Part shown: piece by piece, positions 1 through 64,000 of the stretch | Layout: every line of letters begins with the position of its first letter | How positions within the stretch are numbered: position 1 is the stretch's first letter | Assembly: GCA_903919315.1 (NCBI GenBank) | Contig: CAIXHP010000026.1 | Coordinates: 10,428 to 74,427, forward strand | Length of the DNA stretch: 64,000 nt | Origin: an uncultured Pseudomonadota bacterium | GTDB taxonomy: Bacteria; Pseudomonadota; Alphaproteobacteria; UBA9219 | Reading direction: 5' to 3' | The notes under the pieces: generated by a model | Seen by the model: only the letters and a program-made list of their open reading frames with translations | Told to the model about the DNA's origin: nothing | Databases searched by the model: none | Translations under genes and position numbers: made by a program

Positions 1-62
1 ATCCACACACAGTTTTTCGCCAGATAAAACCGTTCGTTCTAACTTCTAGTATTGATGGAACT

Positions 63-422
63 GTGGGAGCAAAATGTTACGTTGCTGCAGCCGGAAGTCA
101 AAGCTTGGATTCACTCTATATATCGACGAGTACTAGCTCTGCTGTGGCAATTATTAACAAATACGGCGAACATGCTTTTTCTATAGGCACAGGAAATCCT
201 GTAACGGGTTTTTCTGTTGACGATAATGAGACTACTGCATTTAGCGCTGCTAAAAACGGAATCGTCACAAACGTTGTTTTTGACAAAACAGGTTGGTATT
301 CGATAGGGGATTTTAGTGGTAAAATTTTGACCGCCAATAGTCGAACGGGGACTTCATTCCCTCCTTCAAGACCGGTAGAACTCCAGGCTTCGGGTGGGGC
401 AACGAATGCTCCCCAATACTAA
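63..422 (+). CDS. Hypothetical protein in a low-GC block (119 aa; Gly/Thr/Ser-rich, beta-strand-like). Possibly a fragment of a larger fibre/adhesin-like gene. GTG start is uncertain.
   Basis: ORF in the AT-rich first 850 bp, no recognisable motif. The composition contrasts with the neighbouring high-GC genes. Confidence 0.3.
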   Translation: MGAKCYVAAAGSQSLDSLYISTSTSSAVAIINKYGEHAFSIGTGNPVTGFSVDDNETTAFSAAKNGIVTNVVFDKTGWYSIGDFSGKILTANSRTGTSFPPSRPVELQASGGATNAPQY

Positions 423-486
423 GCACTCCTCCAATAGACCCACTACAGAAGTCGTGCTATATCTTTGCATGCTTAGCCGTGGTTAG

Positions 487-520
487 ATAATTAGAGAGCG
501 CGGAGGCGCTCTCTAATTAT
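487..520. repeat. Perfect 15-bp inverted repeat with a 4-nt loop (ATAATTAGAGAGCGC ggag GCGCTCTCTAATTAT). Stem-loop or operator-like palindrome.
   Basis: Read directly from the sequence. It lies between the low-GC ORF and glyQS, with no T-tract after it. Confidence 0.6.
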
Positions 521-879
521 AAGGTTTACAGTGTGCGCAATGCGCTCCTGCAAATTCTCTGTCCAATTGAGGAGGAGTAGGGGGTTTTAACTCAACATTT
601 GAGGCGCTTTGCTGCAACTCAACAGCACAGTGAGTATATCTGATCGGTAAAGCGCCAATAATGCCGCCACCAAAGAGACAGAGGCCTTTGTCACTGTGTC
701 GCCCTAAAGGCAAATCCTATTACAACTAATCAGAAATCAAATATAATCATCGTGCACGTAAACAATACACTGTGGAACAGGTAGCTGAAGGTTTCCCTCC
801 GAATTCCGGCTTCCCCGAAACCCCCGATTGTGGAATAGTCGCGGGAGCGTAACCCTGTTTTTTGTGTGAGAGCCGCATT

Positions 880-2427
880 ATGCCAGCCCCTGAAACCTCT
901 GTGATGAGCCGCCTTGTTTCCCTCTGCAAACGCCGTGGATTTGTGTTTCCGGCTTCGGAGATTTACGGTGGTTTGAATGGTTTTTGGGACTTCGGCCCGC
1001 TGGGTGTGCAGCTGAAAAACAACCTGCGCGACGCTTGGTGGCGCGCGATGGTTGAATGCCCGCCCATCGGCCCGGACGGCAAGCCGGTGTCCATCGTCGG
1101 CCTCGACAGCTCGATCATCCAGCATCCGCAAACATGGGTCGCCTCAGGCCATGTCGGCGGCTTTGCCGATTTGATGGTTGATTGCCGCGAAACCAAAATG
1201 CGCTATCGCGCCGATCACGTCCTCTGCGTCAACGTGCAGTATGAAAAAGCCGGACAGACCAAAGAACTCGGCGGCTGGATCAGCACGCTGGAGGGTGACG
1301 AAGCCGAAGTCGCCATTACGAAGAAAGCCAAAAAGCTTATCCAAAAATCCGGCTGCGGCGAGATGGTGCCGTTCGACATGAGCAAAGCGGTCAATCTGAC
1401 CACCATGACGGAAGCGCAACGTGCGCACGTCATCGGCCCCGACGCCGAAAACCCCGGCACGCTGACCGAACCTCGCGCCTTTAACCTGATGTTCCAATCC
1501 TACGTCGGCGTGTTTCAGAGCGACGATTCAAAGGTCTATCTCCGCCCTGAAACGGCGCAGGGCATCTTTCTGAATTACAAAAACGTGCTGGACTCCTCGC
1601 GCGTCAAGCCGCCGTTCGGCGTGGCGCAGGTTGGCAAGTCGTTCCGCAACGAAGTCACCCCGCGTAATTTCATCTTCCGCACCCGCGAATTCGAGCAGAT
1701 GGAGATGGAATTCTTCTGCGCTCCCGAAGACGGCATGATGTGGTACGAATTCTGGGTGGCTGAGCGTCTGCGCTGGTGGGAAGAGCAGGGCATGAGCAAG
1801 GACAACCTGTTCCGCCACATCATCGCGCCCGAAGATTTGTCGCATTACTCAAAGGGCACGTCGGACATCGAATACCGCTACCCCTTTACCGCGCCGGGCT
1901 TTGGCGAGCTGGAAGGCGTTGCCTACCGCACCGACTATGACCTGACACAACATCAGACCTTTAGCAAAACCAATCTGGAATACATCGACCAAGAGGCGAA
2001 CCGCCGCTATATCCCGCATGTGGTGGAACCGGCCGCCGGTCTGACGCGCGGCCTGTTGGCGCTGCTGTGCGAAAGCTATCGCTATGACGAGAGCCGCGCT
2101 TCGCCGGAATGGCTCAAGCTCAAGCCCAGCCTCGCGCCGATCAAGGTCGGAGTCTTCCCGCTGGTGAATAAGGACGGCATGCCGGAAGTGGCGGAAAAGC
2201 TCTACGCCGACCTGCGCCGCACCTATATCAGCCAGTATGATGCCAAGCAGAGCATCGGCAAACGCTACGCTCGCATGGACGAAGCCGGAACGCCGTTCTG
2301 CGTCACCGTCGACGGCGACACGCTCAAGGATCAAACCGTCACCATCCGCGACCGCGACACCGCGCAACAAGAACGCGTGGCGCTCGACAAGGTCAAGGCA
2401 TACATCGGCGAAAAACTGGCCGTATGA
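880..2427 (+). CDS. glyQS: Glycine--tRNA ligase, homodimeric alpha2 type (class II aaRS)
   Basis: N-terminal LCKRRGFVFPASEIYGGLNGFWDFGPLGVQLKNN, typical of dimeric GlyRS. Length is about 515 aa. ATG at 880 preferred over TTG at 862. Confidence 0.9.
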   Translation: MPAPETSVMSRLVSLCKRRGFVFPASEIYGGLNGFWDFGPLGVQLKNNLRDAWWRAMVECPPIGPDGKPVSIVGLDSSIIQHPQTWVASGHVGGFADLMVDCRETKMRYRADHVLCVNVQYEKAGQTKELGGWISTLEGDEAEVAITKKAKKLIQKSGCGEMVPFDMSKAVNLTTMTEAQRAHVIGPDAENPGTLTEPRAFNLMFQSYVGVFQSDDSKVYLRPETAQGIFLNYKNVLDSSRVKPPFGVAQVGKSFRNEVTPRNFIFRTREFEQMEMEFFCAPEDGMMWYEFWVAERLRWWEEQGMSKDNLFRHIIAPEDLSHYSKGTSDIEYRYPFTAPGFGELEGVAYRTDYDLTQHQTFSKTNLEYIDQEANRRYIPHVVEPAAGLTRGLLALLCESYRYDESRASPEWLKLKPSLAPIKVGVFPLVNKDGMPEVAEKLYADLRRTYISQYDAKQSIGKRYARMDEAGTPFCVTVDGDTLKDQTVTIRDRDTAQQERVALDKVKAYIGEKLAV

Positions 2428-2429
2428 AA

Positions 2430-2450
2430 AAGGGCGCGAAAAGCGCCCTT
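2430..2450. terminator. GC hairpin (AAGGGCGC gaaaa GCGCCCTT) immediately after the glyQS stop. Putative terminator with a weak T-tract.
   Basis: Inverted repeat seen in the sequence, 3 nt after the stop codon. Confidence 0.4.
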
Positions 2451-2486
2451 CCTCTGCCGTTTGGAAACGGGCTTATACGCCAACAA

Positions 2487-2732
2487 TCAGGGGTTGGGCG
2501 CGGCAGGAGTGGCTTTTTTCATTTTCAAAGCCCAAACCGCTTCAGAAAATTCACCAATGGACTTGATATAACTAGAAACCCAAGCCACAGCATTTTTGCC
2601 GCATTCTCTGAACTCCGCCCGCACACGATCAGGTTCTTGCATACATGCCACACCAGTTGCACCCAACAACACAGCAGCAGCAGCCGAAAGAAACGCCGCC
2701 TTATACCGATAATGCTTATCATCACTCTTCAT
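2487..2732 (-). CDS. Small hypothetical protein (81 aa) with an N-terminal hydrophobic segment ending in a Cys (possible lipoprotein or signal peptide)
   Basis: ORF in a lower-GC stretch downstream of the NrdJ-like gene. LLGATGVAC motif. Weak support. Confidence 0.3.
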   Translation of the reverse strand: MKSDDKHYRYKAAFLSAAAAVLLGATGVACMQEPDRVRAEFRECGKNAVAWVSSYIKSIGEFSEAVWALKMKKATPAAPNP

Positions 2733-2879
2733 GAAACACTCCTTTCAAAGAAAAAGCACGTCGAGAGACTAAATCCCACCGGGTAAAAGTTCAAGCGCCC
2801 AAATAAATCATTGTAATATCAATGACCTAATGGCATCCCTTGACGAAGCCGTTCGGAACATAAAAACGGGGCATGCAGT

Positions 2880-5030
2880 TCAGCGCCGCTTTTCTCTCTG
2901 TCCCACAACTTCCGTTGCCGGATGCTTCAGCCCCACGGCGCGAGGAGCCACTTTCAGCTTGGTCGCCGTACGCGGCGCGGTCATCTGCGCGGTGGTTGGT
3001 TTGAGCGCCAACGATGCCGGAGTCGCCGGAGGACGCGGTGCGGAGCGCTTCAAAAGTTTCTTACGCGGCAGAATATGGACAGCAGGCGGGGCCATCCGCT
3101 CCGGCGCAACAAACCCGTCGGAACAGAACGTCAAGCTCCGCACACCCAACCGCCACGCCAAAAGTAGAACCTCTGAGCGCCGTTCCGGCATGTTCTCACC
3201 GCCGAGGGCCACAATCAGCCCTGCATCGCCCGTGATAAAGCTCTGCACAGCCGCCGCCATACGAACCTGCGCAGAAGTCCCCGCCAACGCGAAAATTTTT
3301 TCAACGGCTGGCGGAAGCTCGGAAGCCCCAACCACCGTGCCATGGCCGCAACTGTAGGCATTCGCGGCGGCAATATCGGCCTCCGAAAACCCCATATGGT
3401 GCAGTAAGTCAAAGCCGAAGTCGTCCATCTGCTCGTCCGTTATGCCCAAATGCTCGCGGCAAAATTCTTGCCCCAAAATCCATGGCGTAAAGGCATGGCG
3501 GATGTCGTTGACGCGCGGCAAGTAATCTTCAACCCGTGACAGCGCCGCCGCATCGAACCCGCGCTCGCGCAGCACCGAATGATTGACTCCCGGAGCCGCC
3601 ACAAGCGTTCCCGTGCCGAGCGCATAGTCAACGATGCCTTTGATGTCAAACGGGTCGCAACCCGTCTTAGCCAGAGCCAACGGCACGGCGGGGTGGATCG
3701 CGCGGTGATAAAGATCGGGCGCGACCGACCGAGGCCGCACAAGATGGGCCTCCGGCCCGATCCCCTGCGCCGAACAATCGAGGAAAGCCGCAAACTCGGC
3801 CGATGAGAACAACGTTGTCAGATGCAGGTGGCACAACCCATTTTGCTGCGCCAGTTCCACAGCCCTGTCCCACAGCCGCCGCGCTTCGGCTATCACCACC
3901 AAATCGACTCCGGCGGCGATTTCCAACGGCACAGGCAGGATCGAAAGCCGTTCATAGTCGTTGCGCTCGCCATAGGCCGAGCGGCGCTGGTTGCGCAGCG
4001 AACGCATGCGTATCTCGCGCTCGTCAATGAACGCGTGGCAGGGGCCGAGCAATGCGGCCAATTGGGCCGAGGTCGCGACCGCTTCCGCCGTTATGATCGC
4101 GCTGATCCCCGCCGCCGTAGCCCGCGCCGCATCGCCGTCAAAGGGCAGGGCCATCGACATCAACAGCGCGGCAAGATTGCCGTAACCGATAGCCAGAGCG
4201 CGTGACGCGTCGGCAGCGTCCGCCAACTGATCATAATGCAGCTCTAGCAGGATCACCGAAAGCCGCACCGCCTGCTGCAACGCCGGAACATCCAAGCTCC
4301 CGTCGTCGCGCCGTAGCCGGAGCAGGTCGATCATCAAGCGCGGCGCGGTGCTGGCGGGACTTGCCCCCCACTCGGCCTTCGTGTCGGTGAAATCCAATTC
4401 CAGCGCACCACGGCCATTGTCCGCGCGCATAAGCTTCTGCCATTGGCTTTGCAGCGTTGCGTTGCCGTTGCTCAATACCCTATCCAGAGTCGCGTTGCGC
4501 ACAGCAACCGCGCCAACCGAATCCGCCGCACCGACAGTTTCAAAATCAGGCGAGGGAACCGGCGCGGCGGGCGCGGCCATCGCTTGCGGCGCAACGCCAT
4601 AAGCCCAGTTGATCCCTAACCGCGCCAATCGGCGCGGCTCTAAGGCGATGACCCGTTCCGCTAGCAACGCGCGAATTTCGTCATAGAAAATTGAGGCTTC
4701 GGCTTCGTCGGCAAACAATCCCTTTTTCCAACCGGTGTATGTCGCCGATCCGGCCACACGGTCGAACACTTGCTGCGCGCTGTTCTCGTTGGTGACGGCA
4801 GCGCCGGCGCTGCGGCGTTGCCACAACCATGAGGGGAGGGTGTTCTCTTCGATCGGCAAGCGTTGAGTCGGAATGGATCGCGCAAGCGCGCTCACGAAAA
4901 CCTGAATGGCTTCGGCGCTCCAATCGCGCGGCGCACCGACGGGTTCGGTGTCGGCATCCGTATGCGCCTCAAAGCGGCTTTGGTCATAAGGGCTGGTCTT
5001 GTCGGCGGTGAACAGACGTTCCATCAGCAT
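2880..5030 (-). CDS. Class II (B12-dependent) ribonucleotide reductase NrdJ-like protein. It appears truncated and degenerate (716 aa versus about 1200 aa for canonical alphaproteobacterial NrdJ) and has a Pro/Ala/Lys-rich C-terminal tail.
   Basis: N-terminus (RLFT..SPY..LPSWLW..SAQQVFDRVAG..TYTGWKKGLF..FYDE..WAYGV) and C-terminal half (FTPWILGQEFCREHLGITDEQMDDFGFDLLHHMGFSEADIAAANAYSCGHGTVVG) resemble NrdJ, but the central finger-loop/active-site Cys region is missing. Confidence 0.6.
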   Translation of the reverse strand: MLMERLFTADKTSPYDQSRFEAHTDADTEPVGAPRDWSAEAIQVFVSALARSIPTQRLPIEENTLPSWLWQRRSAGAAVTNENSAQQVFDRVAGSATYTGWKKGLFADEAEASIFYDEIRALLAERVIALEPRRLARLGINWAYGVAPQAMAAPAAPVPSPDFETVGAADSVGAVAVRNATLDRVLSNGNATLQSQWQKLMRADNGRGALELDFTDTKAEWGASPASTAPRLMIDLLRLRRDDGSLDVPALQQAVRLSVILLELHYDQLADAADASRALAIGYGNLAALLMSMALPFDGDAARATAAGISAIITAEAVATSAQLAALLGPCHAFIDEREIRMRSLRNQRRSAYGERNDYERLSILPVPLEIAAGVDLVVIAEARRLWDRAVELAQQNGLCHLHLTTLFSSAEFAAFLDCSAQGIGPEAHLVRPRSVAPDLYHRAIHPAVPLALAKTGCDPFDIKGIVDYALGTGTLVAAPGVNHSVLRERGFDAAALSRVEDYLPRVNDIRHAFTPWILGQEFCREHLGITDEQMDDFGFDLLHHMGFSEADIAAANAYSCGHGTVVGASELPPAVEKIFALAGTSAQVRMAAAVQSFITGDAGLIVALGGENMPERRSEVLLLAWRLGVRSLTFCSDGFVAPERMAPPAVHILPRKKLLKRSAPRPPATPASLALKPTTAQMTAPRTATKLKVAPRAVGLKHPATEVVGQREKRR

Positions 5031-5366
5031 ACCGAAACCCGTTTTTCTTCAGTGGCTTACTTGTCCCCGAACCCTGTCGGAGAAAAGTTATCCACAAGAT
5101 GATGTGTTGCATGAATAAATTCGCACAAAATATGGTGTGTTGGAAGCAAAACTTATTCACAAACGGGGGAAGGCACTCAAATTCATGGGGATATCTTTTT
5201 GCTCCTTCACTTCGAAGGCGGAACAAGTCAGGTCTGTTGCTTGGATTCAGCAACGCTCCGGAAATCGAAAATCATTCCGCATCGAACCGCACAAAGCGCG
5301 TTCTGAATCCTTGACCTTCAATCTGTTTTGCATGAGGTTGAGATTGTGATTCCCGATCCTTCGGAT

Positions 5367-5768
5367 ATGTCCATGAGCGAAAGCTTCTCCCTTGTTCGCC
5401 GCCTGTCACAACTCGGAACCCGTATCTATACGAAGTTAAAGGGCGTTTCGGTGGGACAGGATCAATTCGGCAACCGTTATTACCGCGAGCGTCGCACGCC
5501 TTCGGGTCGCCGCGAATCGCGCTGGGTGATCTATGCGGGAGAACCGGAAGCCAGCAAAGTCCCGCCCGAATGGCATATCTGGCTGCACCATATGCGCAAT
5601 CAACCGCTCGAATCCAATAGCGTTTATCACCAGAGTTGGCAAAAACCGTATCAACCGAATCAGACCGGCACCGAGGCCGCCTTTAGGCAACCCGGCCACG
5701 GTCTGAGCAACGAACGACGCGCCAAGGCGACCGGCGATTACCAAACATGGAAGCCACACGACGAATGA
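5367..5768 (+). CDS. NADH:ubiquinone oxidoreductase subunit NDUFA12-like (17.2 kDa) family protein
   Basis: LGTRIYT..KG..VGQDQFGNRYYRE motif, characteristic of the NDUFA12 family. Internal start at MSMSES chosen. Confidence 0.7.
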   Translation: MSMSESFSLVRRLSQLGTRIYTKLKGVSVGQDQFGNRYYRERRTPSGRRESRWVIYAGEPEASKVPPEWHIWLHHMRNQPLESNSVYHQSWQKPYQPNQTGTEAAFRQPGHGLSNERRAKATGDYQTWKPHDE

Positions 5769-5799
5769 AATGGGTCACTGGAAAAAGAGGAACCGTTTG

Positions 5800-6342
5800 A
5801 TGGGACGCAATGCGATTGAAACCGTGCTGGGCGCGGTGGTTCTGATGGTGGCGGGCCTGTTTATGGCCTTTGCCTATTCAAGCTCCGACCTGCAAAAGGT
5901 CGAAGGCTATTCCGTATCGGCCAATTTCCCGATGGTGGACGGCCTCAAGGAAGGCGGCGATGTGAGGGTCAACGGTGTCAAAGTCGGCTCTATCGCCGAC
6001 ATGAGCCTCATTACGGCTCCGGGGCCGAGTCAGTATCTCGTCAACGTGCAGATGACGATCAAGCCCGATGTCAGGCTTCCGACCGACACCATAGCCTTGG
6101 CGGCGACGGAAAGCCTTTTGGGCGGGAAGTACCTGTCGCTCGAAGTCGGCGTGGACGAGGAACTCATCAAAAACGACGGCACCGGACGCATCACAAGGAC
6201 ACAAGCGCCCATGCGGCTAGATGATTTGATTGGTCAGCTGATCTATAGCTCAAAGAAGTCAGACGGCGGCGGAGGGGGTGATAAGGCATCCGCGGCCCCC
6301 GCACCGTCGCCATCGCCCGAGCCGGAGGCCGCGCATCCGTGA
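5800..6342 (+). CDS. MlaD/Mce-family periplasmic lipid-transport domain protein
   Basis: N-terminal TM helix followed by an Mce-like domain (GLKEGGDVRVNGVKVGSI). Gly/Pro/Ala-rich C-terminal tail. Conserved next to the NDUFA12-like gene in alphaproteobacteria. Confidence 0.6.
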   Translation: MGRNAIETVLGAVVLMVAGLFMAFAYSSSDLQKVEGYSVSANFPMVDGLKEGGDVRVNGVKVGSIADMSLITAPGPSQYLVNVQMTIKPDVRLPTDTIALAATESLLGGKYLSLEVGVDEELIKNDGTGRITRTQAPMRLDDLIGQLIYSSKKSDGGGGGDKASAAPAPSPSPEPEAAHP

Positions 6343-6728
6343 GGACGCTGCAACGCTTCTCTCTGCTGACGGGAGCTTTGCTGTCGCTAACGTCCATGGC
6401 GCAGGCCGCTGTTCCCACGGAAAGCCGTCCGGTGGCCGTCCTGCGCGCGCTCGACAAAATCACGGCGCGGGTTGAAGAAGTTATCGTCCCCATCGAACGC
6501 CCCTTGAAGTTCGGGACGCTGATGATCGTCGTTCACACCTGCCGCGTCACGCCGCCAGAGGAAACGCCGGAAGCCGCCGCCTTTCTCGATGTCAGCGAGT
6601 TTAAGCCCGGCGAGAACGGAGCGACGATTTTTCGAGGCTGGATGTTTGCCTCCAGTCCCGCGCTGTCGGCCATGCAGCATCCGGTTTATGACTTATGGGT
6701 GACGGGGTGCAAGGATTCGGCCCAGTGA
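6339..6728 (+). CDS. Periplasmic DUF2155-like protein
   Basis: Signal peptide ([11 protein letters not shown]), about 100-aa domain. ATGA overlap with the upstream MlaD-like gene. Typical third member of this alphaproteobacterial trio. Confidence 0.55.
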
Positions 6729-7357
6729 TCCCATGTGACCGTGTCGGGTTTGGCTAAGGCGTGGCCCTGCTCGGCCGCAATTCCCAACAAGTGGCGGTAA
6801 TTTTCGCGCGTGAGTTCCATCGTGCCGAACTGGCTGAGATGATCAGTCTGGAACTGCGTATCGAGCAGCGAGAATCCTGAGGCGCGGAGAAGGGCCACAA
6901 GATACACCAGCGCGATTTTGCTGGCATCCGTCGCTCGGCTGAACATGCTCTCGCCAAAAAACGCGCCGCCGAGGCTGACGCCGTACAATCCCCCCACCAG
7001 CTCGTCGCCGCGCCACGCTTCAACGCTGTGCGCGTGACCTTGCCGGTGAAGCGTGGTGTAAAGCTGAATAATTTCTTGATTGATCCACGTCAATTCGCGG
7101 TCAGGCGCCGGAGCCGCACACGCGCGGATTGTGTCTCCAAAAGCAGTGTTCAGACGGATCGCGTAAGGCCGTTGGCGGATCGTCCTCCGCAAGCGGCGCG
7201 GCACATGAAAAGCGTCATCCAAAGGAATAACCGCCCGCACCGGCGGATCATACCAACGCAACTCTCGCGACTCCGCGCTCTCCGCCATCGGAAAAATTCC
7301 GGCGGCGTAAGCGCGCAGCAGGATGTCGGGGGTGAGAATGAAGGTGCGGCTGGACAT
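6686..7357 (-). CDS. aat: Leucyl/phenylalanyl-tRNA--protein transferase
   Basis: [15 protein letters not shown]. and the GESMF motif. Start taken at MSSRTF so that it abuts accC with a 2-nt gap. Confidence 0.85.
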
Positions 7358-7359
7358 GC

Positions 7360-8700
7360 TTACTTCAACCCCAAGAACCCCTCCAGCCAATGAATGTCAT
7401 AGTCGCCGTTGATAAAGTCCGGCTGGCTGATGATGCGGCGGTGGAGCGGTAGGGTTGTGTCGATGCCGCCTATGACGAATTCTTCCAGCCCGCGCCGCAG
7501 ACGCAAAAGGCATTCGTTGCGGTTGGAGCCGTGGACGATCAGTTTGGCGATCATGCTGTCGTAATGCGGCGGCACGCGATAGCCGTCGTACAGCGCGCTG
7601 TCCACGCGAACGCCAAGGCCGCCGGGAGCGTGAAAATCGCTGACTTTGCCGGGCGAGGGCGTGAATGTATCCGGGTTTTCCGCGTTGATCCGGCATTCAA
7701 TGGCATGACCGGTGAAAACGATCTCGCTCTGCTTATAGCTGAGCGGCAAGCCCGCCGCGACGCGGATTTGTTCGCGCACAAGATCCACGCCGGTGATCAT
7801 CTCGCTGATCGTGTGTTCGATCTGCAAGCGCGTATTCATCTCGATGAAGTAGAACTTTCCGTTTTCATAAAGAAATTCAATCGTGCCGACTCCGCGATAC
7901 CCAAGATCGCGCACCACCTTGGCGGCTAGTTCACCGATCTTGTTCCTTTCGTCGGCGTTAAGGCCGGGGGAGGGGGCTTCCTCGATGACCTTCTGATGGC
8001 GGCGTTGGATCGAACAGTCGCGTTCGCCAAAATGCACCGCGTTGCCGTGCGTGTCGCCAAGCAGTTGGACTTCGATATGGCGCGGACGGGTAAGGTATTT
8101 CTCCATATAGACTTCGTCGTTGCCAAAAGCGGCAAGGGCTTCGCCCCGCGCCAGCTGATAGGCCTCGACCAAGTCTTCAGGACGCTGCGCGACCTTCATG
8201 CCTTTGCCGCCGCCGCCCGCCGCCGCCTTGATCAGCACGGGATAGCCGATTTCTTCGGCAACCTTAGCCGCCATCTCCACCGTCGGAACGCCGCCGTCCG
8301 AGCCGGGGACGGTGGGCAAGCCCAAAGCCTTCACCGTCTGTTTGGCCGTCACCTTATCGCCCATCAAGCGGATGTGTTCGGGGGTGGGGCCGATAAAAGT
8401 GAAACCGTGTTCCTCGACCATTTCCGCGAACTGCGCGTTCTCTGACATAAAGCCGATGCCCGGATGGATCGCGTCCACGCCCGTGATCGCCGCCGCCGTC
8501 AAAATCGCCGGAATATTGAGATAGCTGTCCCGCGCCGCCGGAGGCCCAATGCAAACGCTCTCGTCCGCCAACCGCACATGCATCGCGTCGGCATCCGCCG
8601 TGGAATGCACCGCCACGGTATGAATCCCCATCTCGCGGCAAGCCCGATGGATCCGCAAAGCAATTTCGCCACGATTGGCAATCAGGATTTTTTCAAACAC
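7360..8700 (-). CDS. accC: Acetyl-CoA carboxylase biotin carboxylase subunit
   Basis: [17 protein letters not shown]... ATP-grasp fold, 446 aa. Confidence 0.95.
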
Positions 8701-8715
8701 GGGCTATTTCCTTTG

Positions 8716-9594
8716 TCATTGATACGGCTTCGCAACACGATAATAAGCCTTTGGAGCCTTTTCATATTTCTTGAGAATGCCGTCAACAGCTCCATCGACC
8801 GCCATTTGCTTCACAACACCATCCAGCAAGCTCTGCAATTTGAACTCGCCCTTGTTGACCAGAAGAACAACAGGGTACGCATGCAGCGGGCGATCAAGCC
8901 CGATACCACGCAGCGTTCCCGGATTTTTCTCTAAATACTCATAGGCGATTTGATTTTCCAAAAAGGTAACATCGGCTTTGTGATTGGCGACGTTCAGCGG
9001 GTTAAATGTGTAGTCCGATGTCGACGGCGCGGACAGGACGGAAGCGTTCGGAAACTCTTCCCGAGCCAACACGCTGCCGATGCTTCCATCAATAGCGGAA
9101 ATTTTAACGTCCGGCGCGTTGATCATGTGTACGTCCGCATCGAAACGATGATCGTCCGGTCGCACCCAAGCGGTAATGCCCGCATAAAAGGCTGGCCCGA
9201 CCAGCTCTGCATTCTTGATTTCCTGCTCAAGACTAAACCCAGCCCCACAAAAAGCGTCATAGCGTCCGAACTGAAGCCCCGTGAAGTATGTTGCCCAAGT
9301 AACCTCTTCGACCCAATCAACTTTCAGCCCCAGCCGCTTTGCCGCTTCCTCGGTGATGTCATACATAATGCCCGACAGCTTGCCTGTGTTTGGGTCTTTA
9401 ATGGTATGGGGGGAACTGACAACGTAGCTGCATCGCAGCGTATTGTTCTTCACCACCTGATCATAGGCCGTTTGGCTGCCGAGGCTCGTCACAGCTGGTG
9501 GCGACAAAGGGTTTCTCTGAATCATCTGAACAGCCAAAGTGGCCGCCACCGCGATTATGGCCGTCAGAAGATATTGGCTGGTTCTGCTGGACAT
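8716..9594 (-). CDS. Periplasmic solute-binding protein, family 3 (amino-acid ABC-type SBP fold). No permease or ATPase genes adjacent.
   Basis: Signal peptide. LRCSYVVSSPH..D.NTGKLSGIMYDI..LGLKVDWVEE..GRYDAFC..PAFYAGITAWVRPDD. Paralogous to 56789-57640 and 57664-58563. Confidence 0.75.
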   Translation of the reverse strand: MSSRTSQYLLTAIIAVAATLAVQMIQRNPLSPPAVTSLGSQTAYDQVVKNNTLRCSYVVSSPHTIKDPNTGKLSGIMYDITEEAAKRLGLKVDWVEEVTWATYFTGLQFGRYDAFCGAGFSLEQEIKNAELVGPAFYAGITAWVRPDDHRFDADVHMINAPDVKISAIDGSIGSVLAREEFPNASVLSAPSTSDYTFNPLNVANHKADVTFLENQIAYEYLEKNPGTLRGIGLDRPLHAYPVVLLVNKGEFKLQSLLDGVVKQMAVDGAVDGILKKYEKAPKAYYRVAKPYQ

Positions 9595-9717
9595 GGTCAG
9601 GCGGCTCCTCTGTTCGACTCTTAATGCGCGACCTGTTCACAGTGGGTTGTTGTGATAGCCACGAGCTGCAGTTTGCTGGTCGCCAATAGTCCTTGTGCTA
9701 GAGATCGATCCTTCGCG

Positions 9718-10167
9718 TTACGCGATCACCACCAGCGTCTCGCCGAATTCGACCGGCTTGGCGTCGGCGGCGGGGATTTCGGCGATGGTTCCGGCTTTGG
9801 GAGCCTTGATGGGGTTCATCACCTTCATGGCTTCGATGATCAGCAGCGTATCGCCCGCCTTAACCTTGTCTCCTACCTTAATGAAAGGCGGCGCGTTGGG
9901 GGCCGGGCCGAGATACACCGTCCCTACCATCGGCGAGGTGACGGCTGTGCCGCTCGGCGCCTCGGGTTTGGCTTCAGCCGCTGCGGCAGCAACAGGCGCG
10001 GCCGCCGCAGCGGCGGGAGCCGCCATCTGGACAACGGAAACCTGCGCGGCCACGCGAATGCGCTTGTCGCCTTCGGCATATTCGATTTCGCTCAGTCCTG
10101 TATCTTTCAGCAATTCAGCCAATTTGCGGACAAATTTCGTATCAAGGTCAAATGTACTCATGATCAT
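9718..10167 (-). CDS. accB: Biotin carboxyl carrier protein of acetyl-CoA carboxylase
   Basis: C-terminal biotinyl domain EAMKVMN. Ala/Pro-rich linker. Confidence 0.9.
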   Translation of the reverse strand: MIMSTFDLDTKFVRKLAELLKDTGLSEIEYAEGDKRIRVAAQVSVVQMAAPAAAAAAPVAAAAAEAKPEAPSGTAVTSPMVGTVYLGPAPNAPPFIKVGDKVKAGDTLLIIEAMKVMNPIKAPKAGTIAEIPAADAKPVEFGETLVVIA

Positions 10168-10631
10168 TTCCTAGTGGATGAAGAAATCAGTTTCGCCATG
10201 CGGCGCAGCGCAAAAGCGTAGCCGTCAATGCCCATGCCGCTGATGGAGCCGACGGCGACGGTCGCGACGTAAGAATGATGACGGAATTCCTCGCGCGCAT
10301 GAACGTTGGTCACATGCACTTCGATTACCGGCACGGCGGCGATCTTGATGGCATCGAGCAACGCGATCGAGGTATGCGAATAGGCTCCGGCGTTGATGAC
10401 GATGCCTTGAAACGCCGTCCGGCTTTCCTGAATCCATGTGACCAGTTCGCCTTCGTGATTGCTTTGGCGGCAGGTGACACTTAGCCCCAGTTCGGAGGCC
10501 GTCTTGCGGCACAGTTCCTCGACATCGCCAAGCGTGGCGGAGCCGTAAAGATCCGGCTCGCGCACGCCCAGCATGTTCAGATTGGGGCCGTTCAGCACCA
10601 AGATCTGCGATGATGTATTCACGGCCTGCAA
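10164..10631 (-). CDS. aroQ: 3-dehydroquinate dehydratase, type II
   Basis: ILVLNGPNLNMLGVREP..YG..TL; 155 aa. ATGA overlap with accB. Confidence 0.9.
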   Translation of the reverse strand: MQAVNTSSQILVLNGPNLNMLGVREPDLYGSATLGDVEELCRKTASELGLSVTCRQSNHEGELVTWIQESRTAFQGIVINAGAYSHTSIALLDAIKIAAVPVIEVHVTNVHAREEFRHHSYVATVAVGSISGMGIDGYAFALRRMAKLISSSTRK

Positions 10632-10645
10632 CCTGCTGTGTGACG

Positions 10646-11404
10646 TTACTTTTTGGCGTTCTGGCGCGCCGTATCCACGGCTTGCTTCATCTGATCGTAC
10701 TGCATAGCGCCGGGATAGACCTGCTCGCCGATCACAAAGGTCGGCGTGCCGCGCGCGCCGATTTGGCTGCCAAGCTCCAGATTGGCCTTGACGATCTTTT
10801 CGATGGACTCGTCGTCCATGTCCTTCTTCAGCTTCTCAAGGTCAAGGCCGGTATCCTTGGCCACCTTGAGAACGATGTCCTCGGTCAAATGCGCTTTGGT
10901 CGCCATCAGGGCGTTATGGAACGCCTCATACTTGTTCTGACGAACGCTGGCCAAAGCCGCCCTGCTGGCTTGAACCGAGCCTTCACCCAAGATGGGGAAT
11001 TCCTTGTAGATCAGCTTAACATTCTTGTCGGTTTCCATCAATTTAACGATGGCTTCATGCGCCATTTTGCAATAACCGCACTGATAGTCGAAAAATTCCA
11101 CCATCGTGACGTCGCCCTTAACGTTGCCGACGACCGGAGCGTTCGCGTCATTGAAAATCTTGTCGCGGCTGGTGGACAAGGCCTTTTGCCCTTGACTGGC
11201 AATGTCCTTCTCCTCACGGCTTTGGGCTTCATGAGCCGCCTTGATGACCAGATCGGGTTCTTCCTTGGTCAGCAGACTGCGGACGAGTTCCTTAACTTCC
11301 GCCTGTTGGGCCTCGGTCAACGCGGCGGGAGCATCGGCGGCGAACGCGAACGCAGGCATCAGGATGATGGCGGTGGCGCTAAGGTACTTGGCGATGGCGT
11401 GCAT
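10646..11404 (-). CDS. DsbA-family periplasmic thiol:disulfide oxidoreductase
   Basis: Signal peptide, CGYC thioredoxin active site, 252 aa. Confidence 0.8.
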   Translation of the reverse strand: MHAIAKYLSATAIILMPAFAFAADAPAALTEAQQAEVKELVRSLLTKEEPDLVIKAAHEAQSREEKDIASQGQKALSTSRDKIFNDANAPVVGNVKGDVTMVEFFDYQCGYCKMAHEAIVKLMETDKNVKLIYKEFPILGEGSVQASRAALASVRQNKYEAFHNALMATKAHLTEDIVLKVAKDTGLDLEKLKKDMDDESIEKIVKANLELGSQIGARGTPTFVIGEQVYPGAMQYDQMKQAVDTARQNAKK

Positions 11405-11462
11405 TCATAAACTCCCACAGCAGATGGTTGAAGGGCCAGAGAACCAAGTTTTGACCCGCAAG

Positions 11463-12899
11463 TCAACGATGGCCCTCGGTATCGATACTCAACTTAATAT
11501 CTTGGGCGCGAAGCCAATAAGGTGTTGATTTCGGCAGAACTTTTAGCGCTCTATCCGCGAATTGCTGCGCTTCCTTATCCGCTCCCCGCGCTACGGCTTC
11601 TTCGGCCAGAGCGTAGGAGACTAAACCCTCATACTGTTGATCTTTTGTTAATTCCGCCTTTTTCCCCCATGCGGAGGCCAAAAACCGCCACGTTTCGGGT
11701 TCCCGCTCCTCTAACCGATTCGCCTCGGTCAGTTGGCGGATGGCGAGGTCAAGATTGTCGGCGTTCTTGCTCTCCAGTAAGGCATGGCCATAGGCGACGC
11801 GGAGGAGGGCCGAATCGGGCAGGAGATCGACCGCTTTTTTGTAGAGCGCTACAGCTTCGTCGACCCGGCTGTTCTCGAACAGCATCTGCGCCTTTAACTC
11901 GTAAAAAAACGGATTGTCCGGCTCTTCACGCAACAGTCCATCCGTCAAGGCCAAGGCGCGGGGCAGCTGGTTGGTTTGGTAAAAAGCGATGGCGCGGGCG
12001 TAACGAGCGGAAATGCGGGGATCTTTGTCGGTCGTGCGCAAGAGCGCGGTCTGCGGTTGGAGGAAGCCCATAAGCTTAGCCTTCATGCGCTCATGCATAA
12101 CCTGAAATTTCGGGTCTTCATGAGAGTCCGCATACGGCGAGGTTTCCAAATGGTGCGCGACAGCGTCAATACGGTCTTGCGTCAAAGGATGGGTGCGCAC
12201 GTATTCAACCTGCCGGTCGCTGGGGAGCAATTCTTGTCCCGCGAGCTTTTTCATAAACGCCAGCATGCCGTTTGACGAAACACCCGCGCGATCCAGAAAC
12301 GACAGTCCGGCCGCATCCGCCGAGGATTCCTGGGCGCGACTGAAACTTAGCAAACCGCGCTCGGCAACATTTTGCGCTCCGCTGATCGCCGCCGCGGTCG
12401 CCTGTCCATTGCCGCTGGCGACACCCGCCGCGACACCCAGCACCATGCCAAGGATGGCTTGGGCGGAGGCGTTGCGCATGGCCTCGCTGCCGCGCACCAG
12501 ATGGCCGCCCGCGATATGGCCGGTTTCATGGGCGATGATTCCGGCTAACTGTTCCGGACTCTCGGTCATTTGCAAAAGACCGGTGAAGAAAAACTCGTTC
12601 ATGCCGCCCGCGACGAAGGCGTTGACGGCGTTGCTCTTGATCAGGGCGATGCTCACGGCGTTGGGGTCAATGTCGGCGGCGCGAAAGATGGGCGTGGCCA
12701 GCGTCCGCAGGTAATGCTCGATCTCGGCATCGCGGATAAACTCAAAGTGAGGGGCGCGTTGCGCCTGTGCGGGAAGGGCAAAGCCAGCGCACAACGTCAG
12801 GATCAGGGCAAGCCGCCATGCCCCTCTGCGCCAAGCGTTCGGGCGCGATTTCTGGGCAAACGCGCGTCGGAACGCGGCAAACATACGATGAGACCCCAT
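11463..12899 (-). CDS. M48-family Zn metallopeptidase with C-terminal TPR repeats (BepA/YfgC-like)
   Basis: HETGH motif. Signal peptide after an alternative start at MFAAF. TPR-like C-terminal half. Confidence 0.8.
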   Translation of the reverse strand: MGSHRMFAAFRRAFAQKSRPNAWRRGAWRLALILTLCAGFALPAQAQRAPHFEFIRDAEIEHYLRTLATPIFRAADIDPNAVSIALIKSNAVNAFVAGGMNEFFFTGLLQMTESPEQLAGIIAHETGHIAGGHLVRGSEAMRNASAQAILGMVLGVAAGVASGNGQATAAAISGAQNVAERGLLSFSRAQESSADAAGLSFLDRAGVSSNGMLAFMKKLAGQELLPSDRQVEYVRTHPLTQDRIDAVAHHLETSPYADSHEDPKFQVMHERMKAKLMGFLQPQTALLRTTDKDPRISARYARAIAFYQTNQLPRALALTDGLLREEPDNPFFYELKAQMLFENSRVDEAVALYKKAVDLLPDSALLRVAYGHALLESKNADNLDLAIRQLTEANRLEEREPETWRFLASAWGKKAELTKDQQYEGLVSYALAEEAVARGADKEAQQFADRALKVLPKSTPYWLRAQDIKLSIDTEGHR

Positions 12900-12956
12900 A
12901 GAGGAAGCACAACGGAATCTTGTGGCCGAATGATGGCGGCCAGAGTGTCGTTCGAC

Positions 12957-15506
12957 TTATTGCCCCGTCAACCGCCGCCACCAACCACCCTTGGGATTGT
13001 CCACGGGAGGATTGACGACCTCGTGTGACGACGAAGGCTGAAGCGGACGCGGCGTTGTGTCGATTTCATGGATGCTCGTCGGAATTACGACCGACTCGTT
13101 CATGCCATCGGAAGCGCCGTTCTGGCGCGGCGCATGGGTGCGCGGACGGTTCCAGCGGTTGCCGTTATCGTTTGAGCGCTCCGGGACATCACCTTCCGCG
13201 CGTTGTTCGCTTCCACCGTTGCGACGACGACCACCCCGACGGCCGCGACGACGGCGGCGCTGTTGGTTGTCCTGATCGTTGGGCGAGGTGCCTTCAGGCG
13301 CGGCCGTAAAACCGGCTTCGCCTTCAGCCCCCGTTTCAACGGAAGGAATCGGCGCGTCTATCGGTTGAGCTTCGGTCTGAGCCGCTACGCTTGGCTGACG
13401 GTTTGACGGGCCACGTTCGCGGCGACCATGGCCATTCGCTCCGCCTTGGCGGAAACGACGGCGACCATTTCCGCCTTCACGCGGCGACTCGGTCGTGCTG
13501 GCGCGTTCTTCGCCGGAGGAGGTCTGTTCGTCTTCGGAGTCGCTGCGTACAGGCATAGGCGGCAACGAGCGTCCGGCATCAGCAAAAACCTGTTCGGTGT
13601 TGACGGCAGGGCCTAGGCCACGACCATCCTTGCGCGGACGCGAACGTTCAAGACGGTAATCCGGCGGCACCAGCGTATCGTCGCTGTGCAGCAGGACGTG
13701 GAGATCATAGCGCTGCTCGATCTTGGTGAGCATCTCGCGCTTCTGATTGAGGATATACAGCGCGATCTTGGTCGGCACATGAAGAACAAGTTCAGTCGCG
13801 CGTTGGCGGATGCCTTCTTCTTCGATGGCGCGAAGAATGGAGAGCGCTGCCGAATCCGTCGAGCGGACCAAGCCAACGCCGCCACAATGCAGGCACTTCT
13901 CGAAGTTGATTTCCATCAAGCTCGGACGCATGCGTTGACGCGACAATTCCAAAAGACCGAAGGGCGAAATGCGGCCGATCTGCAAACGGGCGCGGTCGTT
14001 CTTCATGGCTTCTTTGACGCGGCGTTCGACGGCGGCGTTGTTCCGCCCATCTTCCATGTCGATGAAGTCGATGACGACCAATCCGGCCAGATCACGCAAA
14101 CGCAATTGGCGCGCGATTTCGTCGGCGGCTTCGAGATTGGTTTTGACGGCGGTTTCTTCGATGTTCCGTTCGCGCGTGGCGCGGCCTGAGTTCACGTCGA
14201 TGGAGACGAGCGCCTCGGTCGGGTTGATCACGATATAGCCGCCGGAGCGCAACTGAACCGTCGTGCTGTGCAAGCTGTCGATCTGATTTTCGACCTGATA
14301 GCGGAAGAAGAGGGGGATCGGGTCTTCGTACAACCGGATCTTTTCGACCTGATCCGGCATGATGGTCTGCATGAATTCGCGGGCGCGGGTGTAGCCGTCG
14401 ACTCCGGCGACGAGAATTTCGCTGATATCCTGCGTGAACAGATCGCGCACCGAGCGTTTAATCAGATTGGCTTCTTCATAGATCAACGCGGGCGCAGACG
14501 ACTGCAAAGTCTGTTCGCGAATGTTGTCCCACAGACGCAAAAGATATTCGAGATCGCGCTGAATTTCCGGCGGATCCTGCTCCATTCCCGCCGTGCGGAG
14601 AATGACGGCCATGCCTTCCGGAATCTCGAGCTGGTCGAGAATTTCCTTCATCCGGCGGCGATCCTGATGATTGGTGATCTTGCGCGAGACTCCGCCGCCG
14701 TGATCGGTGTTCGGCATCAAAACGCAATAACGACCGGCCAGCGACAGGAAGGTCGTCAAAGCCGCGCCCTTATTGCCGCGCTCTTCCTTGACCACCTGAA
14801 TCAGCATCACCTGACCGCGCTTCAGGACTTCCTGAATTTTGTAGCGGGGACGGTGGGGACGCACAAAACGCTCGCTCACCTCGCCGCCGACGCTTTCGAC
14901 GGGGGTAGGCTCGGGAACAGGCGCATCAGACAAGCCGACCGGATTGACGGCGGCGTTACCGAAATCGGTGATCAGACCGACATCGGATTCGGCATCGCTT
15001 GACGCTGCAAATCCATCGGTGGGAGTCAGGGGCGGCGACAGATCGCCTTCGGCATGCTCTGCCGGAGGGGTTGCGGGAACCATGTCGCGGGGCGGCTGGG
15101 CCTCGTCATCGCCAACTTCAAGAGGTTGCCCGTGATCGTAATCGCCCGGCTCGTTGAGTGACGGAACCTCGACCTCGGCTTCGGCGGGGGCGGTTTCGAA
15201 CGCTTCTTCGTCGCCCGACTGTTCGTCTTCATGCGAACGATCCGCCATCGGAATGCGGAAATAGTCCGGATGAATTTCGCTGAAAGGTAGGAACCCGTGC
15301 CGGTTGCCGCCGTATTCGACAAAAGCCGCCTGCAGCGACGGCTCGATGCGCATCACCTTGGCAAGGCAGATATTTCCCCGGAGGATCGGCTTGCTCGCCA
15401 GATCGAAATCCAGATCGTCCAACCGGTTGACATCCCGGTAGCTATCGACAATCGCGACTCGTGTTTCTTCGGGATGCGTCGCATCCACCAGCATTCTCTT
15501 CGTCAT
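12957..15506 (-). CDS. rne: Ribonuclease E
   Basis: N-terminal MTKRMLVDATHPEETRVAIV. The S1 domain carries a long acidic insertion (seen in alphaproteobacterial RNase E). DNase I-like and Zn-link (CLHCGG) regions. Arg-rich C-terminal scaffold. Confidence 0.9.
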   Translation of the reverse strand: MTKRMLVDATHPEETRVAIVDSYRDVNRLDDLDFDLASKPILRGNICLAKVMRIEPSLQAAFVEYGGNRHGFLPFSEIHPDYFRIPMADRSHEDEQSGDEEAFETAPAEAEVEVPSLNEPGDYDHGQPLEVGDDEAQPPRDMVPATPPAEHAEGDLSPPLTPTDGFAASSDAESDVGLITDFGNAAVNPVGLSDAPVPEPTPVESVGGEVSERFVRPHRPRYKIQEVLKRGQVMLIQVVKEERGNKGAALTTFLSLAGRYCVLMPNTDHGGGVSRKITNHQDRRRMKEILDQLEIPEGMAVILRTAGMEQDPPEIQRDLEYLLRLWDNIREQTLQSSAPALIYEEANLIKRSVRDLFTQDISEILVAGVDGYTRAREFMQTIMPDQVEKIRLYEDPIPLFFRYQVENQIDSLHSTTVQLRSGGYIVINPTEALVSIDVNSGRATRERNIEETAVKTNLEAADEIARQLRLRDLAGLVVIDFIDMEDGRNNAAVERRVKEAMKNDRARLQIGRISPFGLLELSRQRMRPSLMEINFEKCLHCGGVGLVRSTDSAALSILRAIEEEGIRQRATELVLHVPTKIALYILNQKREMLTKIEQRYDLHVLLHSDDTLVPPDYRLERSRPRKDGRGLGPAVNTEQVFADAGRSLPPMPVRSDSEDEQTSSGEERASTTESPREGGNGRRRFRQGGANGHGRRERGPSNRQPSVAAQTEAQPIDAPIPSVETGAEGEAGFTAAPEGTSPNDQDNQQRRRRRGRRGGRRRNGGSEQRAEGDVPERSNDNGNRWNRPRTHAPRQNGASDGMNESVVIPTSIHEIDTTPRPLQPSSSHEVVNPPVDNPKGGWWRRLTGQ

Positions 15507-16009
15507 TTTTATCCTTCCCGCCGTGTCGTCGCGATGGGCCTGAATGGGGAACCCTGCGCGCCAGAACCGGCAAATTCGTTGACAATCAACCTATTACGTC
15601 CGGCCGTAACCCTGAGGGGGTCGCGCCAGTCTTCGCGCTGCCTGTCGAGCTGTTCCGGGTGATGATCACCCCATAGCCTGCACGGTGCGCGTCTGTGTTC
15701 GGTATGGCGAAAGCCCTTTAACCTTTCGGCTGAGGCCCCGCCGTAGCCGGGCGCTCAGAGACTTTACGTCTTCGAACACGAGCGGATCATAACCGTAAAC
15801 AGTCCTCTAAGACAACCCGATATTCACGAGCCCCACAAAATAGGTAAGAAGACCACCGCCTTTGAAACAAACTCTTGCCTATTATCAGATGGTTAGCGGC
15901 CAGAGCCCTATGCCCGCCCCACATGTTGAGCCATGACGGAATCATCCGCTCCACCCGCAGAGGCGGGAATCCGATTGCCCTTCAGACGGTTAACGCGAGT
16001 CTGCCGCTC
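15507..16009 (-). promoter_or_regulatory. rne promoter and long 5' leader (about 500 nt untranslated)
   Basis: Large non-coding gap between the rne start and the upstream convergent ADH stop. Long structured rne leaders are established in other bacteria. Not analysed further. Confidence 0.4.
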
Positions 16010-17011
16010 CTAGTTCTTTAACACCATGCGATACCGGGCCTTGTTGGCGCGTACCTTGTCGAGGGCGGCGTTGACATCAGGCATAGGCACGGCCTCTGTC
16101 CGGGCGCGAATACCCTTTCGGGCGGCAAAGGCCAACATGTCGCGAATCTCTCCCGGCGAACCGATGTTGCTGCCGCACAGGGTCAACCGCCCCGAAATCA
16201 ACGCGCTGGCCGGGATGTTCAGCGGATTGCTCGATGCCCCCAAAATGCAAATCTTCCCGTCGGGGCGGAGGAGGGGGAGAAGACTGGGGAAAGACACATC
16301 GCCGCTCACCGTGCTGAGGATCATATCCAGCGATTGCGCCGCTGCCTTCATGGCCGGAACATCGTTGGTCATAATGAAGCGGTCGGCCCCAAAAGACGTG
16401 GCCTCGGCCTTTTTGCTTTCCGACCGCGAGAGCGCTGTGACGTGGCAGCCAAAGGCGCGGGCGAACTGCAAGGCCAAATGCCCCAGCCCGCCGATTCCAA
16501 CCACCCCCACGCGATGCCGCGCCGTGATGCCATGCGTCAGAAAGGGCGAATAGACGGTGATGCCGCCGCACAATAGCGGCGCGGTGGCTTCGGAATCCAG
16601 TTCTTCGGGGATCGGAATGGCGAAGCGATGATCAACGCGGATCGACGCGGCGTAACCGCCGTGATGCCCGACACAGGTCGCCGCCTGATGGGCGCAAAGA
16701 TTTTCGTTGCCGTTGCGGCAATAGCGACAAGCCCCGCAACTGTCGCGTTGCCAACCGATGCCGACGCGCTGACCGACCTCAAGCCCGCGCGTGGCGCTGC
16801 CTTTGGCGGTCACGATGCCGACGATCTCATGCCCCGGAATAAACGGATACGCGCTCATGCCCCAATCGTCGTCGATGAGGTGGATATCGCTATGGCAGAT
16901 GCCGCAATGCGTGATGCGAACCTCAACCTCGCGCTCTGTCATCGCGCCCGGATCATAGGAAAACGGCTTGAGTTGTTCGCGGGGGTTGAGACACACAAAA
17001 CCACGGATCAT
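16010..17011 (-). CDS. Zn-dependent NAD(P)-dependent alcohol dehydrogenase (cinnamyl-alcohol dehydrogenase/YahK-like)
   Basis: GICHSDIH, GHEIVGIV, structural Zn Cys cluster CGACRYCRNGNENLC, GIGGLGH Rossmann motif. Confidence 0.85.
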   Translation of the reverse strand: MIRGFVCLNPREQLKPFSYDPGAMTEREVEVRITHCGICHSDIHLIDDDWGMSAYPFIPGHEIVGIVTAKGSATRGLEVGQRVGIGWQRDSCGACRYCRNGNENLCAHQAATCVGHHGGYAASIRVDHRFAIPIPEELDSEATAPLLCGGITVYSPFLTHGITARHRVGVVGIGGLGHLALQFARAFGCHVTALSRSESKKAEATSFGADRFIMTNDVPAMKAAAQSLDMILSTVSGDVSFPSLLPLLRPDGKICILGASSNPLNIPASALISGRLTLCGSNIGSPGEIRDMLAFAARKGIRARTEAVPMPDVNAALDKVRANKARYRMVLKN

Positions 17012-17095
17012 GACGCAATCCTTCCGATCAAGGCGCAAAAACGCGCGGTTGTCATGCTACCACGAAGTCTGTCTGGGCGAAAGAACGCCGCCGTA

Positions 17096-18130
17096 TCACA
17101 AAAACATCTGCTTTACGTTTATACTGGAACGCTGGCCAAGCGCGTCCCAGTTGGCGGTCAGCCATGCCTCGGCCGTACGGCGGCCGAGGTCTTTCAGATG
17201 CAGCAGAAAGTCCATATCCGTATTGATCTTACTTGCGGAACCAAGCGCGCGCATCTCATCCTCAGCCGCAATAACGTGAATGAACATATGTTTCAGCCGC
17301 GCTGCCTCTTCGTTTTTCAGTTGATCCTCTTCGATGAGCTTCTGGACAAACGCGATCGCGCGCATCTCGCTCATCAGGGAAGAGTTAAAGCTGATTTCAT
17401 TGATGCGGTTGATAATCTCCATTGGCGAGTCGGGCGTGCCCGAACGCACCATAGGGTTAATCTGCACAAGCACCACGTCAGGTGTCGTGCAATGGTAGAT
17501 CAGCGGGAATACGGCGGGATTGCCGACATACCCGCCGTCCCAGTAGGGCACGCCATCGACCGGCACGGCTTGAAAGGCGAGGGGCAGACACGCCGAGGCC
17601 ATCAACACGTCAAGGCTCACTTCCTCACGCCTAAAAACGCGGATTCGCCCGGTCTCAACGTTCGTTGCCGAGACGAATAGCTTTATCGCGGGAAAGGCGC
17701 GAATAGCCTCAATATCGAGGATATCTTCCAACAGGTCGCGCAACGGATTGAGGTTGAACAGATTGGTTTGATAGGGCGACATCATCCGCTGCATCATGTC
17801 CGTCATCATCGTGGCGGGTGAGTTGTCGGTGTTCCAATTGCCGAGCATCTGGTCAACGACGCTTCGGTGCGGCAACCCAAAACTTCCCAGTGCGCTGACA
17901 CCGGTCCAGAACCGCTCCAGCATCTCCCGCGCCCCGTCCGCACCGCCTGTGGCATAGCCGTTCAACAGGACGGCGGCATTCATGGCTCCGGCGCTGGTGC
18001 CGCTGATACCCTCGATCCGCAATCGGTTGTCCTCTTCCAAGAGCCGATCAAGAACGCCCCAAGTGAATGCTCCGTGGCTCCCCCCGCCCTGAAGCGCGAG
18101 ATTGACGCCTTTGACCGTCGTCCCTGACAT
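17096..18130 (-). CDS. Patatin-like phospholipase family protein
   Basis: GGGSHGAF oxyanion motif, GTSAGA serine hydrolase motif, DGG catalytic Asp. Confidence 0.85.
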   Translation of the reverse strand: MSGTTVKGVNLALQGGGSHGAFTWGVLDRLLEEDNRLRIEGISGTSAGAMNAAVLLNGYATGGADGAREMLERFWTGVSALGSFGLPHRSVVDQMLGNWNTDNSPATMMTDMMQRMMSPYQTNLFNLNPLRDLLEDILDIEAIRAFPAIKLFVSATNVETGRIRVFRREEVSLDVLMASACLPLAFQAVPVDGVPYWDGGYVGNPAVFPLIYHCTTPDVVLVQINPMVRSGTPDSPMEIINRINEISFNSSLMSEMRAIAFVQKLIEEDQLKNEEAARLKHMFIHVIAAEDEMRALGSASKINTDMDFLLHLKDLGRRTAEAWLTANWDALGQRSSINVKQMFL

Positions 18131-18382
18131 GTGAACTCCCTGAAAACAACGCGATCGTCACACAAACCGACAATTACATTAACGAAGTCTTTATTTTTCG
18201 CGGCACTTTGACCGACAGAAGATATTTTTTCGCAACATTCAAACACGAGGCTACACCATTGATATTCAGGTGGAAATTTCTTGACGTTTTCACTCCGGTT
18301 GTGGATAATAGTGCAATCGCCGCGAGCTCGGTTTTATGGCGCGTCGCTTCTTGAAATCCATTAGAAAAAGAAGTGGTACAAC

Positions 18383-18772
18383 ATGACAACAACCTCTCTT
18401 CATCGCATGGCCAAGGCGTTCGCCTGCGGAGCTTTGCTACTCTCCCTCTGTATCCTCCCCACCGGCGCTGCTTTTGCAGAAAGGCTCTTTCCGCCGCTTG
18501 ACGCAACCGGGACGGTTGACTGCGCCGTTAACGCAGGCGACAAAGTCCTTTTGTGGGACACATCGAACGGCGGAAGAGTGCGCTGCGACGAGAAAGCAAA
18601 CGTATTCTCGACTTTGTGGGAATGTTCGCCCGGACAATACATTACCAAAATTGTCAACGGTGAGCCGCAATGCAAAAACATCGTACGTGCAGCCATTGCA
18701 TGCCCTGCGAATGAATATCTCACCGGCATTAACACCGATGGATCTGCGGTTTGCAAACCCATGAACCCATAG
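18383..18772 (+). CDS. Secreted cysteine-rich protein, paralog A (129 aa, 6 Cys in the mature part)
   Basis: Signal peptide ...TGAAFA followed by ERLFPP. Two copies of a C-P-x-x-Q/E-Y-x-T-x-I...C module. First of three tandem paralogs. Confidence 0.6.
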   Translation: MTTTSLHRMAKAFACGALLLSLCILPTGAAFAERLFPPLDATGTVDCAVNAGDKVLLWDTSNGGRVRCDEKANVFSTLWECSPGQYITKIVNGEPQCKNIVRAAIACPANEYLTGINTDGSAVCKPMNP

Positions 18773-18840
18773 CGCTTTCATTGAGGGCCAAACGATCCGG
18801 CTCTCTTGTCCTACACGTTCTTGACACCATGAGGAATTTG

Positions 18841-19410
18841 ATGCGCATCCCACCCAAGTTCACCAAAGTCATAGCACAAGGCCTTCTGGTTTTAGGTCTG
18901 GCGGCGCTTTTTGCGGATCTGGCGCAGGCGGGCGAATTGTTTCCTCCAACCCGCGCCAACGGCACAGGAATATGCAATCTGAACGATCAGGTTCTGGTGT
19001 GGGATTCGACGGGCGGAAAAAATAAGTGCGTGTCCAAATCGTCCTTTATCACAGCACAAGCGCGATGCCCGGTTGGACAGTTTGTGACGAAAGTCGAGAA
19101 CAGCGTTCTCACCTGTTCGGCGCCCAAGTTTCCGCGCGTAACCTGTCAGGATAAAGAATTTCTGACAGGTATCAATGCTGACGGAACACCTATCTGCTCA
19201 CTCCCGCCCGCGACCCTATGCCCCGCAGCGTCCGGTCGATGCGTGGGGGGGGGGCAATTTGACATGATTGCGCAAAACAACGTCGTCTGCTGGCACACAA
19301 ACCCAAGAACGGGGGACTGCACATGTCCATCCGACTGCACGACGCTTGAGGGCGCGCACTGGAAACCCAGCAATCATACCTCAGCCGCCGTCTTTTTCTG
19401 CATCCCGTGA
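18841..19410 (+). CDS. Secreted cysteine-rich protein, paralog B (about 190 aa; conserved core plus a Cys-rich C-terminal extension)
   Basis: ATG at 18841 is preceded by GAGGAA. Signal peptide ...DLAQA followed by GELFPP. Same six-Cys core as paralog A. Confidence 0.6.
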   Translation: MRIPPKFTKVIAQGLLVLGLAALFADLAQAGELFPPTRANGTGICNLNDQVLVWDSTGGKNKCVSKSSFITAQARCPVGQFVTKVENSVLTCSAPKFPRVTCQDKEFLTGINADGTPICSLPPATLCPAASGRCVGGGQFDMIAQNNVVCWHTNPRTGDCTCPSDCTTLEGAHWKPSNHTSAAVFFCIP

Positions 19411-20048
19411 TGCGGGACGGATTTGTCATTTTACCGATAGCCTGTGAGGAAACCGTGTCAATCACACTCCGAACCGCCAAGATTTTTTCCCTGTGCCTCT
19501 TGGCCTTGGGCCTGAGCACACTTTTTCCGAACAACGCCAAAGCGGATCGTCTTTTTCCACCCTTTAAAGGCGACACACTCAACGTCTGCGACGGTGATGA
19601 CCAGCTATTGATCTGGGATAAAGACGCGGGGAAAAACAAATGTACGGATACATTTGCGATCGTCAATACGGCTGCCTGTCCTCCTAATCAATATATGGTC
19701 CATATCGTCGGTGGCAATATCAGCTGCGTTGGCTACGCCCCAGCCGGAATTTCTTGTCCTGACGGACAATTCATGACTGGGATCGATGCCTCCGGAGCAC
19801 CTATCTGCGCCGCCAAAGCCCCTAACCTATGCCCTCCGCCGCCAAGAGCTTGCACAGGCGGCTGGGCTCAAAGTGGCCACTCAGGAACTGGCGAGCATTG
19901 GTGTAATGATTATACTGGTGATGGTGTCTGCACGTCATATCCTGGCCACTGTAGAGGAACCTGCTCAACAAGAGGGCCAACAGCTTCGGCCTGCAGTGGT
20001 CGCGTCTGTCGAGATACCTATATCTGCACCGGCACGACAACGCCCTAG
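19410..20048 (+). CDS. Secreted cysteine-rich protein, paralog C (core plus Cys/Gly-rich extension). Alternative GTG start at 19455 gives a canonical signal peptide.
   Basis: ATG overlaps the B stop (TGATG). AKA followed by DRLFPP. Same core motifs (LLIWD, CPPNQYMVHIV, CPDGQFMTGID). Confidence 0.55.
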   Translation: MRDGFVILPIACEETVSITLRTAKIFSLCLLALGLSTLFPNNAKADRLFPPFKGDTLNVCDGDDQLLIWDKDAGKNKCTDTFAIVNTAACPPNQYMVHIVGGNISCVGYAPAGISCPDGQFMTGIDASGAPICAAKAPNLCPPPPRACTGGWAQSGHSGTGEHWCNDYTGDGVCTSYPGHCRGTCSTRGPTASACSGRVCRDTYICTGTTTP

Positions 20049-20148
20049 CATGCTCCATGCCAGTTAGATGGGTGTGTGCGCTTTGCGGTTGAATTCATGC
20101 ATTGCGCCACGCCCCTATCCTCGCTATAACGCCACGCGAAGACACAGT

Positions 20149-20225
20149 CGGAGAGTAGCTCAGCCCGGTAGAGCACTGCCTTCGGGAGGCAGGGGCCGGA
20201 GGTTCGAATCCTCTCTCTCCGACCA
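20149..20225 (+). tRNA. tRNA-Pro (anticodon CGG)
   Basis: 77-nt cloverleaf: acceptor CGGAGAG/CTCTCCG, D-arm AGCTCAGCCCGGTAGAGC, anticodon stem CTGCC/GGCAG with loop TTCGGGA, T-arm GGTTCGAATCC, 3' CCA encoded. Confidence 0.85.
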
Positions 20226-20285
20226 TTTCAACGATCACCGCGCATGATTTGATGAGGCCTCAGCCTAAACGGCGCACGCGGCGTT

Positions 20286-21848
20286 CTAGGTCACCACCTC
20301 GGCCGCTCCGCCCTCGCGCTGGACCACGAGCCAGTTCTGGCGGCCGGTCTGGAAGTTGATGCTGCCGGTCAACCCCAATGCCTCCAGCGTGTGAACGTAC
20401 AATCCGCGTAGTTCTTCGGGCAAGCCATGGGGAAGGGGGCGCTCGCTCCGCACGACAAGTTCAAGCTGCCGTGGCCGTGCCAGCCCGTCCATTTGCATCG
20501 CCCCGAGGCGCGACATGTTCATGCTGATAAGAAAGCGCGTTTGCTTCGCAAGCTCAGCTCCGGCCAAGCTCGACTGCCTCTGCTGGCCGTCCCGATGCAC
20601 ATAGAGCCTGAGCATCTGGAACTGCCCTTGATCGATGATCGGAAAGGGGAAAGCCCGCCACTCCCCGACCGTGGTGTCGCGGGCTGGGGCCGAGGCCTGT
20701 TGCAGTTCGTCGATCAGCTTGGCGATAAGCTCGCGTTTTCCGTCTTTGTCCAGCTTGCCCGTCGCCTCTTCGCCCAGCCATCCCGTCACGCCGCTCTGCT
20801 GCAAGACGTTGAACAGAAACAGCATGGAACCGGGCAGGGCAGCGTTGGCTTGCGGAACCCGCGTGTGCAAGACCTGCTGCGCCAGTGCCGGATCAAGCTG
20901 CTGCAACGCCGCCATCAATTTTTGCAAAGAGGGAGCTGAATCGTCTGGGTTTATCGGCCATGCAATCGCCGCTGCTTCCTCCGACGGAAGCACCGATAAC
21001 AGGAGTCTGCTTCCCGTTGGCAAGTCCGCGCTCTGGCGCACGAAGAGCGATGTGCCCTCGACACGCAGCAAAAGCCCGCCATGACCGCCTTTGCCGACCA
21101 CGGTGGCAACAAACTGGTCGGCTGTTTCGGGAACCGGCGCTAACGCATTCGGCGCGACGACGCTATCAACCCGTAGCCTCAGCTCCGCGCCAAAGCTTTG
21201 AAGATTCACATTGGCAGGGCCGGTCTTCACCACCGCCCCCGTCGTCACGGATGGCGTTTGAGCAACCGCCGTCGATGAGATGGCTTTCGGCAAAGCCTGC
21301 GTTGCGGGAGCCGTACCCCCTGAAGAGGTCGTCGCCAACTTGGTTGATGGCTCCGGCACCCGCCCGAAATCCCCCGGCAAGACAACGGCTGAAAGCGTCA
21401 GTCCGGGCGCGATAGGCGGCCCTGATGGCTTGAGTCCCTGAGCGAAGGCGACTAACGGCGCTGCGGAACTTCCGCCTGCAAACGGCTCCATGACCGAAGG
21501 CGGCACCAGCAAGAATGCCTGTGTCGGAGGACTTCCGGGTTGGAGGATGAGGCCGACGGGACGTTGGCTCTGTGCCATCGGCGCAAGAAACGAAGCCAGA
21601 GGATTGGTCGTGCCGTTCGGCAGAGGCGAAGCGCCGAGAGTCAAATTTCCCGCCGCCGTTTGCATCGTAAAAACGCCGTCATCCAACAGCGCCACAATCG
21701 GGCCGTTAAGTTGGATCGCGCGAGCCAATTGCTCAAGCTTGCTCGGCAGGGACTGGATCGCAACGCTTAACAACGCCACTTCGTCCGGCACAGCGTTCGT
21801 TAACAAGGCCGTCGCAACGGTGGCATTCAGAGGGGGGAGATCGACCAT
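20286..21848 (-). CDS. Putative flagellar hook-length control protein (FliK-like). Pro/Ala/Thr-rich with a FliK-like C-terminal domain.
   Basis: Last gene of the flagellar operon. C-terminal region ...MSRLGAMQMDGLARPRQLELVV..ERPLPHGLPEELRGLYVHTLEALGLTG fits the FliK C-terminal pattern. Low-complexity N-terminal two-thirds. Confidence 0.4.
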   Translation of the reverse strand: MVDLPPLNATVATALLTNAVPDEVALLSVAIQSLPSKLEQLARAIQLNGPIVALLDDGVFTMQTAAGNLTLGASPLPNGTTNPLASFLAPMAQSQRPVGLILQPGSPPTQAFLLVPPSVMEPFAGGSSAAPLVAFAQGLKPSGPPIAPGLTLSAVVLPGDFGRVPEPSTKLATTSSGGTAPATQALPKAISSTAVAQTPSVTTGAVVKTGPANVNLQSFGAELRLRVDSVVAPNALAPVPETADQFVATVVGKGGHGGLLLRVEGTSLFVRQSADLPTGSRLLLSVLPSEEAAAIAWPINPDDSAPSLQKLMAALQQLDPALAQQVLHTRVPQANAALPGSMLFLFNVLQQSGVTGWLGEEATGKLDKDGKRELIAKLIDELQQASAPARDTTVGEWRAFPFPIIDQGQFQMLRLYVHRDGQQRQSSLAGAELAKQTRFLISMNMSRLGAMQMDGLARPRQLELVVRSERPLPHGLPEELRGLYVHTLEALGLTGSINFQTGRQNWLVVQREGGAAEVVT

Positions 21849-21866
21849 CGCCAGCCCCCGCGCCGG

Positions 21867-22685
21867 TCAGCGGTTGAGCAACTGTCCGGCGATAATCTGA
21901 CCGGCGATAAGAGTGACATCGCTGGCCGCTTCACAGTTCGGCGAACGCGTCAAAAGCGGTGTCTGCGCCCGAATAGCGTCGCGCACCTTGAGGTCGCGGC
22001 GAACGATTCCCGCCAACGGCGGCGTGTAGCGCAGGAAGGTTTCCGCCGCCTTGCGGATCGTGTCGTAGGTCTTCTGCCCTTCGTTGGTGGTGTTGGCCAT
22101 ATTGACCACCACGCGCAGATCGGCATGAGGATTGGCCGCTCGCGCCAGTTTGATGAAGGCATAAGCGTCCGTGAGCGATGTCGGCTCGTCTGTAACCAAA
22201 ACATAAGTCGTGGCGGCTGGCCCCGCCATTTGCCGCGTGGCGCGATCCACGCCCGCGCCCAAGTCAATCGCCGCTAGATCATAGTTTTGCGCCAAACCGA
22301 CAAGCGCTTGCCGCAAGTCGGCGACTTTTTGCGTCGCCAGCGTGGCAAGGCTGCCCGACCCTGAACGTCCCGCGAGAATGTCAAACCCGCCTTCAGGATA
22401 GGGCGTTACGGCTTCGGGCAAGCCGATTTCGCCGTCCATGACATGGGCCAAGTCCTTTTCCGGCGTTAGCCCCAGTTGAATATCGACGTTCGCCAGCCCC
22501 AAATCGCCATCGAACAACAACACCCGCTTGCCGCGCTTCGCCAAGGCGTGACAGAGAGTAACGGCAAACCAAGTCTTGCCCACGCCTCCCTTGCCGCTGG
22601 CAATCGCGATCATGTTCGGGCAATGGAGCGCCGCGACGGGCGAAAAACTGCGATCAGTCTTGAGCGGGACGGGATCGGTCATCAT
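21867..22685 (-). CDS. flhG: Flagellar number/placement MinD-like ATPase (FlhG/FleN/MotR)
   Basis: Deviant Walker A IAIASGKGGVGKT. Immediately downstream of flhF with a 4-nt overlap. Confidence 0.8.
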   Translation of the reverse strand: MMTDPVPLKTDRSFSPVAALHCPNMIAIASGKGGVGKTWFAVTLCHALAKRGKRVLLFDGDLGLANVDIQLGLTPEKDLAHVMDGEIGLPEAVTPYPEGGFDILAGRSGSGSLATLATQKVADLRQALVGLAQNYDLAAIDLGAGVDRATRQMAGPAATTYVLVTDEPTSLTDAYAFIKLARAANPHADLRVVVNMANTTNEGQKTYDTIRKAAETFLRYTPPLAGIVRRDLKVRDAIRAQTPLLTRSPNCEAASDVTLIAGQIIAGQLLNR

Positions 22686-23668
22686 GGAACTCCTGTTGCA
22701 TTCTTGGCGACGCGCGCCGTCGCTTGGGCTTCCTGCGCCAGAACCAAACGCGCGAGGGCAATGGGGTTCAAAGGCTGCGGCGCTTCGGTCACTTTGCTGG
22801 TCACGCTGAAATTCGCGAGCGGCATCTTGGTTTCAAACGCCAGCCTCATCAAGCCGCCCAAACGGCGCGTCATGTCGAGACGTGTCATCAAAAGGCGCGA
22901 AGCGCCCATCGCGCGAAACGCCTGAGCCATGTCGATGGCTTCGCTGGAGTCCATGTCGGCGGGAAGAACAAGAACGGTATCGCCCGCCGCCGCCGCGATC
23001 ATCGGCTGGAGCTGCGCTCGGTCGATTTCGCAAAAGGGATTGCGTCCCGCCGTGTCGATCAGCGCCAGACTGTCGGGCTGAATCCCAATGGCCTCGCGCA
23101 AAGCATGCGCGTCTTCGATTTCCATAAGCTTTAACTTCAGCAGCCGCGTAAAGGCCGCCAATTGCTCCATGCCGCCCGCGCGCTCTGTGTCCGTGCTGAT
23201 GACCATCACGGCTTTTTTGTTAAGCGTCGCCTTGGTGGCGAATTTGGCGGTGCAGAGAGTCTTTCCGGCTCCCGGCGGGCCGACAAAGAGCAACGGCTTG
23301 GCCGATTTGTCTTCGACAATAGGCTGGAACTTGAAATGCGCGTCAAAGGCCGCGCCGAGGGCCAGAACCGGATCGTCGTTCGTGAACTGCGTCGCCGCTG
23401 CCAGCAACCGCTCGGCCAACGCGTTTGAAACCTGATGCCGCAGCAAGGCGCTGGCGATAATCTCGATAACTTCGGAGCCGGGCGCGACGACTGGCTCCGG
23501 CGCATCGTCCTCCATGGGCGGCGGCGTATCGTCAATGGCCGCCGTGACGCGAATACCCCCCATGTCGTCGTCGCGCGTGGCCACGATAATGGCGTTGTCG
23601 CCCAAAGCCTCGCGCACGAGTCGCATCGCGTCGGTGAGGGTGGCTCCATGAAAGGATTTCAACCGCAT
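22682..23668 (-). CDS. flhF: Flagellar biosynthesis SRP-type GTPase FlhF
   Basis: GPPGAGKTLCTAKFA (G1), DTAGR (G3), follows flhA. Confidence 0.85.
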   Translation of the reverse strand: MRLKSFHGATLTDAMRLVREALGDNAIIVATRDDDMGGIRVTAAIDDTPPPMEDDAPEPVVAPGSEVIEIIASALLRHQVSNALAERLLAAATQFTNDDPVLALGAAFDAHFKFQPIVEDKSAKPLLFVGPPGAGKTLCTAKFATKATLNKKAVMVISTDTERAGGMEQLAAFTRLLKLKLMEIEDAHALREAIGIQPDSLALIDTAGRNPFCEIDRAQLQPMIAAAAGDTVLVLPADMDSSEAIDMAQAFRAMGASRLLMTRLDMTRRLGGLMRLAFETKMPLANFSVTSKVTEAPQPLNPIALARLVLAQEAQATARVAKNATGVP

Positions 23669-23669
23669 G

Positions 23670-25778
23670 TCAAATCTGCCCTAACGTCTTGATCTTCGCC
23701 TTTGGATAAATCTCGTTCTGCGACAACACGGTGGTCGTGGGGCGGAAACGCTCGACAATCGACCGCACATAGGGGCGAATGCCGGGGCTGGTCAACAGCA
23801 CCGGGGACTCGCCCGCCGCCGCCAGACGGTCATAGGTCTGGCGCACCGCATTGATGAACTGCTGCAACTTGCTCGGCAGCATCGCGAGGCGCTTTTCGTC
23901 GCCGTCGCCCGTAAGGGATTCCGCGAAAGCCTGTTCCCACTCCGCCGACAAGGTGAGGAGGGGGATATAGCCCATATCATTGGTGTGCGCGTCGGAAATT
24001 TGACGCGCGAGGCGGGCGCGCACATGTTCCGAAATCGCCGAAAGATTGCGCGTGATGCTGGTCGCTTCGGCGATGCCCTCCAAAATGGCGGGAAGGTCGC
24101 GCACAGAAACGCGCTCGGCGAGAAGATTCTGCAAAATCCGCTGCAAGCCGCTGAGCGTGATCTGGCTCGGCACGACATCGGCGACAAGGCGTTGCTGGTC
24201 TTTGTTGATCTCGTCCAGAAGCTTTTGCGTCTCGGCGTAGGAGAGCAGCTCGGACATATTGTCCTTGATCAGTTCGGTCAGATGCGTGGTGATGACGGTG
24301 GGCGGATCGACGACGGTATAGCCTTTGAACAACGCTTCTTCGCGATACGTCGAGTCCACCCACATCGCAGGCAGTCCAAAAGTCGGCTCAACCGTCGTTT
24401 CGCCGGGCAGGGCGATGTTATGACCGCGCGGATCCATCACCAACAACATGCCGGGCCGCAATTCGCCCCGTCCGGCTTCGATTTCCTTGACGCGGATGAC
24501 ATAGGTGTTGGGCGGAAGCTGCAAGTTGTCCTGTATCCGCACGGCGGGCATAATGAACCCCATGTCACCCGCCAACTGGCGGCGCAAGCCCTTGATCTGG
24601 TCGGTCAGACGTTGCCCCGCCTCGCTGTTGATCAGTCCGAGCAAGGCGTAGCCAAGTTCCAGCCGGATCAGGTCGATATAAAGCGCGCGTCCGATAGGCT
24701 CCTCGGCGGCAGGCGCGGGTTTCGTCAGGGCGGTTTCAGCCGCGACCTTGGCTTCCGCGCGGCCACGCTGCGATTGCATGACGCTGTAAGCGCCAAACCC
24801 GGCAATGCCGCCCAATGCGGCAAAGGGCACAAAGGGCATGCCCGGTATGAGCGCCAAAGTCATAAGCATGGCGGAGGTTAGGCCCAACGCGCTGGGATAA
24901 CCGCTCAACTGCGTGAACAAGGCTTTGTCGGTCGAACCGGCCACGCCCGCCTTTGACACCAACAGACCGGAGGCGACCGAGACGAGCAGGGCGGGAATCT
25001 GCGTTACCAGCCCGTCGCCGACGGTCAACCGCACATAGGATTCCGCCGCCTGCAGAACTTCCATATCGTGGCGGAAAGCGCCGATTGTGATGCCGACGAC
25101 GATGTTGATCGCGGTAATGACCAGTCCGGCGATAGCGTCGCCACGCACGAACTTGGCCGCGCCGTCCATGGAGCCGAAAAAGTTGCTCTCGTCCTCCAGT
25201 TCCTTGCGGCGGCGACGCGCTTCGTTTTCGTCGATCAGGCCGGACGACATATCCGCGTCGATTGCCATCTGCTTGCCGGGCATGGCATCCAAGGTGAAAC
25301 GCGCCGCGACTTCGGCGATACGCCCTGAACCTTTGGTGATCACGACGAAATTGACGAGGGTGAGGATGGCGAAAACCGTCACGCCGATGATGAAGTCGCC
25401 GCCCATCACCATCTCGGCAAAGGCGCGCACGACTTGCCCCGCCGCCTCTTCGCCTTCATGCCCGCGCGTCAGGATGAGGCGCGTCGTGCTGAGATTCATC
25501 GCCAGCCGTATCATGGTGGTGATGAGAAGAACCGTCGGAAACGAGCTAAAGTCCAGCGGCTTGGCGATAAACAGAACGGTCATCAGAATGACGACCGAAA
25601 AAGTGATGGAGATCGCCAGCCCGAAATCCACCAACAACGGCGGAATTGGCACGACCAACACGGTCAAGATGACCATCAAACCAAGCGCAAGCCAAATCTC
25701 GCCGCGCCGGAACAGGCTGTTCAGCCCATCCATGCCGCCGGACGACGCATCGACCGCCGCTGTGGTTTGATCCGTCAT
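23670..25778 (-). CDS. flhA: Flagellar export apparatus protein FlhA
   Basis: 702 aa. N-terminal TM region with the FHIPEP motif. Large cytoplasmic C-domain. Confidence 0.95.
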   Translation of the reverse strand: MTDQTTAAVDASSGGMDGLNSLFRRGEIWLALGLMVILTVLVVPIPPLLVDFGLAISITFSVVILMTVLFIAKPLDFSSFPTVLLITTMIRLAMNLSTTRLILTRGHEGEEAAGQVVRAFAEMVMGGDFIIGVTVFAILTLVNFVVITKGSGRIAEVAARFTLDAMPGKQMAIDADMSSGLIDENEARRRRKELEDESNFFGSMDGAAKFVRGDAIAGLVITAINIVVGITIGAFRHDMEVLQAAESYVRLTVGDGLVTQIPALLVSVASGLLVSKAGVAGSTDKALFTQLSGYPSALGLTSAMLMTLALIPGMPFVPFAALGGIAGFGAYSVMQSQRGRAEAKVAAETALTKPAPAAEEPIGRALYIDLIRLELGYALLGLINSEAGQRLTDQIKGLRRQLAGDMGFIMPAVRIQDNLQLPPNTYVIRVKEIEAGRGELRPGMLLVMDPRGHNIALPGETTVEPTFGLPAMWVDSTYREEALFKGYTVVDPPTVITTHLTELIKDNMSELLSYAETQKLLDEINKDQQRLVADVVPSQITLSGLQRILQNLLAERVSVRDLPAILEGIAEATSITRNLSAISEHVRARLARQISDAHTNDMGYIPLLTLSAEWEQAFAESLTGDGDEKRLAMLPSKLQQFINAVRQTYDRLAAAGESPVLLTSPGIRPYVRSIVERFRPTTTVLSQNEIYPKAKIKTLGQI

Positions 25779-25796
25779 GAGCTGTAGCCGCGCATA

Positions 25797-27188
25797 TTAC
25801 GACACCGCTCGTTCCGCTTCGCCGGAAGGCGGCACGGGAACGCCGGACTCGCTGTAGAGTTTGAGTTTGTTGCGCAAGGTGCGGATCGATATGCCGAGAA
25901 TATTTGCGGCGTGCGTGCGGTTGCCGAGGCAGTGTTGCAGCGTGTCGATAATCAGATCGCGCTCGACATCGGCCACCGTGCGCCCAACCAAACCACCTAC
26001 GACTCCGACGTGCTGTTCCGACATCGAGGAACGTCCCGCAGCCGCTTGCGTCGCCATAGCAACGGGGGACGAAGCTTCGGGGACGAGTCCCTGACCCGAC
26101 AACATGACGGCCTCGGCCTCGATCTGGTTGCTTCGCGCCATGAGGACGGCGCGGTGCATCGTATTCTCTAACTCTCGCACGTTGCCGCGCCAGTGATGCG
26201 ATTGGAGCAGCCCCAAAGTCGCCGGAGCCAAGGGACGATCCGGCAAGCCATTGGCCGCCGCATATTTTCGCGCAAAATGCTCGGCCAACGGCACAATGTC
26301 CGCCAGACGATCCCGCAAGGGCGGCAAGTGAAGGCTGACGACATTGAGGCGGTAATAAAGGTCTTCGCGAAAACGCTTGGCTCGCACTTCGGCTTCCAGA
26401 TCGCGGTTCGATGTCGCCAGCAAACGGATGTCCACCTTGATCGGAGTCGTGCCGCCGACGCGGTCAATCTCGCGCTCCTGAATGGCGCGCAGCAACTTGG
26501 CCTGAAGGCGCAAATCCATCTCGCTGATTTCATCGAGCAGCAACGTGCCGCCGTTCGCTTCCTCAAACTTGCCGACACGCCGCGCGACCGCGCCGGTAAA
26601 AGCGCCCTTTTCATGTCCAAAGAGTTCGGATTCCAACAAATTATCGGGGATCGCGGCGCAGTTCAGGGAAACGAAATTGGCGTTGGCGCGGCGGCTCTTG
26701 CGATGAATGTAGTGCGCCATCACTTCCTTGCCGGTGCCGGACTCGCCGGTGATAAGGATCGAAGCGTCGCTGCCCGCGATCCGTTCGGCGATTTGCATGA
26801 CAGGCTGCATGGACGGATCGCGCGCGATAAACGTCGCGTCTTCCTCGGCCACGGCCTGCAGAACGGCGGCGATAAGATCGGCATCAGGCGGCAGGGGCAC
26901 ATATTCCTTGGCCCCCGAACGAATGGCGCGAACCGCCGCGCCTGCATCTGTGCCGATGCCGCAAGCCACGACAGGAACGATAATCCGTTCGTTCTTCAAG
27001 CTCTCGATCAGCTGTGCAATATCCATCACCACGTCGCACATGACGAGATCGGCACCCTGTCCGTTCCGCAAAGCGTTCAACGCGCCCTCGACACTGCCGA
27101 TATGCGACACCTTTGCGCCGCGTTGCGTCGCTATACGCCCAGCGGTCGCGATATGTCCTTCCATATGTCCGACGATCAAAAGTCTCAT
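25797..27188 (-). CDS. flbD: Sigma-54-dependent flagellar transcriptional activator (FlbD-like) with an atypical receiver domain
   Basis: AAA+ sigma-54 interaction domain ([29 protein letters not shown]). C-terminal Fis-type HTH. The receiver domain lacks the usual acidic DD pocket (LIVGHMEG). Confidence 0.85.
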
Positions 27189-27268
27189 GAGCTGTTCCTC
27201 GCTTGTCTGTCATTCGGAGGAGGGGCATTGGGCGTTTGAATAAGCGCCATGATGCCTCCCTCCGGCGT

Positions 27269-27592
27269 CTAGTTCCGCTCCGTCTTGATGATTTCCGTCA
27301 TCGTAATCCCTAGCCGATCCTCCACGACGACGACTTCGCCGCGCGCGACGAGGCGATTGTTGACGTAGATGTCGATGGCTTCGCCGACCTTGCGGTCGAG
27401 TTCGATGACCGCGCCGCGACCGAGTTTCAGCAGGCTGCTCACCTGCATCGTCGCCTTGCCCAGCACGGCGGAAACCTCGACGGGAATGCCGTACACGGCT
27501 TCCAGATCAGTGATACTGGCGACAGCGCCGTCTTTCGGCTTTTCGCCGTTGCTGCTTTCCAGTTCGGAAAGGGTAAGGCTTTCATCGCTCAT
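27269..27592 (-). CDS. fliN: Flagellar motor switch protein FliN
   Basis: 107 aa. SpoA/FliN domain (IPVEVSAVLGK..M.V..LL.L..G.VIELD). Confidence 0.85.
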   Translation of the reverse strand: MSDESLTLSELESSNGEKPKDGAVASITDLEAVYGIPVEVSAVLGKATMQVSSLLKLGRGAVIELDRKVGEAIDIYVNNRLVARGEVVVVEDRLGITMTEIIKTERN

Positions 27593-28296
27593 AACGTTTC
27601 TCCTGATGGTGCGTTCGTCATAGATGGATCGGTGTTGGGCGAAGCTGGCAGGCTACCCGCCTGCGCCTCCTCAACGATGCGGTTGATGTCCTGCCACAGT
27701 TTTTCAGAGTCGCGCTCAATGCCGCCGTCCGCCCATTCGATACGGCAGTCGGCCGCGCCGAGATCCGGCTCGCCCAACACCACGACCTTGCCCGCATAAG
27801 CCTGACGCGCCGTAATGTCGGCAATCTTGGCGCTGATCGCGTCGAACTGCGCCTCGCCGACGCGAATGACCAGACGCGGCTCGCGCCCGATTTCGGTCAA
27901 TACCTGTGCGATAACGGCCTGAATTTCGTCGCAGCCATAGCGGGCGGCATAGGCGGGCATGATCTTGCGAGCGACGGCCACGGCCACGCATTGAAGATGT
28001 CCCATTTGTTCGCGCCACTGTTGCGCGGCCGCTTCGTTCAGCTCATTCAGCTTTTGCTCGACGCGCCCCAACAGCGTGTTCATCTGCTGGCGTTGCGTTT
28101 CCTCGGACGCTTTTTGCCCGGCGGCATAGCCGGATTCATAGGCCTGTTCGCGCACGGTTTCCAATTGCTGCTCGGTATAAGTCGGGGCAGGCGGCTTGTC
28201 GCCCTCCACTACGCCCAGCGCAAGGCCATCGTCGAACGAACGATCAAACAAATATTTTCGCATTGGCATCGCGTCAGTAGACAAGCTCATCCTCAT
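27589..28296 (-). CDS. fliH: Flagellar assembly protein FliH-like (FlbE-position gene)
   Basis: Gene between fliG and fliN. Coiled-coil Glu/Gln-rich N-terminus and a FliH-like C-terminus ([12 protein letters not shown]). Overlaps both neighbours. Confidence 0.6.
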
Positions 28297-29296
28297 TTTC
28301 TTTCGTAATCATAATTTCGCCCTTGGCGGCAAGTTCCTTGGCGACGGCGACGATGCTGCTCTGCGCTTCGTCCACGTCGCGCAGGCGCGTCGGGCCGAGC
28401 GCGGCGATGTCTTCGCGCAACAGCTTGCCCGCGCGTTCCGACATGTTGGAGAAGAACAGATCCTTGATCGCGTCCGAAGCGCCTTTGAGCGCGATTGGCA
28501 ATTTGGCCTTGTCGGCGGAGCGCAAAATGGTCTGGATCGCCGAACCGTCGAGCTTGCCCAAATCTTCGAAGGTGAACATCAGGCTCTTGATCTTTTCGGC
28601 GGAGTCGCGGCTGCGCTCTTCCAGCGCCGCGAGGAATTTGCTTTCGCTGGCGCGGTCGAGGTTGTTAAAGATTTCGGCCATCGCCTCGTGCGGATCGCGC
28701 CGGTTGGTGCGGGCAAGGTTGCTCATGAATTCGTTGCGCAGCGTCCGCTCAATGTCGTCGAGCACGTCTTTTTGCACCGACTCCATCCGCAGCATGCGCG
28801 TCACGACCTCCATTGCAAAGCTCTCCGGCAACTGCGACAAGACCTTGGCGGCATGATCCGGCTTGATCTTTGACACCACGACCGCGACGGTCTGGGGGTA
28901 TTCGTTCTTAAGAAAGTTGGCCAGAACGGCTTCGTTGACGTTGGCGAGCTTGTCCCACATCGTGCGGCCCGCCGGACCGCGAATGTCTTCCATGATGCTG
29001 TCGACGCGCGACTTGTCGAGCACTTTGGACAGCAACCGCTCGGTGGATTCCAGCGACCCCACCATCGCGCCGGTCGAAGACATCTGCTCCACGAATTCGA
29101 GACAGAGTTTCTCCACGAGCGTCGAGCTGACGTTGCCGACGTTGGCCATCACTTGCGAAAGTTCTTTAATCTCGTCGTCGTTCATGTGCGCGAAAATGCG
29201 CGCCGCGTTTTCCTCGCCGAGCGACAAGATAAACACAGCCGCGCGCTCCGGCCCGGAAAGGCTCCGTATGTCTTCACGAATGCGGACACCGGCCAT
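28274..29296 (-). CDS. fliG: Flagellar motor switch protein FliG
   Basis: 340 aa. Typical FliG N/M/C domain organisation ([11 protein letters not shown]...). Confidence 0.9.
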
Positions 29297-29308
29297 CGGT
29301 CTGCTCCC

Positions 29309-30976
29309 TTAACGGTTCTCTTGATAGATCCAGTTGCGCAGGATCGAAACGGCTTCTTCGGGATGTTTGTCGACGATCTCGCCCACTTTACGCAGCGACG
29401 AGGCCTTGACGCGTCCCTCGACGCGGGAAATGTCGATCATCTTTTCGATTTCGGATTCGGTGTCCTGCGCCTCGCTCTGCACTTCGCGCATGAACGCGCC
29501 ACCGCCGGGAGGCGGCAACTGAGCGGTGCCGCCGCCATAGCCGGTCGAAGCCAGCATTTGTTGCTGATCGCTGACGATCGCGCCCGCCGAGTCAAAGATG
29601 CGCCGCAAGATGGGGCGGACGATCAACAGCACGACCAGCAGGCCGATGAACGCAAGCGACAGCGTTTGCACCATGCGCAGCAAGTCGGCCTTCGGCACGC
29701 CCATCAGCATTTCAGGACTGCCGTTCTCGTTCTTGCCCGCCTCAGCCTGAGCAAAGCGCATGTTCGCGACTTCTAGCGTATCGCCGCGATTGGCATCAAA
29801 GTTGACCGCCGAACGCGCCAGAGCCTTGATTTGCTCCATCTCCTCCGCCGTGCGCGGTTGATAGGTTTGCGTTCCGTCGGCGGCGGTCGTGGTGTTGCCG
29901 TCCACGACGACGGCGACGGACAGGCGCTTGACCGAACCGGACTCGCGCACTTGGCTGCGCACCGTTTTGTTGATTTCGTAATTGACGGTTTCTTCGCTGC
30001 GGTTGGTCTTGTTGTTGGTGCCGCCGCCCGCCGGAGCCGCCGTCGGATTGCCGGGCAGGTTGTTGTTGATGGAAACGCTCTCGCCACCACCCTCGGAGTT
30101 GCTTGTGTCTTCGTTGGTGCTTTGGGTCGAACGGATCACCTGACTCTCAGGATCATAGATTTCCGAATTCGTGGTGATGCGGTCAAAGTCGAGTTCGGCG
30201 GACACCTGCGCCCGCGCCTTGCCATAGCCAAGAGTCTGCGACAGCAAATCCTCGATCTTACGCGCCTGCGTCTGTTCAAAGGTCACGCGCATGTCGTCCT
30301 GGTTGCCTGACGCTCCGCCTTCGCCGCTGGCAGGACGGGCGAGCAGGTTGCCTTTGTCGTCGATGATGGAAATTTGCTGCGGCTGGAGTTGCGGCACGGC
30401 GGCGGCGATAAGGTGCTGAATAGCGGCAATTTGCTCGCGTCCTAAAACGACACCGCCTCGCGCTTTGAGAAAGACGCTGGCGGTGGCAACCTGCGTATTG
30501 TGGCTGAACAACTCGCGCTGCGGCAATACCAGATGCACGCGCGCGGACTGAATCACGGTCATCGTGCTGATCGTGCGGGCCAGTTCGCCTTCCAGCGCGC
30601 GCAGGTGGTTGATGTTCTGAACAAAGCTGGTGGTGCCAAAGCCTTCTTTCTGATCAAAGATTTCATAGCCGATGGAGCCGCCCTTTGGCAGCCCTTCGCC
30701 CGCGATCATCATACGTAACTTGCCGACTTGCTCGGACGGCACGCGGATCATGCCGCCGGTGGCCGCGACTTCGTAGGGGACTTTCAGACTGTCCAGCTTT
30801 TGGATGATGGCTCCGGCATCCTGCTGATCGAGATTGTCATACAGCAAGGCCATAGGCGAGGAGGCGATCCGCGTCGTCAGAAAGCCAAAGAATCCGAGCA
30901 AACTAAAGGTCACGATCGCGATGGCCGCAAGGCGCATCGGGCCGAGGTTGCGCAAGGTTTGCAAAAAGGCGTTCAC
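29309..30976 (-). CDS. fliF: Flagellar M-ring protein FliF
   Basis: 555 aa. N-terminal TM, YscJ/FliF domain, C-terminal TM plus FliG-binding tail. First gene of the operon. GTG start at 30976. Confidence 0.9.
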   Translation of the reverse strand: MNAFLQTLRNLGPMRLAAIAIVTFSLLGFFGFLTTRIASSPMALLYDNLDQQDAGAIIQKLDSLKVPYEVAATGGMIRVPSEQVGKLRMMIAGEGLPKGGSIGYEIFDQKEGFGTTSFVQNINHLRALEGELARTISTMTVIQSARVHLVLPQRELFSHNTQVATASVFLKARGGVVLGREQIAAIQHLIAAAVPQLQPQQISIIDDKGNLLARPASGEGGASGNQDDMRVTFEQTQARKIEDLLSQTLGYGKARAQVSAELDFDRITTNSEIYDPESQVIRSTQSTNEDTSNSEGGGESVSINNNLPGNPTAAPAGGGTNNKTNRSEETVNYEINKTVRSQVRESGSVKRLSVAVVVDGNTTTAADGTQTYQPRTAEEMEQIKALARSAVNFDANRGDTLEVANMRFAQAEAGKNENGSPEMLMGVPKADLLRMVQTLSLAFIGLLVVLLIVRPILRRIFDSAGAIVSDQQQMLASTGYGGGTAQLPPPGGGAFMREVQSEAQDTESEIEKMIDISRVEGRVKASSLRKVGEIVDKHPEEAVSILRNWIYQENR

Positions 30977-31082
30977 GTTCGGACAACTCCTTTGCGGGGC
31001 GGTCAGCCAGAAGAGCCGACCTTACACGGAAACACTGATTCGCGACCAAAGCAGACAGGGCGGCAGAAACTGCCTACCCCCA

Positions 31083-31129
31083 TTAAGGTTAACGGACGCT
31101 AACGCCGTGTTTGTCAACATTATGTTAAC
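31083..31129. promoter_or_regulatory. Candidate CtrA-type boxes in the fliF upstream region (TTAA-N7-TAAC at 31089-31103; TCAA-N7-TTAAC at 31114-31129). Three GTTAAC hexamers lie in the divergent region.
   Basis: Read from the sequence. The CtrA consensus TTAA-N7-TTAAC upstream of class-II flagellar genes in alphaproteobacteria is established. Each box has one mismatch. Confidence 0.35.
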
Positions 31130-31335
31130 AAACTAGGCATTTTCTGCCCGGTTGGCCCGGAGTTCTGTGTCGTTCTTGCAACGAGATTTGAAAACGGCTC
31201 CGAACCAAGCCCTATGGTTAACATTGGCACAGCTTTTGGCAAGGATAATCGCACAGCCTAAAACCCACCTCGATTCGCAAGAATTAACCAATTTCTTTCC
31301 ATTTTTTCGTTTTGCTTTCATAAAACTTCGCTAGA

Positions 31336-32844
31336 ATGCCAGAGGGTTTCGTTTCCTCAATGAGTTTATGCGAAAGGGTTTTTGCTATGGCGAATTGGTT
31401 TAGCAAATTCATTGGCAGCAGGTTAGTGACCAGAGTCGGTATTCCCGATATAGACGAACACGAACTAATGGCAACGCCGAGTCCGGACTCACAATACAGG
31501 CAGACCTTCGCAGTAGAATCTATGGGAACATCTGACGCGAGTATAGTGCCCCCACGCAATGCCTTGAGGCTGCTAGCGACGGAGCAAGCAGCACGCGTCG
31601 AAACAGATCAGCCGGGACATATTGGAACTAGACAGGAAGGTGCCGATGTTACGGCGCCACCGAATGAACCCGAACCACTCGCCGCCAAGAAACCAGCCAA
31701 GATTTACAAGATGAGGCGACCTTGGCCTTTGGACTCAGGTGCCAACACGGCCCCAGACCCGCACTATACTAAGTTCCAGACCCCCACCGTTGATCGCCTT
31801 AGAGCCCACGGGAATCAAACAGCCCCTATCGACACGCCGGATTACGCGATCTACGAGACTCCTTTTTTCCTAAGGCAGCTCGGCGGCCTTATCACGCTTC
31901 CTCTATTTGCCGAGGGATTGGAAGCAAAGACAGTGGCTGGACAATCTGATATTTTACCGAGAACCATGAGTATCAGCAGACCCCAAACGGACGCCACAGA
32001 AACATATGATTGGCTCGACCTTCCTGAGTTTCTTGGAGCACATGCTTTCCCGCCAACACATAATCCGCAAGACATCCCTGCCTTTTTCCAAACACCCGCA
32101 GGGCCAACAGCCCAAGAGGAACCACCGCTCGCACCTTGGATCACACATTATACAAATGCTTTTGGTGCGCTCAGTCATGAACAGGTCGGGCCTGTCACAC
32201 ACTTCCATTTTTCGGATCGCACGCGCAGTACGGTCTCGCTCCATCGTGCCGCTGATCCGGCCCAATACCGCATCACCGCGACTCCGGGTCTGACGGATGG
32301 AATGGCCAGACTGATCGTTCTGGCGGGGCATAAAGAAATGGGCGGAATCCGCCTTGATACCGAGGCATCTCAGGACGACAAACTGAGACTGTATGTAGCC
32401 GCCCAAACGGTTCTTCTTGAGCGTATGCTTGATGATGTGAGATCAGGAAATCTGGCCACTACAAACCCAGAGTTGGTGGAAATCGTCGCAGGCCGCAGTC
32501 GGCCTCCGGTCGTTGTCTTCGAAGACGGCACAGCGCCACAGGGTGGCCTTTTCAGACCAGCGCCAGAAGTAGCTACTGCTGTTGACGCGCATATTGCCAG
32601 AACAAGACAAGAACTTCTTGCTGAGCTTCAAGCAGCCATAACTACGCCTACACAGACAGCTAATCAACCAGCGCAAGATAGCGGTCGTCTGGGGAAACCA
32701 CACAGAGCTAATCACTCTCTTCTGACCACACCGTCGCAACAGGGCAGTGCCTCGCCTCAAGGGACGGTTAGGAAAAGACGAAGCAACAGGTCTCATGCGA
32801 GTGCGCCCACCACTAGGATGCCATCACCAGGCTCCGCCATCTAA
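31336..32844 (+). CDS. Hypothetical protein (502 aa, or about 485 aa from MANWF). No recognisable domain. Lower GC than the surroundings.
   Basis: Long ORF divergent from fliF, Pro/Thr/Gln-rich, no signal peptide. Composition drop over 31100-33000. Confidence 0.5.
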   Translation: MPEGFVSSMSLCERVFAMANWFSKFIGSRLVTRVGIPDIDEHELMATPSPDSQYRQTFAVESMGTSDASIVPPRNALRLLATEQAARVETDQPGHIGTRQEGADVTAPPNEPEPLAAKKPAKIYKMRRPWPLDSGANTAPDPHYTKFQTPTVDRLRAHGNQTAPIDTPDYAIYETPFFLRQLGGLITLPLFAEGLEAKTVAGQSDILPRTMSISRPQTDATETYDWLDLPEFLGAHAFPPTHNPQDIPAFFQTPAGPTAQEEPPLAPWITHYTNAFGALSHEQVGPVTHFHFSDRTRSTVSLHRAADPAQYRITATPGLTDGMARLIVLAGHKEMGGIRLDTEASQDDKLRLYVAAQTVLLERMLDDVRSGNLATTNPELVEIVAGRSRPPVVVFEDGTAPQGGLFRPAPEVATAVDAHIARTRQELLAELQAAITTPTQTANQPAQDSGRLGKPHRANHSLLTTPSQQGSASPQGTVRKRRSNRSHASAPTTRMPSPGSAI

Positions 32845-33080
32845 CAGGCCTCGCGATACTATGTCGCTCTTTTCGTGCGGCTGATGTATAGTCAGCGCCG
32901 TATAATCTAATCATAACGAAGAGAGATAATGGGATGCCCGCCTACGCTGGCATGCTGGGATTTGTGTTTGAATTCAATTCACCATCGGCACCCCCGCATA
33001 AGCGCGGATCTCATTTTTTAAATCATTTTATCCAACTTGGGCTATAGTTTTTGCTACAAGCTTCACGAAACGGGTTTTTT

Positions 33081-33977
33081 ATGTCTCACCTGATCGGCCT
33101 CGACATCGGCGGAACAAAGATCGCAGGCGGCCTTTTGTCGCCACAGGGTGCGATGTTGTCCCAAAGACAAGTTCCCACACCCAAGGACTACGCGGACTTT
33201 CTGGATGTCTGTCGCGATATGGCACTGGCGCTTGAACGGGAGGCGGGAACACAGGCCCGCGTCGGCGTAGGCATCGCGGGACGTATCGACCGCGAACGTG
33301 GCTGCGTAAGCTCGGCCAACTTATCCTTCCTGACCGGCAAACCTCTGCTGCACGATCTTGAGGCTAAACTGGGGCGGAACATCCGCCTCGCCAATGATGC
33401 CAATTGCGCCGCTCTGGCGGAAGCGACCGACGGCGCGGGCGCGAGCTGCACGAGCGTCCTCGGTCTCATCATGGGCACAGGAGTCGGCGCTGGCTTTGTA
33501 TACCAAGGCAAAATCATGGATGGCTTCAATGGCGTGGCCAGCGAAATCGGCCATCTACCATTACCGCACCGCGAGGAGCCCGACGGCCCGCTTGCCCCGT
33601 GCAGTTGCAATCAACAAGGCTGCATCGACAAAACCATCAGCGGAGGCGGACTGGCACGGCTTTACGAAGCCATGACCGGCAAAGCTGCCGATGCCAAACA
33701 GATCGCCGCTCTGTCCAACGGCGGTGATGCCGATGCGCTGCGGGTTCTGGATCGTTTCTATGACGTGGTTGCCAAGGCTATGGTTGTCATCCTGCATACC
33801 TTTGACCCTGAAATCATCGTTGTCAGCGGTGGCCTCAACGCGCTGCCGGGACTTTACGACGAAGTGCCGAAGCGCTGGGGCCGCTATTGCTGCGTTGCTC
33901 AGCCCAAGACGAAATTTGTCCCCGCCCGCTTGGGCGCGACAGCCGGATTGTGGGGCGCGGCCTGGTTGTGGCGGTAA
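33081..33977 (+). CDS. ROK-family sugar kinase, N-acetylglucosamine kinase-like
   Basis: LIGLDIGGTKIAGGL. Zn motif CSCNQQGCID. Next to nagA. Confidence 0.8.
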   Translation: MSHLIGLDIGGTKIAGGLLSPQGAMLSQRQVPTPKDYADFLDVCRDMALALEREAGTQARVGVGIAGRIDRERGCVSSANLSFLTGKPLLHDLEAKLGRNIRLANDANCAALAEATDGAGASCTSVLGLIMGTGVGAGFVYQGKIMDGFNGVASEIGHLPLPHREEPDGPLAPCSCNQQGCIDKTISGGGLARLYEAMTGKAADAKQIAALSNGGDADALRVLDRFYDVVAKAMVVILHTFDPEIIVVSGGLNALPGLYDEVPKRWGRYCCVAQPKTKFVPARLGATAGLWGAAWLWR

Positions 33978-33984
33978 AGCACGG

Positions 33985-34614
33985 TTACGACCGGGCGGAG
34001 GCGACGAGTTTGATCCCGAACAGCATGAGAACCGATCCCGCGACACGGTCGATGGTCTTGCGCGCGCGCTGATAGCGCGCGCGAATCTTTGGCGAGGAGA
34101 GCGCGATGGCCACAAATCCGAACCAGCCCAACGCCATGACGGCGCAAAGCAGGGCGGTGATGATTTTCGTGGGCGCGCTCGTCGCGCCCGTTACAGCGAT
34201 TGCGAAAATACTGGCAAAAAACGCCATCGACTTAGGATTGGTCATGCTGGTCAAAAAGCCGAGCTTGTAGGGATGGCTGAGCGAAACGGCGGCAGGCGTT
34301 GACGGCTCTGAGACGTTGCCCGTCTGTAACGTTGAGCGCCACAATTGAACGCCGAGATAGAAAAGGTATAGACCGCCCAAAACTTTAACGCCGATCATCA
34401 AGAATGCCATGCGCTCGAACAAGGCGCTAACGCCCCATAGGCTTAACCCCGCATAAATCAAAATGCCGGTGGCAATTCCCGCCGCGCTTTGGATGCCAGC
34501 CTGCCGCCCCCGCGACAAGGCCATCGTGCTGACCAACATGAAATCAGGGCCGGGGGAGGCCAGCGCCAAGGCAAGAATGGGGGCAATCGTCAGGAAAGGC
34601 AGATACTCGATCAT
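33985..34614 (-). CDS. LysE/RhtB-family amino-acid efflux transporter
   Basis: 209 aa. Six predicted TM segments. ASPGPDF motif at the N-terminus. Confidence 0.85.
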   Translation of the reverse strand: MIEYLPFLTIAPILALALASPGPDFMLVSTMALSRGRQAGIQSAAGIATGILIYAGLSLWGVSALFERMAFLMIGVKVLGGLYLFYLGVQLWRSTLQTGNVSEPSTPAAVSLSHPYKLGFLTSMTNPKSMAFFASIFAIAVTGATSAPTKIITALLCAVMALGWFGFVAIALSSPKIRARYQRARKTIDRVAGSVLMLFGIKLVASARS

Positions 34615-34626
34615 GGGTGTTTCCTA

Positions 34627-35802
34627 TCAAGAGGAGAAAGGCCGTCCGTCAATCCAAGCATGTCGGCATGATAAATCGAAATTCAAGATTGTAACGTCGC
34701 CTGTATAGCCGGGCAGCAGCTTGCCCAATCGGTCGCTCACACCCAAAAAGGCCGCCGGATAGGCGGAAGCCATCCGCAATGCCTCGTCCGGCTCGATTCC
34801 GACCTGTTGCACGCAATGTCGCACCGCCTCGGCCAAGATCAGACAAGCTCCCGCCAGCGTCCCCGCAGCATTGACGCAACAGCCCCCCTCGACGTGGATC
34901 AAATCGCCGTTCAGGCGAAAAGACCGAGGGTCATCCGTCGCCGCTGGCGGCATCGCATCACTCACCAGAAACAGCTTGCCGGATGGCTTGGCGCGACTAG
35001 CAAGCCGGATCATCGTGTCGTCGACATGAACCCCATCGGCAATAATCCCGCACCAACTGTCGCGGTCATCGAGCGCAACGCCTGCCGGGCCGGGAGCGCG
35101 CGCGGCCATGCCGCCCATGGCGTTGAATAAATGCGTAAATCCCGTTGCTCCCGCCTGCAACGCCGCCCGAACCTGCTCCGGCGAAGCCGCCGTGTGGCCT
35201 AAGGCGACAAGAGCGCCCTGTTGCCTCAGCTTAACAATAATCTCCGCCGCGACAACGTCGGGCGCAAGCGTAACAAGGAAAACTTCGTCCGGCTCGGCGC
35301 GATAAAGCAGCAAGTCTTCTTGCGTGAGGCCGCGCAGATAGTCCGCCTTATGCACACCGCGCCGCGCCTCGGAAAGATGAGGCCCCTCCAGATGAACGCC
35401 AAAGATATTGCTGCAAACCTTCCGCGCCGCGCGAGCCGCCGCCACGGCCTTTTGCGTAACTTCGGGCGTATCGGTGATGCAAGTGAGCAACAACCGCGTT
35501 GTGCCATAGGCCGCATGCGCCCGCGCAATCGCCACCGCGCCCTCGGCGGTTGGCTGGTCGTTGAACAGGACGTTCCCGCCGCCGTTGACCTGACAATCGA
35601 TAAAGCCGGGAGCCAAAATCGCCTCTGGGCAGGCGTAAACCTCGGCCTCCGCCGGAACCGCCGCCTGCGCCACGATATCGAGCACCCGCCCGTCCTTGAG
35701 CAACAAGGCGTGATTCTCGACAAAGGCTTCGCCCGTGAAAATAACGCCTTGGGTGAGGGCGGCGAGGGGGCTATCGGACATTTTGGAGCCTGATTTTGTC
35801 AT
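34627..35802 (-). CDS. nagA: N-acetylglucosamine-6-phosphate deacetylase
   Basis: Amidohydrolase fold. GFIDCQVNGGGNVLFND. HLEGP, HLFNAM. Confidence 0.85.
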   Translation of the reverse strand: MTKSGSKMSDSPLAALTQGVIFTGEAFVENHALLLKDGRVLDIVAQAAVPAEAEVYACPEAILAPGFIDCQVNGGGNVLFNDQPTAEGAVAIARAHAAYGTTRLLLTCITDTPEVTQKAVAAARAARKVCSNIFGVHLEGPHLSEARRGVHKADYLRGLTQEDLLLYRAEPDEVFLVTLAPDVVAAEIIVKLRQQGALVALGHTAASPEQVRAALQAGATGFTHLFNAMGGMAARAPGPAGVALDDRDSWCGIIADGVHVDDTMIRLASRAKPSGKLFLVSDAMPPAATDDPRSFRLNGDLIHVEGGCCVNAAGTLAGACLILAEAVRHCVQQVGIEPDEALRMASAYPAAFLGVSDRLGKLLPGYTGDVTILNFDLSCRHAWIDGRPFSS

Positions 35803-35890
35803 AATTGATGTGCTAAGCTTGCGCGAGGGCTTGCTCTTCTCTAAGACTCTGGCTCTGCCCTTTTCAAACTGGCAAACGCGGGATGAGCTT

Positions 35891-36544
35891 ATGACTGAAC
35901 ACAGCCTGTTGCAAGAAATCGAAGAAGATCTTCAGCGCCAGAAGTTTGAGGCGCTGTGGAAGCGTTTCGGAACCTACATCATCGGCGGCGCTCTTCTGGT
36001 CGTTTTGGTCACGGCGGCGTACAGCAGCTGGAAGTCCTATCGCATCGAAAAGCGGCAAGAGCTGACGGCGGCGATCCTCGACATCACGACCGGCAAGGAA
36101 ACCGACAAAGCCAAGCAAATCGCCGCGCTGGAAAGCTTCGCCAAGAACGAGGCCTCGACCGATCAGGCCGTTCTGGCTCGCTTCCACGCCGCCGCCATCG
36201 CGACCAAAGACGGCAAATCCGATCAAGCGTTGGCCCTGTACGAAGATCTCGCCGCCGATACGCAGCTTGAACCTCTCTTTCATGATCTGGCCATCGTGCT
36301 GGCGGTGCAATCGCAGTTGGATAAAGGCGATCCGTCCGTTCTGACGACGCGGCTGGAACCCCTGCTTGCCGAAAGCCCATGGCGGGTTACCGCTAAAGAC
36401 TACAGCGCTCATCTGGCGCTGAAAGTCGGTGATAGAGCCAAGGCCAAACAACTGTTCACCGATGTGACGCAGGACGACCGCGCCTCGCCCTCTCAAAAGC
36501 AACGCGCGAACGACGTGCTGCGCTGGCTGAACGAAGGTTCGTGA
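35891..36544 (+). CDS. YfgM-like membrane-anchored TPR protein (ancillary SecYEG/BAM-associated)
   Basis: N-terminal EE..LQRQKFEALWKRFGTYIIGGALLVV signature, single TM, TPR-like C-terminus. Conserved position upstream of bamB-der. Confidence 0.6.
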   Translation: MTEHSLLQEIEEDLQRQKFEALWKRFGTYIIGGALLVVLVTAAYSSWKSYRIEKRQELTAAILDITTGKETDKAKQIAALESFAKNEASTDQAVLARFHAAAIATKDGKSDQALALYEDLAADTQLEPLFHDLAIVLAVQSQLDKGDPSVLTTRLEPLLAESPWRVTAKDYSAHLALKVGDRAKAKQLFTDVTQDDRASPSQKQRANDVLRWLNEGS

Positions 36545-37869
36545 TGTTGCGCTCCCTCCTGCTTCTTGCGCTTTTGGCCACGCTACCGGCCTGCCACACG
36601 CTCTTTGGCGACGACTCGGCCACGGAGCCGGGTAAGGAGGAGGGCGAGCGCGTCGCGGTTCTCGATGTATCCAGAAAACCAACGGCGGACAAGGGTGTCA
36701 GCAGCGCCAATCTCAATCTGCCCCCGGCGGTCGCGAACAAAGACTGGCCGCAAGCGGGCGGCAACACCGAACACGCCATTTCCCACCCCGCTTTGGCGAC
36801 GCAACCGAATGAAGTTTGGAGCGCGGACATCGGTTATGGCTCGGACGGCGACTATAAATTGCTTGCCCGACCCGTGGTCAGCGGGGGGCGCGTTTTCACG
36901 CTCGACGCTCGCGGGCAGATCAGCGCGTTTAAAACCAAAGACGGCGACCGCGTCTGGCGCTTTGACACGACGCCCCACGACCGCGACGACGAAACGATGG
37001 GCGGCGGTCTGGGCGTTGACGGCAACGCGGTTTACGTCGCGACGGGCTATGGCGAAGTCCTCGCGCTCAAGACATCGGACGGCAGCGTGCTGTGGCGTAA
37101 AATGCTCGGCAAGCCGTTCCGATCCGCCCCGACCATCGCCGACGACCGCGTCTATGTCGTCAGCATCGACAACGAACTGAACGCGCTCGCAGCCCCCACC
37201 GGCGAAGTCTTGTGGCATCACAACGGCATAGCGGAAAGCGCGACGCTGATGGGCGCTTCCAGCCCGGCGGTGCAGGACGACAACGTGGTCGTGACCTACA
37301 GCTCCGGCGAGATTTTCAACCTGCGCGTGCAGAACGGACGTGTGAGCTGGACCGATGCCTTAGCCGTCCCGGCGCAGGTGGGGGCCTTGCCTGCCATCGC
37401 CGACATCCGTGGCCTGCCTGTCATCGATCGTGGTCGCGTGTTCGCGATCAGCCACAGCGGCCGCTTGGCCTCGATCGACCAACGCACCGGCGACCGCGCT
37501 TGGGAGGCCGACATCGGCGGCACCAACACGCCCATGGTTGCGGGCGATGCGGTTTTTGTCGTGGACAATGACAGCCAACTCATTGCCCTGACACGCCAAA
37601 CCGGACGTATCGTGTGGGTAACGCCCCTGCAACGTCTGCAAGACCCCACCCAATCGGATTCCACCCCCGTCTTTTGGTCTGGCCCCTTGCTGGCCGGGGG
37701 TCGCCTCTGGTTGGTTAATTCGCTGGGCCATTTAGCCGCCTATGCCCCCAATGACGGCAAACAGCTGTTCGACGAGCCATTGTCCGATGGCTTTTTCATC
37801 CCGCCGGTTGTAGCCAACAATGTGATGTATCTGGTGAGTGACAACGGGAAACTGATTGCCTTAAAGTAG
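36541..37869 (+). CDS. bamB: Outer-membrane protein assembly factor BamB (PQQ beta-propeller lipoprotein)
   Basis: Lipoprotein signal ATLPAC. Repeated PQQ-like WGS/YVAT motifs, 442 aa. ATGA overlap with the yfgM-like gene. Confidence 0.8.
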   Translation: MMLRSLLLLALLATLPACHTLFGDDSATEPGKEEGERVAVLDVSRKPTADKGVSSANLNLPPAVANKDWPQAGGNTEHAISHPALATQPNEVWSADIGYGSDGDYKLLARPVVSGGRVFTLDARGQISAFKTKDGDRVWRFDTTPHDRDDETMGGGLGVDGNAVYVATGYGEVLALKTSDGSVLWRKMLGKPFRSAPTIADDRVYVVSIDNELNALAAPTGEVLWHHNGIAESATLMGASSPAVQDDNVVVTYSSGEIFNLRVQNGRVSWTDALAVPAQVGALPAIADIRGLPVIDRGRVFAISHSGRLASIDQRTGDRAWEADIGGTNTPMVAGDAVFVVDNDSQLIALTRQTGRIVWVTPLQRLQDPTQSDSTPVFWSGPLLAGGRLWLVNSLGHLAAYAPNDGKQLFDEPLSDGFFIPPVVANNVMYLVSDNGKLIALK

Positions 37870-37913
37870 TTATAGGTCTAAACCACTATATATTACTTAG
37901 AGATTGAAAGAAC

Positions 37914-38453
37914 ATGTCGCACACATCCGAAGCTGAAAATCTTTTTTCTCATAAAGCCATTTTCCTGTATGTCATGACAACCTATTTTAGGCTGAATGCG
38001 AGAAACCATATAAAACAAGCGCGTGCGCTCTCACTCAGCTATCACGCCATCTCGTCGGCGAAAAAGCGAAAACGACAAGAAGGCAGCGGTCTCATTCAGT
38101 TCGCCAACGCATTAACCGTTGCCGCCTCTACACTGGAAAACGGCAAGACTGATGTGTATCTGGGAAGATGCGTCAGACCAATATTACACACCGTTGAGCA
38201 AACTGATCCGGCAAATTTTCTAAATATCGATCCTAATTTGTTGAACGATGAAGTATTGGCTCGCAATCTGAAGCAATTTAGTCACGCCGTCAGAACCATA
38301 GTCGCTAAGCGCTCATTTGCCAGTTCTGCAAAAGCTATTCTAACCCGGACCAATGATCCATGGAGTTTGGAACCAATGGAACCGCGCTCATTGCCGAATA
38401 ATCCAATTAAACAAAATAGACGGCGTTGGAACTTCCGATTTGGAGGCAAATAA
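37914..38453 (+). CDS. Hypothetical protein (179 aa) in an AT-rich insertion between bamB and der
   Basis: ORF spans nearly the whole low-GC gap 37870-38540. Basic, no known motif. Confidence 0.4.
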   Translation: MSHTSEAENLFSHKAIFLYVMTTYFRLNARNHIKQARALSLSYHAISSAKKRKRQEGSGLIQFANALTVAASTLENGKTDVYLGRCVRPILHTVEQTDPANFLNIDPNLLNDEVLARNLKQFSHAVRTIVAKRSFASSAKAILTRTNDPWSLEPMEPRSLPNNPIKQNRRRWNFRFGGK

Positions 38454-38540
38454 GGGCTAGTTCGCCTAAGGGCCCTTATCATTTAAGCGCTTGCATGCCA
38501 TAAAGACGGGCATCACGGCATCCAAGAGGCTAAGTTTTTC

Positions 38541-40004
38541 ATGACGTTCACGGTCGCCATCGCAGGCCGCCCCAATGTGGGCAAATCTACTTTGTTCAAC
38601 CGTCTGTTGGGCAAGGCCATGGCTATCGTCGACGACACATCGGGCGTGACTCGCGACTGGCGCGAGGGCGAGGCCAAGTTGTTCGACCTGCGCTTTCGCC
38701 TGCTCGACACCGCCGGACTGGAAGACCTGCGCCCCAAAGGCAGCCTCGCCGCCCGCACGGCCGACCGCACCAAGTCGGCGCTGGAACAAGCCAACGTCAT
38801 CCTGATGATGGTCGATGGCCGCAACGGCCTGACCAACGACGACAAAATCATCGCCCGCGAAATCCGCAAAACCGGCAAGCCGATCATCCTGTTGGTCAAC
38901 AAATGCGAGGGCAGCAAACTGCCGCCGGGCTTCAACGAAGCCGCCGCGCTGGGTTTTGACGAGCCACTGGCCATTTCGGCGACGCACGGCGAAGGCTTCT
39001 CCGAAATGCACGAAGCCCTGTTGCCCTATGCGCCCAAGGATGCGAACGGCAAACTCATCGTCGGGCCGTCTTCGCAGGGCATGCTGGGAGGAGGGCGCAG
39101 CTGGCGCGAACGCGACCGCAAAGCCGCCGCTTCAAAAACCAAACCCACGACCGAAGAAGGCGAGTCCGCCGACGATGCCGAGGAAATGAGCCTTCACCTC
39201 GCCATCGCTGGCCGCCCGAACGCCGGAAAATCGACGCTGGTGAACAGCCTGATCGGCGAAGAACGCATGCTGACGGGGCCGGAACCGGGCCTCACCCGCG
39301 ATGCCATCCCCATCGGTTGGAGCTATCACGACAAGCCCATCCGTCTGGTCGACACCGCCGGACTACGCCGCCGCGCCCGTATCGAAGAGAAGCTGGAAAA
39401 GCTCAGTGCGCAGGAAACACTACGCGCCATCCGTCTCGCGCACGTCGTGGTTCTGGTCATCGACGCGGCGCAGCCCTTTGACAAACAGGACTACACCATC
39501 GCCCAGCATGTGGTGGAGGAAGGCCGCTGCCTCGTCGTCGCCATTAACAAATGGGACACCGTCAAGGAAAAGGTGGCCACGCTGCGCATGATCCAAGCCA
39601 AGATCGAAGTCTCGCTGGCGCAGGTAACCGGTGTGCCGCTCGTCACCATCTCGGCGCTCAACGGCGAAGGCCTCGACAAACTGATGAAGGAAGTCACGCG
39701 CATTTACGAGGTCTGGAACAAACGCATCACCACGGGCCAGCTCAACCGCTGGCTGGCTGGCATGCAAGCCGATCATCCGCCGCCCATCGTGGCAGGTCGC
39801 CGCGTCAAACTGCGCTATATGACCCAAGTCAAAGCCCGCCCGCCCACCTTCGCGGCATGGGTCAATAAGCCCGTAGACCTACCGGAAAGTTACACCCGCT
39901 TCCTCACCAACGGCCTCCGCAAAACCTTCAAACTCGAAGGCGTGCCGCTGCGCTGGCTGTTGAGGAAGGGCGAGAATCCCTATGAGGATGAGAAGAAGCG
40001 GTAG
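38541..40004 (+). CDS. der: Ribosome-associated GTPase Der (EngA), tandem GTPase domains plus KH-like domain
   Basis: Two G domains (GRPNVGKSTLFN, GRPNAGKSTLVN), DTAG motifs, 487 aa. Confidence 0.95.
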   Translation: MTFTVAIAGRPNVGKSTLFNRLLGKAMAIVDDTSGVTRDWREGEAKLFDLRFRLLDTAGLEDLRPKGSLAARTADRTKSALEQANVILMMVDGRNGLTNDDKIIAREIRKTGKPIILLVNKCEGSKLPPGFNEAAALGFDEPLAISATHGEGFSEMHEALLPYAPKDANGKLIVGPSSQGMLGGGRSWRERDRKAAASKTKPTTEEGESADDAEEMSLHLAIAGRPNAGKSTLVNSLIGEERMLTGPEPGLTRDAIPIGWSYHDKPIRLVDTAGLRRRARIEEKLEKLSAQETLRAIRLAHVVVLVIDAAQPFDKQDYTIAQHVVEEGRCLVVAINKWDTVKEKVATLRMIQAKIEVSLAQVTGVPLVTISALNGEGLDKLMKEVTRIYEVWNKRITTGQLNRWLAGMQADHPPPIVAGRRVKLRYMTQVKARPPTFAAWVNKPVDLPESYTRFLTNGLRKTFKLEGVPLRWLLRKGENPYEDEKKR

Positions 40005-40112
40005 GGGGAAAGAGATATTCATCGGATAGCTGTCGTGCGCAGTCAACTATCTTGGAAATTTTCCTCACGGAAATCGAAACCTAAACTTACAAGGAGACAC
40101 CATCGTTCATTC

Positions 40113-40721
40113 CTAGTTCTTTCTGCGCTTATCAGGCGTCCCCACATTTGACAACGGAGCTTTTGGCGCGTTTTTTAAAATTTGTTCTATAGGAATTTTT
40201 CTAACAATCTCTAGAATCTCTCTTTCTTCTTCTGCTATCTTTGTGTCAACAAACTGAACCCATGTTTTTGCTAGATCAATAATTGATTCTATTTCCACAG
40301 TTGACAAACAAGCCACCCTCGTATGCTGGCACTCGATAGAGCTAATACCTTCTTGTTCAACTCGCTCAACCCAATATCTCGCTATTGGCTGACTTTCCTC
40401 ATATGAATTGACCGAATGTGCAATATGTTTATCCCTTATCGCCATCAGACGTTCATGAAAAGCTATTTGTTGCGGAGCAAGCACCACATACCGTTGCTCA
40501 TATAAGGAGACTCTCCGTATACCACCACTAAAAACCCGTCCATACTTGATAATTGCCGCAATCATAAGTGGCTCAACATATGTGCCGAGATTATAGCCAT
40601 TTTTCTGCAGTTCACTCGCGTACTCTAGTACACACAACAAGTCGACACGAACGCTCGTGTAGTCCGAGAGACGCTGGGTATCATCTGTATTTTCTAAATG
40701 AACAAAAGCGTTTGTAGCCAT
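40113..40721 (-). CDS. Hypothetical protein (202 aa) in an AT-rich (about 40% GC) island between der and purF
   Basis: Long ORF in strongly AT-rich DNA. No recognisable domain. Glu/Ile-rich C-terminus. Confidence 0.45.
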   Translation of the reverse strand: MATNAFVHLENTDDTQRLSDYTSVRVDLLCVLEYASELQKNGYNLGTYVEPLMIAAIIKYGRVFSGGIRRVSLYEQRYVVLAPQQIAFHERLMAIRDKHIAHSVNSYEESQPIARYWVERVEQEGISSIECQHTRVACLSTVEIESIIDLAKTWVQFVDTKIAEEEREILEIVRKIPIEQILKNAPKAPLSNVGTPDKRRKN

Positions 40722-41013
40722 AGCGCCAGCCTCAACTAAGACAGAAACTATAAACGCTCAAACTGATCGCGGAAGCAAGGGATAACTCATCGGGTTAGGA
40801 TGTCAGGCAAACAGATTTCCTGATGGAATCACTCATCACCCAATTGTGCAGCAAGGCTATGGTTCAACACACAACACTCGGGCAAAATGAGCCAGACAGA
40901 AAAAACTATGGTTCGGTTAATGCTGCTTGATTTAAATTAGACTCGCCGCCTACGCGGAAATGACCATAACCGAATTCGTGCGCCCCATGACCTAGGGGAA
41001 ACTTCACCCAGAC

Positions 41014-42471
41014 CTACTCGCTCGCCTTCGCGAGAAAGGACAGTTCGCCCTGATTCACATTGCTGTTCAGGTCGGTGAGGGGGATGGGGTAGTCGCCGGT
41101 GAAGCACGCGTCGCAATACTGCGGCTCGTCGGCGTTGCGCCGCGCTTCGCCGAGGGCGCGGTAGAGGCCGTCCATTGAAACAAAGGCCAGCGTTTCCACG
41201 CCGATGTATTTTGCCATCTGCTCGATGGTGTAATTGTGGGCCAGCAGTTTCTCCGGCTCCGGCGTGTCGATGCCGTAAAAGCAGCTGTGCTTGGTCGGCG
41301 GGCTGGAAATACGCATATGGACTTCCTTCGCGCCCGCGTTGCGCACCATCTCGACGATCTTGACGGAAGTCGTGCCGCGCACGATGGAGTCGTCCAACAA
41401 CACCACGCGCTTGCCTTCGATGAAGCGGCGATTGGCGTTATGCTTCAGGCGCACGCCCAAATGGCGGATACGGTCACCCGGCTGAATGAAGGTGCGGCCC
41501 ACATAGTGGTTGCGGATAATGCCGAGGTCAAAGGGTATGCCGCTTTCCTGCGCATAGCCGATGGCTGTTGGCACGCCTGAGTCGGGAACGGGCACGACGA
41601 TGTCGGCCTCGACAGGCGCTTCTTTGGCCAACTCGATGCCGATCAACTTACGCGCCTCGTACACCGAACGGCCTTCGAGCGAGGAGTCGGGCCGCGCGAA
41701 ATAGACATACTCAAAAATGCAGAATTTGCGCGGCACCGAGGCGAAGGGCTTCAGGCTCACCAGTTCAGAGCCATCCAAAACAACCAGTTCGCCCGGCTCC
41801 ACGTCGCGGACAAACGTCGCGTCGATGATGTCGAGGGCGCACGTCTCGCTCGCCAGAACCCACGAGTCGTTGAGCTTGCCGATCACCAGAGGCCGCACGC
41901 CATGCGGGTCGCGCACGCCAAAGACCTTGCCTTGCGCCATGCAGATCAGCGAATAAGCGCCTTCGACCTGTCGCAGAGCCTCGATGAAGCGGTCAATCAC
42001 GCTGCCGCTGCGCGCGATCGCCATCAGATGAATGATGACTTCGGTGTCGGAGGTGGAGCGGAACAAACAACCGCGCTTCACCAACTGCCGCCGCAACGTG
42101 TAGGCGTTGGACAGATTGCCGTTGTGGGCGATGGCGAAACCGCCAAAATCGAAATCGGCGAAAAACGGCTGGACATTGCGCAGAGCGGTGTCGCCGGACG
42201 TGGCATAGCGAACATGGCCGATGGCGGACGAGCCAATCAGACGCTTGATAATGGCTTCGGAGTTAAACGTCTCGCCAACATGGCCCAGCGCATGATGCGA
42301 GTGAAAATGCTCGCCGTCATAACTGACGATCCCGGCGGCTTCCTGCCCGCGATGCTGAAGGGCATGCAGACCCAACGCCGTCATAGCGGTCGCGGAGTCG
42401 GAATGGATAATGCCAAACACGCCGCACTCTTCGTGCAGCTTGTCGTCGTCCAACGGGTTCGTTGTAAGCAT
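41014..42471 (-). CDS. purF: Amidophosphoribosyltransferase
   Basis: Propeptide then CGVFGI Ntn-hydrolase start. PRTase motif. 485 aa. Confidence 0.95.
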   Translation of the reverse strand: MLTTNPLDDDKLHEECGVFGIIHSDSATAMTALGLHALQHRGQEAAGIVSYDGEHFHSHHALGHVGETFNSEAIIKRLIGSSAIGHVRYATSGDTALRNVQPFFADFDFGGFAIAHNGNLSNAYTLRRQLVKRGCLFRSTSDTEVIIHLMAIARSGSVIDRFIEALRQVEGAYSLICMAQGKVFGVRDPHGVRPLVIGKLNDSWVLASETCALDIIDATFVRDVEPGELVVLDGSELVSLKPFASVPRKFCIFEYVYFARPDSSLEGRSVYEARKLIGIELAKEAPVEADIVVPVPDSGVPTAIGYAQESGIPFDLGIIRNHYVGRTFIQPGDRIRHLGVRLKHNANRRFIEGKRVVLLDDSIVRGTTSVKIVEMVRNAGAKEVHMRISSPPTKHSCFYGIDTPEPEKLLAHNYTIEQMAKYIGVETLAFVSMDGLYRALGEARRNADEPQYCDACFTGDYPIPLTDLNSNVNQGELSFLAKASE

Positions 42472-43157
42472 TATGGCCTACCCTTCTTTTCAACCAGATC
42501 GTTCATTTTGGTGCGCGCATCGTCTTCATAAGCGGGAGCATCTCCCCCCTTCACGGCGGGCGTTGGCGTGGAAAGTCGTTCCAACTGCTCGGCGGCCTCG
42601 ACGGCATCAATGCCCTGATCGCGCTTTTTGCGCATAGCCGCAGCGGCTTTGTCCTGCTCATCCTGCGGCATCAATTCTTTGACCAAATCGGCGCCGAAGG
42701 CAAGGACGGGTTCGGTTCTGGCCTCGGCCAGCCAGTCGGGCAACGTGTCTTCCTTTTTATCCAAGAAAACCCACGTCGCGGCAAGATAAAGCAGGGACAT
42801 GACCAATAGACCACGCACGAACCCGAACACCAAGCCCAAAGACCGGTCAATGGCCGTTAGAGTCTTGCCTTTGACCATGCCCGACAAAAGGTTGCCGATA
42901 GGGATGAGGATGATCATCGCCAGACAGAACAGACCCAGCGCCGTGGCGGCGTCCGATCCCATCTCGCTTTTGATGTGCGAATGAACCCAAGGCTTGGCGA
43001 CGGGATATAGCGTGACCGCTGCAAAAGAAGCGCCGACCCAAGCGCCAAGCGAGAAAACCTCACGCACCAGACCGCGCCAAAAAGCCAGTCCGCCCGACAA
43101 AAGCAGAACGACAAGCACCGAAAGGTCAACCACGTTAAAGCCAGAGTGTTGTTCCAT
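42471..43157 (-). CDS. cvpA: CvpA-family membrane protein (colicin V production protein homolog)
   Basis: N-terminal four-TM CvpA domain. Classic cvpA-purF pairing. Acidic C-terminal extension. Confidence 0.8.
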   Translation of the reverse strand: MEQHSGFNVVDLSVLVVLLLSGGLAFWRGLVREVFSLGAWVGASFAAVTLYPVAKPWVHSHIKSEMGSDAATALGLFCLAMIILIPIGNLLSGMVKGKTLTAIDRSLGLVFGFVRGLLVMSLLYLAATWVFLDKKEDTLPDWLAEARTEPVLAFGADLVKELMPQDEQDKAAAAMRKKRDQGIDAVEAAEQLERLSTPTPAVKGGDAPAYEDDARTKMNDLVEKKGRP

Positions 43158-43365
43158 TTTCCTTACCGCCTGACCATGAACGGCCCCTGTCTAGCACAAA
43201 TCGCGGCAAAGTTAATGCTTTCCTGCAAACAAAAGGGCCGAAGATTCCGTTTTTTTGGTTCTGCCTGAAAAAGTTAACCGAAGCGGCATGAAACGGACAA
43301 AAACCTGTTTAAGCCGAAAGAAGTAAGTATGATGTCGCTATGTATCGTAATTTACGGGCTATTTT

Positions 43366-44130
43366 ATGAGTTTCGGATACACGGATCATTTAAACGTTAC
43401 GGCTGGCCTGCGGAAATTTTGCGGCCTTTGGGATATACCCTATCCCAAAGACGGCGAGTTCTTTGATGGCACAGAGAGCCAGATTTGCTTTACGCCCTTT
43501 GGCCTCGTCATACGGCTTGGGCTTGCGCCCCATCCCCTTGCCGATTATTACCATCCGCTTGTATTGCAACCACTGGCTGCTGCGAAACTGGGCGGCGGTC
43601 GCGTTCTGGAGATTCTGCCCTGGCTTGATACGAACGTGCAGGTGTGGGAGAGCCTTGATTTTGCCGACAGACTCATCCAAGCAACGGAGCCTGACTGGCA
43701 TTGGGCGCACGATCACGTTGCCCGGCGCAATCATGGTCGATTCTCCTGCGAGGATGAGGACATTATCGTCTTGATCGACCGTGGAATGCTGGCGGAAAAC
43801 CGCAGCGCAAAAACGGATCGCGGAACGCAAGGGAAGAACCATAGGTTTCGGCAACAAGCCGACATGTTTGCGACACGATCGCCGCAGGCAAAAGTTTTCA
43901 CCCCATTGAGCAAAGAACTGCGCAAAGCATGCCCCGACGGACTAATGCAGCCCCCGGATAAGCTAAAATTGCAAATATTCTTGGAAAAATGCATGCGAAT
44001 GGCCAACGGCAGCCAACGCGCGCCCCTGACAACGCAAATCCCCAACATCGTTCGGGCAGAGGCCCCTGACCTAAACCGCTATCTACGCGCCACCCGCCAT
44101 CAGTTCTTGCGCCAAGCGGCACCATGCTAG
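43366..44130 (+). CDS. Hypothetical protein (254 aa)
   Basis: ORF with an AT-rich upstream region. No recognisable motif. Trp/His-rich centre. Confidence 0.45.
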   Translation: MSFGYTDHLNVTAGLRKFCGLWDIPYPKDGEFFDGTESQICFTPFGLVIRLGLAPHPLADYYHPLVLQPLAAAKLGGGRVLEILPWLDTNVQVWESLDFADRLIQATEPDWHWAHDHVARRNHGRFSCEDEDIIVLIDRGMLAENRSAKTDRGTQGKNHRFRQQADMFATRSPQAKVFTPLSKELRKACPDGLMQPPDKLKLQIFLEKCMRMANGSQRAPLTTQIPNIVRAEAPDLNRYLRATRHQFLRQAAPC

Positions 44131-45536
44131 GCTTGTTTCTTTCGGGCAATGGAATTTGCCGACTGGAACAGTGGCAGCAACTCATGCAGCCGGTCGATTT
44201 CGATACGGCGCAGGCTGGTGTCGGCGAGGGTTTTGCGGCTTGTGTCGGTTTTGGGCATGATGGTCTGGCCAAAGCCGAGTTTGGCGGCTTCCTTCAACCG
44301 CAACGCCGGTTGCGCAACCCGACGCACTTCGCCGGACAAGCCGATTTCACCAAACACGACAGCCTCAGCCGGAACCGGCTCGCCCGTGAGGGAGGAGAGC
44401 AGGGCGGCGGCCACGGCCAAATCAGCCGCAGGCTCGGTGATCCGCAAGCCCCCCGCCACATTTAAGTACACGTCATTGTTGCCGAAACTAACGCCGCAAC
44501 GGGCCTCCAGAACGGCCAAGACCATCGCCAAGCGCCCGCTGTCCCACCCGATGACCGCGCGGCGCGGTGTGCCGAGCGCGGAGGGGGCTACTAGCGCTTG
44601 AATTTCCACCAGAACAGGCCGCGTTCCCTCTAAGCCCGCGAAAACCGCCGCGCCCGACGTATCGCCGCGCCGATCCGCGAGAAACAGGGCCGAAGGGTTG
44701 TGAACTTCGGCCAAACCCTTGTCGGTCATTTCGAACACGCCGATTTCGTCCGTGGGGCCAAAGCGGTTTTTGACGGCGCGAAGGATGCGGAACTGGTGGC
44801 CGCGTTCGCCTTCCAGATACAGGACGGTGTCCACCATATGCTCCAACACGCGCGGCCCGGCGATCATGCCTTCCTTGGTGACGTGGCCGACGAGGATCAG
44901 GGCGATGTTGCGCTTTTTGGCGGCGCGGATCAGTTCCTGCGCCGAGGTGCGCACCTGCGCCACCGTACCGGGGGCGCTGTCGATGGTGTCGACATACATG
45001 GTTTGGATGGAATCGATGATAAGGATGTCCGGCGCGTCGGGAGCGTCAATGCTGGCCACGATGTCGCGGATGGAAGTCGCGCTGGCGAGATCGCAGCTCA
45101 CTTCCGCCACGCCCAGCCGCGCGGCGCGGAGCCGCACTTGGTCGATGGCCTCTTCGCCAGAAATGTAGGCAACGTGGCTCTGTCCCGCGAGCTTGCACAC
45201 CACCTGCAGCAGCAGCGTGGACTTGCCGATGCCCGGATCGCCGCCGACGAGGGTAGCCGAGCCGGGGACAAGCCCTCCGCCCACCACGCGGTCAAACTCG
45301 CCGATCTGCGACAGACGGCGCGGACGAGGCGTTTCGGTGCCTTTCAGCGGCACAAATTCGATCCGCCGTCCTTTGCCCTTCAGCTTTGCGCCGTCGCTTA
45401 GACCCTTGGGCGGGCCATCGGCTACGGCTTCTTCGACCAGCGAATTCCAGTCGCCGCAAGCCTCGCACTTGCCCCCCCACTTCGCCGAAGAAGCGCCGCA
45501 CGACTGACAGACAAACTGGGTGGTTGGTTTCGCCAT
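44127..45536 (-). CDS. radA: DNA repair protein RadA/Sms
   Basis: N-terminal C4 Zn finger (CQSCGASSAKWGGKCEACGDWNS), RecA-like Walker A GDPGIGKSTLLLQ, Lon-like C-terminal domain. Confidence 0.95.
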   Translation of the reverse strand: MAKPTTQFVCQSCGASSAKWGGKCEACGDWNSLVEEAVADGPPKGLSDGAKLKGKGRRIEFVPLKGTETPRPRRLSQIGEFDRVVGGGLVPGSATLVGGDPGIGKSTLLLQVVCKLAGQSHVAYISGEEAIDQVRLRAARLGVAEVSCDLASATSIRDIVASIDAPDAPDILIIDSIQTMYVDTIDSAPGTVAQVRTSAQELIRAAKKRNIALILVGHVTKEGMIAGPRVLEHMVDTVLYLEGERGHQFRILRAVKNRFGPTDEIGVFEMTDKGLAEVHNPSALFLADRRGDTSGAAVFAGLEGTRPVLVEIQALVAPSALGTPRRAVIGWDSGRLAMVLAVLEARCGVSFGNNDVYLNVAGGLRITEPAADLAVAAALLSSLTGEPVPAEAVVFGEIGLSGEVRRVAQPALRLKEAAKLGFGQTIMPKTDTSRKTLADTSLRRIEIDRLHELLPLFQSANSIARKKQA

Positions 45537-45600
45537 AGGCCCATTGTTCCCCGTTTGTTCCCATTTGTCAACACCCGGATTGGTTCATTTCCTGAAAAAA

Positions 45601-48444
45601 TCAAGCCCGCTTTTTCGTCCGTAGGCCCCTGCGTTCCAAATAAGGGGCCAGATAGCGGGCGGTGTAACTTGCGGCCACCGAGGCCACATCCTCCGGCGTG
45701 CCGCTGGCGACGATTTGACCGCCGCCGTCGCCGCCTTCGGGGCCGAGGTCGATGATGTGGTCGGCGGTTTTGATGACTTCAAGGTTGTGTTCGATCACGA
45801 CCACGGTATTGCCCTGATCGACCAGCGTGTGCAGTACCTCAAGCAGTTTTTCCACGTCGGCGAAGTGCAACCCCGTCGTCGGTTCGTCGAGAATGTAGAG
45901 CGTCTTGCCTGTCGCGCGGCGCGACAGTTCCTTCGCCAACTTCACCCGCTGCGCCTCGCCGCCGGAAAGTGTGGTTGCGGCCTGCCCGATTTTGACATAG
46001 CCAAGCCCGACACGCTCCAGCGTCGCCATCTTGTCGCGGATCGACGGCACGGCGGCAAAGAACAAAGCGCCTTCCTCAACCGTCATGTCCAGAATGTCGG
46101 CGATGGACTTCTCGCGGTAGGTGACTTCGAGCGTCTCGCGGTTGTAGCGCTTGCCGTGGCAGGCATCGCACGTTACGAAGACATCCGGCAGGAAGTGCAT
46201 TTCGATCTTGATAACGCCATCACCCTCGCAAGCCTCGCAGCGTCCGCCTTTGACGTTGAACGAGAACCGCCCCGGCCCATAGCCTCGCGCCTTTGATTCA
46301 GGTAAACCAGCAAACCACTCGCGGATCGGCGTAAACGCCCCCGTATAGGTGGCCGGGTTCGAGCGCGGCGTGCGACCGATGGGCGATTGATCGATGTCCA
46401 CAATTTTGTCGATATGCTCGATGCCTTTCAGCGCGTCATGCGCTCCCGGAATTTCACGGGCGTTGTTGAGCTTCTTCGCCAAAGCCTTGTAGAGCGTTTC
46501 GATCACCAACGTCGATTTTCCACCGCCCGACACGCCCGTAACGCAGGTGAACGTGCCGAGGGGAAAACGCACATTGATGTTTTGCAGATTGTTTTCGCGC
46601 GCGCCGATCACTTCAAGCCATTTGCCCTTATGACCGCCCCGCCGCGTGGCCGGAAGGGGGATTTTCCGAACGCCGCTGAGATATTGCGCCGTGATGCTGT
46701 CCGGATTGGCCATAACTTCATCGGGCGTACCCGCCGCAATGACATGACCGCCATGCACGCCCGCGCCCGGCCCCATGTCGATGAGGTAGTCGGCGGTACG
46801 AATGGCATCCTCGTCATGCTCGACCACCAGAACCGTGTTGCCGAGATCGCGAAGGCGCTTCAGCGTGGCCAGCAAACGGTCGTTGTCGCGTTGATGCAGC
46901 CCGATCGAAGGCTCGTCCAGCACATACAGTACCCCCGTGAGGCCGGAGCCGATTTGCGAGGCAAGGCGAATACGCTGGCTCTCGCCGCCCGACAACGTGC
47001 CGCTGCCCCGCGCCAAGGTCAGATATTCAAGCCCGACATTGTTGAGAAATCCCAGACGGTCATTGATTTCTTTAAGCACCCGCGCCGCGATTTCGCGTTG
47101 TTTGGGTGTCAGGCGCGGCGACAAACCTGCAAACCACGCGCCTGCCGCCTTGATCGAGAATGCGGTTACCTCGCTGATGTTTAGCCCATCAATTTTGACC
47201 GCCAGAGCTTCCGGCTTCAAACGCTGCCCGCCGCACACGTCGCAGGGCTTGCTGGCCTGATAGCGCGACAATTCCTCGCGCATCCAATTGCTTTCGGTGG
47301 TTCGCCAACGACGCTCCAGATTCTTGAGAACCCCTTCAAACGGCTTGTCGTGTTTATAGGTATGGTTGCCGTCCTGATAGGTGAAAACGATTTTCTCGTC
47401 GCCGCTTCCGTGCAGGACAATCTGGCGAAAGCGTTCGTCCAAATCTTTCCACGGCGTCGCCATATTGGCTTTATAGGCGCGGCAGAGGGCCGTGAGAATC
47501 TGCATATAAAAGGTCTTCCACGGCGCAATCGCTTCGTCCGACAGGCTGAGGTTTGTGTCGGGCACCACCAGCGCCGGATCGAAATACAGTTTTTCGCCCA
47601 ACCCGTCGCAGGCCGGACACGCCCCGTGCGGATTGTTGAACGAAAACAAGCGCGGCTCGATCTCGTCAATCGTGAAGCCGCTGACGGGGCAGGCGAATTT
47701 GGCGGAGAAGACCAGATGCTTGTCCGCGCCCACGACTTCGACAAACAACAGTCCGTCCGCCAGTTTCAACGCCGTTTCGACGGAGTCCGCGAGACGGTTG
47801 CCGAGGTCGGGCTTGACCACCACGCGATCCACGACGACGGCTATATCGTGCTTCAGCTTCTTATTGAGAGTGGGCGCGTCTTCGATGTCGTAGATTTCGC
47901 CGTCGATTTTGACGCGCTGGAAACCTTGCTTGCGCAAGTCGTTCAGTTCCTTGCGATACTCGCCCTTACGGCCGCGCACGATGGGGGCGAGGAGGAGGAG
48001 CTTGGTACCCTCCGGCATCGCCTTGATGCGATCCACCATCTGAGTCACGGTCTGGCTTTCTATGGGCAAGCCCGTCGCGGGCGAGTAAGGCACGCCGATA
48101 CGCGCGAACAGCAACCGCATATAGTCATAGATTTCGGTGACGGTGCCGACCGTCGAACGCGGATTGCGCGATGTCGTCTTTTGCTCGATGGAAATGGCGG
48201 GCGAGAGGCCGTCGATGCCGTCAACGTCCGGCTTTTGCTGCATCTCTAAAAACTGCCGCGCGTAGGCCGACAGGCTTTCGACATAGCGCCGCTGCCCCTC
48301 GGCATAGATGGTGTCAAAGGCCAGCGACGACTTCCCCGAACCGCTCAGACCCGTGATGACGACAAGCCGGTCGCGCGGCATCGTCACGTCGATGTTCTTG
48401 AGATTGTGTTCGCGCGCGCCGCGCACATGAAGCGTCTGTTGCAT
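45601..48444 (-). CDS. uvrA: Excinuclease ABC subunit A
   Basis: 947 aa. Two ABC ATPase modules and Zn-finger cysteines. Confidence 0.95.
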
Positions 48445-48629
48445 AGGGGCACTATGGCGATTCGGCGGAAAAATTGCCAGAAGAATTTGTACTTGTTTTG
48501 TTCTTGTGGCGTGCTAGATTGCTCCACAGGTCACAAAGCGGTTCCGGCAAGGGAATGCCGCTTGTGATTTCAGGCGCGGCGGCTAAACTCGCGCTCGAAT
48601 TCTCCGAAACGCCCATTCACAGGTGCATC

Positions 48630-49097
48630 ATGGCAGGCAGCGTCAACAAGGTCATCATCGTCGGCAATCTGGGCAAAGACCCCGAAGTCCGGTCGTTCCA
48701 AAACGGCGGCCGCGTCGCGCACATGACCGTGGCGACATCCGAGAGCTGGAAGGACAAAGCCACCGGCGAGAAAAAAGAACGCACCGAGTGGCACCGCGTT
48801 TCGATCATGAACGAGAATCTGGTCGGCGTGGCCGAGCGCTACCTGAAGAAGGGCGCGAAGGTCTATATCGAAGGCCAGCTTGAAACCCGCAAATGGACGG
48901 ACAAGGACGGGCAGGAGAAATACACCACGGAAATCGTGCTGCGTCCCTTTCGCGGCGAGCTGACGATGCTGGACGGCGCTAATCGTGGCGGCTCCGGCGG
49001 CGGCGACTACGCTATGCCCGACAACGCGCCCTCGTCGCTATCCTCCGGCGGCGGCAAGAGCAGCGCGCCTGAATTGGACGACGACATCCCGTTCTGA
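48630..49097 (+). CDS. ssb: Single-stranded DNA-binding protein
   Basis: [23 protein letters not shown]-fold start. Gly-rich tail ending DDDIPF. Divergent from uvrA (classic arrangement). Confidence 0.9.
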
Positions 49098-49576
49098 GAT
49101 ACGGACCCTTTCACAAGCTTCATTTGCAACCCAACACGGCCGGGAAAACGACTGGTTTTTCTCTGCGCTATGGCGTGGGCGCATTCGTGGCCACTGCGCT
49201 CGACGGACATACCCAAACCCAGCCTCCGGCACAACCTCAAGCCGTGTTTCGCGTCTATTTTTAGCCTTTAAAGCGTTTCGCTCCAGAGACGAATTTATCC
49301 CCCAATCCTGTGGATAACTCTGTTGGTAATCGTCGGAAAAGGGCCAAGACCCCGCCCGAAAGCTGGACTTTTAGCCTATTGCTTAAAATATAGGCAATTA
49401 TACTTAACCTATTGGAATAAGCTGATGATTTTGTGTTCACAACGTGGCAAGGCCGACGAAATCATCATTTTGCCGTATTTTAAGGCGGATTCGCGATTCC
49501 TGTGTACAAAGGACTCGCGTGACGACTGCATTCCAGCACAAGTCAAGACAGAAAATACATACTTACTAAAAAAAAG

Positions 49577-50323
49577 TTAAGGCAACCTGACCGAGGACGG
49601 AGAGAGCAAATGCGCCCCTCCGTCCACCGAAATGATGGCTCCGGTCATACCGACATTTTCCATGACAAAACGGACGGTTGACGCAACTACCTGAGGAGTC
49701 GTCTCAACCTTTAGTGGCGTGGCCGCGACCAGCGAGTCGAAGTGCGTCTGCGACTGGCGCGGGTGGATGAGGGTAGGGCCGGGGGCCACGGCGTTGACGC
49801 GCAGGCGGGGCGCATAGCGCAGCGCCATGGCGAGGGTTGCTTCTCGAAGAAGTTTTTTGCTTGCGGCATAGGCTCCGAACGTCTCTGGCGCGCTGGTGCC
49901 GTCCAAAAGATTGACGACAGCGCCAACGGTATCTTTCGGCAGTTGTTGAAACAAATCTTCGGTCAAGCGAATGGGCGCGAGGGCGTTGATTTGCCGATGG
50001 CGCAAATGGTCGGGGTCATGCGTATCGCGCTCGAACAAACACGCGTTGTTCACGAGCGCGGCGAGGGGGCCGCAGGTCTCGACGACGGAGGGGATCAACT
50101 TTGCCACCGCCTCCGGGTCGGCCAAATCGCACGACACCACCTGCGCCATGCGGCCGGTGGCGCGTATCTCTCGCGCTAGAGTCTCAGCCTCCACCCCCGA
50201 AGCATGGGCGTGGATCACGACATCCCAACCCGCCGCCGCCATGTCTAAGGCGATCACACGCCCCAGACGTTTGGCTCCGCCGGTGATGAGAACGCTCGCG
50301 CGGCGGGCGGTCATAGGGGCCAA
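49577..50323 (-). CDS. Short-chain dehydrogenase/reductase (SDR) family oxidoreductase (pteridine-reductase-like)
   Basis: VLITGGAKRLG Rossmann motif, NNA, YxxxK (YAASK). Confidence 0.8.
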   Translation of the reverse strand: MAPMTARRASVLITGGAKRLGRVIALDMAAAGWDVVIHAHASGVEAETLAREIRATGRMAQVVSCDLADPEAVAKLIPSVVETCGPLAALVNNACLFERDTHDPDHLRHRQINALAPIRLTEDLFQQLPKDTVGAVVNLLDGTSAPETFGAYAASKKLLREATLAMALRYAPRLRVNAVAPGPTLIHPRQSQTHFDSLVAATPLKVETTPQVVASTVRFVMENVGMTGAIISVDGGAHLLSPSSVRLP

Positions 50324-50333
50324 GCCTCCCGGC

Positions 50334-51104
50334 TCATGGTTTCCCGTCCCCGGCCTTGTCGGAACGCTTGGGGCCGGTGATGAGCGCCGAGAGAACGCCG
50401 TGCCATGTGCGAATTTCCTGCTCGGTCATCTCGGCGCGTTGCAGCATATTCTGCAAACTGCGGGTCATGGTGGGACGCATGGCTTCGGCCACAAAGAACC
50501 CCGCCGACTCCAACTCGCTTTCAAGACGACGATAAAAATTCAGATACTCGTCGCGCGTGGCCGGAGCGCTGTGGCCACGATGGGTCTGGTCGGAGGGTGT
50601 CTGATCCTGCGCCTGATACCACTCATACCCGATCAGCAAAACGCATTGCGCCAGATTGAGCGACATGAAGTCCGGGTTCAGCGGAATGGTGATCTTGGCG
50701 TTGGCGAGGACGATATAGTCATTGATCAGCCCGGTGCGCTCCGGCCCGAACATAACGCCGACACGCTGGCCCTCCGCCGTTCGCGTCACCATGTCGGGGA
50801 TCGCGGCGCGAGGGGTCATAATCCGGTTCACCATATCGTGCGAACGCGACGTGGTAGCGTAGACATAGTTCAGATCGGCCACGGCCTCCTCGACGGTGTC
50901 ATACAGCTTGGCCTCGTTCAAGATATAGTCCGCGCCCGACGAAGCCGCCGCCATACGCTGCCGATGCACCTCGCCCAAAGGCCACGGATCGCGCGGCTTA
51001 ACAATACGCAGCTCCCTCAACGCGCAATTCGCCATAGCGCGCGCCGTCATGCCGATGTTTTCGACAAGCTGGGGGTGGACAAGGATGATGGCAGGTTGGG
51101 TCAT
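50334..51104 (-). CDS. SpoU/TrmH-family RNA 2'-O-methyltransferase (TrmJ-like)
   Basis: LVHPQLVENIGMTARAMANCAL SPOUT N-terminal motif, about 250 aa with a C-terminal extension. Confidence 0.75.
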   Translation of the reverse strand: MTQPAIILVHPQLVENIGMTARAMANCALRELRIVKPRDPWPLGEVHRQRMAAASSGADYILNEAKLYDTVEEAVADLNYVYATTSRSHDMVNRIMTPRAAIPDMVTRTAEGQRVGVMFGPERTGLINDYIVLANAKITIPLNPDFMSLNLAQCVLLIGYEWYQAQDQTPSDQTHRGHSAPATRDEYLNFYRRLESELESAGFFVAEAMRPTMTRSLQNMLQRAEMTEQEIRTWHGVLSALITGPKRSDKAGDGKP

Positions 51105-51144
51105 AGGATCAATCGGTTCGAGAAGCAAAACACGACCTTAGCAC

Positions 51145-51178
51145 ATAAAAAAACGCCCGCGCGAGGCGGGCGTTTTTG
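51145..51178 (-). terminator. Rho-independent terminator (ACGCCCGC gcgag GCGGGCGT flanked by A- and T-tracts), downstream of the 51190-51858 gene
   Basis: Perfect 8-bp GC stem plus U-tract on the minus strand, 12 nt after the stop. Confidence 0.7.
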
Positions 51179-51189
51179 CAGGAACACGT

Positions 51190-51858
51190 TTACTTAGGTG
51201 TGGCGACTCTGGCAAGCAACCCGGCCAAATACTCTCTACGAAACGGTATTAGCGTCTTCGCAGCAGCCACATTATTGGCTCTAGCTTCCTCTGAGGTATC
51301 AAAGCCTTTTTTAGCGGAAATATCTGCCACGGTTTTGTTACAGATGTCTTGAGCCGCTGTTGCATAAAAAACAGCATTGCCAAGATCCATGGGCAGATCA
51401 CCCTTATACGGCTGACAGCCCGTTGTGTCATAACTGTCCTTTTTAGCAGGAGGACTACACGTTAAGGCAACCGCGTCACGCTCTGGCGGAAACAACATGA
51501 CGAGGGTGTTCTTATCGTTTGTTGCGTCAACCGTTACGGCTACCAAAGTGCCGTCAATCTTTGACAGGCTAAGAGGACGGTCGAGCGCTTTGCCATATCC
51601 GGAAATGACATAAGAATAACCGTCAAGGCCAACATCGCGCCCTGCCGTACCCGTATCACTGGAATCGAGTTTGATGCCGCAATTGTGTTCAAAGGTACTT
51701 TTCTTGATGTATCCTGTGACTTTCAGAAAACTAGGATATTGATCCACCGACGCAACCTGAGCCCCCAGCTCCTGCTGTTCGCCCGCCTGCGCGCCCCCCC
51801 CTGCCACCAACGCAGCCGCAAAGGCAAAAGAAGACCACTTACCTGCACGATTGATCAT
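51190..51858 (-). CDS. Secreted hypothetical protein (222 aa, signal peptide, 4 Cys)
   Basis: N-terminal AFAAALVAGGGAQAGE signal-like region. Lower-GC gene body. Own terminator. Confidence 0.5.
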   Translation of the reverse strand: MINRAGKWSSFAFAAALVAGGGAQAGEQQELGAQVASVDQYPSFLKVTGYIKKSTFEHNCGIKLDSSDTGTAGRDVGLDGYSYVISGYGKALDRPLSLSKIDGTLVAVTVDATNDKNTLVMLFPPERDAVALTCSPPAKKDSYDTTGCQPYKGDLPMDLGNAVFYATAAQDICNKTVADISAKKGFDTSEEARANNVAAAKTLIPFRREYLAGLLARVATPK

Positions 51859-52016
51859 TTTCAGAACTCCTATCGGTTAAAACAAAACCATCCGAGGCCG
51901 CAACGCATCTTAATGAAAAACGCACACGACTTCAAAGACAAGAGTATCGTTTCAGACCGGGAAAAGCCTCATTAACCATAGAATCCTCTGCGACTTCGCC
52001 CCCTGTGCGTCAAAGG

Positions 52017-53600
52017 CTATCCGCCCCCCATCGCCAGCTTAAAGACATAAGCATCCGTTAACGCTTGCAGCGAGGCGCTGATGATGTTGGTGGAGACGCC
52101 GACCGTCATCCAACGGGTCTTTGTGAGGCCGTCTTCGGATTCCAACAGCACGCGTGTCTTCGCGCCTGTCGCCGCGCCGCTGTCGAGGATGCGGACGTGA
52201 TAGTCCGTCAGAGATACACTGGCCAACTCCGGATAGGCCTGCACCAAAGCTTCGCGCAAGGCGCAATCCAGCGCATGAACCGGGCCGTTACCCTCTGCCT
52301 CGGTCACCACAGTATCGTTCCCAACCTGCAGCTTCATCGTGGCCCGCGTCGTCATATGGAGTTCGCCGGTCGGTGAGTATTGGCCATGGTCATGGACGGT
52401 GAAATCCTGAAGCGTGAAATGCAACGGCAGTCGTTTCAGAACTTGCAGCGCCAGCACGGCAAAACTCCCCGCCGCGCGGTCATACGCATAGCCTTCATGC
52501 TCGCGCTGCTTGACGGCGGTGAGCAGGGCGGGAAGGTTGGCGTTGTCGTTCCCGACCTCAATGCCGAGATCTTCCAGTTGCAGCAGCACATTCGACTGTC
52601 CCGCCTGATTCGACATGATGATCTCGCGCCGATTGCCGACCGAGGCCGGATCGATGTGTTCGTAAAAGCTGGGATTCTTGGCGACGGCTGAGGCATGCAG
52701 CCCGCCCTTGTGCGCAAAGGCCGACGCGCCGACATACGGCGCATGCGAGTCAGGTTCGCGATCCAGCAAGGCATCAAAGGCGCGGCTGAGATTGCTCAAT
52801 TGCCGCAAAGCGTCTTCCGGCACGCCCACGTCATGCCCCAGCTTATGCACCAGAGTGGGGATCAACGTGACGAGATCGGCGTTGCCGCAACGTTCGCCCA
52901 ACCCGTTCAACGTCCCCTGAACCATCCTGCATCCGGCGCGTACTGCCGCGAGGCTGTTGGCGACCGCGTTCCCCGTGTCGTCGTGGCAGTGAATGGCGAG
53001 CTGCTCGCCGGGGACGACCAAAGCCGCCTGTTGGACAATCGCCTCGACCTCATGCGGCAAAGCGCCGCCGTTGGTGTCGCACAACACGATCCACCGCGCC
53101 CCCGCTTCGTGCGCGGCCTTGAGGCATTCGAGCGCATAGGCCGGGTTGGCCTTAAAGCCGTCAAAGAAATGTTCGGCATCAAACAGCGCCTCTTTCCCCC
53201 GGATCAACACTTGCGCAAGGCTGGAGCGGATGACATCGAGGTTCTCGTCCAGCGTGATGTTGAGCGCGTTGGTGACGTGATAGTCCCATGTTTTGCCGAC
53301 CAGACAAACGGCGCGGGCTGGACTGTTCAACACCGCCTGCAATCCCGGATCATTCTCGGCGCTGCGGCTGGCCCGGCGCGTCATGCCAAAGGCAGTCAGT
53401 TGCGCATGCTCAAGGACGGGCGGGGCGGCGAAGAAGGCTTCGTCGGTCGGATTGGCTCCCGGCCAACCGCCTTCGACATAGGCCATCCCGAACTGATCCA
53501 ACCAGTTGGCGATGGTGATCTTATCGCGTACGGAAAAATCCACGCCGCGAGTCTGCGCGCCGTCACGAAGCGTGGTGTCATAAAGATAGATACGGGACAT
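52017..53600 (-). CDS. cimA: Citramalate synthase / 2-isopropylmalate-synthase-family enzyme (LeuA-like, long form)
   Basis: YDTTLRDGAQ start, HxH metal motif region (HCHDDTGNAVANSLAAV), 527 aa with a LeuA-dimer-like C-terminal domain. Confidence 0.8.
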   Translation of the reverse strand: MSRIYLYDTTLRDGAQTRGVDFSVRDKITIANWLDQFGMAYVEGGWPGANPTDEAFFAAPPVLEHAQLTAFGMTRRASRSAENDPGLQAVLNSPARAVCLVGKTWDYHVTNALNITLDENLDVIRSSLAQVLIRGKEALFDAEHFFDGFKANPAYALECLKAAHEAGARWIVLCDTNGGALPHEVEAIVQQAALVVPGEQLAIHCHDDTGNAVANSLAAVRAGCRMVQGTLNGLGERCGNADLVTLIPTLVHKLGHDVGVPEDALRQLSNLSRAFDALLDREPDSHAPYVGASAFAHKGGLHASAVAKNPSFYEHIDPASVGNRREIIMSNQAGQSNVLLQLEDLGIEVGNDNANLPALLTAVKQREHEGYAYDRAAGSFAVLALQVLKRLPLHFTLQDFTVHDHGQYSPTGELHMTTRATMKLQVGNDTVVTEAEGNGPVHALDCALREALVQAYPELASVSLTDYHVRILDSGAATGAKTRVLLESEDGLTKTRWMTVGVSTNIISASLQALTDAYVFKLAMGGG

Positions 53601-53826
53601 GAGCGTGTTACCTTTTAATCGATAGGTTCAAAAAAATTCAGCCATGTGGGGGAAAAGTGCGTCCGTTCCTGCCTAGGCAGGAATAATAAGAATCCCAATA
53701 ATCGCAGCCCAAACACGACCCGCCGAGAAATCGGCTGTGGCTGTCGTGTTCAAGGGAAGGGCTTTGCTCATGAAGTCAATCTATCACGCCGAAACGCGAT
53801 GTAAAGCCCACCGCCAATAAAAAAAA

Positions 53827-53968
53827 CGTCATTCCGGCCCTGAGCCGGAATCCATCGGCGAGCGATAGCGAGCGCGTGAGTCTGCAACGCCTAGAATTCC
53901 CATGCGGTTTTGACTCTCATGCCGCGCGGACGCGCGGCGGCGGATTCCGGCTCAGGGCCGGAATGACG
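53827..53968. repeat. Paired-hairpin palindromic element (MITE/REP-like): two identical 27-nt hairpin arms in inverted orientation (CGTCATTCCGGCCCTGAGCCGGAATCC) flank about 88 bp that contain a further GC hairpin
   Basis: Exact 27/27 inverted repeat read from the sequence. The internal GAGCGATAGCGAGCG block is shared with the element at 56641-56741. Confidence 0.7.
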
Positions 53969-54009
53969 CAGGCGTTGACATGGCGGTTAACCATACCAGC
54001 CCCTGAATC

Positions 54010-55536
54010 TCAATACTTCGCGCCCAATTGGCTGACCAGCGTTTCCAGAGCCGTTACGATCCCCTGCCGATAGACCTGCACACCGTCGCCCCCGCTGGCG
54101 GCGGAGGATGTGCTGGTCGACGTTACGGTCTTGCCGCCGAGAAGCTTCTCCAGATCGGGACGGAAGCGCCACGTTGTGCCCTGCGCCGCATCCTCCAGCT
54201 CAATCCCCTGCGCTTTGAGATCGTTGCGGATCAGGTCGGCATCGGCGAAATTCTTGGCCTTACGCGCCTTGTGCCGCAGTTCGATGGACGTGGCAATCAG
54301 CCCCTCCGCAGCGGTTCCGCGTAGCAAGCCTTTCATCCATGCGTCGCGGTCTTGCTGCAACAGCCCCAGCGCTGCTCCGGCGGCTATCAGTTGCCCCTTG
54401 AGCGTCGCTTGCTCAGCGGGAGTCGCGGCGCGGCTCAAGGCGTTCGCCAGTTCGTGCATATGCTCGATCGCCATCGGCGTGTTGAGATCGTCAAGCAATG
54501 CGGCATCAAGAGCGGGCGAGGGAGTCTCGCTGTCGGCAGGCTCGACCTCCGCCGCAAACAAAGCCCCATACCACTTGTCCAAAACGGCCCGTGCGTCAGA
54601 GAGCGCCTTCAGCGTGAAGTCCAACGGCTGGCGATACTGCGAGGCCAACAGGGCCAGACGCAGAGCCTCGCCCGGAGCGCCCACCAACAGTTCGCGCACG
54701 GTAAAGAAGTTGCCCAGCGACTTTGACATCTTCTCGCCGTTCACCATCAAAAAGCCGTTGTGCATCCAATATTGCGCCAACGGCGCGCCGTCATGGGCGC
54801 AGGTGCTTTGCGCGATTTCGTTCTCGTGGTGCGGAAAAATCAGATCCAACCCACCGCCGTGAATGTCGAAGGTGACTCCGAGATGCTGCCGCGCCATCGC
54901 CGAGCATTCGATATGCCAACCGGGCCGCCCGCGACCCCATGGGCTTTCCCACCCTTGTTCGTCCGCTGCGCTGGGCTTCCACAGCACGAAATCCGCCGAG
55001 TCTTTCTTGTAGGGCGCGACTTCGACCCGCGCTCCGGCGATCAACTCGTCCCGCGTCCTCCGCGACAAAGCGCCATAGTTCGGCATCGAGGTGACATCGA
55101 ACAGCACATGGCCTTCCGCCACATAGGCATGCCCTTTGTCCAACAGCTCCTGCGTCAACGCGATCATCGGCGCAATGTACGCCGTGGCACGAGGCTCAAT
55201 ATCGGGGGGCAGGGCATTCAACGCCGCCATATCGTCATGAAAAGCCTTCGTGGTTCCGGTGGTGATGACATCAATGGCCACGCCGCTTTCTTTAGCCCGC
55301 GCCATAATCTTGTCGTCCACATCGGTGATGTTCCGCACATAGGTCACGCGCGGGTAGAGCCGCTTCAACAACCGGTAAAGCAAATCAAAGACCACCACAG
55401 GCCGCGCGTTGCCGAGATGCGCGAAATCGTAAACCGTAGGGCCGCACACATACATACGAACATTCGAAGGATCGAGCGGCTTGAACTTTTCCTTCGTGCG
55501 CGAAAGAGTATTGTGAATATGAAGCGTGTCGGCCAT
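54010..55536 (-). CDS. cysS: Cysteine--tRNA ligase
   Basis: YVCGPTVYDFAHLGNARP (HIGH), KMSKS, 508 aa. Confidence 0.95.
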   Translation of the reverse strand: MADTLHIHNTLSRTKEKFKPLDPSNVRMYVCGPTVYDFAHLGNARPVVVFDLLYRLLKRLYPRVTYVRNITDVDDKIMARAKESGVAIDVITTGTTKAFHDDMAALNALPPDIEPRATAYIAPMIALTQELLDKGHAYVAEGHVLFDVTSMPNYGALSRRTRDELIAGARVEVAPYKKDSADFVLWKPSAADEQGWESPWGRGRPGWHIECSAMARQHLGVTFDIHGGGLDLIFPHHENEIAQSTCAHDGAPLAQYWMHNGFLMVNGEKMSKSLGNFFTVRELLVGAPGEALRLALLASQYRQPLDFTLKALSDARAVLDKWYGALFAAEVEPADSETPSPALDAALLDDLNTPMAIEHMHELANALSRAATPAEQATLKGQLIAAGAALGLLQQDRDAWMKGLLRGTAAEGLIATSIELRHKARKAKNFADADLIRNDLKAQGIELEDAAQGTTWRFRPDLEKLLGGKTVTSTSTSSAASGGDGVQVYRQGIVTALETLVSQLGAKY

Positions 55537-55736
55537 CGGTCAATCAACCTCAAATGTGCGGCAAGCCCCAGTCCCCCTATGGGAAAAAGGCCGTCTTATA
55601 AAGACACTTTGCCATGCTTTTCTTCGCCTGAAAATCCCTGAGATGGCCGTATTTGCGCGATCATGGGCTTCTTGTGGGAATTGCGTTTATTGCCTACACT
55701 GTCCGGTGAACAATTCCTTTGGAAAATGGTGGCGCT

Positions 55737-56618
55737 ATGAACACTTTGACGCGGTGCGGTCTGGTTGTTGCGGGCATGGCGGTGTTGTACGTCGTCGCGG
55801 GCCAGTTTATGGGGTCGATCAACGACGACCTCGACTTTACGGCGGAACCGCCGCAGGGCGGCAGTTACGCGGTCGCGATGGCGGCCTCCCTTATGGAGCG
55901 TGAACTGGACTCCGGCTGGCACCCCAGCGATGTCGTCAACCCGGCCCGCATGCGCGTTGATGTCCCGGCTTTCCAGTTGGGCATCAAACGTGTGCTGGAA
56001 CGCTTCACGATGGGCGCGGTTGACCATCTGGCCCGCAGCGGCGGCGCAAGTTCAATGGATCAGGACTTGCTGGCGGCACGGAGCCACATCCAGTTTACCC
56101 CACGCTCCTTTTCGATGTTCCCCTCCAACAGCAGCGTGAGCAACTACAGGCTCGCCGTTGAAGACCTGCGCAAATACAACGACCGGCTCGCCCAAGGGCA
56201 GGCCACCTTCGACCAACGCATCGACAATCTGGCGCATGTTTTGAGCGGCACGGTCAGCGATCTCGGCGATCAAACCTCGGAACTGGATCAAAAGGCGCAA
56301 AACGGAGCGCTCATCAGCTTTGACGTGCGCCGCTCGTATTACTACACCGAAGGCATGCTGTACGGCGGCTGCATGATTTTGAAGGCGTTGGGCAAGGACT
56401 TTAAGTCCGTGCTGGCGGCGCAATCGGCGACCAATATGTACGATCAAGCTGTCGCCACAACGTGCGGCGCGGCAACCGGAGCGCCCCTTTTGGTCATCAA
56501 CGGTGGCCGCCACGGGCTCCTGCCCAGTCATCCCTACACGCTGGCCGGTGAAGTCGCCCTCGTCCGCGCCCGCTGGCAAAGCGTCCTCGACGCCGAACTG
56601 GGTAGCCAAAAACCTTGA
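55737..56618 (+). CDS. Membrane-anchored hypothetical protein (DUF2333-like)
   Basis: N-terminal TM helix (LVVAGMAVLYVVAG), about 290 aa, no catalytic motif. Family assignment from memory, uncertain. Confidence 0.5.
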   Translation: MNTLTRCGLVVAGMAVLYVVAGQFMGSINDDLDFTAEPPQGGSYAVAMAASLMERELDSGWHPSDVVNPARMRVDVPAFQLGIKRVLERFTMGAVDHLARSGGASSMDQDLLAARSHIQFTPRSFSMFPSNSSVSNYRLAVEDLRKYNDRLAQGQATFDQRIDNLAHVLSGTVSDLGDQTSELDQKAQNGALISFDVRRSYYYTEGMLYGGCMILKALGKDFKSVLAAQSATNMYDQAVATTCGAATGAPLLVINGGRHGLLPSHPYTLAGEVALVRARWQSVLDAELGSQKP

Positions 56619-56640
56619 TGCGAAGCGGTTGTTTTTTTGT

Positions 56641-56741
56641 GTCATCCTCGCGAAAGCGGATCCAGAGTGAGCGATAGCGAACGTATGACTCTTAAGGCTC
56701 GCGGACGCTCGCCGCTGGATTCCCGCTTTCGCGGGAATGAC
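56641..56741. repeat. Second member of the paired-hairpin repeat family (left arm degenerate; right arm perfect ATTCCCGC tttc GCGGGAAT hairpin)
   Basis: Arms GTCATCCTCGCGAAAGCGGATCCAG / CTGGATTCCCGCTTTCGCGGGAATGAC. Shared internal GAGCGATAGCGA block. Sits between convergent gene ends. Confidence 0.6.
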
Positions 56742-56788
56742 ACAGGCTTGAATGTTTTGGTGTAGTCGCAAGGAGCTTGAGGCGAACC

Positions 56789-57640
56789 CTACCTAAAAGC
56801 GGGCGCAACCCGCCGATACGAACCCGGCTGCTTCTCATGCGCCGCAATTGCCCGTTCGATAAACCCATTGTTGTGCAAATTTCGGATATCGTTGTTCAGC
56901 ATATCCGCCAACCGGTTCTCTCCTTGTTTTATCATAAAGGCATTGGTTAGGACGCGAACAGGTTGATCGGGTGTCACATTCTGCATCGCGCGAGGATTGT
57001 GACGTTCAAACTCAAAAGCCTGCGCCGCCTCGGTAAAGGTCACGTCAGCCTTGCCGACTTTGACGTTCAGCAGCAACTGCGAAAAGTCGGTAAGGTCCGG
57101 CACGGAAAAGGTCTTTGCCAAGGGATAATCTTCGCTGGCGATCCGCGCCGCAAGACCACCATCAAGCGTCGCAATGGTAATCGAAGGCGAATTGATCGCC
57201 GCAAGATTGCCATTAAAACGATTGTCGCCCGTGCGCGCATAAACATTCATCGCTGTATAATACACAGGTGTCGTAAACAGGGCCACGGTGCCACGCAACG
57301 AATCCGTCCAAACGCTCGTACACATCAGGTCGTAACGTCCTGTGTTTAAACCTTCAATCATCGAAGCCGGGCCGACCTCCTCCTTCCACTCGACATTCAG
57401 CCCCAAATCTTTGGCCAAACGCGTGATAATATCATAGGAAATGCCGGAAAAAGCCCCCGTGTTGACATCTTTGATCAAGCTGGGCGGATAAACGATATAC
57501 CCGCAACGAAGCGTCTTCGTTTCCATAATCCTGTCGAAAACAGAGGTGGAAACATCTGGTGTTTTTTTTGCCGACCCTGATACCGGATCACATCCGGATA
57601 AAACAATCACGGCCAGAGCGAGCAGGGCGGTCAAACGCAT
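56789..57640 (-). CDS. Periplasmic solute-binding protein, family 3 (paralog 2). Lipoprotein-type signal (LSGC).
   Basis: LRCGYIVYPPS..D.NTGAFSGISYDI..LGLNVEWKEE..GRYDLMCTSVW..PVYYTAMNVYAR. Paralogous to 8716-9594. Confidence 0.75.
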   Translation of the reverse strand: MRLTALLALAVIVLSGCDPVSGSAKKTPDVSTSVFDRIMETKTLRCGYIVYPPSLIKDVNTGAFSGISYDIITRLAKDLGLNVEWKEEVGPASMIEGLNTGRYDLMCTSVWTDSLRGTVALFTTPVYYTAMNVYARTGDNRFNGNLAAINSPSITIATLDGGLAARIASEDYPLAKTFSVPDLTDFSQLLLNVKVGKADVTFTEAAQAFEFERHNPRAMQNVTPDQPVRVLTNAFMIKQGENRLADMLNNDIRNLHNNGFIERAIAAHEKQPGSYRRVAPAFR

Positions 57641-57663
57641 GATTGTCTCCCTTTGGAAGAAGA

Positions 57664-58524
57664 TTATTCGCGGAAACTCGGCGCAGGAACAAAATAGCCT
57701 GTATCGTACTTCTTGCGAATTTTCTCCATAACGCCATTGTCGATAAGAACCTGCAAACCCGCGTTCATCATGGCCATAAATTGCGGGTCGCTTGGCGGAA
57801 GCGCTAAAATGTGCGGCAGTATTCGCAGAGGCCGCACGCCAGAAACGGCCCTTAGCTTGCCGGGATTAGCCGCCATGAACGGCTTAATCTCATCCGGATC
57901 CATGGTGGCAACATCAGCTTTTTTTGTAATCACGGTCATGAGGTATTCCGCGCTTTGCACCAGTTGCGGCAAAGCGGTAATTTTTGACGAAGGAAACTGT
58001 TCGGCAACCAACGGGCTTAAAGGAGCCCCATCAATGACAACGAACGTCACATCCGGTTGGTTAAGGCGTTCGGGATTGCCATCAAAGCGGTTGTCATCGG
58101 CTCGCACATAAAGTTGAGGTGCGCTGTAAAAAATCGGGCGGCTGAGCAACAAGTTTTTCAACTTGGGCGCATCGATCCAAGCAGACGTGCACACAGCGTC
58201 ATAGCGATTGGTCTTGAATCCCTCGCCGATATTCCCCCAGCCAATTTCCTCAACCCAATCAATCTTGAGATCAAGAACTTTTCCGAGTTCCATCATGATG
58301 TCGTAGTTCAAGCCCGTAGGCTGGGTGTTCCCGTCCTTCAACTCAGTGTAATAATAAGGTTTCCAATTGACATAACCGCAACGCAGAACGCCGCTCCGAA
58401 CGACATTGTCGCGCACGGAAAGGCGCTCGACGGAGGGCGCATCAGTCTTCCCAAATCGGGCAAAAATCAATCCGACCAGAACGCCCGCGATGAGGCAGGT
58501 CAGCACCAAAGGAAGTTTTTTCAT
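57664..58524 (-). CDS. Periplasmic solute-binding protein, family 3 (paralog 3). ORF extends to 58563; MKKLPLVL start preferred.
   Basis: LRCGYVNWKPY..GLNYDI..LDLKIDWVEE..NRYDAVCTSAW..PIFYSAPQLYVRADDNRF. Tandem with paralog 2. Confidence 0.75.
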   Translation of the reverse strand: MKKLPLVLTCLIAGVLVGLIFARFGKTDAPSVERLSVRDNVVRSGVLRCGYVNWKPYYYTELKDGNTQPTGLNYDIMMELGKVLDLKIDWVEEIGWGNIGEGFKTNRYDAVCTSAWIDAPKLKNLLLSRPIFYSAPQLYVRADDNRFDGNPERLNQPDVTFVVIDGAPLSPLVAEQFPSSKITALPQLVQSAEYLMTVITKKADVATMDPDEIKPFMAANPGKLRAVSGVRPLRILPHILALPPSDPQFMAMMNAGLQVLIDNGVMEKIRKKYDTGYFVPAPSFRE

Positions 58525-58671
58525 GGAGGTCTCCACAAAGCCGAAACGCTTTTCCGGAGCCATCGTACTAGCGTGGGCATGGTACCCACAAGCGGTTATT
58601 CCCGCGCTCCGCCCAAGAAAAAAGGCGGAGGGTTTCCCCTCCGCCTTTGTTCCTGCAACGCCTGACGGCGC

Positions 58672-59286
58672 TTAGCGCGAATAGTATTCGATGACGAGGT
58701 TCGGTTCCATCTGGACAGGGTAGGGAACGTCGCCCATCGCCGGAGCGCGGACGAAGGTGCCCTTCATTTCCTTGTGGTCGACCTGCACATAGTCCGGCAC
58801 GTCGCGCTCGGCCAATTCGATGGCGGCGAGAACGGGGACGAACTGCTTGGCCTTGCCGCGCACTTCAATGACGTCGCCGTCCTTGACCTGATACGAAGCG
58901 ATGTTGACCTTTTTGTTGTTGACCAGAATGTGGCCGTGGCTGACCAACTGCCGCGCGGCAAAAACCGTCGCGACGAATTTCATGCGATAGACCACCGCGT
59001 CGAGGCGGCGTTCCAAAAGTTGGATCAGGTTCTCGCCGCTGTCGCCCTTGCGACGGAAGGCTTCTTCGTAATAGCGCAGGAACTGGCGTTCGCCGACGTT
59101 GCCGTAGTAGCAGCGCAGGCGTTGCTTCGCGAGCAACTGCACGCCAAAGTCCGAAGGCTTGTGGCGGCGCTGGCCATGCTGGCCGGGGCGGTAATCGCGC
59201 TTGTTGAGGGGGCTCTTGGGGCGGCCCCAGAGGTTCACGCCCAAACGGCGGTCGATTTTATGCTTGGATTGCAAACGTTTCGTCAT
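58672..59286 (-). CDS. rpsD: 30S ribosomal protein S4
   Basis: KRLG..LWGR..S4 domain, 204 aa. Confidence 0.95.
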
Positions 59287-59574
59287 AGCTCAGTGTCCTT
59301 CTTTTTCTATGACCGCCTTTAAGGCAGCCTTTGTTGTCCCGATAGTTCATCCTCGACGCCTTCGCGACAGGTGACGGGTACAGCCCCTTTCGGGCCGACC
59401 GCTTTCTCAGGAATAACGGGCTTATAGCGACTGCAAGCGGCTGCTGTCAAACAATGGATCGGCGTTTGTCCGCCCTATCCGTCACGTTTGTGAAGGCGGG
59501 TGTCTTGCCGCCCCACCTATCATATTGATTGTGCTATATCTTTCTTGTTCTGGGGTAACAAAAAGAAACCAAAC

Positions 59575-59656
59575 GGGATCCCCGCCTTCGCGGGGATGAC
59601 GATAGAGGGTTGAATTCAAACAAAAATATCGTCATGCCCGCGAAGGCGGGCATCCC
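59575..59656. repeat. Third member of the paired-hairpin repeat family (two 29-nt arms, each a perfect 8-bp hairpin, carrying compensatory substitutions)
   Basis: GGGATCCCCGCCTTCGCGGGGATGACGAT ... ATCGTCATGCCCGCGAAGGCGGGCATCCC. Lies in the rpsD / scpA divergent intergenic region. Confidence 0.65.
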
Positions 59657-59770
59657 ATTTTTTGATCACATTATCCTACACTCGCGTTAAGCTGCCTCGG
59701 CGGGACGATTCGGGCGATGGCCGGAACGTTTGCTAACCCTTGTCGCGTATAAGGATATTTCCGGAAAGCC

Positions 59771-60574
59771 ATGACCCAGACTGATGCCTCTGAGCCGGTC
59801 GTCGAGACCGTGAGCGCCGCGCCCTCAACCGACCTCGTCGTTGCGCTGGACGGCTTTGACGGGCCGATCGACCTTTTGCTGAATCTGGCCCGCGACCAAA
59901 AAGTCGATCTCGGCAAAATCTCCATTCTCGCGCTGGCGGAACAGTATCTGGCCTACATCGCCTCGGCGCGCAAACTGCGGCTGGAAGTCGCCGCCGATTA
60001 CCTCGTGATGGCCGCATGGCTGGCCTATCTGAAATCGCGTCTGCTGCTGCCCGAACTGCCGGAGGACGAGCCTAGCCCCTTCGCCATGGCCGAAGCCCTC
60101 AAATTCCAGCTGCAACGGCTGGAGGCGATGCAAAAGGCGGCGCAGACGCTCTACGAACTTCCCCAGCTCGGCACCGATACCTTCCTGCGCGGTGCGCCTG
60201 AGAAGATGGAAGTCGAAGAAAAGCCGATCTACTACCTGCCGATCTACGACCTTTTGTCCGCCCTTGCCGCGCCCCAGCGCCGCCGCAAGCCGGTCGCCTA
60301 TAACATAGAAGTGAGCAAGCTGTTCAGCCTTGAGGAGAGCATGGGCCGCCTGCGCCGCATCCTCGGCATCATGCCCAACTGGTCAACCCTGCATAACTTT
60401 CTGCCGGACATGAACGCGGTGCAGGGACTGGAAGCCCGCTCCGCCATAGCCTCCACCTTTGCCGCGACTCTGGAACTGGTGAAGGCGGGCGAACTGGAGC
60501 TGAGGCAAGACGGAACCTTTGCCCCCATCTATTTGCGCCGCCGCGAACAACCCGCAACCACGAGCGAGACATGA
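59771..60574 (+). CDS. scpA: Segregation and condensation protein A
   Basis: FDGPIDLLLNLARDQKVDL..ISI..L..QYL signature; 267 aa. Confidence 0.9.
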   Translation: MTQTDASEPVVETVSAAPSTDLVVALDGFDGPIDLLLNLARDQKVDLGKISILALAEQYLAYIASARKLRLEVAADYLVMAAWLAYLKSRLLLPELPEDEPSPFAMAEALKFQLQRLEAMQKAAQTLYELPQLGTDTFLRGAPEKMEVEEKPIYYLPIYDLLSALAAPQRRRKPVAYNIEVSKLFSLEESMGRLRRILGIMPNWSTLHNFLPDMNAVQGLEARSAIASTFAATLELVKAGELELRQDGTFAPIYLRRREQPATTSET

Positions 60575-61233
60575 CCGAACCGACTTTGCCCAACGATACC
60601 CAATCCGCGCTGCGCATCCTCGAAGCCGTCCTGTTCGCCAGCGCCGAGCCGTTGCCGCTTGGCTTGCTGCAAGAACAACTGGGTGGCGATGCCGATGTTC
60701 CGGCGTTGCTGTCAGAGTTGCAGGCGCTCTATGCGGGGCGCGGAGTCAATCTGGTGCAGACGGGCGATGAGTGGAGCTTTCGCACAGCCCCCGACCTCGC
60801 CGTTCTGATGAAGATCACCAAGCAGCCGCGCCGCAAGCTGCCCCGCGCCGCCGCCGAAGTTCTGGCCATCATCGCCTATCACCAACCCGTCACGCGCGGC
60901 GAAATCGAGAGCATTCGCGGCGTGGATACCAGCAAAGGCACGCTCGACATCCTGCTGGAACTGGGCTGGGTGCGCCCCGGCAAGCGCCGCGAAACGCCGG
61001 GCCGTCCTCTGACATGGCACACGACTCCGGACTTCCTCAGTCACTTTAACCTCGCGTCGCGCGACGATCTGCCGGGCATTGAGGAACTGAAATCCGCCGG
61101 ACTCCTCGACACGCGCCCCGTCCTCGCCACGATGCCGCAGGAAGGCGAGGCAGGCGCGGAGGCCACCACCAGCAACGACGACGAAGACTTCGCCAACTGG
61201 ATCAAGGACGCGCCCGACGCGGTGACGGGATAG
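60571..61233 (+). CDS. scpB: Segregation and condensation protein B
   Basis: ILEAVLFAS..PL. Winged-helix pair. ATGA overlap with scpA. Confidence 0.9.
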   Translation: MTEPTLPNDTQSALRILEAVLFASAEPLPLGLLQEQLGGDADVPALLSELQALYAGRGVNLVQTGDEWSFRTAPDLAVLMKITKQPRRKLPRAAAEVLAIIAYHQPVTRGEIESIRGVDTSKGTLDILLELGWVRPGKRRETPGRPLTWHTTPDFLSHFNLASRDDLPGIEELKSAGLLDTRPVLATMPQEGEAGAEATTSNDDEDFANWIKDAPDAVTG

Positions 61234-61237
61234 AACC

Positions 61238-62131
61238 GTGCCGCACTGTGTCGCCACGCTGATCGCCGCGCCGTCTACGTTTTTGCCAACATCCACATGC
61301 GCCGCGCTGGTTGAAGCCCTGCGCTCACAGGGCGGACAGGATGTGACCCTACAAGAACATGCCTCCAGCCAAGCCACGGATATTTTCTGCCAAGGGCTTG
61401 CGCCGTCAGCGATCTATGACGTTGCGCGGGGTTATCTGGCTGACAGGCCCGTGGACGTTATCGTTCAACCCGTCGCCAAGCGTCGCAAGAAGCTTTTGCT
61501 CGCCGATATGGAGTCCACCATCATCGAGCAGGAAATGCTGGATGAACTGGCCGCCATGCTGGGCCTGCGCGACAAAGTCGCCGCCATCACCCGCCGCGCC
61601 ATGAACGGCGAACTGGATTTCGCCGAGTCCCTGAAGGAACGAAGCGCGCTGTTGGCCGGTCAGCCGGAATCCATGCTGGAAAAAGTCGCCGCGTTGATCA
61701 CCCCGATGCCCGGAGCCGCCGCCTTGGTCGCCTCGATGAAAGCGCACGGAGCGCAATGCTGGCTGGCCACCGGCGGCTTCACCTGTTTCGCCGAGATCGT
61801 GGCGAAGCGTCTGGGCTTCGACCGCGCCTATGCCAACGAACTGACTGTGGAGCAGGGTGTCATCACCGGCGCTGTGCGCGAGCCCATTCTCGACAAGCGC
61901 AGCAAGCAAGCCACGCTGGAACAAGCCTGCGGCGAACTGGGGCTGGCGCTAGACGAATGCCTGACCGTGGGCGACGGGGCCAACGACGTTCCGATGCTGA
62001 CCGCCGCCAATCAAGGCGGAGGTCTGGGCATTGCCTATCACGCAAAACCCGCCGTCCGCGCCGTCATTCCCCACCAGATCAATCATGGGGATTTGACGGC
62101 GCTGGTTTATGCGCAGGGCTTGGAACCCTAA
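61238..62131 (+). CDS. serB: Phosphoserine phosphatase (HAD family)
   Basis: HAD motif I DMESTII, motif IV GDGANDVPM, about 297 aa with an N-terminal ACT-like region. Confidence 0.85.
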   Translation: MPHCVATLIAAPSTFLPTSTCAALVEALRSQGGQDVTLQEHASSQATDIFCQGLAPSAIYDVARGYLADRPVDVIVQPVAKRRKKLLLADMESTIIEQEMLDELAAMLGLRDKVAAITRRAMNGELDFAESLKERSALLAGQPESMLEKVAALITPMPGAAALVASMKAHGAQCWLATGGFTCFAEIVAKRLGFDRAYANELTVEQGVITGAVREPILDKRSKQATLEQACGELGLALDECLTVGDGANDVPMLTAANQGGGLGIAYHAKPAVRAVIPHQINHGDLTALVYAQGLEP

Positions 62132-62134
62132 CGG

Positions 62135-63628
62135 TTATTCCTTATCCTTCTTTTTCGCGAAGCTGAGCGCCACGAACCGCAGCTCGCCCTTGCGATCCAC
62201 GAGCAAGAGGAGCGGCTTGCCATCCTTCTTCGCTTGCTTGACCAAGTCTGACAGCTCCTTGGTGCCTTTGACGGGCTGCTGCGCGGCTTCGCTGATGACA
62301 TCGCCCGGCTGGAAGCCTTTGTCCGCCGCCAAACCGTTGGCCACGACGTTCACGACCACCAGACCGTTGGCGTTCGCATCCACGTCATAGCGTTTGCGCA
62401 GGGCAGGGGTCAGGGGCGTGGCGCTCAGGCCAAGATCATCGATCTTGACTCCGCTGGGCTGAGCTGGCTCAGGCGCGGATTCTTCTTCCTCCTTGTCCTG
62501 AGCTTCATCGTGGGCTTCGAGTTCACCCACCTTAACTTGCAGCGTCAGTTCCTTGCCTTTGCGGATCACGACCATAGGAACGGTCTTGTCCACGCCCGTC
62601 TCCGCCACGATGCGGGGCAGGCGGTGCATTTCCGTGACGTTCTTATCGTCGAACTTCACGATCACGTCGCCGGGCTCGACCTTCGCCTGCGCGGCAGGGC
62701 CGTCCGGCGATACGCTCGACACCAACGCGCCACGCGGTTCGCTGAGACCAAGGCTTTCGGCGATTTCAGGAGTCACGACCTGAATATGAACGCCCAGCCA
62801 CCCGCGACGCGTGCGGCCCGAAGTCTTCAACTGCTCCACCACGCCCTGCGCCATCGACGAAGGAATGGCAAAGCCGATGCCGATGGAACCGCCGGATGGC
62901 GAAAAGATCGCCGTGTTGATACCAATGACCTGACCGTCCATGTCAAACATCGGCCCGCCGGAATTGCCGCGATTGATCGGCGCGTCGGTCTGCAGATAAT
63001 CGTCGTACGGGCCTGAATTGATGTCCCGCGCGCGCGCTGAAATAATGCCGGACGTCACCGTCCCGCCGAGGCCAAAAGGATTCCCAATCGCCATGATCCA
63101 GTCGCCGACGCGCACCTTGTCGCTGTCGCCCCAACTCGTCGCGACCAGGGGCTTCTTGCTCTCAACCTTGAGGACGGCCAGATCGGTCTTCTTGTCGCGT
63201 CCGATCAGCTTGGCCGGAAGATTGGTGTCGTCCTGTAAAATAACGGTGATTTCGTCCGCGTCCTGAATGACGTGGTTGTTGGTGACGATGTAACCGGCGG
63301 GGTCGATGATGAAGCCAGAGCCAAGCGACTGAGCCTTGTGCTTGCGCGGCTTTCCATCCGTGCCGCCACCCTTGCCTTGCTTCTCCATAAAGTCGCGGAA
63401 GAACTCCTCAAACGGCGAGCCGGGCGGAAGCTGCAGATCCGGCAGTTCCATATCCTCACGGGCTGTAACGGTTTGCGTGGTGGAGATGTTCACCACCGAC
63501 GGCAAAAGCTTTTCCGCCAAATCGGCAAAACCAGTCGGCCCGCTACGCGCCTGCGCGGGAGCGGCAAGAGAAACAGACACAACCGACATCAGGAGAACGA
63601 AAAGAGCGGAGCGAACGCGACGCATCAT
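62135..63628 (-). CDS. degP: Periplasmic serine endoprotease DegP/DegQ (HtrA family, two PDZ domains)
   Basis: Signal peptide, trypsin-like domain with GNSGGP, two PDZ regions, 497 aa. Confidence 0.9.
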   Translation of the reverse strand: MMRRVRSALFVLLMSVVSVSLAAPAQARSGPTGFADLAEKLLPSVVNISTTQTVTAREDMELPDLQLPPGSPFEEFFRDFMEKQGKGGGTDGKPRKHKAQSLGSGFIIDPAGYIVTNNHVIQDADEITVILQDDTNLPAKLIGRDKKTDLAVLKVESKKPLVATSWGDSDKVRVGDWIMAIGNPFGLGGTVTSGIISARARDINSGPYDDYLQTDAPINRGNSGGPMFDMDGQVIGINTAIFSPSGGSIGIGFAIPSSMAQGVVEQLKTSGRTRRGWLGVHIQVVTPEIAESLGLSEPRGALVSSVSPDGPAAQAKVEPGDVIVKFDDKNVTEMHRLPRIVAETGVDKTVPMVVIRKGKELTLQVKVGELEAHDEAQDKEEEESAPEPAQPSGVKIDDLGLSATPLTPALRKRYDVDANANGLVVVNVVANGLAADKGFQPGDVISEAAQQPVKGTKELSDLVKQAKKDGKPLLLLVDRKGELRFVALSFAKKKDKE

Positions 63629-63726
63629 GAGGTCTATCCCTGCAAAAGTTTTGTTATGGCCTGCTGTGACGGCGAGTGTTGAGAAAAATTTTGGCTGATT
63701 TATGGCAATCTTGGCCTAAGTGGAGC

Positions 63727-64000
63727 CTATTCCTCCACATAATCCAAGTCACGCGCATAAGTTTCCGGCATGTACCACAAAGCGACCGCCGCTAACGCAA
63801 AGCAGAGGAGGCCGACGATCTGGGCGCTCACAAGAAACCCATACTCAGGCTTAAAAAACACGATCAGCAAATTGATGGGTATGATCGAGGAGCGGATGAA
63901 GTTCTGAACCGTCGCCGTGGCCGTAGCCCTCAGATTTGTGCCAAACATCTCCGCCGTCGTGGTCACGAGGATACCCCAATAGCCGATGAGGAAGCCTCCG
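63727..64000 (-). CDS. C-terminal part of a transporter (MFS-like). The gene continues beyond the window end.
   Basis: Hydrophobic TM-rich C-terminus ending ...YMPETYARDLDYVEE. The reading frame is open to position 64000. Confidence 0.4.
   Translation of the reverse strand, partial: GGFLIGYWGILVTTTAEMFGTNLRATATATVQNFIRSSIIPINLLIVFFKPEYGFLVSAQIVGLLCFALAAVALWYMPETYARDLDYVEE

Follow-up and report, generated by a model that had tools for sequence, protein, structure and literature searches.

The 64,000-nucleotide stretch of DNA that we analyzed (hereafter the window) encodes a 716-aa protein that, on the combined evidence of homology and genomic position, descends from a long-form class II ribonucleotide reductase (RNR; NrdJ). 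The gene is probably the positional ortholog of the alphaproteobacterial long-form nrdJ, having lost catalysis in the ancestor shared by a Micavibrio-related clade and been retained as a pseudoenzyme, and we consider it very likely that what has been conserved is a dead ortholog with a selected function. Since the catalytic parts have been lost and yet the gene is under selection and carries replication-linked control sites, it has probably taken on a new, non-enzymatic job.

The 716-aa open reading frame on the minus strand is real, and every conserved block quoted for it in the preliminary description of this DNA was found in its translation. Searches of Pfam placed PF08471 at residues 29-125 (E=3.5e-12) and a partial PF02867 at residues 264-467 (profile positions 269-444 of 523), both above cut-off, and this homology together with the ancestral genomic position of the gene places it in the NrdJ lineage. 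Its scores fall below the cut-offs of the long-NrdJ model PRK07562 in NCBIfam (346 bits against 1737), of PRK06556 (157 against 859) and of TIGR02504 (59.5 against 400). Alignment with PDB 7b9q resolves into two blocks, query residues 29-147 with chain residues 39-168 and query residues 255-639 with chain residues 519-914. An AF2 model of the protein has a pLDDT of 81 overall and matches R. sphaeroides NrdJ (7b9p) in Foldseek with E=2.6e-34 and a TM of 0.76, the model being no guide to the stand-alone stability of the seven-strand partial barrel. NCBI labels the members of this family, which we call short forms, as 'hypothetical protein' only. The parts of the gene are as follows:

2880..5030, minus strand: CDS of the probable NrdJ-derived pseudoenzyme, 716 aa, from the ORF list, with its stop codon at 2880..2882
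4590..5030, minus strand: N-terminal domain, residues 1-147 (PF08471), aligning to R. sphaeroides NrdJ residues 1-172
4515..4589, minus strand: Ala/Pro-rich linker, residues 148-172, standing in for ~230-260 NrdJ residues in the MAFFT alignment of short with long forms
4347..4514, minus strand: last part of the first half-barrel in diverged form, residues 173-228, from hhalign, MAFFT and a HMMER profile against 7b9p
4341..4367, minus strand: deletion scar GASPASTAP, residues 222-230, at the expected site of the 17-residue finger loop with NPCxE and the betaF cysteine
3114..4346, minus strand: second half-barrel with the helical insert of long NrdJ, residues 229-639, corresponding to 7b9q residues 519-914
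3795..3815, minus strand: degenerate motif in the second half-barrel, APTGT to TLFSSAE
3204..3227, minus strand: degenerate motif in the second half-barrel, SKTIN to DAGLIVAL
3114..3128, minus strand: degenerate motif in the second half-barrel, YRDGS to FCSDG
2883..3113, minus strand: basic C-terminal tail, residues 640-716, replacing the TSCPD (IscU-like) domain and Zn ribbon; pLDDT 28-39, predicted disordered

The first reading of this sequence had seen two NrdJ-like terminal blocks, of 170 and 350 aa, on either side of 170 aa of unrelated sequence. Both blocks are present, with lengths of ~147 aa at the N terminus and ~385-410 aa at the C terminus, but the unrelated middle was a misreading: the novel linker comprises only ~25 residues (148-172), and residues ~190-254 are a diverged homologous remnant. 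The N-terminal domain carries the invariant motifs IEENTLPSWLW, QVFDRVAG and WAYG, which are common to the short form and to true long NrdJ. The linker that follows is variable in sequence across the family and is predicted to be disordered, with AF2 pLDDT below 50 at residues 154-172. Residues 173-228 carry NxTIDAIL, W197 and FxDTxAEW and correspond to the NrdJ segment directly before the finger loop; the AF2 model predicts strands at residues 175-177 and 209-214, and homology is ambiguous for residues 173-189, where MAFFT and hhalign disagree. The remnant flanks the finger-loop site on both sides, FTDTKAEW pairing with NrdJ YDTTINDW and APRLMIDL with NrdJ CNLASLNL, and at that site the 7b9p residues 'irgsnpcseymflddta' form an insertion relative to the family profile, matched by a gap of 17 columns in MAFFT. 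Residues 229-639, which include the helical insert specific to long NrdJ (roughly residues 440-600), are modeled confidently, with pLDDT mostly above 85. The comparison with NrdJ structures proposed in the preliminary description thus maps the missing elements onto 7b9q and 7b9p, and the active-site Cys loop is absent.

The extent of the loss is evident from several alignments. With HMMER, 7b9p residues 173-431 (~259 residues) lie against only ~29 positions of the family profile, leaving the barrel incomplete, and in MAFFT all short forms are without the block that runs from after WAYG to NNSVR, which includes the HACFIQ cysteine motif as well as GSGTG, SGGG and GGTTRRAA. We assign the HACFIQ motif to strand betaA, and by inference from PMC9669993 the deleted block would also hold helices alphaA/alphaB (the dimer and specificity site) and loops 1 and 2. 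We then took a census of motifs in 57 short-form family members and 50 true long NrdJs. The finger-loop motif NxCxE, with the thiyl-radical cysteine, occurs in 0/57 short forms and 50/50 long forms, and the same counts hold for the betaA Cys motif [AS]CF[IVL], for SKTxN (searched as SKT[IV]N) and for YRDGS. APTGT was found in 0/57 short forms against 49/50 long forms and the TSCPD (IscU-like) motif in 0/57 against 46/50, while the Zn ribbon is present in none of the 57 and all of the 50, so that the C-terminal reductant module is missing as well. CNLxS, containing the betaF Cys, gave one match among the 57 short forms, at an unrelated position. Short forms have a mean of 7.5 cysteines per protein, none of them invariant, against 22.8 in long forms. 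In the aligned regions, the conservation seen among long forms is relaxed among short forms at 126 columns; a further 64 columns are conserved in both, many of them in the N-terminal domain and others in blocks such as YDS..R and RNHRRAAYGE. For comparison, the finger loop and ten-stranded barrel are treated as universal in the RNR family, and the finger-loop motif was found in 3175/3347 class II sequences (PMC9669993).

These results bear out three further points of the earlier reading. The finger loop and first half-barrel are missing, the 17-residue loop having been excised and ~230-260 residues being gone; the C terminus has neither the Cys pair nor the Zn ribbon and ends in a basic tail; and the description of a catalytically dead NrdJ derivative agrees with the absence of every catalytic motif from 57/57 relatives. 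We predict that the protein carries out no nucleotide reduction and has no catalytic activity.

To judge how widely this architecture has been kept, we examined the family as a whole. The short forms make up 39 clusters at 35-53% identity, all of 629-746 aa, and an open frame of ~630-750 aa is kept in 57 distinct sequences from independent assemblies. Clustering at 50% identity left ~27 full-length representatives with a common architecture, which answers the comparison of orthologs suggested at the outset, and the family alignment contains ~50 invariant columns. In a Micavibrio pair with unsaturated dS, dN/dS was ~0.11 overall and 0.06-0.12 per major region, with values of 0.12 for the N-terminal domain, 0.07 for residues 173-254 and 0.056 for the basic tail. 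The shared architecture and a dN/dS of ~0.1 agree with the earlier view that the gene is an evolved in-frame variant and not a fresh pseudogene, as does a tblastn search in which neither the other frames nor the rest of the window yielded NrdJ fragments. In a distance tree the short forms are monophyletic and evolve ~2x faster than true NrdJ, so that constraint is relaxed, though still clear. Taken together, these analyses show that proteins with this architecture form a monophyletic group, occur widely within the clade and evolve under purifying selection in each of their segments.

The genomic position of the gene links it directly to nrdJ. The short gene always adjoins NDUFA12-MlaD-DUF2155 and aat-accC-accB-aroQ-dsbA-M48, with NDUFA12 upstream and glyS or other genes downstream, and at more than 25 further loci, from other Alphaproteobacteria, the position next to NDUFA12-MlaD-DUF2155 is taken by a true nrdJ. 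Because full-length nrdJ lies in the same syntenic slot, the short gene is a positional ortholog and not a paralog, and the earlier suggestion of a paralog or domain rearrangement does not hold. It had also been proposed that full-length nrdJ at the loci of relatives would speak for recent decay; full-length nrdJ is indeed found there, but the decay is ancient and its product is under selection. Less-reduced dead forms are present at the same locus in related lineages: P0066 (917 aa) is a partly decayed form with the same slot and the same promoter, L076 (819 aa) keeps TSCPD, and P0069 (1031 aa) keeps both TSCPD and the Zn ribbon. P0066, L076 and the other intermediates are not sisters of the short clade in the distance tree, and what ties them to it is shared synteny and promoter architecture. 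The resulting size series at one locus, from 1200 through 917/1031/819 to ~700 aa, offers an unusually clear path from an essential enzyme to a pseudoenzyme.

Upstream of the gene we identified the following elements:

5123..5138, minus strand: predicted NrdR box 1, ACACCATATTTTGTGC, with 13/16 consensus positions and 6/6 key positions
5092..5107, minus strand: predicted NrdR box 2, ACACATCATCTTGTGG, after a 15-nt linker from box 1, the two starts being 31 bp apart
5088..5096, minus strand: perfect predicted DnaA box, a consensus 9-mer, TGTGGATAA on the gene strand and TTATCCACA on the plus strand
5142..5161, minus strand: conserved upstream element TGTGAATAAGTTTTGCTTCC, family consensus cTGTGAaTAagTTTTTCTTT, from the conservation profile

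An NrdR operator is a pair of partially palindromic 16-bp boxes with a linker of 15-16 bp between them, and the key positions of a box are C4, A6, A8, T9, T11 and G13, of which C4 and G13 are critical (PMC13584703). The tandem upstream of the short gene scores 25 and is the sole tandem of at least 22 on either strand of the window, and it is conserved in 24/25 family promoters with a spacing of 31-32 bp. In box 1, 23-24 of 24 family promoters have 6/6 key positions. C4, A8, T9, T11 and G13 are retained in box 2, where position 6 is T in 21/24 promoters and A in none; a non-A base at this position was reported to weaken binding in E. coli (PMC13584703). The DnaA box shares bases with the right arm of NrdR box 2 and has a conserved CTTT after it. 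Perfect DnaA boxes occur 3 times in the window against an expectation of 0.17, and on the gene strand they are found in 25/26 short-form promoters but in 1/49 true-nrdJ promoters, with a background of 0.032 per kb. As the DnaA box overlaps an NrdR half-site, part of its conservation could stem from NrdR. Within the upstream element, TGTGAATAA fits the relaxed DnaA-box pattern TTATNCACA, and the 25-nt 5' flank has a mean information content of 1.04 bits against 0.49 bits for the between-box spacer. Scans for sigma-70 promoters and terminators gave nothing above shuffled expectation, and a search of Rfam at gathering thresholds returned tRNA only, with no riboswitch upstream of the gene. The pattern of predicted sites shows a short-form promoter that retains the ancestral tandem NrdR operator and bears a clade-specific perfect DnaA box.

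At the other end of the gene, the C-terminal tails of the 57 short forms have a mean length of 67 aa, with 15.8 K+R against 2.4 D+E. Their net charge ranges from +7 to +20, whereas that of the protein body averages -11. The tail holds a loosely conserved motif, KPKAxxRxVSLK, that fits no known family, and Pfam gave no match in the tail. It is the charge of this segment that suggests nucleic-acid binding.

We also searched for genes that might supply the missing activity. No NrdJ-like fragment was present in the 64-kb window or in an adjoining gene at 25 family loci, and tblastn and motif scans of the window and the same 25 loci detected no other RNR and no nrdR, the latter being absent from the window and from the flanks retrieved. 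In the cultured relative M. aeruginosavorus ARL-13, NrdR is annotated as GMV_988 and a class I small subunit, NrdB, is annotated as well; no class I large subunit is annotated among the ARL-13 RNA-seq table rows listed. By gene length and neighbors, the same listed rows contained no confident match to the short gene, and GMV_901 (2142 bp) was rejected as its counterpart on account of its wrong neighbors. One annotated beta subunit in one cultured relative thus points to class I RNR as the source of catalysis.

From these observations we propose, tentatively, how the protein might act. Deoxynucleotide synthesis in short-form organisms would be carried out by a class I RNR, and, with NrdR and DnaA in control, the remnant would be transcribed at the onset of replication or when more dNTPs are needed. 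The protein would have a non-catalytic function exerted through its conserved parts, namely the N-terminal PF08471 domain, the second half-barrel and the helical insert, and the newly acquired polybasic disordered tail could anchor the acidic body on a polyanion, with DNA or RNA the likeliest partner, allowing it to serve as a replication-coupled scaffold or regulator. We regard this nucleic-acid-tethered, replication-coupled role as a possibility well short of probable. It is with similar reserve that we put forward the fuller picture, in which the trimmed NrdJ would be the first conserved bacterial RNR pseudoenzyme, would preserve a hidden function of the PF08471 domain and helical insert, would be wired to NrdR and DnaA circuits and would be held at the nucleoid or replisome by its tail. 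If this picture were true, the protein would regulate or scaffold the supply of dNTPs in Micavibrio-like predators in step with replication, and active NrdJ elsewhere in the Alphaproteobacteria would carry this moonlighting function in masked form.

An improbable alternative, though the best of those we considered, is that adenosylcobalamin, a nucleotide or another small ligand is still bound by the half-barrel and accessory domains, and that the protein senses B12 or dNTP status and regulates, for example, NrdR or class I RNR. The cobalamin site of class II RNRs lies toward the C-terminal half of the barrel, which is the side retained here; a predicted NrdR operator still precedes the gene, and the 64 columns identical in short and long forms include blocks without a known catalytic role, such as YDS..R and RNHRRAAYGE. 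However, the active-site and cofactor-face motifs APTGT, SKTxN and YRDGS are gone in 57/57 short forms, the barrel lacks the half expected to surround the adenosyl group, and the specificity-site elements (alphaA/alphaB, loops 1 and 2) would have lain in the deleted segment, as inferred from PMC9669993. A ligand sensor also leaves the conserved polybasic tail unexplained.

It is far less likely that the protein still contributes to a working reductase, with the first half-barrel and finger loop supplied by another polypeptide or with an unrecognized radical site. Split class II RNRs do exist (PMC9669993), the remaining part of the protein is well ordered in the AF2 model, and RNR-type regulation has been kept. 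The retained half, however, has lost its substrate and cofactor motifs in 57/57 members, no conserved cysteine substitutes for the thiyl or redox cysteines, the NrdJ-like fragment that would complete the enzyme is absent from the window and from beside the gene at 25 loci, and the known split falls after the barrel and not inside it (PMC9669993). We rejected the least probable readings, a decaying pseudogene whose frame is open by chance or an assembly or frame artefact: a full-length nrdJ at the orthologous locus in relatives, faster divergence than true NrdJ and the NCBI label 'hypothetical protein' could be cited in their favor, but the same ~630-750-aa frame in 57 distinct sequences from independent assemblies, a dN/dS of ~0.1 throughout the protein (the tail and the remnant beside the linker included), the ~50 invariant columns, promoter elements that are conserved while the between-box spacer drifts and a protein identical to the 716-aa product (P0001) on 5 public contigs all contradict them.

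A retained and probably dead ortholog can be set beside several known systems. The direct ancestor is the long-form dimeric NrdJ of Alphaproteobacteria (PRK07562; 7B9P/7B9Q), which has in common with the short form the PF08471 domain, the second half-barrel, the helical insert, the chromosomal slot and the same kind of tandem NrdR operator. In contrast to it, the short form is without ~230-260 residues of the first half-barrel, the finger loop, both redox cysteines, the APTGT, SKTxN and YRDGS motifs, the TSCPD domain and the Zn ribbon, and has gained a polybasic tail and a promoter DnaA box. Betaherpesviruses encode inactive homologs of the RNR large subunit (MCMV M45 and HCMV UL45 among them) that have lost catalytic residues, are retained under selection and have been repurposed non-enzymatically; these are viral class I R1 proteins with a full-length barrel and substituted residues, and they act through an added N-terminal host-interaction motif. 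The likeness to the short form is that of an RNR alpha homolog that is dead, selected and repurposed, whereas the short form is bacterial and of class II, has half of its barrel deleted and bears a C-terminal basic tail; in sequence the two are related only through the RNR fold. In the split NrdJa/NrdJb of Pseudomonas aeruginosa, the IscU-like and Zn-finger module is likewise off the barrel polypeptide (PMC9669993), but NrdJa has a complete barrel and finger loop and is active with NrdJb, while the barrel of the short form is truncated and no nrdJb-like gene lies beside the short gene.

Full-text literature searches returned no description of a bacterial RNR pseudoenzyme, and a conserved one has apparently not been described before. 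RNRs are among the most intensively studied enzymes, and here a clade-wide derivative without half of the barrel is under purifying selection with RNR-type regulation kept. Pipelines and metabolic reconstructions that score this gene as an RNR are almost certainly wrong for Micavibrio-like bacteria. Our results also suggest, but only suggest, that a function separable from catalysis may reside in the accessory domains of long NrdJ, which are poorly understood; as the short form amounts to a natural separation-of-function allele, such a function is directly testable. Lastly, NF005401 (PRK06948), 'ribonucleotide reductase-like protein', is also bacterial and annotated as RNR-like rather than as a reductase. 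Its length and architecture differ from those of the short form (its profile has 604 positions, with no PF08471-type match reported), and the weak local match at residues 245-339 scores 29.1 bits against a cut-off of 906, which places the 716-aa protein outside that family.

The 716-aa ORF (2880..5030, minus strand) contains all sequence blocks quoted in the preliminary description, and its product matches class II ribonucleotide reductase (RNR) over two separate stretches. Pfam places the class II RNR N-terminal domain (PF08471) at residues 29-125 (E=3.5e-12) and only part of the RNR barrel (PF02867) at residues 264-467, corresponding to profile positions 269-444 of 523; against PRK07562, the NCBIfam model of the full-length B12-dependent enzyme of ~1200 aa (the long form, or true NrdJ), it scores 346 bits for a cut-off of 1737. 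Residues 29-147 of the query match chain residues 39-168 of the Rhodobacter sphaeroides NrdJ structures 7B9P and 7B9Q, and residues 255-639 match chain residues 519-914, which leaves the initial observation essentially right but shifts its block boundaries. A tblastn search with a true NrdJ of 1218 aa returned no further NrdJ-like sequence or other-frame fragments in the window, as had been noted from the sequence. An AlphaFold2 model built from the family alignment (pLDDT 81, pTM 0.81) confines disorder to residues 154-172 and 640-716, and has 7B9P as its best structural match (E=2.6e-34, TM 0.76).

The protein and its family, here called the short form, are labelled 'hypothetical' at NCBI. 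A word-indexed search recovered 39 clusters at 35-53% identity, all of 629-746 aa and with the same Pfam pair, and when 1.84 billion representatives were searched exhaustively with a profile, ~27 full-length clusters (50% level) ranked ahead of true NrdJs, which entered as two-stretch matches. The family alignment holds ~50 invariant columns, among them N179, D183, W197, F214, D216 and W221 in the central remnant, and 64 columns are identical between short forms and true NrdJ. The pair least affected by saturation, two Micavibrio MAGs (dS 0.84), gave a Nei-Gojobori dN/dS of 0.11 overall (N-terminal domain 0.12, central remnant 0.07, C-terminal half 0.12, tail 0.056); this value, the invariant columns and the family breadth agree with the earlier view of an evolved variant and not a recent pseudogene. 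In a neighbour-joining tree the short forms make up one monophyletic group; they diverge among themselves about twice as much as true NrdJs do (0.60 versus 0.27), so constraint on their sequences is relaxed but clear. Carriers are labelled as MAGs of uncultured Rhodospirillaceae, Alphaproteobacteria, Micavibrio sp., M. aeruginosavorus and 'Bdellovibrionales'. These labels are misleading because NCBI taxonomy still files Micavibrio (taxid 213485) under Bdellovibrionota; the members named 'Bdellovibrionales bacterium' (public loci L008 and L014) are probably Micavibrio-like Alphaproteobacteria.

To locate the missing parts, two alignments were made, one of 57 distinct short forms and 50 true long NrdJs from related loci, the other of the short-form family profile and the 7B9P sequence. 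Downstream of the conserved WAYG, ~259 NrdJ residues (7B9P 173-431) are reduced to ~29 profile positions, and the deleted block includes the HACFIQ cysteine motif and the GSGTG, SGGG and GGTTRRAA blocks. The first RNR half-barrel carries the βA redox cysteine, the αA/αB dimer helices and specificity loops 1 and 2 (PMC9669993), all of which would fall within this block. Further along, family FxDTxAEW pairs with NrdJ YDTTINDW and APRxMLDL with CNLASLNL, and between them 17 residues of 7B9P (irgsnpcseymflddta) have no counterpart in the family profile. They make up the finger loop, whose NPCxE motif holds the thiyl-radical cysteine; the active-site Cys loop is thus absent from the short forms, as had been suspected. 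Because the flanking motifs align with NrdJ around the loop, the supposed 170 aa of unrelated sequence proves to be a ~25-residue disordered linker (148-172) followed by a diverged homologous remnant.

Motif census in 57 short forms and 50 long forms (short; long)
NxCxE: 0/57; 50/50
βA [AS]CF: 0/57; 50/50
APTGT: 0/57; 49/50
SKT[IV]N: 0/57; 50/50
YRDGS: 0/57; 50/50
TSCPD: 0/57; 46/50
Zn ribbon: 0/57; 50/50

Two stray regex matches among the short forms both lay at irrelevant positions. Given these zero counts, the ligand motifs are gone from the retained half as well; descent apart, the short form appears to fail each test that defines a functional NrdJ.

Flanking DNA is available for 25 loci, and in each of them the short-form gene is divergent from the adjoining NDUFA12-MlaD-DUF2155 operon, followed by aat, accC, accB, aroQ, dsbA and an M48 peptidase gene where the contig reaches far enough. 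At more than 25 further alphaproteobacterial loci, among them those of Skermanella, Arenibaculum, Stella, Desertibaculum, Hyphomicrobiaceae and Methyloceanibacter, the very same position is taken by a full-length nrdJ. The short form is therefore descended in place from nrdJ, a positional orthologue and not the paralogue first proposed. Full-length genes at orthologous loci had been expected to favour recent decay; they exist, but the decay is ancient and its product has been maintained. Many alphaproteobacterial orders share the gene order M48 peptidase-dsbA-aroQ-accB-accC-aat, opposite-strand DUF2155-MlaD-NDUFA12, nrdJ (window 5328-12899; public loci L001-L082), and in every case nrdJ, or the dead gene derived from it, is divergent from the NDUFA12 operon. 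Between accC and accB the window holds a solute-binding protein gene (SBP_bac_3, 292 aa; 8716-9594, minus strand), which looks like a local insertion since accB and accC are directly adjacent in most related loci.

Other degenerate proteins suggest a stepwise reduction from enzyme to pseudoenzyme. P0066 (917 aa; L082:6956-9709) retains some of the first half-barrel but neither the finger-loop cysteine nor the C-terminal domains; it occupies the same syntenic position and shares the promoter (predicted NrdR and DnaA box), including ACATCATCTTGTGGATAA. An 819-aa protein in the same slot (L076:9812-12271) has the barrel deletion and keeps the TSCPD domain; P0069 (1031 aa; L081:167-3262) combines the deletion with a Lys-rich linker and still has TSCPD and the Zn ribbon intact; and P0085, P0125 and P0157 are three more variants with a barrel deletion. 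The distance tree does not resolve the order of these forms.

The short-form promoter carries four conserved elements:
5138..5123, minus strand: predicted NrdR box 1, palindrome ACACCATATTTTGTGC, upstream of the ATG
5107..5092, minus strand: predicted NrdR box 2, palindrome ACACATCATCTTGTGG, 15-bp linker from box 1
5088..5096: predicted perfect DnaA box (sequence match), TGTGGATAA; plus strand TTATCCACA
23 nt upstream of box 1: second conserved element of family promoters, TGTGAATAAGTTTT

NrdR sites comprise two partially palindromic 16-bp boxes with a 15-16 bp linker and key positions C4, A6, A8, T9, T11 and G13 (PMC13584703), a geometry that the two palindromes fit. By consensus scoring of both strands they form the sole tandem in the window scoring at least 22 (score 25; next independent site 20), and the predicted tandem recurs in 24 of 25 family promoters with a drifting spacer (information content 1.28 and 1.31 bits in the boxes versus 0.49 bits in the spacer). 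Since true nrdJ promoters have comparable tandems, the predicted operator is inherited. Box 1 keeps all six key positions and box 2 five, its position 6 being T in 21 of 24 promoters and never A; box 2 also overlaps the perfect DnaA box, and a conserved TGTGGATAACTTT continues from its right arm. The T6 and the overlap may weaken NrdR binding or set NrdR and DnaA in competition at this half-site. Of 26 short-form promoters, 25 have the perfect DnaA box on the gene strand, versus 1/49 true-nrdJ promoters (background 0.032 per kb).

The basic C-terminal tail described earlier (residues 640-716) is polybasic and predicted disordered across the family, averaging 67 aa with 15.8 K+R versus 2.4 D+E (net +7 to +20) and carrying a loosely conserved KPKAxxRxVSLK motif; the body is acidic (mean net charge -11). 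The nucleotide-metabolism genes of the cultured M. aeruginosavorus ARL-13 are reported to be complete (PMC3189940), and by annotation at least this one cultured clade member has a class I β subunit and the NrdR repressor; no RNR large subunit is among the ARL-13 annotations listed. Selection would have kept the PF08471 domain, the second half-barrel and a helical insert specific to long NrdJ, while the polybasic disordered tail and the promoter DnaA box would be gains. The most economical reading is that accessory parts of long NrdJ carry a non-catalytic function, which alone would have been kept once catalysis was no longer needed from the gene in the nrdJ slot, presumably because class I took over. 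Expression would follow dNTP demand and replication initiation, and the tail would tether the protein to a polyanion, probably nucleic acid. We propose this specific tethered, replication-coupled role only tentatively. That the protein serves instead as a ligand sensor seems improbable, and an enzyme complemented in trans very unlikely, because the retained half has also lost its ligand motifs (0/57). A pseudogene or artefact is hardly credible beside 39 clusters, the invariant columns, the low dN/dS and a confident model; judged on these, the gene is neither.

Full-text literature searches found no description of a bacterial RNR pseudoenzyme. By analogy, the nearest concept to the short form would be the catalytically dead R1 homologues of betaherpesviruses, which are viral, belong to class I and keep a full-length barrel. 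The short form does not resemble the NrdJa/NrdJb split, and membership of PRK06948 was rejected (29 bits for a cut-off of 906).

The window holds three perfect DnaA boxes, versus 0.17 expected; the other two copies of TTATCCACA lie at 18300-18308 (minus strand), just upstream of a patatin-like phospholipase gene (17096..18130, minus strand), and at 49309-49317 (minus strand), in the gap between uvrA (45601..48444, minus strand) and the next gene (49971..51197, plus strand). Between the pseudo-nrdJ and glyS, an 81-aa ORF (2487-2732, minus strand), called as a gene on public contigs, has no Pfam match; it may encode a small lipoprotein, since its hydrophobic, signal-peptide-like start ends in a cysteine (…LLGATGVAC).

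Follow-up and report, generated by a model that had tools for sequence, protein, structure and literature searches.

The window, i.e. the whole 64-kb stretch of DNA that was analysed, carries a gene for a family-3 solute-binding protein (SBP) between accB and accC. The ORF list and the sequence gave the minus-strand order DsbA-like gene, aroQ, accB, SBP_bac_3 gene, accC and aat, with the following features.

10646-11404, minus strand: DsbA-like gene
10164-10631, minus strand: aroQ, type II 3-dehydroquinate dehydratase (PF01220, E 1.5e-59; TIGR01088, 203 bits)
9718-10167, minus strand: accB, biotin carboxyl carrier protein (TIGR00531, 123 bits for a cut-off of 115; PF00364)
9595-9717, minus strand: accB-SBP spacer, 123 nt
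8716-9594, minus strand: SBP_bac_3 solute-binding protein gene, orphan, 292 aa (PF00497, 55.1 bits)
8701-8715, minus strand: SBP-accC spacer, 15 nt, CAAAGGAAATAGCCC, with the accC Shine-Dalgarno
7360-8700, minus strand: accC, biotin carboxylase, GTG start (TIGR00514, 723 bits)
6686-7390, minus strand: aat, leucyl/phenylalanyl-tRNA-protein transferase (TIGR00667, 216 bits)

This is the arrangement described in a first-pass annotation of the same DNA, in which the SBP gene was placed between accB and accC, on their strand and 15 nt from accC. The ORF coordinates and the Pfam and NCBIfam matches also bear out its statement that aroQ-accB and accC-aat are contiguous. The first gene of the conserved aroQ-accB-accC block, aroQ, overlaps the accB start by 4 nt. 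accB is intact and its translation includes the biotinylation motif EAMKVM. The true start of aat is probably located just past the accC stop, the database call being 223 aa according to the gene calls of a sister contig. Direct adjacency of accB and accC is absent from the window, the two genes being separated by 1017 nt (both spacers and the SBP gene). The accB-SBP-accC arrangement was recovered in at least four ENA samples, on contigs that had been assembled independently, and the 1017-nt insert was 100% identical between two of them (L077 and L078). Since independent assemblies show the same flanks and the insert is identical in this pair, the arrangement is real and stable, and not an assembly chimera.

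The 292-aa ORF matched SBP_bac_3 (PF00497) with 55.1 bits against a gathering threshold of 26.4 (E 8.8e-15), and every specific NCBIfam equivalog model scored far under its cut-off. The product was thus regarded as a divergent family-3 binding protein without assigned specificity. In an AlphaFold2 model built from a 109-sequence alignment (pLDDT 94.1, pTM 0.84), residues 5-25 form an N-terminal hydrophobic helix, which a linker modelled with low confidence joins to a type-II bilobal binding domain starting at about residue 43, in agreement with the family assigned initially. From the sequence and the predicted structure, the hydrophobic helix follows Arg4 and the protein has no lipobox cysteine; a cysteine is found after the hydrophobic stretch in several Melainabacteria homologs. 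The top Foldseek match was AncCDT-1 (5t0w, E 7.6e-22, TM 0.88 target-normalised) and further matches were ligand-bound amino-acid SBPs. A sequence-profile search of the PDB agreed, with AncCDT-1 as the best match, and identity to any solved protein was at most 27%.

The residues of the binding pocket were compared with those of AncCDT-1. The carboxylate-binding arginine (R85 in AncCDT-1) corresponds to Glu125 in the hmmalign alignment and to a one-residue deletion in the phmmer alignment, and the acidic ammonium-binding residue (D170 in AncCDT-1) is kept as Glu213. The alpha-amino-acid binding motif is therefore incomplete, with the arginine lost and the acidic residue kept. The canonical arginine was present in 91 of 131 family members, and this column is occupied by Glu or Asp in the nearest clade (L001-L003). 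Because the arginine that binds the alpha-carboxylate is replaced or deleted, the SBP may bind something other than a standard alpha-amino acid, or bind it in a non-canonical manner. Loss of this residue may also leave room for a non-transport role of the window copy.

Two further SBP genes, both overlooked by the first-pass annotation, were detected in the window. Both are located immediately after rpsD, with a DUF2333 gene and cysS as further neighbours.

56789-57640, minus strand: SBP paralog 2, 34% identical (tblastn E 1.8e-53; PF00497, 64 bits; GC 0.516)
57664-58563, minus strand: SBP paralog 3, 33% identical (tblastn E 1e-41; PF00497, 66 bits; GC 0.513)
58672-59286: rpsD (PF00163 and PF01479)

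At the position of the canonical arginine, paralog 2 keeps Arg and paralog 3 has Lys, and the binding pocket appears, from the aligned residues, to have diverged among the paralogs. No ABC permease or ATPase gene had been noticed near the SBP gene; this extends to the whole 64-kb window, in which a tblastn search for a cognate permease or ATPase with the family's own proteins gave a best E value of 0.65. LSGGQ-type signatures were found in the window only within a 947-aa ORF (45601-48444), which was taken as UvrA from its size and its two signatures.

To place the locus among its relatives, the surroundings of SBP homologs and of accC were both considered. The protein search returned 343 SBP homologs of about 290 aa, the nearest being 55% identical and the closest one, P0002, coming from a contig of just 1.1 kb, and 76 homologous loci were fetched using a 10-sequence alignment; accB, accC, aroQ or aat was found within 6 kb of the SBP homolog in none of the 76. 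The accC comparison set consisted of 80 metagenomic accC loci with 65-88% protein identity. accB adjoins accC, usually with a gap of 3-35 nt, in all of the approximately 71 loci of this set that show both genes, and no SBP gene lies between them in any of these. The window AccC is 90% identical to P0123-P0127 and P0130, and 89% identical to P0128 and P0131. Among five close relatives (AccC 89-90% identical) compared for synteny, L159, L160 and L163 have an uninterrupted accB-accC pair, with the two genes 9-20 nt apart. The synteny of L159 and L163 is otherwise that of the window: M48 peptidase, dsbA, aroQ, accB, accC, aat, DUF2155, mlaD and NDUFA12. On these comparisons, the SBP insertion is confined to the species-level lineage of the window and is not ancestral. 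The synteny check that had been advised for related genomes thus returned an arrangement that is neither ancestral nor widely conserved. The placement, which had been called unusual, is indeed so, within the narrow taxonomic scope of one species-level lineage.

The junction accommodates other genes as well. At L162, L164 and L165, which correspond to two of the 90%-identical AccC proteins, a two-gene insert is found at exactly the accB-accC position. It consists of a PF08780 (NTase_sub_bind) gene and a PF18765/PF01909 (nucleotidyltransferase) gene, a pair which resembles HepT/MntA toxin-antitoxin modules. In the more distant L125, a DUF559 endonuclease-like gene occupies a 505-nt gap between accB and accC. 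With the SBP gene, three unrelated cargos have entered the accB-accC spacer in different alphaproteobacterial lineages, and such inserts mean that the junction is not inviolable. The description of accB-accC as otherwise universal, which holds for the approximately 71 loci and for L159, L160 and L163, was in this respect slightly overstated.

The SBP subfamily itself shows a distinctive genomic distribution. Its hosts are uncultured Alphaproteobacteria and Melainabacteria/Obscuribacterales; many of the alphaproteobacterial host MAGs are labelled Micavibrio or "Bdellovibrionales", the order in which NCBI places Micavibrio. An adjacent BPD_transp_1 permease of about 220 aa was present in 40 of the 76 loci and an adjacent ABC_tran ATPase of about 260 aa in 37, and these two genes were the only recurrent neighbours of the subfamily in this set. 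In addition, up to six SBP genes were found in tandem in the 76 loci. The remaining copies are orphans, without an adjacent permease or ATPase gene. At least six MAGs hold both ABC-linked and orphan loci.

JAQUYN01: L034, L074
CAZHEZ01: L036, L057, L071
JAXLXI01: L004, L054
JADYXS01: L006, L063
JAKFUT01: L017, L047
CAWKBA01: L008, L060

This distribution points to one small importer on which a large number of binding proteins converge. The clade to which the window copy belongs (L001-L003, L021) is made of orphans throughout, and docking of its members on such an importer is putative. The alternative suggestion of a sensor is unsupported, about half of the subfamily loci carrying an adjacent permease and ATPase. 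Several orphans are embedded in, or placed next to, housekeeping genes.

L075: orphan within nuoL-nuoM
L003/L167 and L061: orphan within pepA-holC
L013: two orphan copies within glpD-glpK
L064: orphan within anmK-gatC
L056: orphan before pntB
L009: orphan after dnaB

The embedded orphans are on the same strand as their host operon with minimal spacers, and 0-30 nt lie upstream of them in other genomes. The accB-accC position thus looks like one instance of what may be a family-wide habit, in genomes that appear gene-dense. A search of the literature on Micavibrio transporters found nothing describing this SBP subfamily.

The two spacers were then considered. In the junction alignment, the ~14 nt with which the spacer begins after accB (TAACGCGAAGGA) resemble the spacer and Shine-Dalgarno found next to accB in sister genomes, and blastn found no relatives for the rest of the 123-nt spacer, the search with this spacer returning same-species contigs only. 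At the other end of the insert, the 15-nt spacer CAAAGGAAATAGCCC resembles the native accB-accC spacer of L160 (AAAAGGATTAGCCCT). Since both ends resemble native spacers of relatives, the insert sits within the old spacer, with both Shine-Dalgarno contexts kept: GAGGAG is located 10 nt ahead of the SBP ATG and AAGGAAA 8 nt ahead of the accC GTG. Only short chance matches were obtained when repeats or a target-site duplication bracketing the insert were looked for, and the insert contains no extra ORF, integrase, transposase or attC-like structure. No intrinsic terminator was predicted in 8701-9717. With this and the 15-nt gap, the SBP gene is very probably carried on one transcript with accC, as had been proposed initially. 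Because accC is presumably indispensable, starts only 15 nt downstream and is preceded by no terminator, it would be transcribed through the SBP gene.

Two candidates for the 123-nt spacer were rejected. A riboswitch, attenuator or small RNA was ruled out by a fold z-score of +0.89, no better than shuffled sequence, and by the absence of any Rfam family in the spacer. A relic of the toxin-antitoxin-like cassette of L162/L164 was ruled out as well: the match is limited to the ~14 nt that follow the accB stop, the local alignment score was 21 against 18.2±2.3 for shuffles, and blastn and tblastx returned nothing. The sole Rfam match in the region, to isrG and within accB, was sub-threshold (18.5 bits for a cut-off of 100, E 0.07).

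We consider it probable that the SBP gene encodes an orphan binding protein which serves, in trans, an ABC importer encoded at another place in the genome, and that its expression comes from the aroQ-accB-accC transcript. Gene identity, fold, family context, the lineage-specific insertion and the lack of terminators and repeats are established by the analysis. The product would be an exported, probably membrane-tethered, type-II solute-binding protein, belonging to an expanded subfamily of polar-amino-acid type that would deliver ligands to a small ABC importer consisting of a single permease and a single ATPase. The window SBP and the two orphan paralogs at 56.8-58.6 kb would act in trans, with the importer encoded outside the 64-kb window. 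The SBP gene would have entered the short accB-accC spacer in the species-level lineage of the window only, bringing a leader of about 110 nt and its own Shine-Dalgarno and leaving the accC Shine-Dalgarno intact. accC would now be transcribed through the SBP gene, and the SBP gene would ride on the constitutive aroQ-accB-accC transcript. Its placement would be a passive, presumably neutral, outcome of where a tolerated insertion could survive.

An independent transcription unit, with a promoter in the 123-nt spacer from which both the SBP gene and accC are transcribed and with accB transcriptionally uncoupled from accC, is unlikely, although the spacer is compatible with it. It far exceeds the native 9-20 nt in length and is without homologs, which suggests that it arrived together with the SBP gene and may contain a promoter of that gene. 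On the other hand, a scan of 7000-11600 gave no sigma-70-like match, such consensus scans being weak evidence in Alphaproteobacteria since they may miss the promoters of the host. In addition, read-through from upstream is expected anyway, as there is no terminator after accB, and orphans in other genomes have only 0-30 nt upstream.

Base composition bears on the doubtful possibility that the SBP gene is a recently acquired foreign gene or mobile cassette, i.e. a horizontally transferred islet. The gene has a GC content of 0.520 and a GC3 of 0.584, against means of 0.596 and 0.71 for the window genes. The modest 55% identity of the nearest homolog, the occurrence of the subfamily in both Alphaproteobacteria and Melainabacteria, and a 40-nt stretch found by blastn to match Obscuribacterales genes at 39 of 40 positions also speak for transfer. 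However, repeats, integrase, transposase and attC-like structure are missing, and all three window copies are equally low in GC (0.513-0.520, GC3 0.58-0.59) though the paralogs are only 33-34% identical. In the other hosts of the clade, SBP genes fall short of their neighbours by 5-8.5 GC points irrespective of host GC (0.40 in a region of 0.49; 0.48 in 0.55; 0.52 in 0.60), and in 59 out of 72 loci the SBP genes had a lower GC content than the genes around them. Because the offset recurs across hosts and tracks host GC, low GC is a family trait and not a donor signature, and it was rejected as proof of recent transfer.

The first-pass annotation had suggested that the placement couples expression of the SBP to that of acetyl-CoA carboxylase. 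In its functional form, this explanation supposes that the SBP was recruited so that its expression tracks the carboxylase, for example for lipid- or biotin-related import or sensing. It can draw on the position of the gene (same strand, 15 nt from accC, no terminator), on the stability of the arrangement across at least four samples and on the non-canonical pocket with Glu125 in place of Arg. It is nevertheless quite improbable, since no close or distant relative examined has the arrangement, sister copies are found beside nuo, pepA-holC, glp and rpsD genes, selfish-looking cargo occupies this junction in other lineages, and nothing in the subfamily points to lipids. The presence of SBP orphans, at least three of them in the window itself, inside or beside unrelated housekeeping pairs argues against a specific tie to fatty-acid synthesis, and the proposed coupling was not upheld.

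A periplasmic cyclohexadienyl dehydratase (PheC/PaCDT) working with aroQ in aromatic amino-acid metabolism would share the fold and, by sequence score, the same SBP_bac_3 branch; the best PDB matches include this lineage, and aroQ is located two genes upstream of the SBP gene. Such an identity is very improbable, and was rejected, because the profile search ranks AncCDT-1, a non-catalytic ancestor that binds amino acids, above the enzymes (E 1e-35, as opposed to 1.7e-18 for PaCDT) and because the position of the general acid Glu173 aligns with Ile216. An E173Q change abolishes the activity of cyclohexadienyl dehydratase (10.1101/157495). The link of the subfamily to ABC permease and ATPase genes also sets the SBP apart from this enzyme, to which it does not belong. 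Finally, an artefact of assembly or binning that joined unrelated fragments, which might be suspected as the source is evidently a metagenome assembly, is practically excluded by identical junctions on both sides in independent assemblies of different samples (L077, L078 and two further contigs).

The preferred reading, an orphan SBP acting in trans, has parallels in known systems. PAAT-type binding proteins (HisJ and LAO with HisQMP, ArtJ, AncCDT-1) share with the window SBP the SBP_bac_3 family, the type-II bilobal fold (TM 0.88 to 5t0w) and the acidic ammonium-binding residue, and the subfamily members likewise adjoin one BPD_transp_1 permease and one ABC_tran ATPase. HisJ and LAO share HisQMP, and service of one translocator by several binding proteins is a further resemblance. 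The window SBP differs from these proteins by its N-terminal hydrophobic anchor or signal followed by a linker, by Glu or a gap at the R85 equivalent, and by being encoded away from any transporter, inside accB-accC; the subfamily differs by its arrays of up to six genes and its many dispersed orphans. E. coli FliY is encoded apart from its transporter YecSC. The SBP gene is similarly separate from permease and ATPase genes, with a function presumed in trans, but here the orphans are numerous, they are embedded in core housekeeping operons, and the partner is putative.

A single accB-SBP-accC locus is of little weight alone. It indicates that 1 kb of additional DNA can be accommodated within accB-accC, a pair generally regarded as an inseparable operon, and, if read-through occurs as proposed, that expression of accC is possible across a foreign gene. 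More noteworthy than the locus are the expansion of the subfamily, some of whose orphans are embedded in operons, and the fact that the accB-accC spacer has been invaded repeatedly. The wider pattern is also the more useful one, since it concerns an uncharacterised, expanded SBP_bac_3 subfamily with arrays next to a permease/ATPase pair and orphans embedded in operons. If the orphans feed one importer, they would represent a compact means of widening the substrate range in small genomes, and a natural data set on the operon junctions that tolerate insertions. For annotation, the pattern is a warning against inferring the function of members of this subfamily from operon context.

One might go further and speculate that orphans spread, by an unrecognised scar-free mechanism, into the short spacers of highly expressed core operons (accB/accC, nuoL/nuoM, pepA/holC, glpD/glpK, and after rpsD). 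This would give Micavibrio-like bacteria constitutive, membrane-tethered receptors for one small ABC importer, the clade of the window, which has an acidic residue at the column of the carboxylate-binding arginine, perhaps being retuned to a non-amino-acid ligand; we regard this scenario as tentative and rather improbable.

In E. coli, accB and accC are carried on a single mRNA, and AccB autoregulates this accBC mRNA (PMC3896788). As in that operon, accB precedes accC on one strand in the window, the difference being the 1017-nt foreign segment, made of spacer and SBP gene, which here lies between the two.

The window holds a second site occupied by solute-binding protein (SBP) genes of the same subfamily as the copy between accB and accC. 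There, immediately downstream of rpsD (58672-59286), two orphan paralogs, that is, members without transporter genes nearby, form a tandem pair adjoined by a DUF2333 gene and cysS:
56789-57640, minus strand, orphan SBP paralog
57664-58563, minus strand, orphan SBP paralog
The two paralogs show 33-34% identity to the accB-accC copy, whose low GC content they share (0.51-0.52).

Orphan members of the subfamily were also found to split other conserved housekeeping gene pairs in other genomes:
L075 5956-6867, one orphan splitting nuoL-nuoM
L003/L167 and L061 (two MAGs), one orphan in each splitting pepA-holC
L013, two orphan copies splitting glpD-glpK
L064, one orphan splitting anmK-gatC
These genes all lie on the same strand as their flanking genes, with spacers of 0-30 nt.

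The accB-accC spacer itself carries other cargo in other genomes. Where AccC is 90% identical to that of the window, on three contigs, the insert is not an SBP gene; it pairs a PF08780 (NTase_sub_bind) gene with a PF18765/PF01909 nucleotidyltransferase gene, much as in HepT/MntA toxin-antitoxin modules, which it resembles. A third type of cargo at this junction, a DUF559 endonuclease-like gene (E 2.5e-34), fills the 505-nt accB-accC gap of a more distant alphaproteobacterial contig (L125):
L162 1454-2178, nucleotidyltransferase-pair insert
L164 3276-4000, nucleotidyltransferase-pair insert
L165 326-1050, nucleotidyltransferase-pair insert
L125 about 2668-3140, DUF559 endonuclease-like gene

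One further accC locus, L113 (AccC 71% identical to that of the window), encodes a member of the SBP family outside the accB-accC interval, approximately 1.3 kb upstream of accB (3460-3924) and adjoining a 4-hydroxyphenylpyruvate dioxygenase-like gene:
L113 1195-2118, strand opposite to accB, SBP family member
Its closeness to accB is probably a coincidence.

According to the record titles of the 76 loci encoding homologs (L001-L076), the family is common to Micavibrio-like Alphaproteobacteria and Melainabacteria/Obscuribacterales. In a rough neighbor-joining tree, copies from Melainabacteria fall within the spread of alphaproteobacterial paralog lineages, a placement that hints at a transfer between phyla. 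Window positions 9139-9178, inside the SBP gene, match genes of Obscuribacterales MAGs (L004/L005, 6408-6447) at 39 of 40 nt, with a protein identity of only ~43%; this stretch may reflect strong constraint on a motif, WVRxDDxRF, or else be the trace of an exchange. The same titles include MAGs labelled Nomurabacteria, Harrisonbacteria, Paceibacteria and Actinobacteria, which look like cases of misbinning or mislabelling.

Within accB, a sub-threshold Rfam match to isrG (9920-10041, minus strand; 18.5 bits, where the gathering score is 100; E 0.07) is almost certainly due to chance. Elsewhere, a plus-strand ORF of 502 amino acids (31336-32844) shows the lowest GC3 of the window (0.487 versus a mean of 0.71), below that of the window SBP genes.

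Follow-up and report, generated by a model that had tools for sequence, protein, structure and literature searches.

TasA/SipW-type systems are Sec-dependent fibre systems that possess a dedicated signal peptidase. TraN of F-like conjugative plasmids, an outer-membrane protein of ~600 aa found on self-transmissible plasmids, is exported and Cys-rich, and its variable region sets which surface protein of the partner cell is bound. TNF-receptor cysteine-rich domains, EGF-like repeats and furin-like repeats are eukaryotic and viral modules in which rows of small disulfide-held beta-hairpins provide an extended extracellular stalk or binding surface. In the chimeric fibres of the Bdellovibrio mosaic adhesive trimer (MAT) type, the N-terminal part is invariant, the stalk is repetitive and the C-terminal tips can be exchanged to give different binding specificities (Caulton et al. 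2024, PMC10769870; NF053851). They are long trimeric fibres with beta-helix stalks and a dedicated N-domain, and the constructs extend to residues 1,031–1,151 (PMC10769870).

The 64 kb stretch of DNA analysed here (the window) contains an array of three genes, A, B and C, on the + strand at positions 18383–20048 (Table 1). The earlier note on this DNA had described three neighbouring same-strand genes with signal peptides and a shared ~95-aa core containing six cysteines, and this description was borne out by the ORFs, the core alignment and the signal-peptide features. Every ORF was confirmed. The ORF of B is open from 18751, and the ATG at 18841 was chosen as its start because it is preceded by a GAGGA ribosome-binding site; in public assemblies, the identical protein P0001 begins at the same codon. 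The ORF of C is open from 19407 and its GTG at 19455 also has a GAGGA ribosome-binding site. Proteins identical to A, B and C have been called in several independent assemblies. A candidate promoter lies upstream of A, and the promoter consensus is found at 5 sites in the region versus 1.3 expected. The three genes are real and probably form one transcription unit.

Table 1. Positions in the window of the array features and neighbouring elements
Feature	Position	Strand	Description
Candidate sigma-70-like promoter	18281-18309	+	TTGACG-17-GATAAT, 5' of A; consensus match only
Paralog A	18383-18772	+	129 aa; signal peptide, LFPP head and three hairpins, without C-terminal tip; identical to P0003
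A signal peptide	18383-18478	+	MTTTSLHRMAKAFACGALLLSLCILPTGAAFA; putative cleavage before ERLFPP, from hydropathy and AxA site
A hairpin 0, W-type	18521-18586	+	CAVNAGDKVLLWDTSNGGRVRC; AF2 strand-turn-strand at the equivalent place in B
A hairpin 1	18623-18673	+	CSPGQYITKIVNGEPQC; 16.8 bits to independent hairpin HMM
A hairpin 2	18701-18754	+	CPANEYLTGINTDGSAVC; 29.0 bits to independent hairpin HMM
Paralog B	18841-19410	+	189 aa; signal peptide, LFPP head, three hairpins and C-terminal tip; identical to P0001
B signal peptide	18841-18930	+	
B hairpins	18973-19029, 19066-19116, 19144-19197	+	
B tip	19198-19407	+	70 aa, 7 Cys, NPxTGxCxCP type; AF2 low confidence
G10 homopolymer	19245-19254	+	Codons GGG GGG GGG inside B, at the stalk-tip junction
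Paralog C	19455-20048	+	197 aa; GTG start; signal peptide, LFPP head, three hairpins and tip; identical to P0186
C signal peptide	19455-19544	+	
C hairpins	19587-19643, 19677-19727, 19755-19808	+	
C tip	19809-20045	+	79 aa, 9 Cys
tRNA-Pro(CGG)	20149-20225	+	Same-strand neighbour, outside the array

All three proteins begin with a basic n-region and a hydrophobic stretch (Kyte-Doolittle 12-residue maximum of 2.4–2.6), and the latter precedes an AxA site, which is the pattern of signal peptidase I substrates. The putative cleavage sites are AFA↓ERLFPP in A, AQA↓GELFPP in B and AKA↓DRLFPP in C, and the sequence L-F-P-P thus lies within 2–3 residues of the predicted cleavage site in each protein. 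The lipobox [LVI][ASTVI][GAS]C is absent: LSLC of A and FSLC of C lack G/A/S at −1, and B has no such cysteine. Neither the prepilin motif (G↓F-x-x-x-E) nor a TadE segment was found in A, B or C, and none of the three matched PF07963, TIGR02532 or PF07811. They likewise lack a beta-barrel, a pilin N-terminus, a recognised anchor and an outer-membrane export signal. We infer that the window proteins are located beyond the inner membrane, and they could simply be retained in the periplasm.

The mature cores align over 98 columns, 21 of which are invariant, including the six cysteines; B and C share 39 and 33% core identity with A, respectively. The core consists of three beta-hairpins, namely one W-type hairpin (C..Q.L.WD...G[KR]..C) followed by two hairpins of the form CPxGQ[YF]xTGIxxxGxPxC. 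The earlier note had recognised two repeat copies of ~17 aa in the core; both units (17–18 aa) are present exactly as quoted and are real by HMM analysis, but the third, divergent W-type hairpin, which accounts for the first cysteine pair of the core, had been missed. With a hairpin HMM built from unrelated proteins only, unit 2 scored 22–30 bits and unit 1 scored 8–17 bits, compared with a maximum of 4.2 bits among 900 shuffled controls. An AF2 model of B based on a 35-sequence alignment contains three strand-turn-strand units at pLDDT 76–85 (pLDDT was 56 with 3 sequences only); in the 35-sequence model, the tip has a pLDDT <50 and the whole-model pTM is 0.36. One disulfide would close each hairpin, joining its first residue to its last. 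The number of cysteines in the mature protein is even in 38 of the 41 family members; the counts of B (13) and C (15) are odd, so that a picture in which all cysteines are paired is incomplete for both. The module has the character of an extracytoplasmic unit stapled by disulfides, in agreement with the disulfide-stabilised extracellular module proposed previously.

Searches of curated resources gave no meaningful match. At E≤10, the Pfam profile search suggested earlier as a check found nothing for the three paralogs, and NCBIfam gave only a chance match, of C (E 0.23, 10.9 bits versus a cutoff of 300). Nothing was found in PHROGs or PADLOC at E≤0.1. The PDB yielded nothing significant by sequence, with only chance matches to WD40 proteins and a chemokine, or by fold. 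TNF-receptor, EGF-like and furin-like modules were the top Foldseek matches, none of them significant, and no significant profile match linked these repeats to the window proteins. PF25636 (PBCV-1 P7 disulphide-bonded subdomain) did not match A, B or C and was hit only by the distant relative P0083 (E 0.0048, 17.1 bits versus a cutoff of 30). No relative was detected in GTDB species genomes scanned with the paralog alignment or in PLSDB plasmids searched by tblastn with B and P0156, and in the literature we found nothing on the motif or on a hairpin repeat in pilins. A word-indexed protein search with the three paralogs returned only the paralogs themselves, and the orphan status to which this pointed was ruled out by an exhaustive profile search.

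This exhaustive HMMER search with the three cores yielded 343 matches at E≤1e-3. The small proteins among them align across profile positions 2–94 with E-values of 1e-15 to 1e-7 (7e-15 to 1e-10 for P0017, P0020, P0021, P0029, P0034, P0043 and others), and in the reciprocal search, the family profile found A at E 3.7e-28. The small relatives share the consensus AxAGQLFPP at the end of the signal peptide and the start of the head. We refer to this subfamily as the 'LFPP' family, a rare and uncurated family defined in this analysis, which comprises ~40 metagenomic members including the window proteins. A, B and C have the AxA site with LFPP, then a W-type first hairpin (C..G/Q.[VL]L.W....C) and one or more CPxGQ-type hairpins behind it, and their similarity to the profile is significant over the full length. 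Across the family, the W-type hairpin is followed by 1–7 CP-type hairpins and the C-terminal tips are of at least 10 unrelated kinds. No member has an annotated function. Searched at the DNA level, the AxAGQLFPP pattern gave 120 metagenome matches, of which 3 were true members, and 17 viral matches, of which none was. Thus, the previous statement that the proteins belong to no described family is correct as far as the curated libraries and the PDB are concerned, but the module is not restricted to the array. The hairpin repeat is widespread though uncurated, and the proteins fall into a definable family.

Within the family, the window proteins diverge most, with a mean identity of 34% to the other members versus 48% among the others. 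Over the first two hairpins, A, B and C are ~40% identical to each other, which is about the same as their identity to other family members, and the three genes have no DNA-level repeats in common. These findings do not bear out the diversifying duplication that had been suggested for the array. Tandem family genes also occur elsewhere.

The Cys-rich C-terminal extensions that had been noted for B and C were recovered as tips, which are unrelated to each other beyond a 12-aa neck. The B-type tip is common to the family members P0020, P0021, P0029, P0070, P0112, P0146 and P0157, and no relative of the C tip was detected apart from the short neck LCPxxxxxCxGG in common with B. The G10 tract in B is the only homopolymer run of ≥9 bases in the window; with a G9 or G11 tract at this position, B would terminate after 141 or 140 aa, respectively.

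The hairpin unit is also found in proteins with a confirmed prepilin motif (PF07963/TIGR02532), in TadE proteins (PF07811) and in collagen and fibrinogen-like GGGWT proteins; a large part of the best matches consists of prepilin- and TadE-like hairpin proteins. These carry the hairpin repeats at their C-terminal ends with the consensus CPAGQYLTGINADGTPVC, which is of the same type as CPANEYLTGINTDGSAVC of A. However, they begin with G↓F-x-x-x-E or a TadE segment and would insert into a pilus, whereas A, B and C start with a conventional signal peptide followed by the LFPP head. The MAT fibres share with the window family the combination of a constant N-terminal part, a repeat stalk and interchangeable tips. 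They differ in that the window proteins have a stalk of hairpins and predicted mature lengths of only 97–167 aa, which would argue against a long MAT-type fibre. The MAT N-domain (NF053851) had no match in A, B or C at E≤10; the hairpin-repeat relatives P0009 and P0015 matched it weakly and below the cutoff (E 1.5e-5 and 3.8e-4). Two features are reminiscent of the TasA/SipW type. In locus L084, a gene for a small signal peptidase I (TIGR02227, E 1.5e-9, below the cutoff) comes directly after two tandem family genes, which are preceded by a gene for a 1228-aa fibre-like protein, and the family motif AxAGQLFPP, which spans the cleavage site, is unusually conserved. No such peptidase is encoded near the window array, however, and the proteins are unrelated to TasA in sequence.

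The array is a low-GC3, compositionally foreign islet in a core chromosomal region (GC3 of 0.52–0.61 versus 0.68–0.77 in the flanking genes). No flanking direct repeats and no tRNA-derived att-like sites were found at the islet boundaries, and Rfam identified only the tRNA. The adjacent patatin gene has its nearest homologue at 59% identity in GTDB and 70% in any collection, a distance at which synteny is lost. No partner gene for the array was found in the window. Of the nine other family loci examined, seven are plasmid- or mobile-element-like, and two (L089 and L091) look chromosomal. The neighbours of family genes at other loci include MobA/MobL, TrfA, ParA, resolvase and toxin-antitoxin genes. 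Family genes are often found beside MobA/MobL relaxase genes on plasmid-like contigs, or in tandem. Fibre genes adjoin family genes in three loci, and Peptidase_S74 fibre genes do so in L086–L088.

Taking the observed gene structure, family membership, repeat architecture, mosaic tips and mobile contexts as a starting point, we propose that A, B and C may be exported stalk-and-tip binding (adhesin-like) proteins, a reading that we hold at about an even chance. After Sec export and cleavage by signal peptidase I at AxA, the mature protein would begin with x-x-L-F-P-P, and the chain would fold into a row of short disulfide-closed beta-hairpins, one of the W-type and then two of the CPxGQ-type. 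In architecture, the family combines a constant head with a stalk whose number of hairpins varies and an interchangeable tip; A is tipless, and B and C carry two different Cys-rich tips. The conserved head might attach to a conserved envelope or fibre partner, leaving the tip to bind a variable ligand. Mobilisable plasmids carry the family as accessory cargo, and in the window it forms a chromosomal islet. In prepilin-like, TadE-like and fibre-type proteins, this hairpin unit forms the exposed part, and an extracytoplasmic binding role is suggested by analogy; the case for an adhesin would come from this shared module and not from the LFPP family itself. Among the roles considered in the earlier note (adhesin, toxin/bacteriocin-like or surface-layer associated), an adhesin-like one fits where the hairpin unit occurs elsewhere, but no specific support was obtained for the others.

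A constant head with variable tips would also suit secreted antagonists of the bacteriocin or polymorphic-toxin type, in which the constant N-terminal trafficking part and the stalk deliver toxic tips and tandem copies encode alternative toxins. Such proteins would be small, Cys-rich and exported, as predicted here, and plasmid carriage is a feature of many bacteriocins. However, Pfam, NCBIfam and PADLOC gave no toxin-domain match for the tips, neither the window nor the other loci contain a conserved small gene downstream that might encode an immunity protein, paralog A has no tip at all, and the hairpin unit sits on pilin-like and fibre scaffolds, not on known toxin delivery domains. We therefore regard this explanation as unlikely, although the tips could conceivably have a toxin fold of a kind not yet described. 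Similarly unlikely in our judgement is a function in the mobile elements themselves, with the family being an exported mobilisable-plasmid factor that promotes or blocks cell contact (TraN-like mating-pair adhesion, or surface/entry exclusion) and the chromosomal array its domesticated remnant. In L092, L239/L241 and L094/L095, a family gene directly follows a MobA/MobL relaxase gene in the same orientation, a relaxase lies within 5 kb in L086 and L237, and a type IV coupling protein fragment is present beside the family member in L238. P0160, P0171, P0172 and P0173 resemble one another closely at their N-termini, so the relaxase association may trace to one plasmid lineage of a single study. 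Furthermore, the window contains no relaxase, replication or type IV secretion gene, and some family loci look chromosomal. The LFPP family resembles TraN in being exported, Cys-rich and plasmid-encoded with a variable specificity region, but TraN is much larger, the window array is chromosomal, and no library revealed a sequence resemblance to either TraN or exclusion proteins.

Two further explanations concern the position of the array. The earlier note correctly placed it beside a flagellar operon and a tRNA gene: the flagellar cluster (MinD/ParA-type ATPase, SRP54-type GTPase, FlhA, sigma-54 activator, FliG and FliF) begins 240 bp beyond C, past the tRNA gene, after a 520-aa ORF at 20286 that has no family match. 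This proximity is what would favour periplasmic or envelope proteins tied to the flagellar system, but no functional signal accompanied it, and it looks coincidental. The array and the cluster are on opposite strands with the tRNA gene between them, the GC3 of the array differs from that of the cluster (0.71–0.77), and flagellar genes were present in none of the nine other family loci; the flagellar link was rejected on these grounds, and we consider it very improbable. An intergenic islet of spurious ORFs or decaying pseudogenes is even harder to credit. The composition is atypical, B contains the G10 tract, and the organism has no close relatives in which conservation might be seen; however, the three ORFs are intact and have ribosome-binding sites, the six core cysteines and LFPP have been kept despite the divergence of B and C from A, and similarity to ~40 proteins from unrelated samples is significant over the full length.

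Beyond the stalk-and-tip reading that we prefer, it is conceivable, but quite improbable, that the LFPP proteins represent a new class of exported mobile-element surface modules. Either the head would then be an assembly or docking strand that mounts tips on a surface structure, or the proteins would serve as a factor for partner-cell recognition or exclusion encoded immediately after the relaxase of MOBQ-type mobilisable plasmids, and the tip of B could be switched off by slippage in the G10 tract.

At present, the LFPP proteins are a well-delimited family, not a new mechanism. If the stalk-and-tip reading is borne out, two so far uncatalogued building blocks would be defined for the extracellular proteins of bacteria, namely a one-disulfide beta-hairpin repeat that also occurs in pilin-like, TadE-like and fibre proteins, and the 'LFPP' head, which would replace the pilin anchor in a small, mobile and tip-swapping family. 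If the tips bind, the exchange of surface specificities by bacteria and plasmids could be studied in this compact family, and if the link to relaxases is functional, mobilisable plasmids themselves would encode a contact or exclusion factor.

The three neighbouring paralogs A, B and C lie between a patatin-like phospholipase gene and a tRNA gene, and the gaps within the array are only 68 and 44 nt; transcription as a single unit is therefore plausible. The start codons of B and C are each preceded by a GAGGA box (6 nt upstream of the ATG in B), and public assemblies call B from the same start, as the 189-aa protein P0001. The peptide strings in the earlier note were exact against the sequence, and the signal peptides proposed there are borne out by a basic n-region, a hydrophobic stretch and an AxA site in all three proteins. 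The alignment of the mature cores (98 columns) contains 21 invariant positions, including the six cysteines that had been recognized in the first reading.

Coordinates of features in the window and on contigs carrying family genes or window matches (L handles)
Feature	Sequence	Position	Strand	Remarks
Patatin-like phospholipase gene	window	17096-18130	-	flanks array
Compositional islet	window	18131-20148		between patatin gene and tRNA-Pro
Promoter-like site	window	18281-18309		TTGACG-17-GATAAT
Paralog A	window	18383-18772	+	129 aa
Paralog B	window	ORF open from 18751, ATG 18841	+	189 aa; start that of P0001
Mature B	window	18931-19407	+	13 Cys
G10 tract	window	19245-19254		in B
Paralog C	window	ORF open from 19407, GTG 19455	+	197 aa; public protein P0186
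Mature C	window	19545-20045	+	15 Cys
tRNA-Pro(CGG)	window	20149-20225		flanks array
Pro-, Ala- and Ser-rich ORF	window	20286-21848	-	520 aa; adjoins MinD/ParA-type ATPase gene
ORF between sigma-54 activator and fliG	window	27589-28296	-	235 aa
Divergence from window	L003	1447-1654		compared with window 19012 onward; match exact up to window 19011, inside B
Relaxase and family gene region	L092	6995-8480		same strand as relaxase
Relaxase and family gene region	L239	3946-5495		same strand as relaxase
Relaxase and family gene region	L241	288-1837		same strand as relaxase
Relaxase and family gene region	L095	225-3209		same strand as relaxase
Relaxase and family gene region	L094	4283-7266		same strand as relaxase
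Apparent operon	L084	4252-9679		1228-aa fibre-like protein, two tandem 170-aa family genes, 163-aa signal peptidase I
Convergent tail-fibre-like gene	L086	8662-10752		696 aa; Peptidase_S74
Convergent tail-fibre-like gene	L087	5073-5849		Peptidase_S74
Convergent tail-fibre-like gene	L179	1862-2326

The earlier note had assigned these proteins to no described family, and this assessment still holds: no meaningful match came from Pfam or NCBIfam at E ≤ 10 and none at all from PHROGs or PADLOC at E ≤ 0.1, and neither the hairpin unit described below nor the family as a whole was found in these resources or in PDB searches. A word-indexed search of 5.8 billion sequences returned the window's own proteins only, and no relative was found in GTDB genomes. 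When 1.84 billion representatives were searched exhaustively with HMMER, however, 343 proteins emerged at E ≤ 1e-3 (42 at E ≤ 1e-10). A, B and C are not orphans, and this conservation excludes the possibility that they are not genes.

The matches split into two layers. The first, named here the LFPP family, consists of small proteins (120–330 aa, a few longer) with a signal peptide whose end reads AxAGQLFPP, a W-type hairpin, a short DPTPGVT-like linker, one to seven CPxGQ hairpins and a C-terminal tail, which align with the window cores over their full extent, profile positions 2–94 (E 7e-15 to about 1e-7). When these members served as the seed of another search, 32 proteins came back, A among them (E 3.7e-28). 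All of the approximately 40 distinct members come from metagenomes or MAGs, none bears a name or a Pfam domain, and the greatest divergence is seen in A, B and C. Proteins of the second layer share the hairpin unit only, which in every case forms part of a protein made for the outside of the cell. The prepilin motif G-[FMYW]-[ST]-[LM]-x-E occurs within the first 40 residues of at least 26 among the matches listed, backed by N_methyl/TIGR02532 matches in P0018 and P0174; the N-terminus of P0159 and P0163 is of the TadE type, P0009 and P0015 weakly match the N-domain of the Bdellovibrio MAT fibre, and P0005 and P0007 combine collagen repeats, 12–29 hairpins and a fibrinogen-like GGGWT domain. 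In a further hairpin-bearing relative, P0083, residues 178–204 weakly match PF25636, the disulphide-bonded subdomain of PBCV-1 P7 (E 0.0048; 17.1 bits, below the cutoff of 30), which hints at a possible distant tie to a giant-virus capsid module.

The core had initially been described as an internally duplicated cysteine module. Two CP-type units are indeed present (units 1 and 2; CP..Q[YF]..[KHG][IV]....... C), but the core is not limited to them: the six cysteines enclose three hairpins, beginning with a W-type unit 0 (C..[DN]..Q/K.[VL]L.WD...G[KR]..C). An HMM of the single unit, built from 400 units all taken from proteins outside the small family (consensus CPAGQYLTGINADGTPVC), gave 29.0, 21.9 and 29.7 bits for unit 2 and 16.8, 8.3 and 10.4 bits for unit 1 (A, B and C in that order), against a maximum of 4.2 bits for 900 shuffles. 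Giant proteins of 3–5 thousand residues contain 13–20 copies of a repeat of the unit 0 type, C....Q.L.WD..TGRFSC. In these proteins (P0006, P0008, P0010 and P0013; 3137–5006 aa), for which no family annotation was seen, the repeat spans roughly 100 aa and ends in GAGLTD-C....Q.L.WD..TGRFSC-GTD.DT. AlphaFold2 gave a weak model from the three paralogs as sole input (pLDDT 56). With a 35-sequence family alignment, the B core (residues 10–95) reached block-mean pLDDT values of 76–85, and its three strand-turn-strand elements coincide exactly with the three units. In this model the tip did not reach a pLDDT of 50 and the pTM was 0.36, as expected for a beads-on-a-string architecture. Closure of each hairpin by one disulfide, a pairing that we infer, is supported by the cysteines at both ends of each unit, by the variation in CP-type unit number (1–7) among relatives and by the even number of mature cysteines in 38 of the 41 family members. 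Two of the only three odd counts belong to B and C, whose lone unpaired cysteines could form a B–C or homodimer disulfide.

The tails past the last hairpin are of at least 10 unrelated types. Paralog B shares the NPxTGxCSCPxGY type with P0020, P0021, P0029, P0070, P0112, P0146 and P0157; other types include YCCD endings, RWxNTCGARYC...GYVTGKVSEY...VDCW, long glycine-rich tails and several more. The tip of C has no detectable relative, and its sole overlap with that of B is a 12-residue neck (LCPxxxxxCxGG). Because A stops five residues past hairpin 2 and the tips of B and C differ, the array encodes one tipless and two differently tipped forms of one head and stalk. A G10 tract sits exactly at the stalk/tip boundary of B. 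It is the sole homopolymer of ≥9 bases in the 64-kb window, where about 0.4 runs of ≥10 G or C would be expected from composition, and G9 or G11 would end B at 141 or 140 aa, tipless like A. Metagenome contig L002 terminates within the tract; L001 likewise has G10, and no length variants were seen.

The window itself is core chromosome, carrying genes for a class II aminoacyl-tRNA synthetase, ribonucleotide reductase, biotin carboxylase, RNase E, BamB, Der, PurF, RadA, UvrA, LeuA, CysRS, DegP and flagellar components. Within the flagellar cluster, two ORFs without Pfam matches (520 and 235 aa) are, at a guess from position, FliK-like and FliH-like. The array differs in GC content (0.51–0.55 versus about 0.60–0.62) and GC3 (0.52–0.61 versus 0.68–0.77 in flanking genes), and no integrase, flanking direct repeats or duplicated tRNA end was found at it; this fits, but does not prove, an old acquired islet. 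Several independent metagenome assemblies contain the window sequence at 100% identity; one of them bears the label BUCK21-1 and may be the Buck et al. 2021 dataset from stratified lakes. Contig L003 turns into unrelated sequence inside B, giving a broken 85-aa protein (P0004) whose divergent tail is absent from the window, and is probably an assembly chimera. The collections hold no close relative of the source organism: nothing else in them exceeds 70% identity to the patatin neighbour, and synteny breaks down.

Nine other family genes were located on contigs. A flagellar role is effectively excluded; flagellar genes are absent from all of these loci. For a role in plasmid transfer or exclusion, the adjacency to relaxases is attractive: on L092, L094/L095 and L239/L241 the family gene lies directly downstream of a MobA/MobL relaxase gene, with TrfA, ParA, resolvase and toxin–antitoxin genes nearby, on L086 and L237 a relaxase is ≤5 kb away, and L238 adjoins a type IV coupling protein fragment. 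The contigs with the family gene directly downstream of the relaxase gene are small and plasmid-like. However, the N-termini of the relaxase-linked members are very similar, and a single study supplied several of them, so that they may represent a single plasmid lineage; moreover, the window has nothing plasmid-like, and L089 and L091, with two and three tandem copies, look chromosomal. A bacteriocin-like toxin is disfavoured by the failure to find a toxin domain or an immunity gene. On L086–L088 and L179 the family gene faces a convergent tail-fibre-like gene (20–30 nt away on L086, L087 and L179), with a Peptidase_S74 domain in those of L086–L088. On L084, the fibre-like protein has no family match, and the small signal peptidase I (TIGR02227, E 1.5e-9; a weaker TraF-type match) is a dedicated peptidase next to proteins whose cleavage-site motif is conserved, which points to specialized processing.

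We favour, at about even odds, the reading that A, B and C are modular binding (adhesin-like) proteins that travel as mobile accessory cargo. What this says of the genes, the family and the architecture is secure; that the proteins pass beyond the inner membrane and that they bind are points that we infer. The data support export by Sec, cleavage at AxA and oxidative folding into a short rod of stapled hairpins, with the conserved head (LFPP and W-hairpin) at one end and the variable tip at the other. Since relatives that share the unit have a pilin, TadE or fibre N-terminus in the head position, analogy suggests that the head docks the protein and the tip meets the outside world. Among described concepts, the Bdellovibrio MAT chimeric fibre comes closest, with its invariant N-domain, stalk and swappable tips (PMC10769870), although the MAT N-domain is absent from A, B and C, which are also ten times shorter. 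The three proteins do not qualify as pilins, lipoproteins, MAT fibres or known toxins, and a literature search on the motif found nothing relevant. We regard A, B and C as modular exported stalk-and-tip proteins, and the hairpin unit and LFPP family as a clear candidate for defining a new domain family.

Follow-up and report, generated by a model that had tools for sequence, protein, structure and literature searches.

A conserved L-F-P-P peptide near the predicted mature N-terminus of a rare family of small, cysteine-rich secreted proteins

Three tandem paralogous genes, here called A, B and C, lie on the forward strand of the 64-kb window (the whole stretch of DNA that was analysed), and each encodes a small protein with a predicted signal peptide followed directly by a hexapeptide ending in L-F-P-P. 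Sequence comparison suggests that they belong to a rare, undescribed family of accessory, horizontally mobile, Sec-exported proteins, and in the family alignment this motif is the most conserved feature other than the cysteines. Our preferred reading, held tentatively, is that LFPP is exposed at the N-terminus of a modular secreted stalk protein and serves there for docking or recognition.

Results

A tandem array of three predicted secreted paralogues

The features of the array are listed below. Here and throughout, cleavage sites are predictions read with the -3/-1 rule.

18281..18309, + strand: candidate sigma-70-like promoter (TTGACG-17-GATAAT) ahead of gene A, 10/12 consensus matches, called by consensus match only
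18383..18772, + strand: gene A, 129 aa, ATG 18383, stop 18770-18772; signal peptide, then ERLFPP, a Trp hairpin and two hairpins of the CPxGQ type, without a C-terminal head
18383..18478, + strand: predicted signal peptide of A, 32 aa with AFA at its end, from sequence reading and the -3/-1 rule
18479..18496, + strand: predicted mature N-terminal motif of A, E-R-L-F-P-P, after AFA
18831..18835, + strand: ribosome-binding site GAGGA for gene B, 5 nt before ATG 18841
18841..19410, + strand: gene B, 189 aa, ATG 18841, stop TGA 19408-19410; signal peptide followed by GELFPP, then three hairpins and a head rich in Cys, of type 'NPxTGxCxCP'
18931..18948, + strand: predicted mature N-terminal motif of B, G-E-L-F-P-P, after AQA; this is the family consensus form, G-x-L-F-P-P
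19408..19412, + strand: TGATG, in which the B stop TGA (19408-19410) overlaps an ATG (19410-19412) in frame with C; probably not used as a start
19446..19450, + strand: ribosome-binding site GAGGA for gene C, 4 nt before GTG 19455
19455..20048, + strand: gene C, 197 aa from GTG 19455, stop 20046-20048; 30-aa signal peptide with AKA at its end, then DRLFPP, three hairpins and a head rich in Cys
19545..19562, + strand: predicted mature N-terminal motif of C, D-R-L-F-P-P, after AKA

Together A, B and C would form a single small operon of tandem paralogues. No terminator-like site was seen between them, and the sigma-70-like candidate is probably the operon promoter. The call for gene A is identical in public assemblies, and the public call for gene B is the same 189-residue product (P0001). 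An alternative ATG for gene B is found at 18829.

Read by rule, all three leaders have what Sec export and cleavage by signal peptidase I would call for, namely a positively charged n-region, an h-region that is hydrophobic over 10-15 residues, small residues at -3 and -1 (AxA) and no proline at +1. The leaders end in ...RMAKAF..LLLSLCILPTGAAFA before E in A, ...KFTK..LLVLGLAALFADLAQA before G in B and ...LRTAK..LCLLALGLSTLFPNNAKA before D in C, and the mature N-termini proposed in the first-pass annotation, ERLFPP, GELFPP and DRLFPP after AFA, AQA and AKA, are confirmed in the sequence. A lipobox ([LVI][ASTVI][GAS]-C) with its cysteine as mature residue 1, the mark of signal peptidase II substrates, is absent from the leaders. 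Their only cysteines, in 'LSLC' of A and 'FSLC' of C, follow a leucine at -1 and lie within the h-region, with the AxA sites downstream.

The first-pass annotation had also proposed that B and C are translationally coupled through TGATG. The overlap itself exists, and both ATG 19410 and a GTG at 19407 are in frame with C, but coupling from either start now seems improbable. No Shine-Dalgarno sequence precedes ATG 19410, against the GAGGA 4 nt ahead of GTG 19455, and a start at ATG 19410 would produce a 45-residue leader with an acidic 'CEET' insert ahead of the n-region, where the signal peptides of A, B and the family have 20-32 residues. The NCBI, ENA and Logan assemblies call the 197-residue product (P0003), the ATG-19410 product does not occur in a collection of 15 billion proteins, and in other arrays of the family the genes are separated by gaps of 30-160 nt with no overlaps. 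Gene C most likely starts at GTG 19455, 44 nt past the stop of B, which the same annotation had already considered the better start; the GAGGA site, the 30-residue signal peptide and the choice of the gene callers agree on this and make coupling through the overlap doubtful. B and C would still be co-transcribed.

The family and its architecture

The family was recovered only by an exhaustive profile (HMM) search, which returned 229 matches with E<1e-3. It yielded about 25 more small proteins with the layout of A, B and C, every one from a metagenome or MAG and without an entry in Pfam or NCBIfam. A signal peptide and AxA site are followed by G-x-L-F-P-P-x-[N/G], a Trp-containing hairpin that a pair of cysteines closes, two or more CPxGQ...C hairpin repeats ('CPxGQ..TGI..G.P.C') and, usually, a Cys-rich C-terminal head that varies between members. 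At least four unrelated types of head are found and the number of stalk hairpins varies, while the N-terminus remains constant. Word-indexed homology searches were near-empty, with B finding only itself, P0134 itself and one relative, and an 80-column family alignment nothing. Scanning GTDB-representative genomes with the A/B/C patterns gave no relative, a metagenome scan gave two pilin-like hairpin proteins only, a viral scan including IMG/VR gave no match, and tblastn against plasmids and phages (50,697 phage records) gave nothing. Sequence searches of Pfam, NCBIfam, PHROGs and the PDB with A, B and C were likewise without a match. There seems to be an enrichment of the family in Micavibrio-like alphaproteobacteria, which may be predators, and on mobile elements.

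Parts of the layout are found elsewhere. CPxGQ hairpins also occur at the distal end of type IV pilin-like and tail-fibre-like proteins, which would suit a stalk that binds targets outside the cell. The Trp hairpin of the small proteins recurs 10-16 times inside giant proteins of 1.8-5 k aa and is never preceded there by LFPP, so the peptide is specific to the N-terminus.

Conservation of the motif

Taken by themselves the three paralogues do not make the motif significant. About 20 of the 93 columns shared by A, B and C are invariant, and an invariant run of four columns would be expected about 0.2 times by chance. The significance comes from two other observations. Firstly, the synonymous codons differ among A, B and C (CTC/TTG/CTT for Leu, CCG/CCT/CCA for the first Pro and CCG/CCA/CCC for the second), which indicates that the identity has been kept at the protein level and is not due to recent gene conversion. 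Secondly, the motif recurs across 28 non-redundant family members: both prolines are present in 28/28, Phe in 25/28, Leu in 23/28 and the Gly two residues before Leu in 25/28, which puts it on a level, in the family alignment, with the Trp and the disulfide cysteines. A and C carry E/D-R in place of the consensus G-x. In 20 of the 28 the motif begins at mature residue 3, and in the remaining eight at residues 4-7. The first-pass annotation had held that absence of the motif from relatives would count against it; it proves to be family-wide, 3-7 residues into the predicted mature protein. The earlier statement that no LFPP tag had been described also stands, within what was checked, with no match in Pfam, NCBIfam, PHROG or the PDB and no 'LFPP motif' in the literature.

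Genomic context

The genes of the family behave as accessory, mobile genes. In this window the A/B/C cluster, with a GC content of 54% compared to 58% for the 64 kb, abuts a tRNA-Pro, also has a patatin-like gene as a neighbour, has no flanking phage genes, and is missing at 80 syntenic FlhA loci of relatives. Synteny with these relatives stops after a FliK-like gene and they have no tRNA-Pro there, so an empty-site comparison is not possible. Other family members adjoin relaxase/T4CP genes or an integrase. Eleven look-ups gave about ten distinct contexts, among them housekeeping regions, plasmid- or ICE-like elements and islands, and no partner gene is common to them. Only two of these contexts have type IV pilus genes at a distance of 8 kb or less, which is roughly the level expected by chance, and the window holds flagellar and housekeeping genes but no pilus genes. 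A flagellar link was discarded, as adjacency to flagellar genes is confined to this window. Tandem arrays recur as lineage-specific duplications. A conserved A/B/C heterotrimer, considered on account of arrays of three at three loci, was likewise set aside because the paralogues within an array are each other's closest relatives.

Structure models

In the AlphaFold2 model of the 97-residue mature A, which consists of three isolated beta-hairpins, residues 1-7 are unpacked with pLDDT below 50, and the same is true of residues 1-9 of mature B, though with alignments of only 21-23 sequences low pLDDT is weak evidence for disorder. The adjoining hairpins score 73-91 in both models and the C-terminal head of B about 50. 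The LFPP peptide looks exposed in these models, which, being of monomers, cannot show packing within an oligomer. Foldseek searches of the PDB and BFVD found nothing significant.

Discussion

What the peptide might do

It would seem possible that, once signal peptidase I has cleaved the leader and disulfides have formed in the periplasm, these proteins become elongated 'beads on a string' stalks, on which the first mature residues, Gly-x-Leu-Phe-Pro-Pro, remain flexible and exposed. The peptide could then serve as a short linear recognition or docking element that hands or tethers the protein to a conserved partner encoded elsewhere, for example an export route, the tip of a pilus, a component of the surface or a further subunit, with the variable head at the opposite end giving target specificity. 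We put the likelihood of a docking role at somewhat under even. About ten contexts without a common neighbour speak against it, as does the near-chance occurrence of pilus genes, with none in the window. The motif lies 1-4 residues further from the cleavage site in 8/28 members and this, together with the lack of the Gly in A and C, means that any requirement for a free N-terminus is not strict. The apparent exposure, moreover, comes from low pLDDT in monomer models built on shallow alignments. More speculatively, Gram-negative bacteria may use G-x-L-F-P-P as an N-terminal signal for sorting or docking that has so far gone unrecognised. The peptide exposed by signal peptidase I would then direct modular, disulfide-stapled stalks, whose heads are interchangeable, to one specific export route or anchor at the surface, and the proteins would be exchangeable target-recognition fibres; in this extended form we consider the proposal unlikely.

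A purely structural or protective role, with no partner or sorting step, is rather unlikely. The Leu-Phe would pack on the Trp hairpin or on a neighbour in an oligomer, while the Pro-Pro would stiffen the end and block aminopeptidases. The motif and the Trp hairpin co-occur in the small proteins without exception, no partner gene was found in the contexts examined, and a position 3-7 residues from the cleavage site suits a structural element better than a free-end tag. X-Pro-Pro close to the N-terminus is, in addition, a known route to exopeptidase resistance. On the other hand the peptide, which the first-pass annotation had suggested might be a structural cap, is the least confident and an unpacked part of both AlphaFold models, and the giant proteins have many Trp hairpins without LFPP. 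Blocking of proteases would account for the Pro-Pro, but would leave unexplained why Gly, Leu and Phe are nearly invariant and why [N/G] follows two residues on.

The motif might instead mark the protein for a dedicated enzyme encoded elsewhere, through a second proteolytic cut, prolyl hydroxylation, glycosylation or N-terminal acylation of the Gly. Known sorting and processing tags do look like this, being short linear motifs that are strictly conserved and sit at a fixed end of exported proteins, and the Gly two residues before Leu (25/28) could be the scissile or modified position. However, no candidate enzyme is linked in any context examined, and NCBIfam, which is rich in models of sorting signals, gives no match. 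Bacterial sorting tags with dedicated enzymes are known at the C-terminus and are usually clustered with the gene for the enzyme. The earlier suggestion that LFPP might be a sorting tag accompanied by a sortase-like enzyme finds no support in the neighbourhoods, and we regard a processing signal as improbable. Least probable is that the Pro-Pro, some 33-38 codons in, stalls the ribosome in an EF-P-dependent manner as the signal peptide emerges and so aids Sec targeting, the residues having no role in the mature protein: polyproline stalling is established, the Pro-Pro is the sole strictly invariant part (28/28) and always lies about 22-40 codons from the start, but conservation of Gly, Leu and Phe is left unexplained and thousands of Sec substrates manage without such a pause.

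If the peptide is a docking element, it would be of interest because few systems (curli, TcpF/CofJ) are known in which an N-terminal linear signal acts after Sec export, and because little is understood of how type II secretion and pilus-related machines recognise their substrates. Strict conservation of a six-residue peptide at the head of an otherwise fast-diverging, horizontally mobile secreted family offers an unusually clean handle on the partner. With respect to Pfam and NCBIfam the family, its set of variable head domains and the disulfide-hairpin stalk module common to pilin-like, tail-fibre-like and giant surface proteins are new. Were the motif merely structural, this would still be a new domain family, of modest interest.

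Comparison with known systems

Several known classes do not accommodate A, B and C. Substrates of sortase, exosortase or rhombosortase carry a C-terminal tripartite tag (motif, transmembrane helix and basic tail) for a dedicated enzyme, whereas LFPP is N-terminal and the C-termini of the family are Cys-rich and not hydrophobic. They are not recognisable as phage tail fibres, having no Pfam or PHROG match and no phage neighbourhood, nor as chaperone-usher subunits, as the model of A shows three isolated hairpins and not an Ig fold and there are no chaperone or usher genes among the neighbours. TNF-receptor CRDs and EGF-like ectodomains, the only Foldseek neighbours (non-significant), are likewise elongated strings of small disulfide-stapled beta-hairpins, but with E >= 0.2, a TM of about 0.2 and no sequence relation the likeness is one of shape only.

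Closer in sequence are the giant repeat proteins P0008, P0009, P0016 and P0026, in which the hairpin 'C..Q.L.WD..TGRFSC' matches the first (Trp) hairpin of A, B and C (profile positions 7-44). They differ in having 1,800-5,000 residues and in placing this module inside a repeat of about 100 residues, preceded by 'GAGLTD'. The uncurated type IV pilin-like and tail-fibre-like proteins have the same CPxGQ...C hairpins, of about 18-25 residues, at their C-termini, a similarity that is significant by profile search. They begin, however, with a prepilin GFTLxE helix or a tail-fibre N-terminus, without GxLFPP, whereas A, B and C have a leader of the signal peptidase I type and no N_methyl or Gp53-like_C domain. 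The signature of type IV pilins and pseudopilins (cleavage before F/M in G-F/M-T-L-x-E, Pfam N_methyl), which many of the hairpin-repeat relatives have, is absent from all three.

Parallels in possible function are N-terminal segments that act after Sec export. The N-terminal 22-residue segment of curli CsgA and the N-terminal extensions of chaperone-usher subunits direct outer-membrane secretion or subunit docking, although CsgG/E/F and usher/chaperone genes are absent near A/B/C and neither fold nor sequence is related. The nearest worked-out precedent, by analogy, would be the 'T4bP secretion signal' of TcpF from Vibrio cholerae and CofJ from ETEC, a flexible N-terminal peptide containing an aromatic residue that hooks into the minor-pilin trimer (PMC9565799). 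Both proteins are encoded within a pilus operon, unlike A, B and C, and their signals resemble neither each other nor GxLFPP in sequence. What they might share with A, B and C is the arrangement: in a soluble, Sec-exported protein the flexible mature N-terminus, of about 11 residues with a critical aromatic, is the element that recognises the partner and lies outside the folded domain (PMC9565799). The N-terminus of A, B and C carries a conserved Phe, and it is unpacked in the monomer AlphaFold2 models of A and B.

The A, B and C gene cluster

The three paralogous genes A, B and C, which encode small exported cysteine-rich proteins, are co-oriented and flanked by a divergent patatin-like gene and a tRNA gene.

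Features of the cluster and its flanks
17096-18130, - strand: patatin-like gene, transcribed divergently from A
18281-18309, + strand: candidate promoter by sequence match, TTGACG-17-GATAAT
18383-18772, + strand: gene A, 129 aa
18841 (ATG) to 19408-19410 (TGA), + strand: gene B, 189 aa; GAGGA 5 nt ahead of the ATG; alternative ATG at 18829
19455 (GTG) to 20048, + strand: gene C, 197 aa; GAGGA at 19446-19450, 4 nt ahead of the GTG
20149-20225, + strand: tRNA-Pro(CGG), 100 nt downstream of gene C

An identical contig is present in an ENA assembly, with the same gene calls (129, 189 and 197 aa). A sequence scan of the cluster found no terminator-like site between A, B and C, and a single transcript almost certainly covers B and C. 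The first-pass annotation had proposed that B and C are also translationally coupled through a TGATG overlap; the overlap is real, but coupling through it is unlikely. The reading frame of C has three possible starts (GTG 19407, ATG 19410 and GTG 19455). ATG 19410, the start within the overlap, has no ribosome-binding site and would put 'MRDGFVILPIACEET' ahead of the normal n-region, giving a leader of 45 residues, compared with 32 in A, 30 in B and 20-32 across the family. The ATG 19410 product is absent from a collection of 15 billion proteins, which does contain the GTG 19455 product, with entries from NCBI, ENA and Logan. Intergenic gaps in other arrays of the family are 30-160 nt.

The 250 nt between the patatin-like phospholipase gene and gene A (18131-18382) are AT-richer (48.5% GC) and common regulation of the two genes is possible; the patatin-like neighbour is not seen beside other family members. 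Two database proteins are assembly artefacts from the same organism as the window: P0097 (85 aa) is a frameshifted or chimeric B, identical over 56 residues and unrelated afterwards, and P0004 (125 aa) is C truncated by a contig end.

Conservation of the N-terminal motif

The predicted leaders of A, B and C end in AFA, AQA and AKA and are followed by ERLFPP, GELFPP and DRLFPP, respectively, exactly as described in the first-pass annotation, which had placed these six-residue sequences directly after the cleavage site. The paralogs share 32-39% pairwise identity, with about 20 of 93 shared columns invariant. As about 0.2 runs of four invariant columns are expected by chance anywhere in this alignment, the triplet by itself proves little. 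The codons for the Leu (CTC/TTG/CTT), the first Pro (CCG/CCT/CCA) and the second Pro (CCG/CCA/CCC) differ synonymously between A, B and C, showing that the identity of the motif is maintained at the protein level.

When 1.84 billion representative proteins were searched exhaustively with a profile, 229 relatives scored E<1e-3. Among the matches listed (the best 150 of the 229) are about 25 small proteins, 170-380 aa long, whose alignment starts at profile position 2, directly behind their own signal peptide, and which read AxA followed by G-[QST..]-L-F-P-P. With further paralogs from the fetched loci, these gave 28 non-redundant members. Both prolines are invariant (28/28 each); the Phe is found in 25/28, the Leu in 23/28, a Gly two residues before the Leu in 25/28, and an Asn or Gly two residues after Pro-Pro in 20/28. 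With cleavage placed by the -3/-1 rule, the motif starts at mature residue 3 in 20 of the 28 and at residues 4-7 in the other eight. Only Pro-Pro, the cysteines, one Leu and the Trp are invariant in the family alignments. The motif is therefore kept in the relatives rather than absent from them, and the LFPP observation is confirmed and stronger than a reader of the sequence alone could know.

Architecture of the family

Searches of Pfam, NCBIfam, PHROG and PDB sequences with A, B, C and 20 relatives gave no match; the family is undescribed, and its N-terminal motif is unusually clean. The leader and GxLFPP lead into a Trp hairpin (C..VL.W....C), then into 'CPxGQ..TGI..G.P.C' hairpins whose number varies, and the protein usually closes with a Cys-rich head. 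These heads fall into at least four unrelated types: 'NPxTGxCxCPxG' (shared by B and seven further members), '..YVTGKVSEY..VDCW', '..AYEG..W..HS.PE..YCCD' and a Gly_rich_2 domain. Protein A lacks a head. For mature A (pLDDT 77, pTM 0.36) and B (pLDDT 65, pTM 0.32), AlphaFold2 predicts separate two-stranded hairpins (pLDDT 73-91), with the N-terminal 7-9 residues below pLDDT 50 and the head of B not resolved; the low pTM values are as would be expected for a rod. Foldseek gave no significant structural neighbour; non-significant, shape-level neighbours were TNF-receptor and EGF-like cysteine-rich repeats and a few phage fibre proteins.

The Trp hairpin also occurs 10-16 times in giant proteins of 1.8-5 k aa, preceded by 'GAGLTD' and never by LFPP. 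Many type IV pilin-like proteins (GFTLxE leaders), and also tail-fibre-like proteins with Gp53-like_C, end in CPxGQ hairpins. The hairpins thus constitute a widespread uncurated, presumably extracellular, stalk module, and GxLFPP is confined to the N-terminus of small Sec-exported proteins.

In the giant proteins (P0008, P0009, P0016, P0026 and P0044; 1,800-5,100 aa) the Trp hairpin ends each of 10-16 copies of a ~100-residue repeat ('...SLYVATS.NGAGLTD-C..Q.L.WD.TTGRFSC'), apparently a repeat family that is uncurated. The pilin-like proteins (P0025, P0027, P0033, P0040, P0053, P0060, P0084, P0088, P0118, P0148 and P0149) are ~380-420 aa, one being 808 aa, and two lie in tandem (L093 3392-7197), which suggests that the CPxGQ disulfide hairpin serves as a module of pilus tips or minor pilins.

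Genomic distribution

The window FlhA is 76-84% identical to that of MAGs labelled Rhodospirillaceae, Alphaproteobacteria, Micavibrio or 'Bdellovibrionales', which identifies the host as an uncultivated, Micavibrio-like member of the Alphaproteobacteria. Those MAGs share synteny with the window over the sigma-54 activator/FlhA/FlhF/FleN/FliK-like block and not beyond it; none of 80 FlhA loci of relatives carries a family member. The cluster (18383-20048) has 54% GC, against 58% for the window and ~60% for the flanks, and looks like a small accessory insertion adjoining tRNA-Pro.

Within the flagellar region, a Pro/Ala-rich ORF of 520 aa (20286-21848, - strand) without a Pfam match occupies the hook-length/FliK-like position after FleN-FlhF-FlhA, a position kept in related MAGs at only 30-40% identity. 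ORFs 27589-28296 (- strand, 235 aa) and 31336-32844 (+ strand, 502 aa), inside or beside the FliF-FliG-sigma54-activator block, have no Pfam match at E<=1e-5.

Tandem arrays recur: L003 has three genes, L009 three, the third cut by the contig end, and L007 two, at a contig start. L003 and L007 belong to one MAG, GCA_054000375.1, a related lineage as judged from its RadA (79%) and PurF (74%) identities to those of the window. LFPP arrays occupy different sites in related genomes. The purF-cvpA-radA block is common to L003 (1019-4643) and the window (41014-45536) at 74%, 46% and 79% protein identity; the three-gene array lies only 1.4 kb from radA in the MAG and 24 kb away in the window. A conserved A/B/C set is ruled out, as the closest relative of each paralog lies inside its own array, indicating lineage-specific duplications.

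Outside the window, members are singletons in metagenomes or MAGs with unrelated neighbourhoods: housekeeping genes, relaxase/T4CP/Fic elements, an integrase/AlpA island and, in two cases, pilus genes within 8 kb (PilS-like pilin, secretin, PilT-like ATPases), which is roughly the chance expectation. The genes for P0043 and P0154 (L010 6329-8759; L095 5517-8825; L096) adjoin relaxase/MobC genes in divergent orientation and, in L095, also a TraG-like coupling protein and a Fic/VbhA pair, placing some members on mobilisable plasmids or ICEs.

Possible function of GxLFPP

Members of the family have a Sec-type leader, the conserved N-terminal peptide and modules of disulfide hairpins; their heads vary, and their distribution is accessory and mobile. 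GxLFPP is probably exposed on the mature protein, being unpacked in both models and missing from internal copies of the Trp hairpin. Its conservation matches that of the disulfide cysteines, in a protein that otherwise diverges and whose heads are swapped; on these grounds the simplest reading, put forward tentatively, is that the constant end of a modular stalk may carry a linear peptide for recognition or docking. That the peptide is purely structural, or blocks exopeptidases, is somewhat less likely, but stays a rival because monomer models built from 21-23 sequences are weak evidence, and the varying distance of the motif from the cleavage site speaks against a strict free-end requirement. 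The co-occurring processing gene suggested earlier did not emerge, as no gene recurs next to family members in the fetched contexts; a tag read by an unlinked enzyme is improbable, and a translational pause at Pro-Pro very improbable. Sorting, without a partner gene in these contexts, is a live hypothesis, and finding a partner would raise the interest of the family from moderate to high. For a recognition or docking peptide, the best precedent is the 'T4bP secretion signal' of TcpF and CofJ, a flexible N-terminal segment that contains an aromatic residue (PMC9565799).
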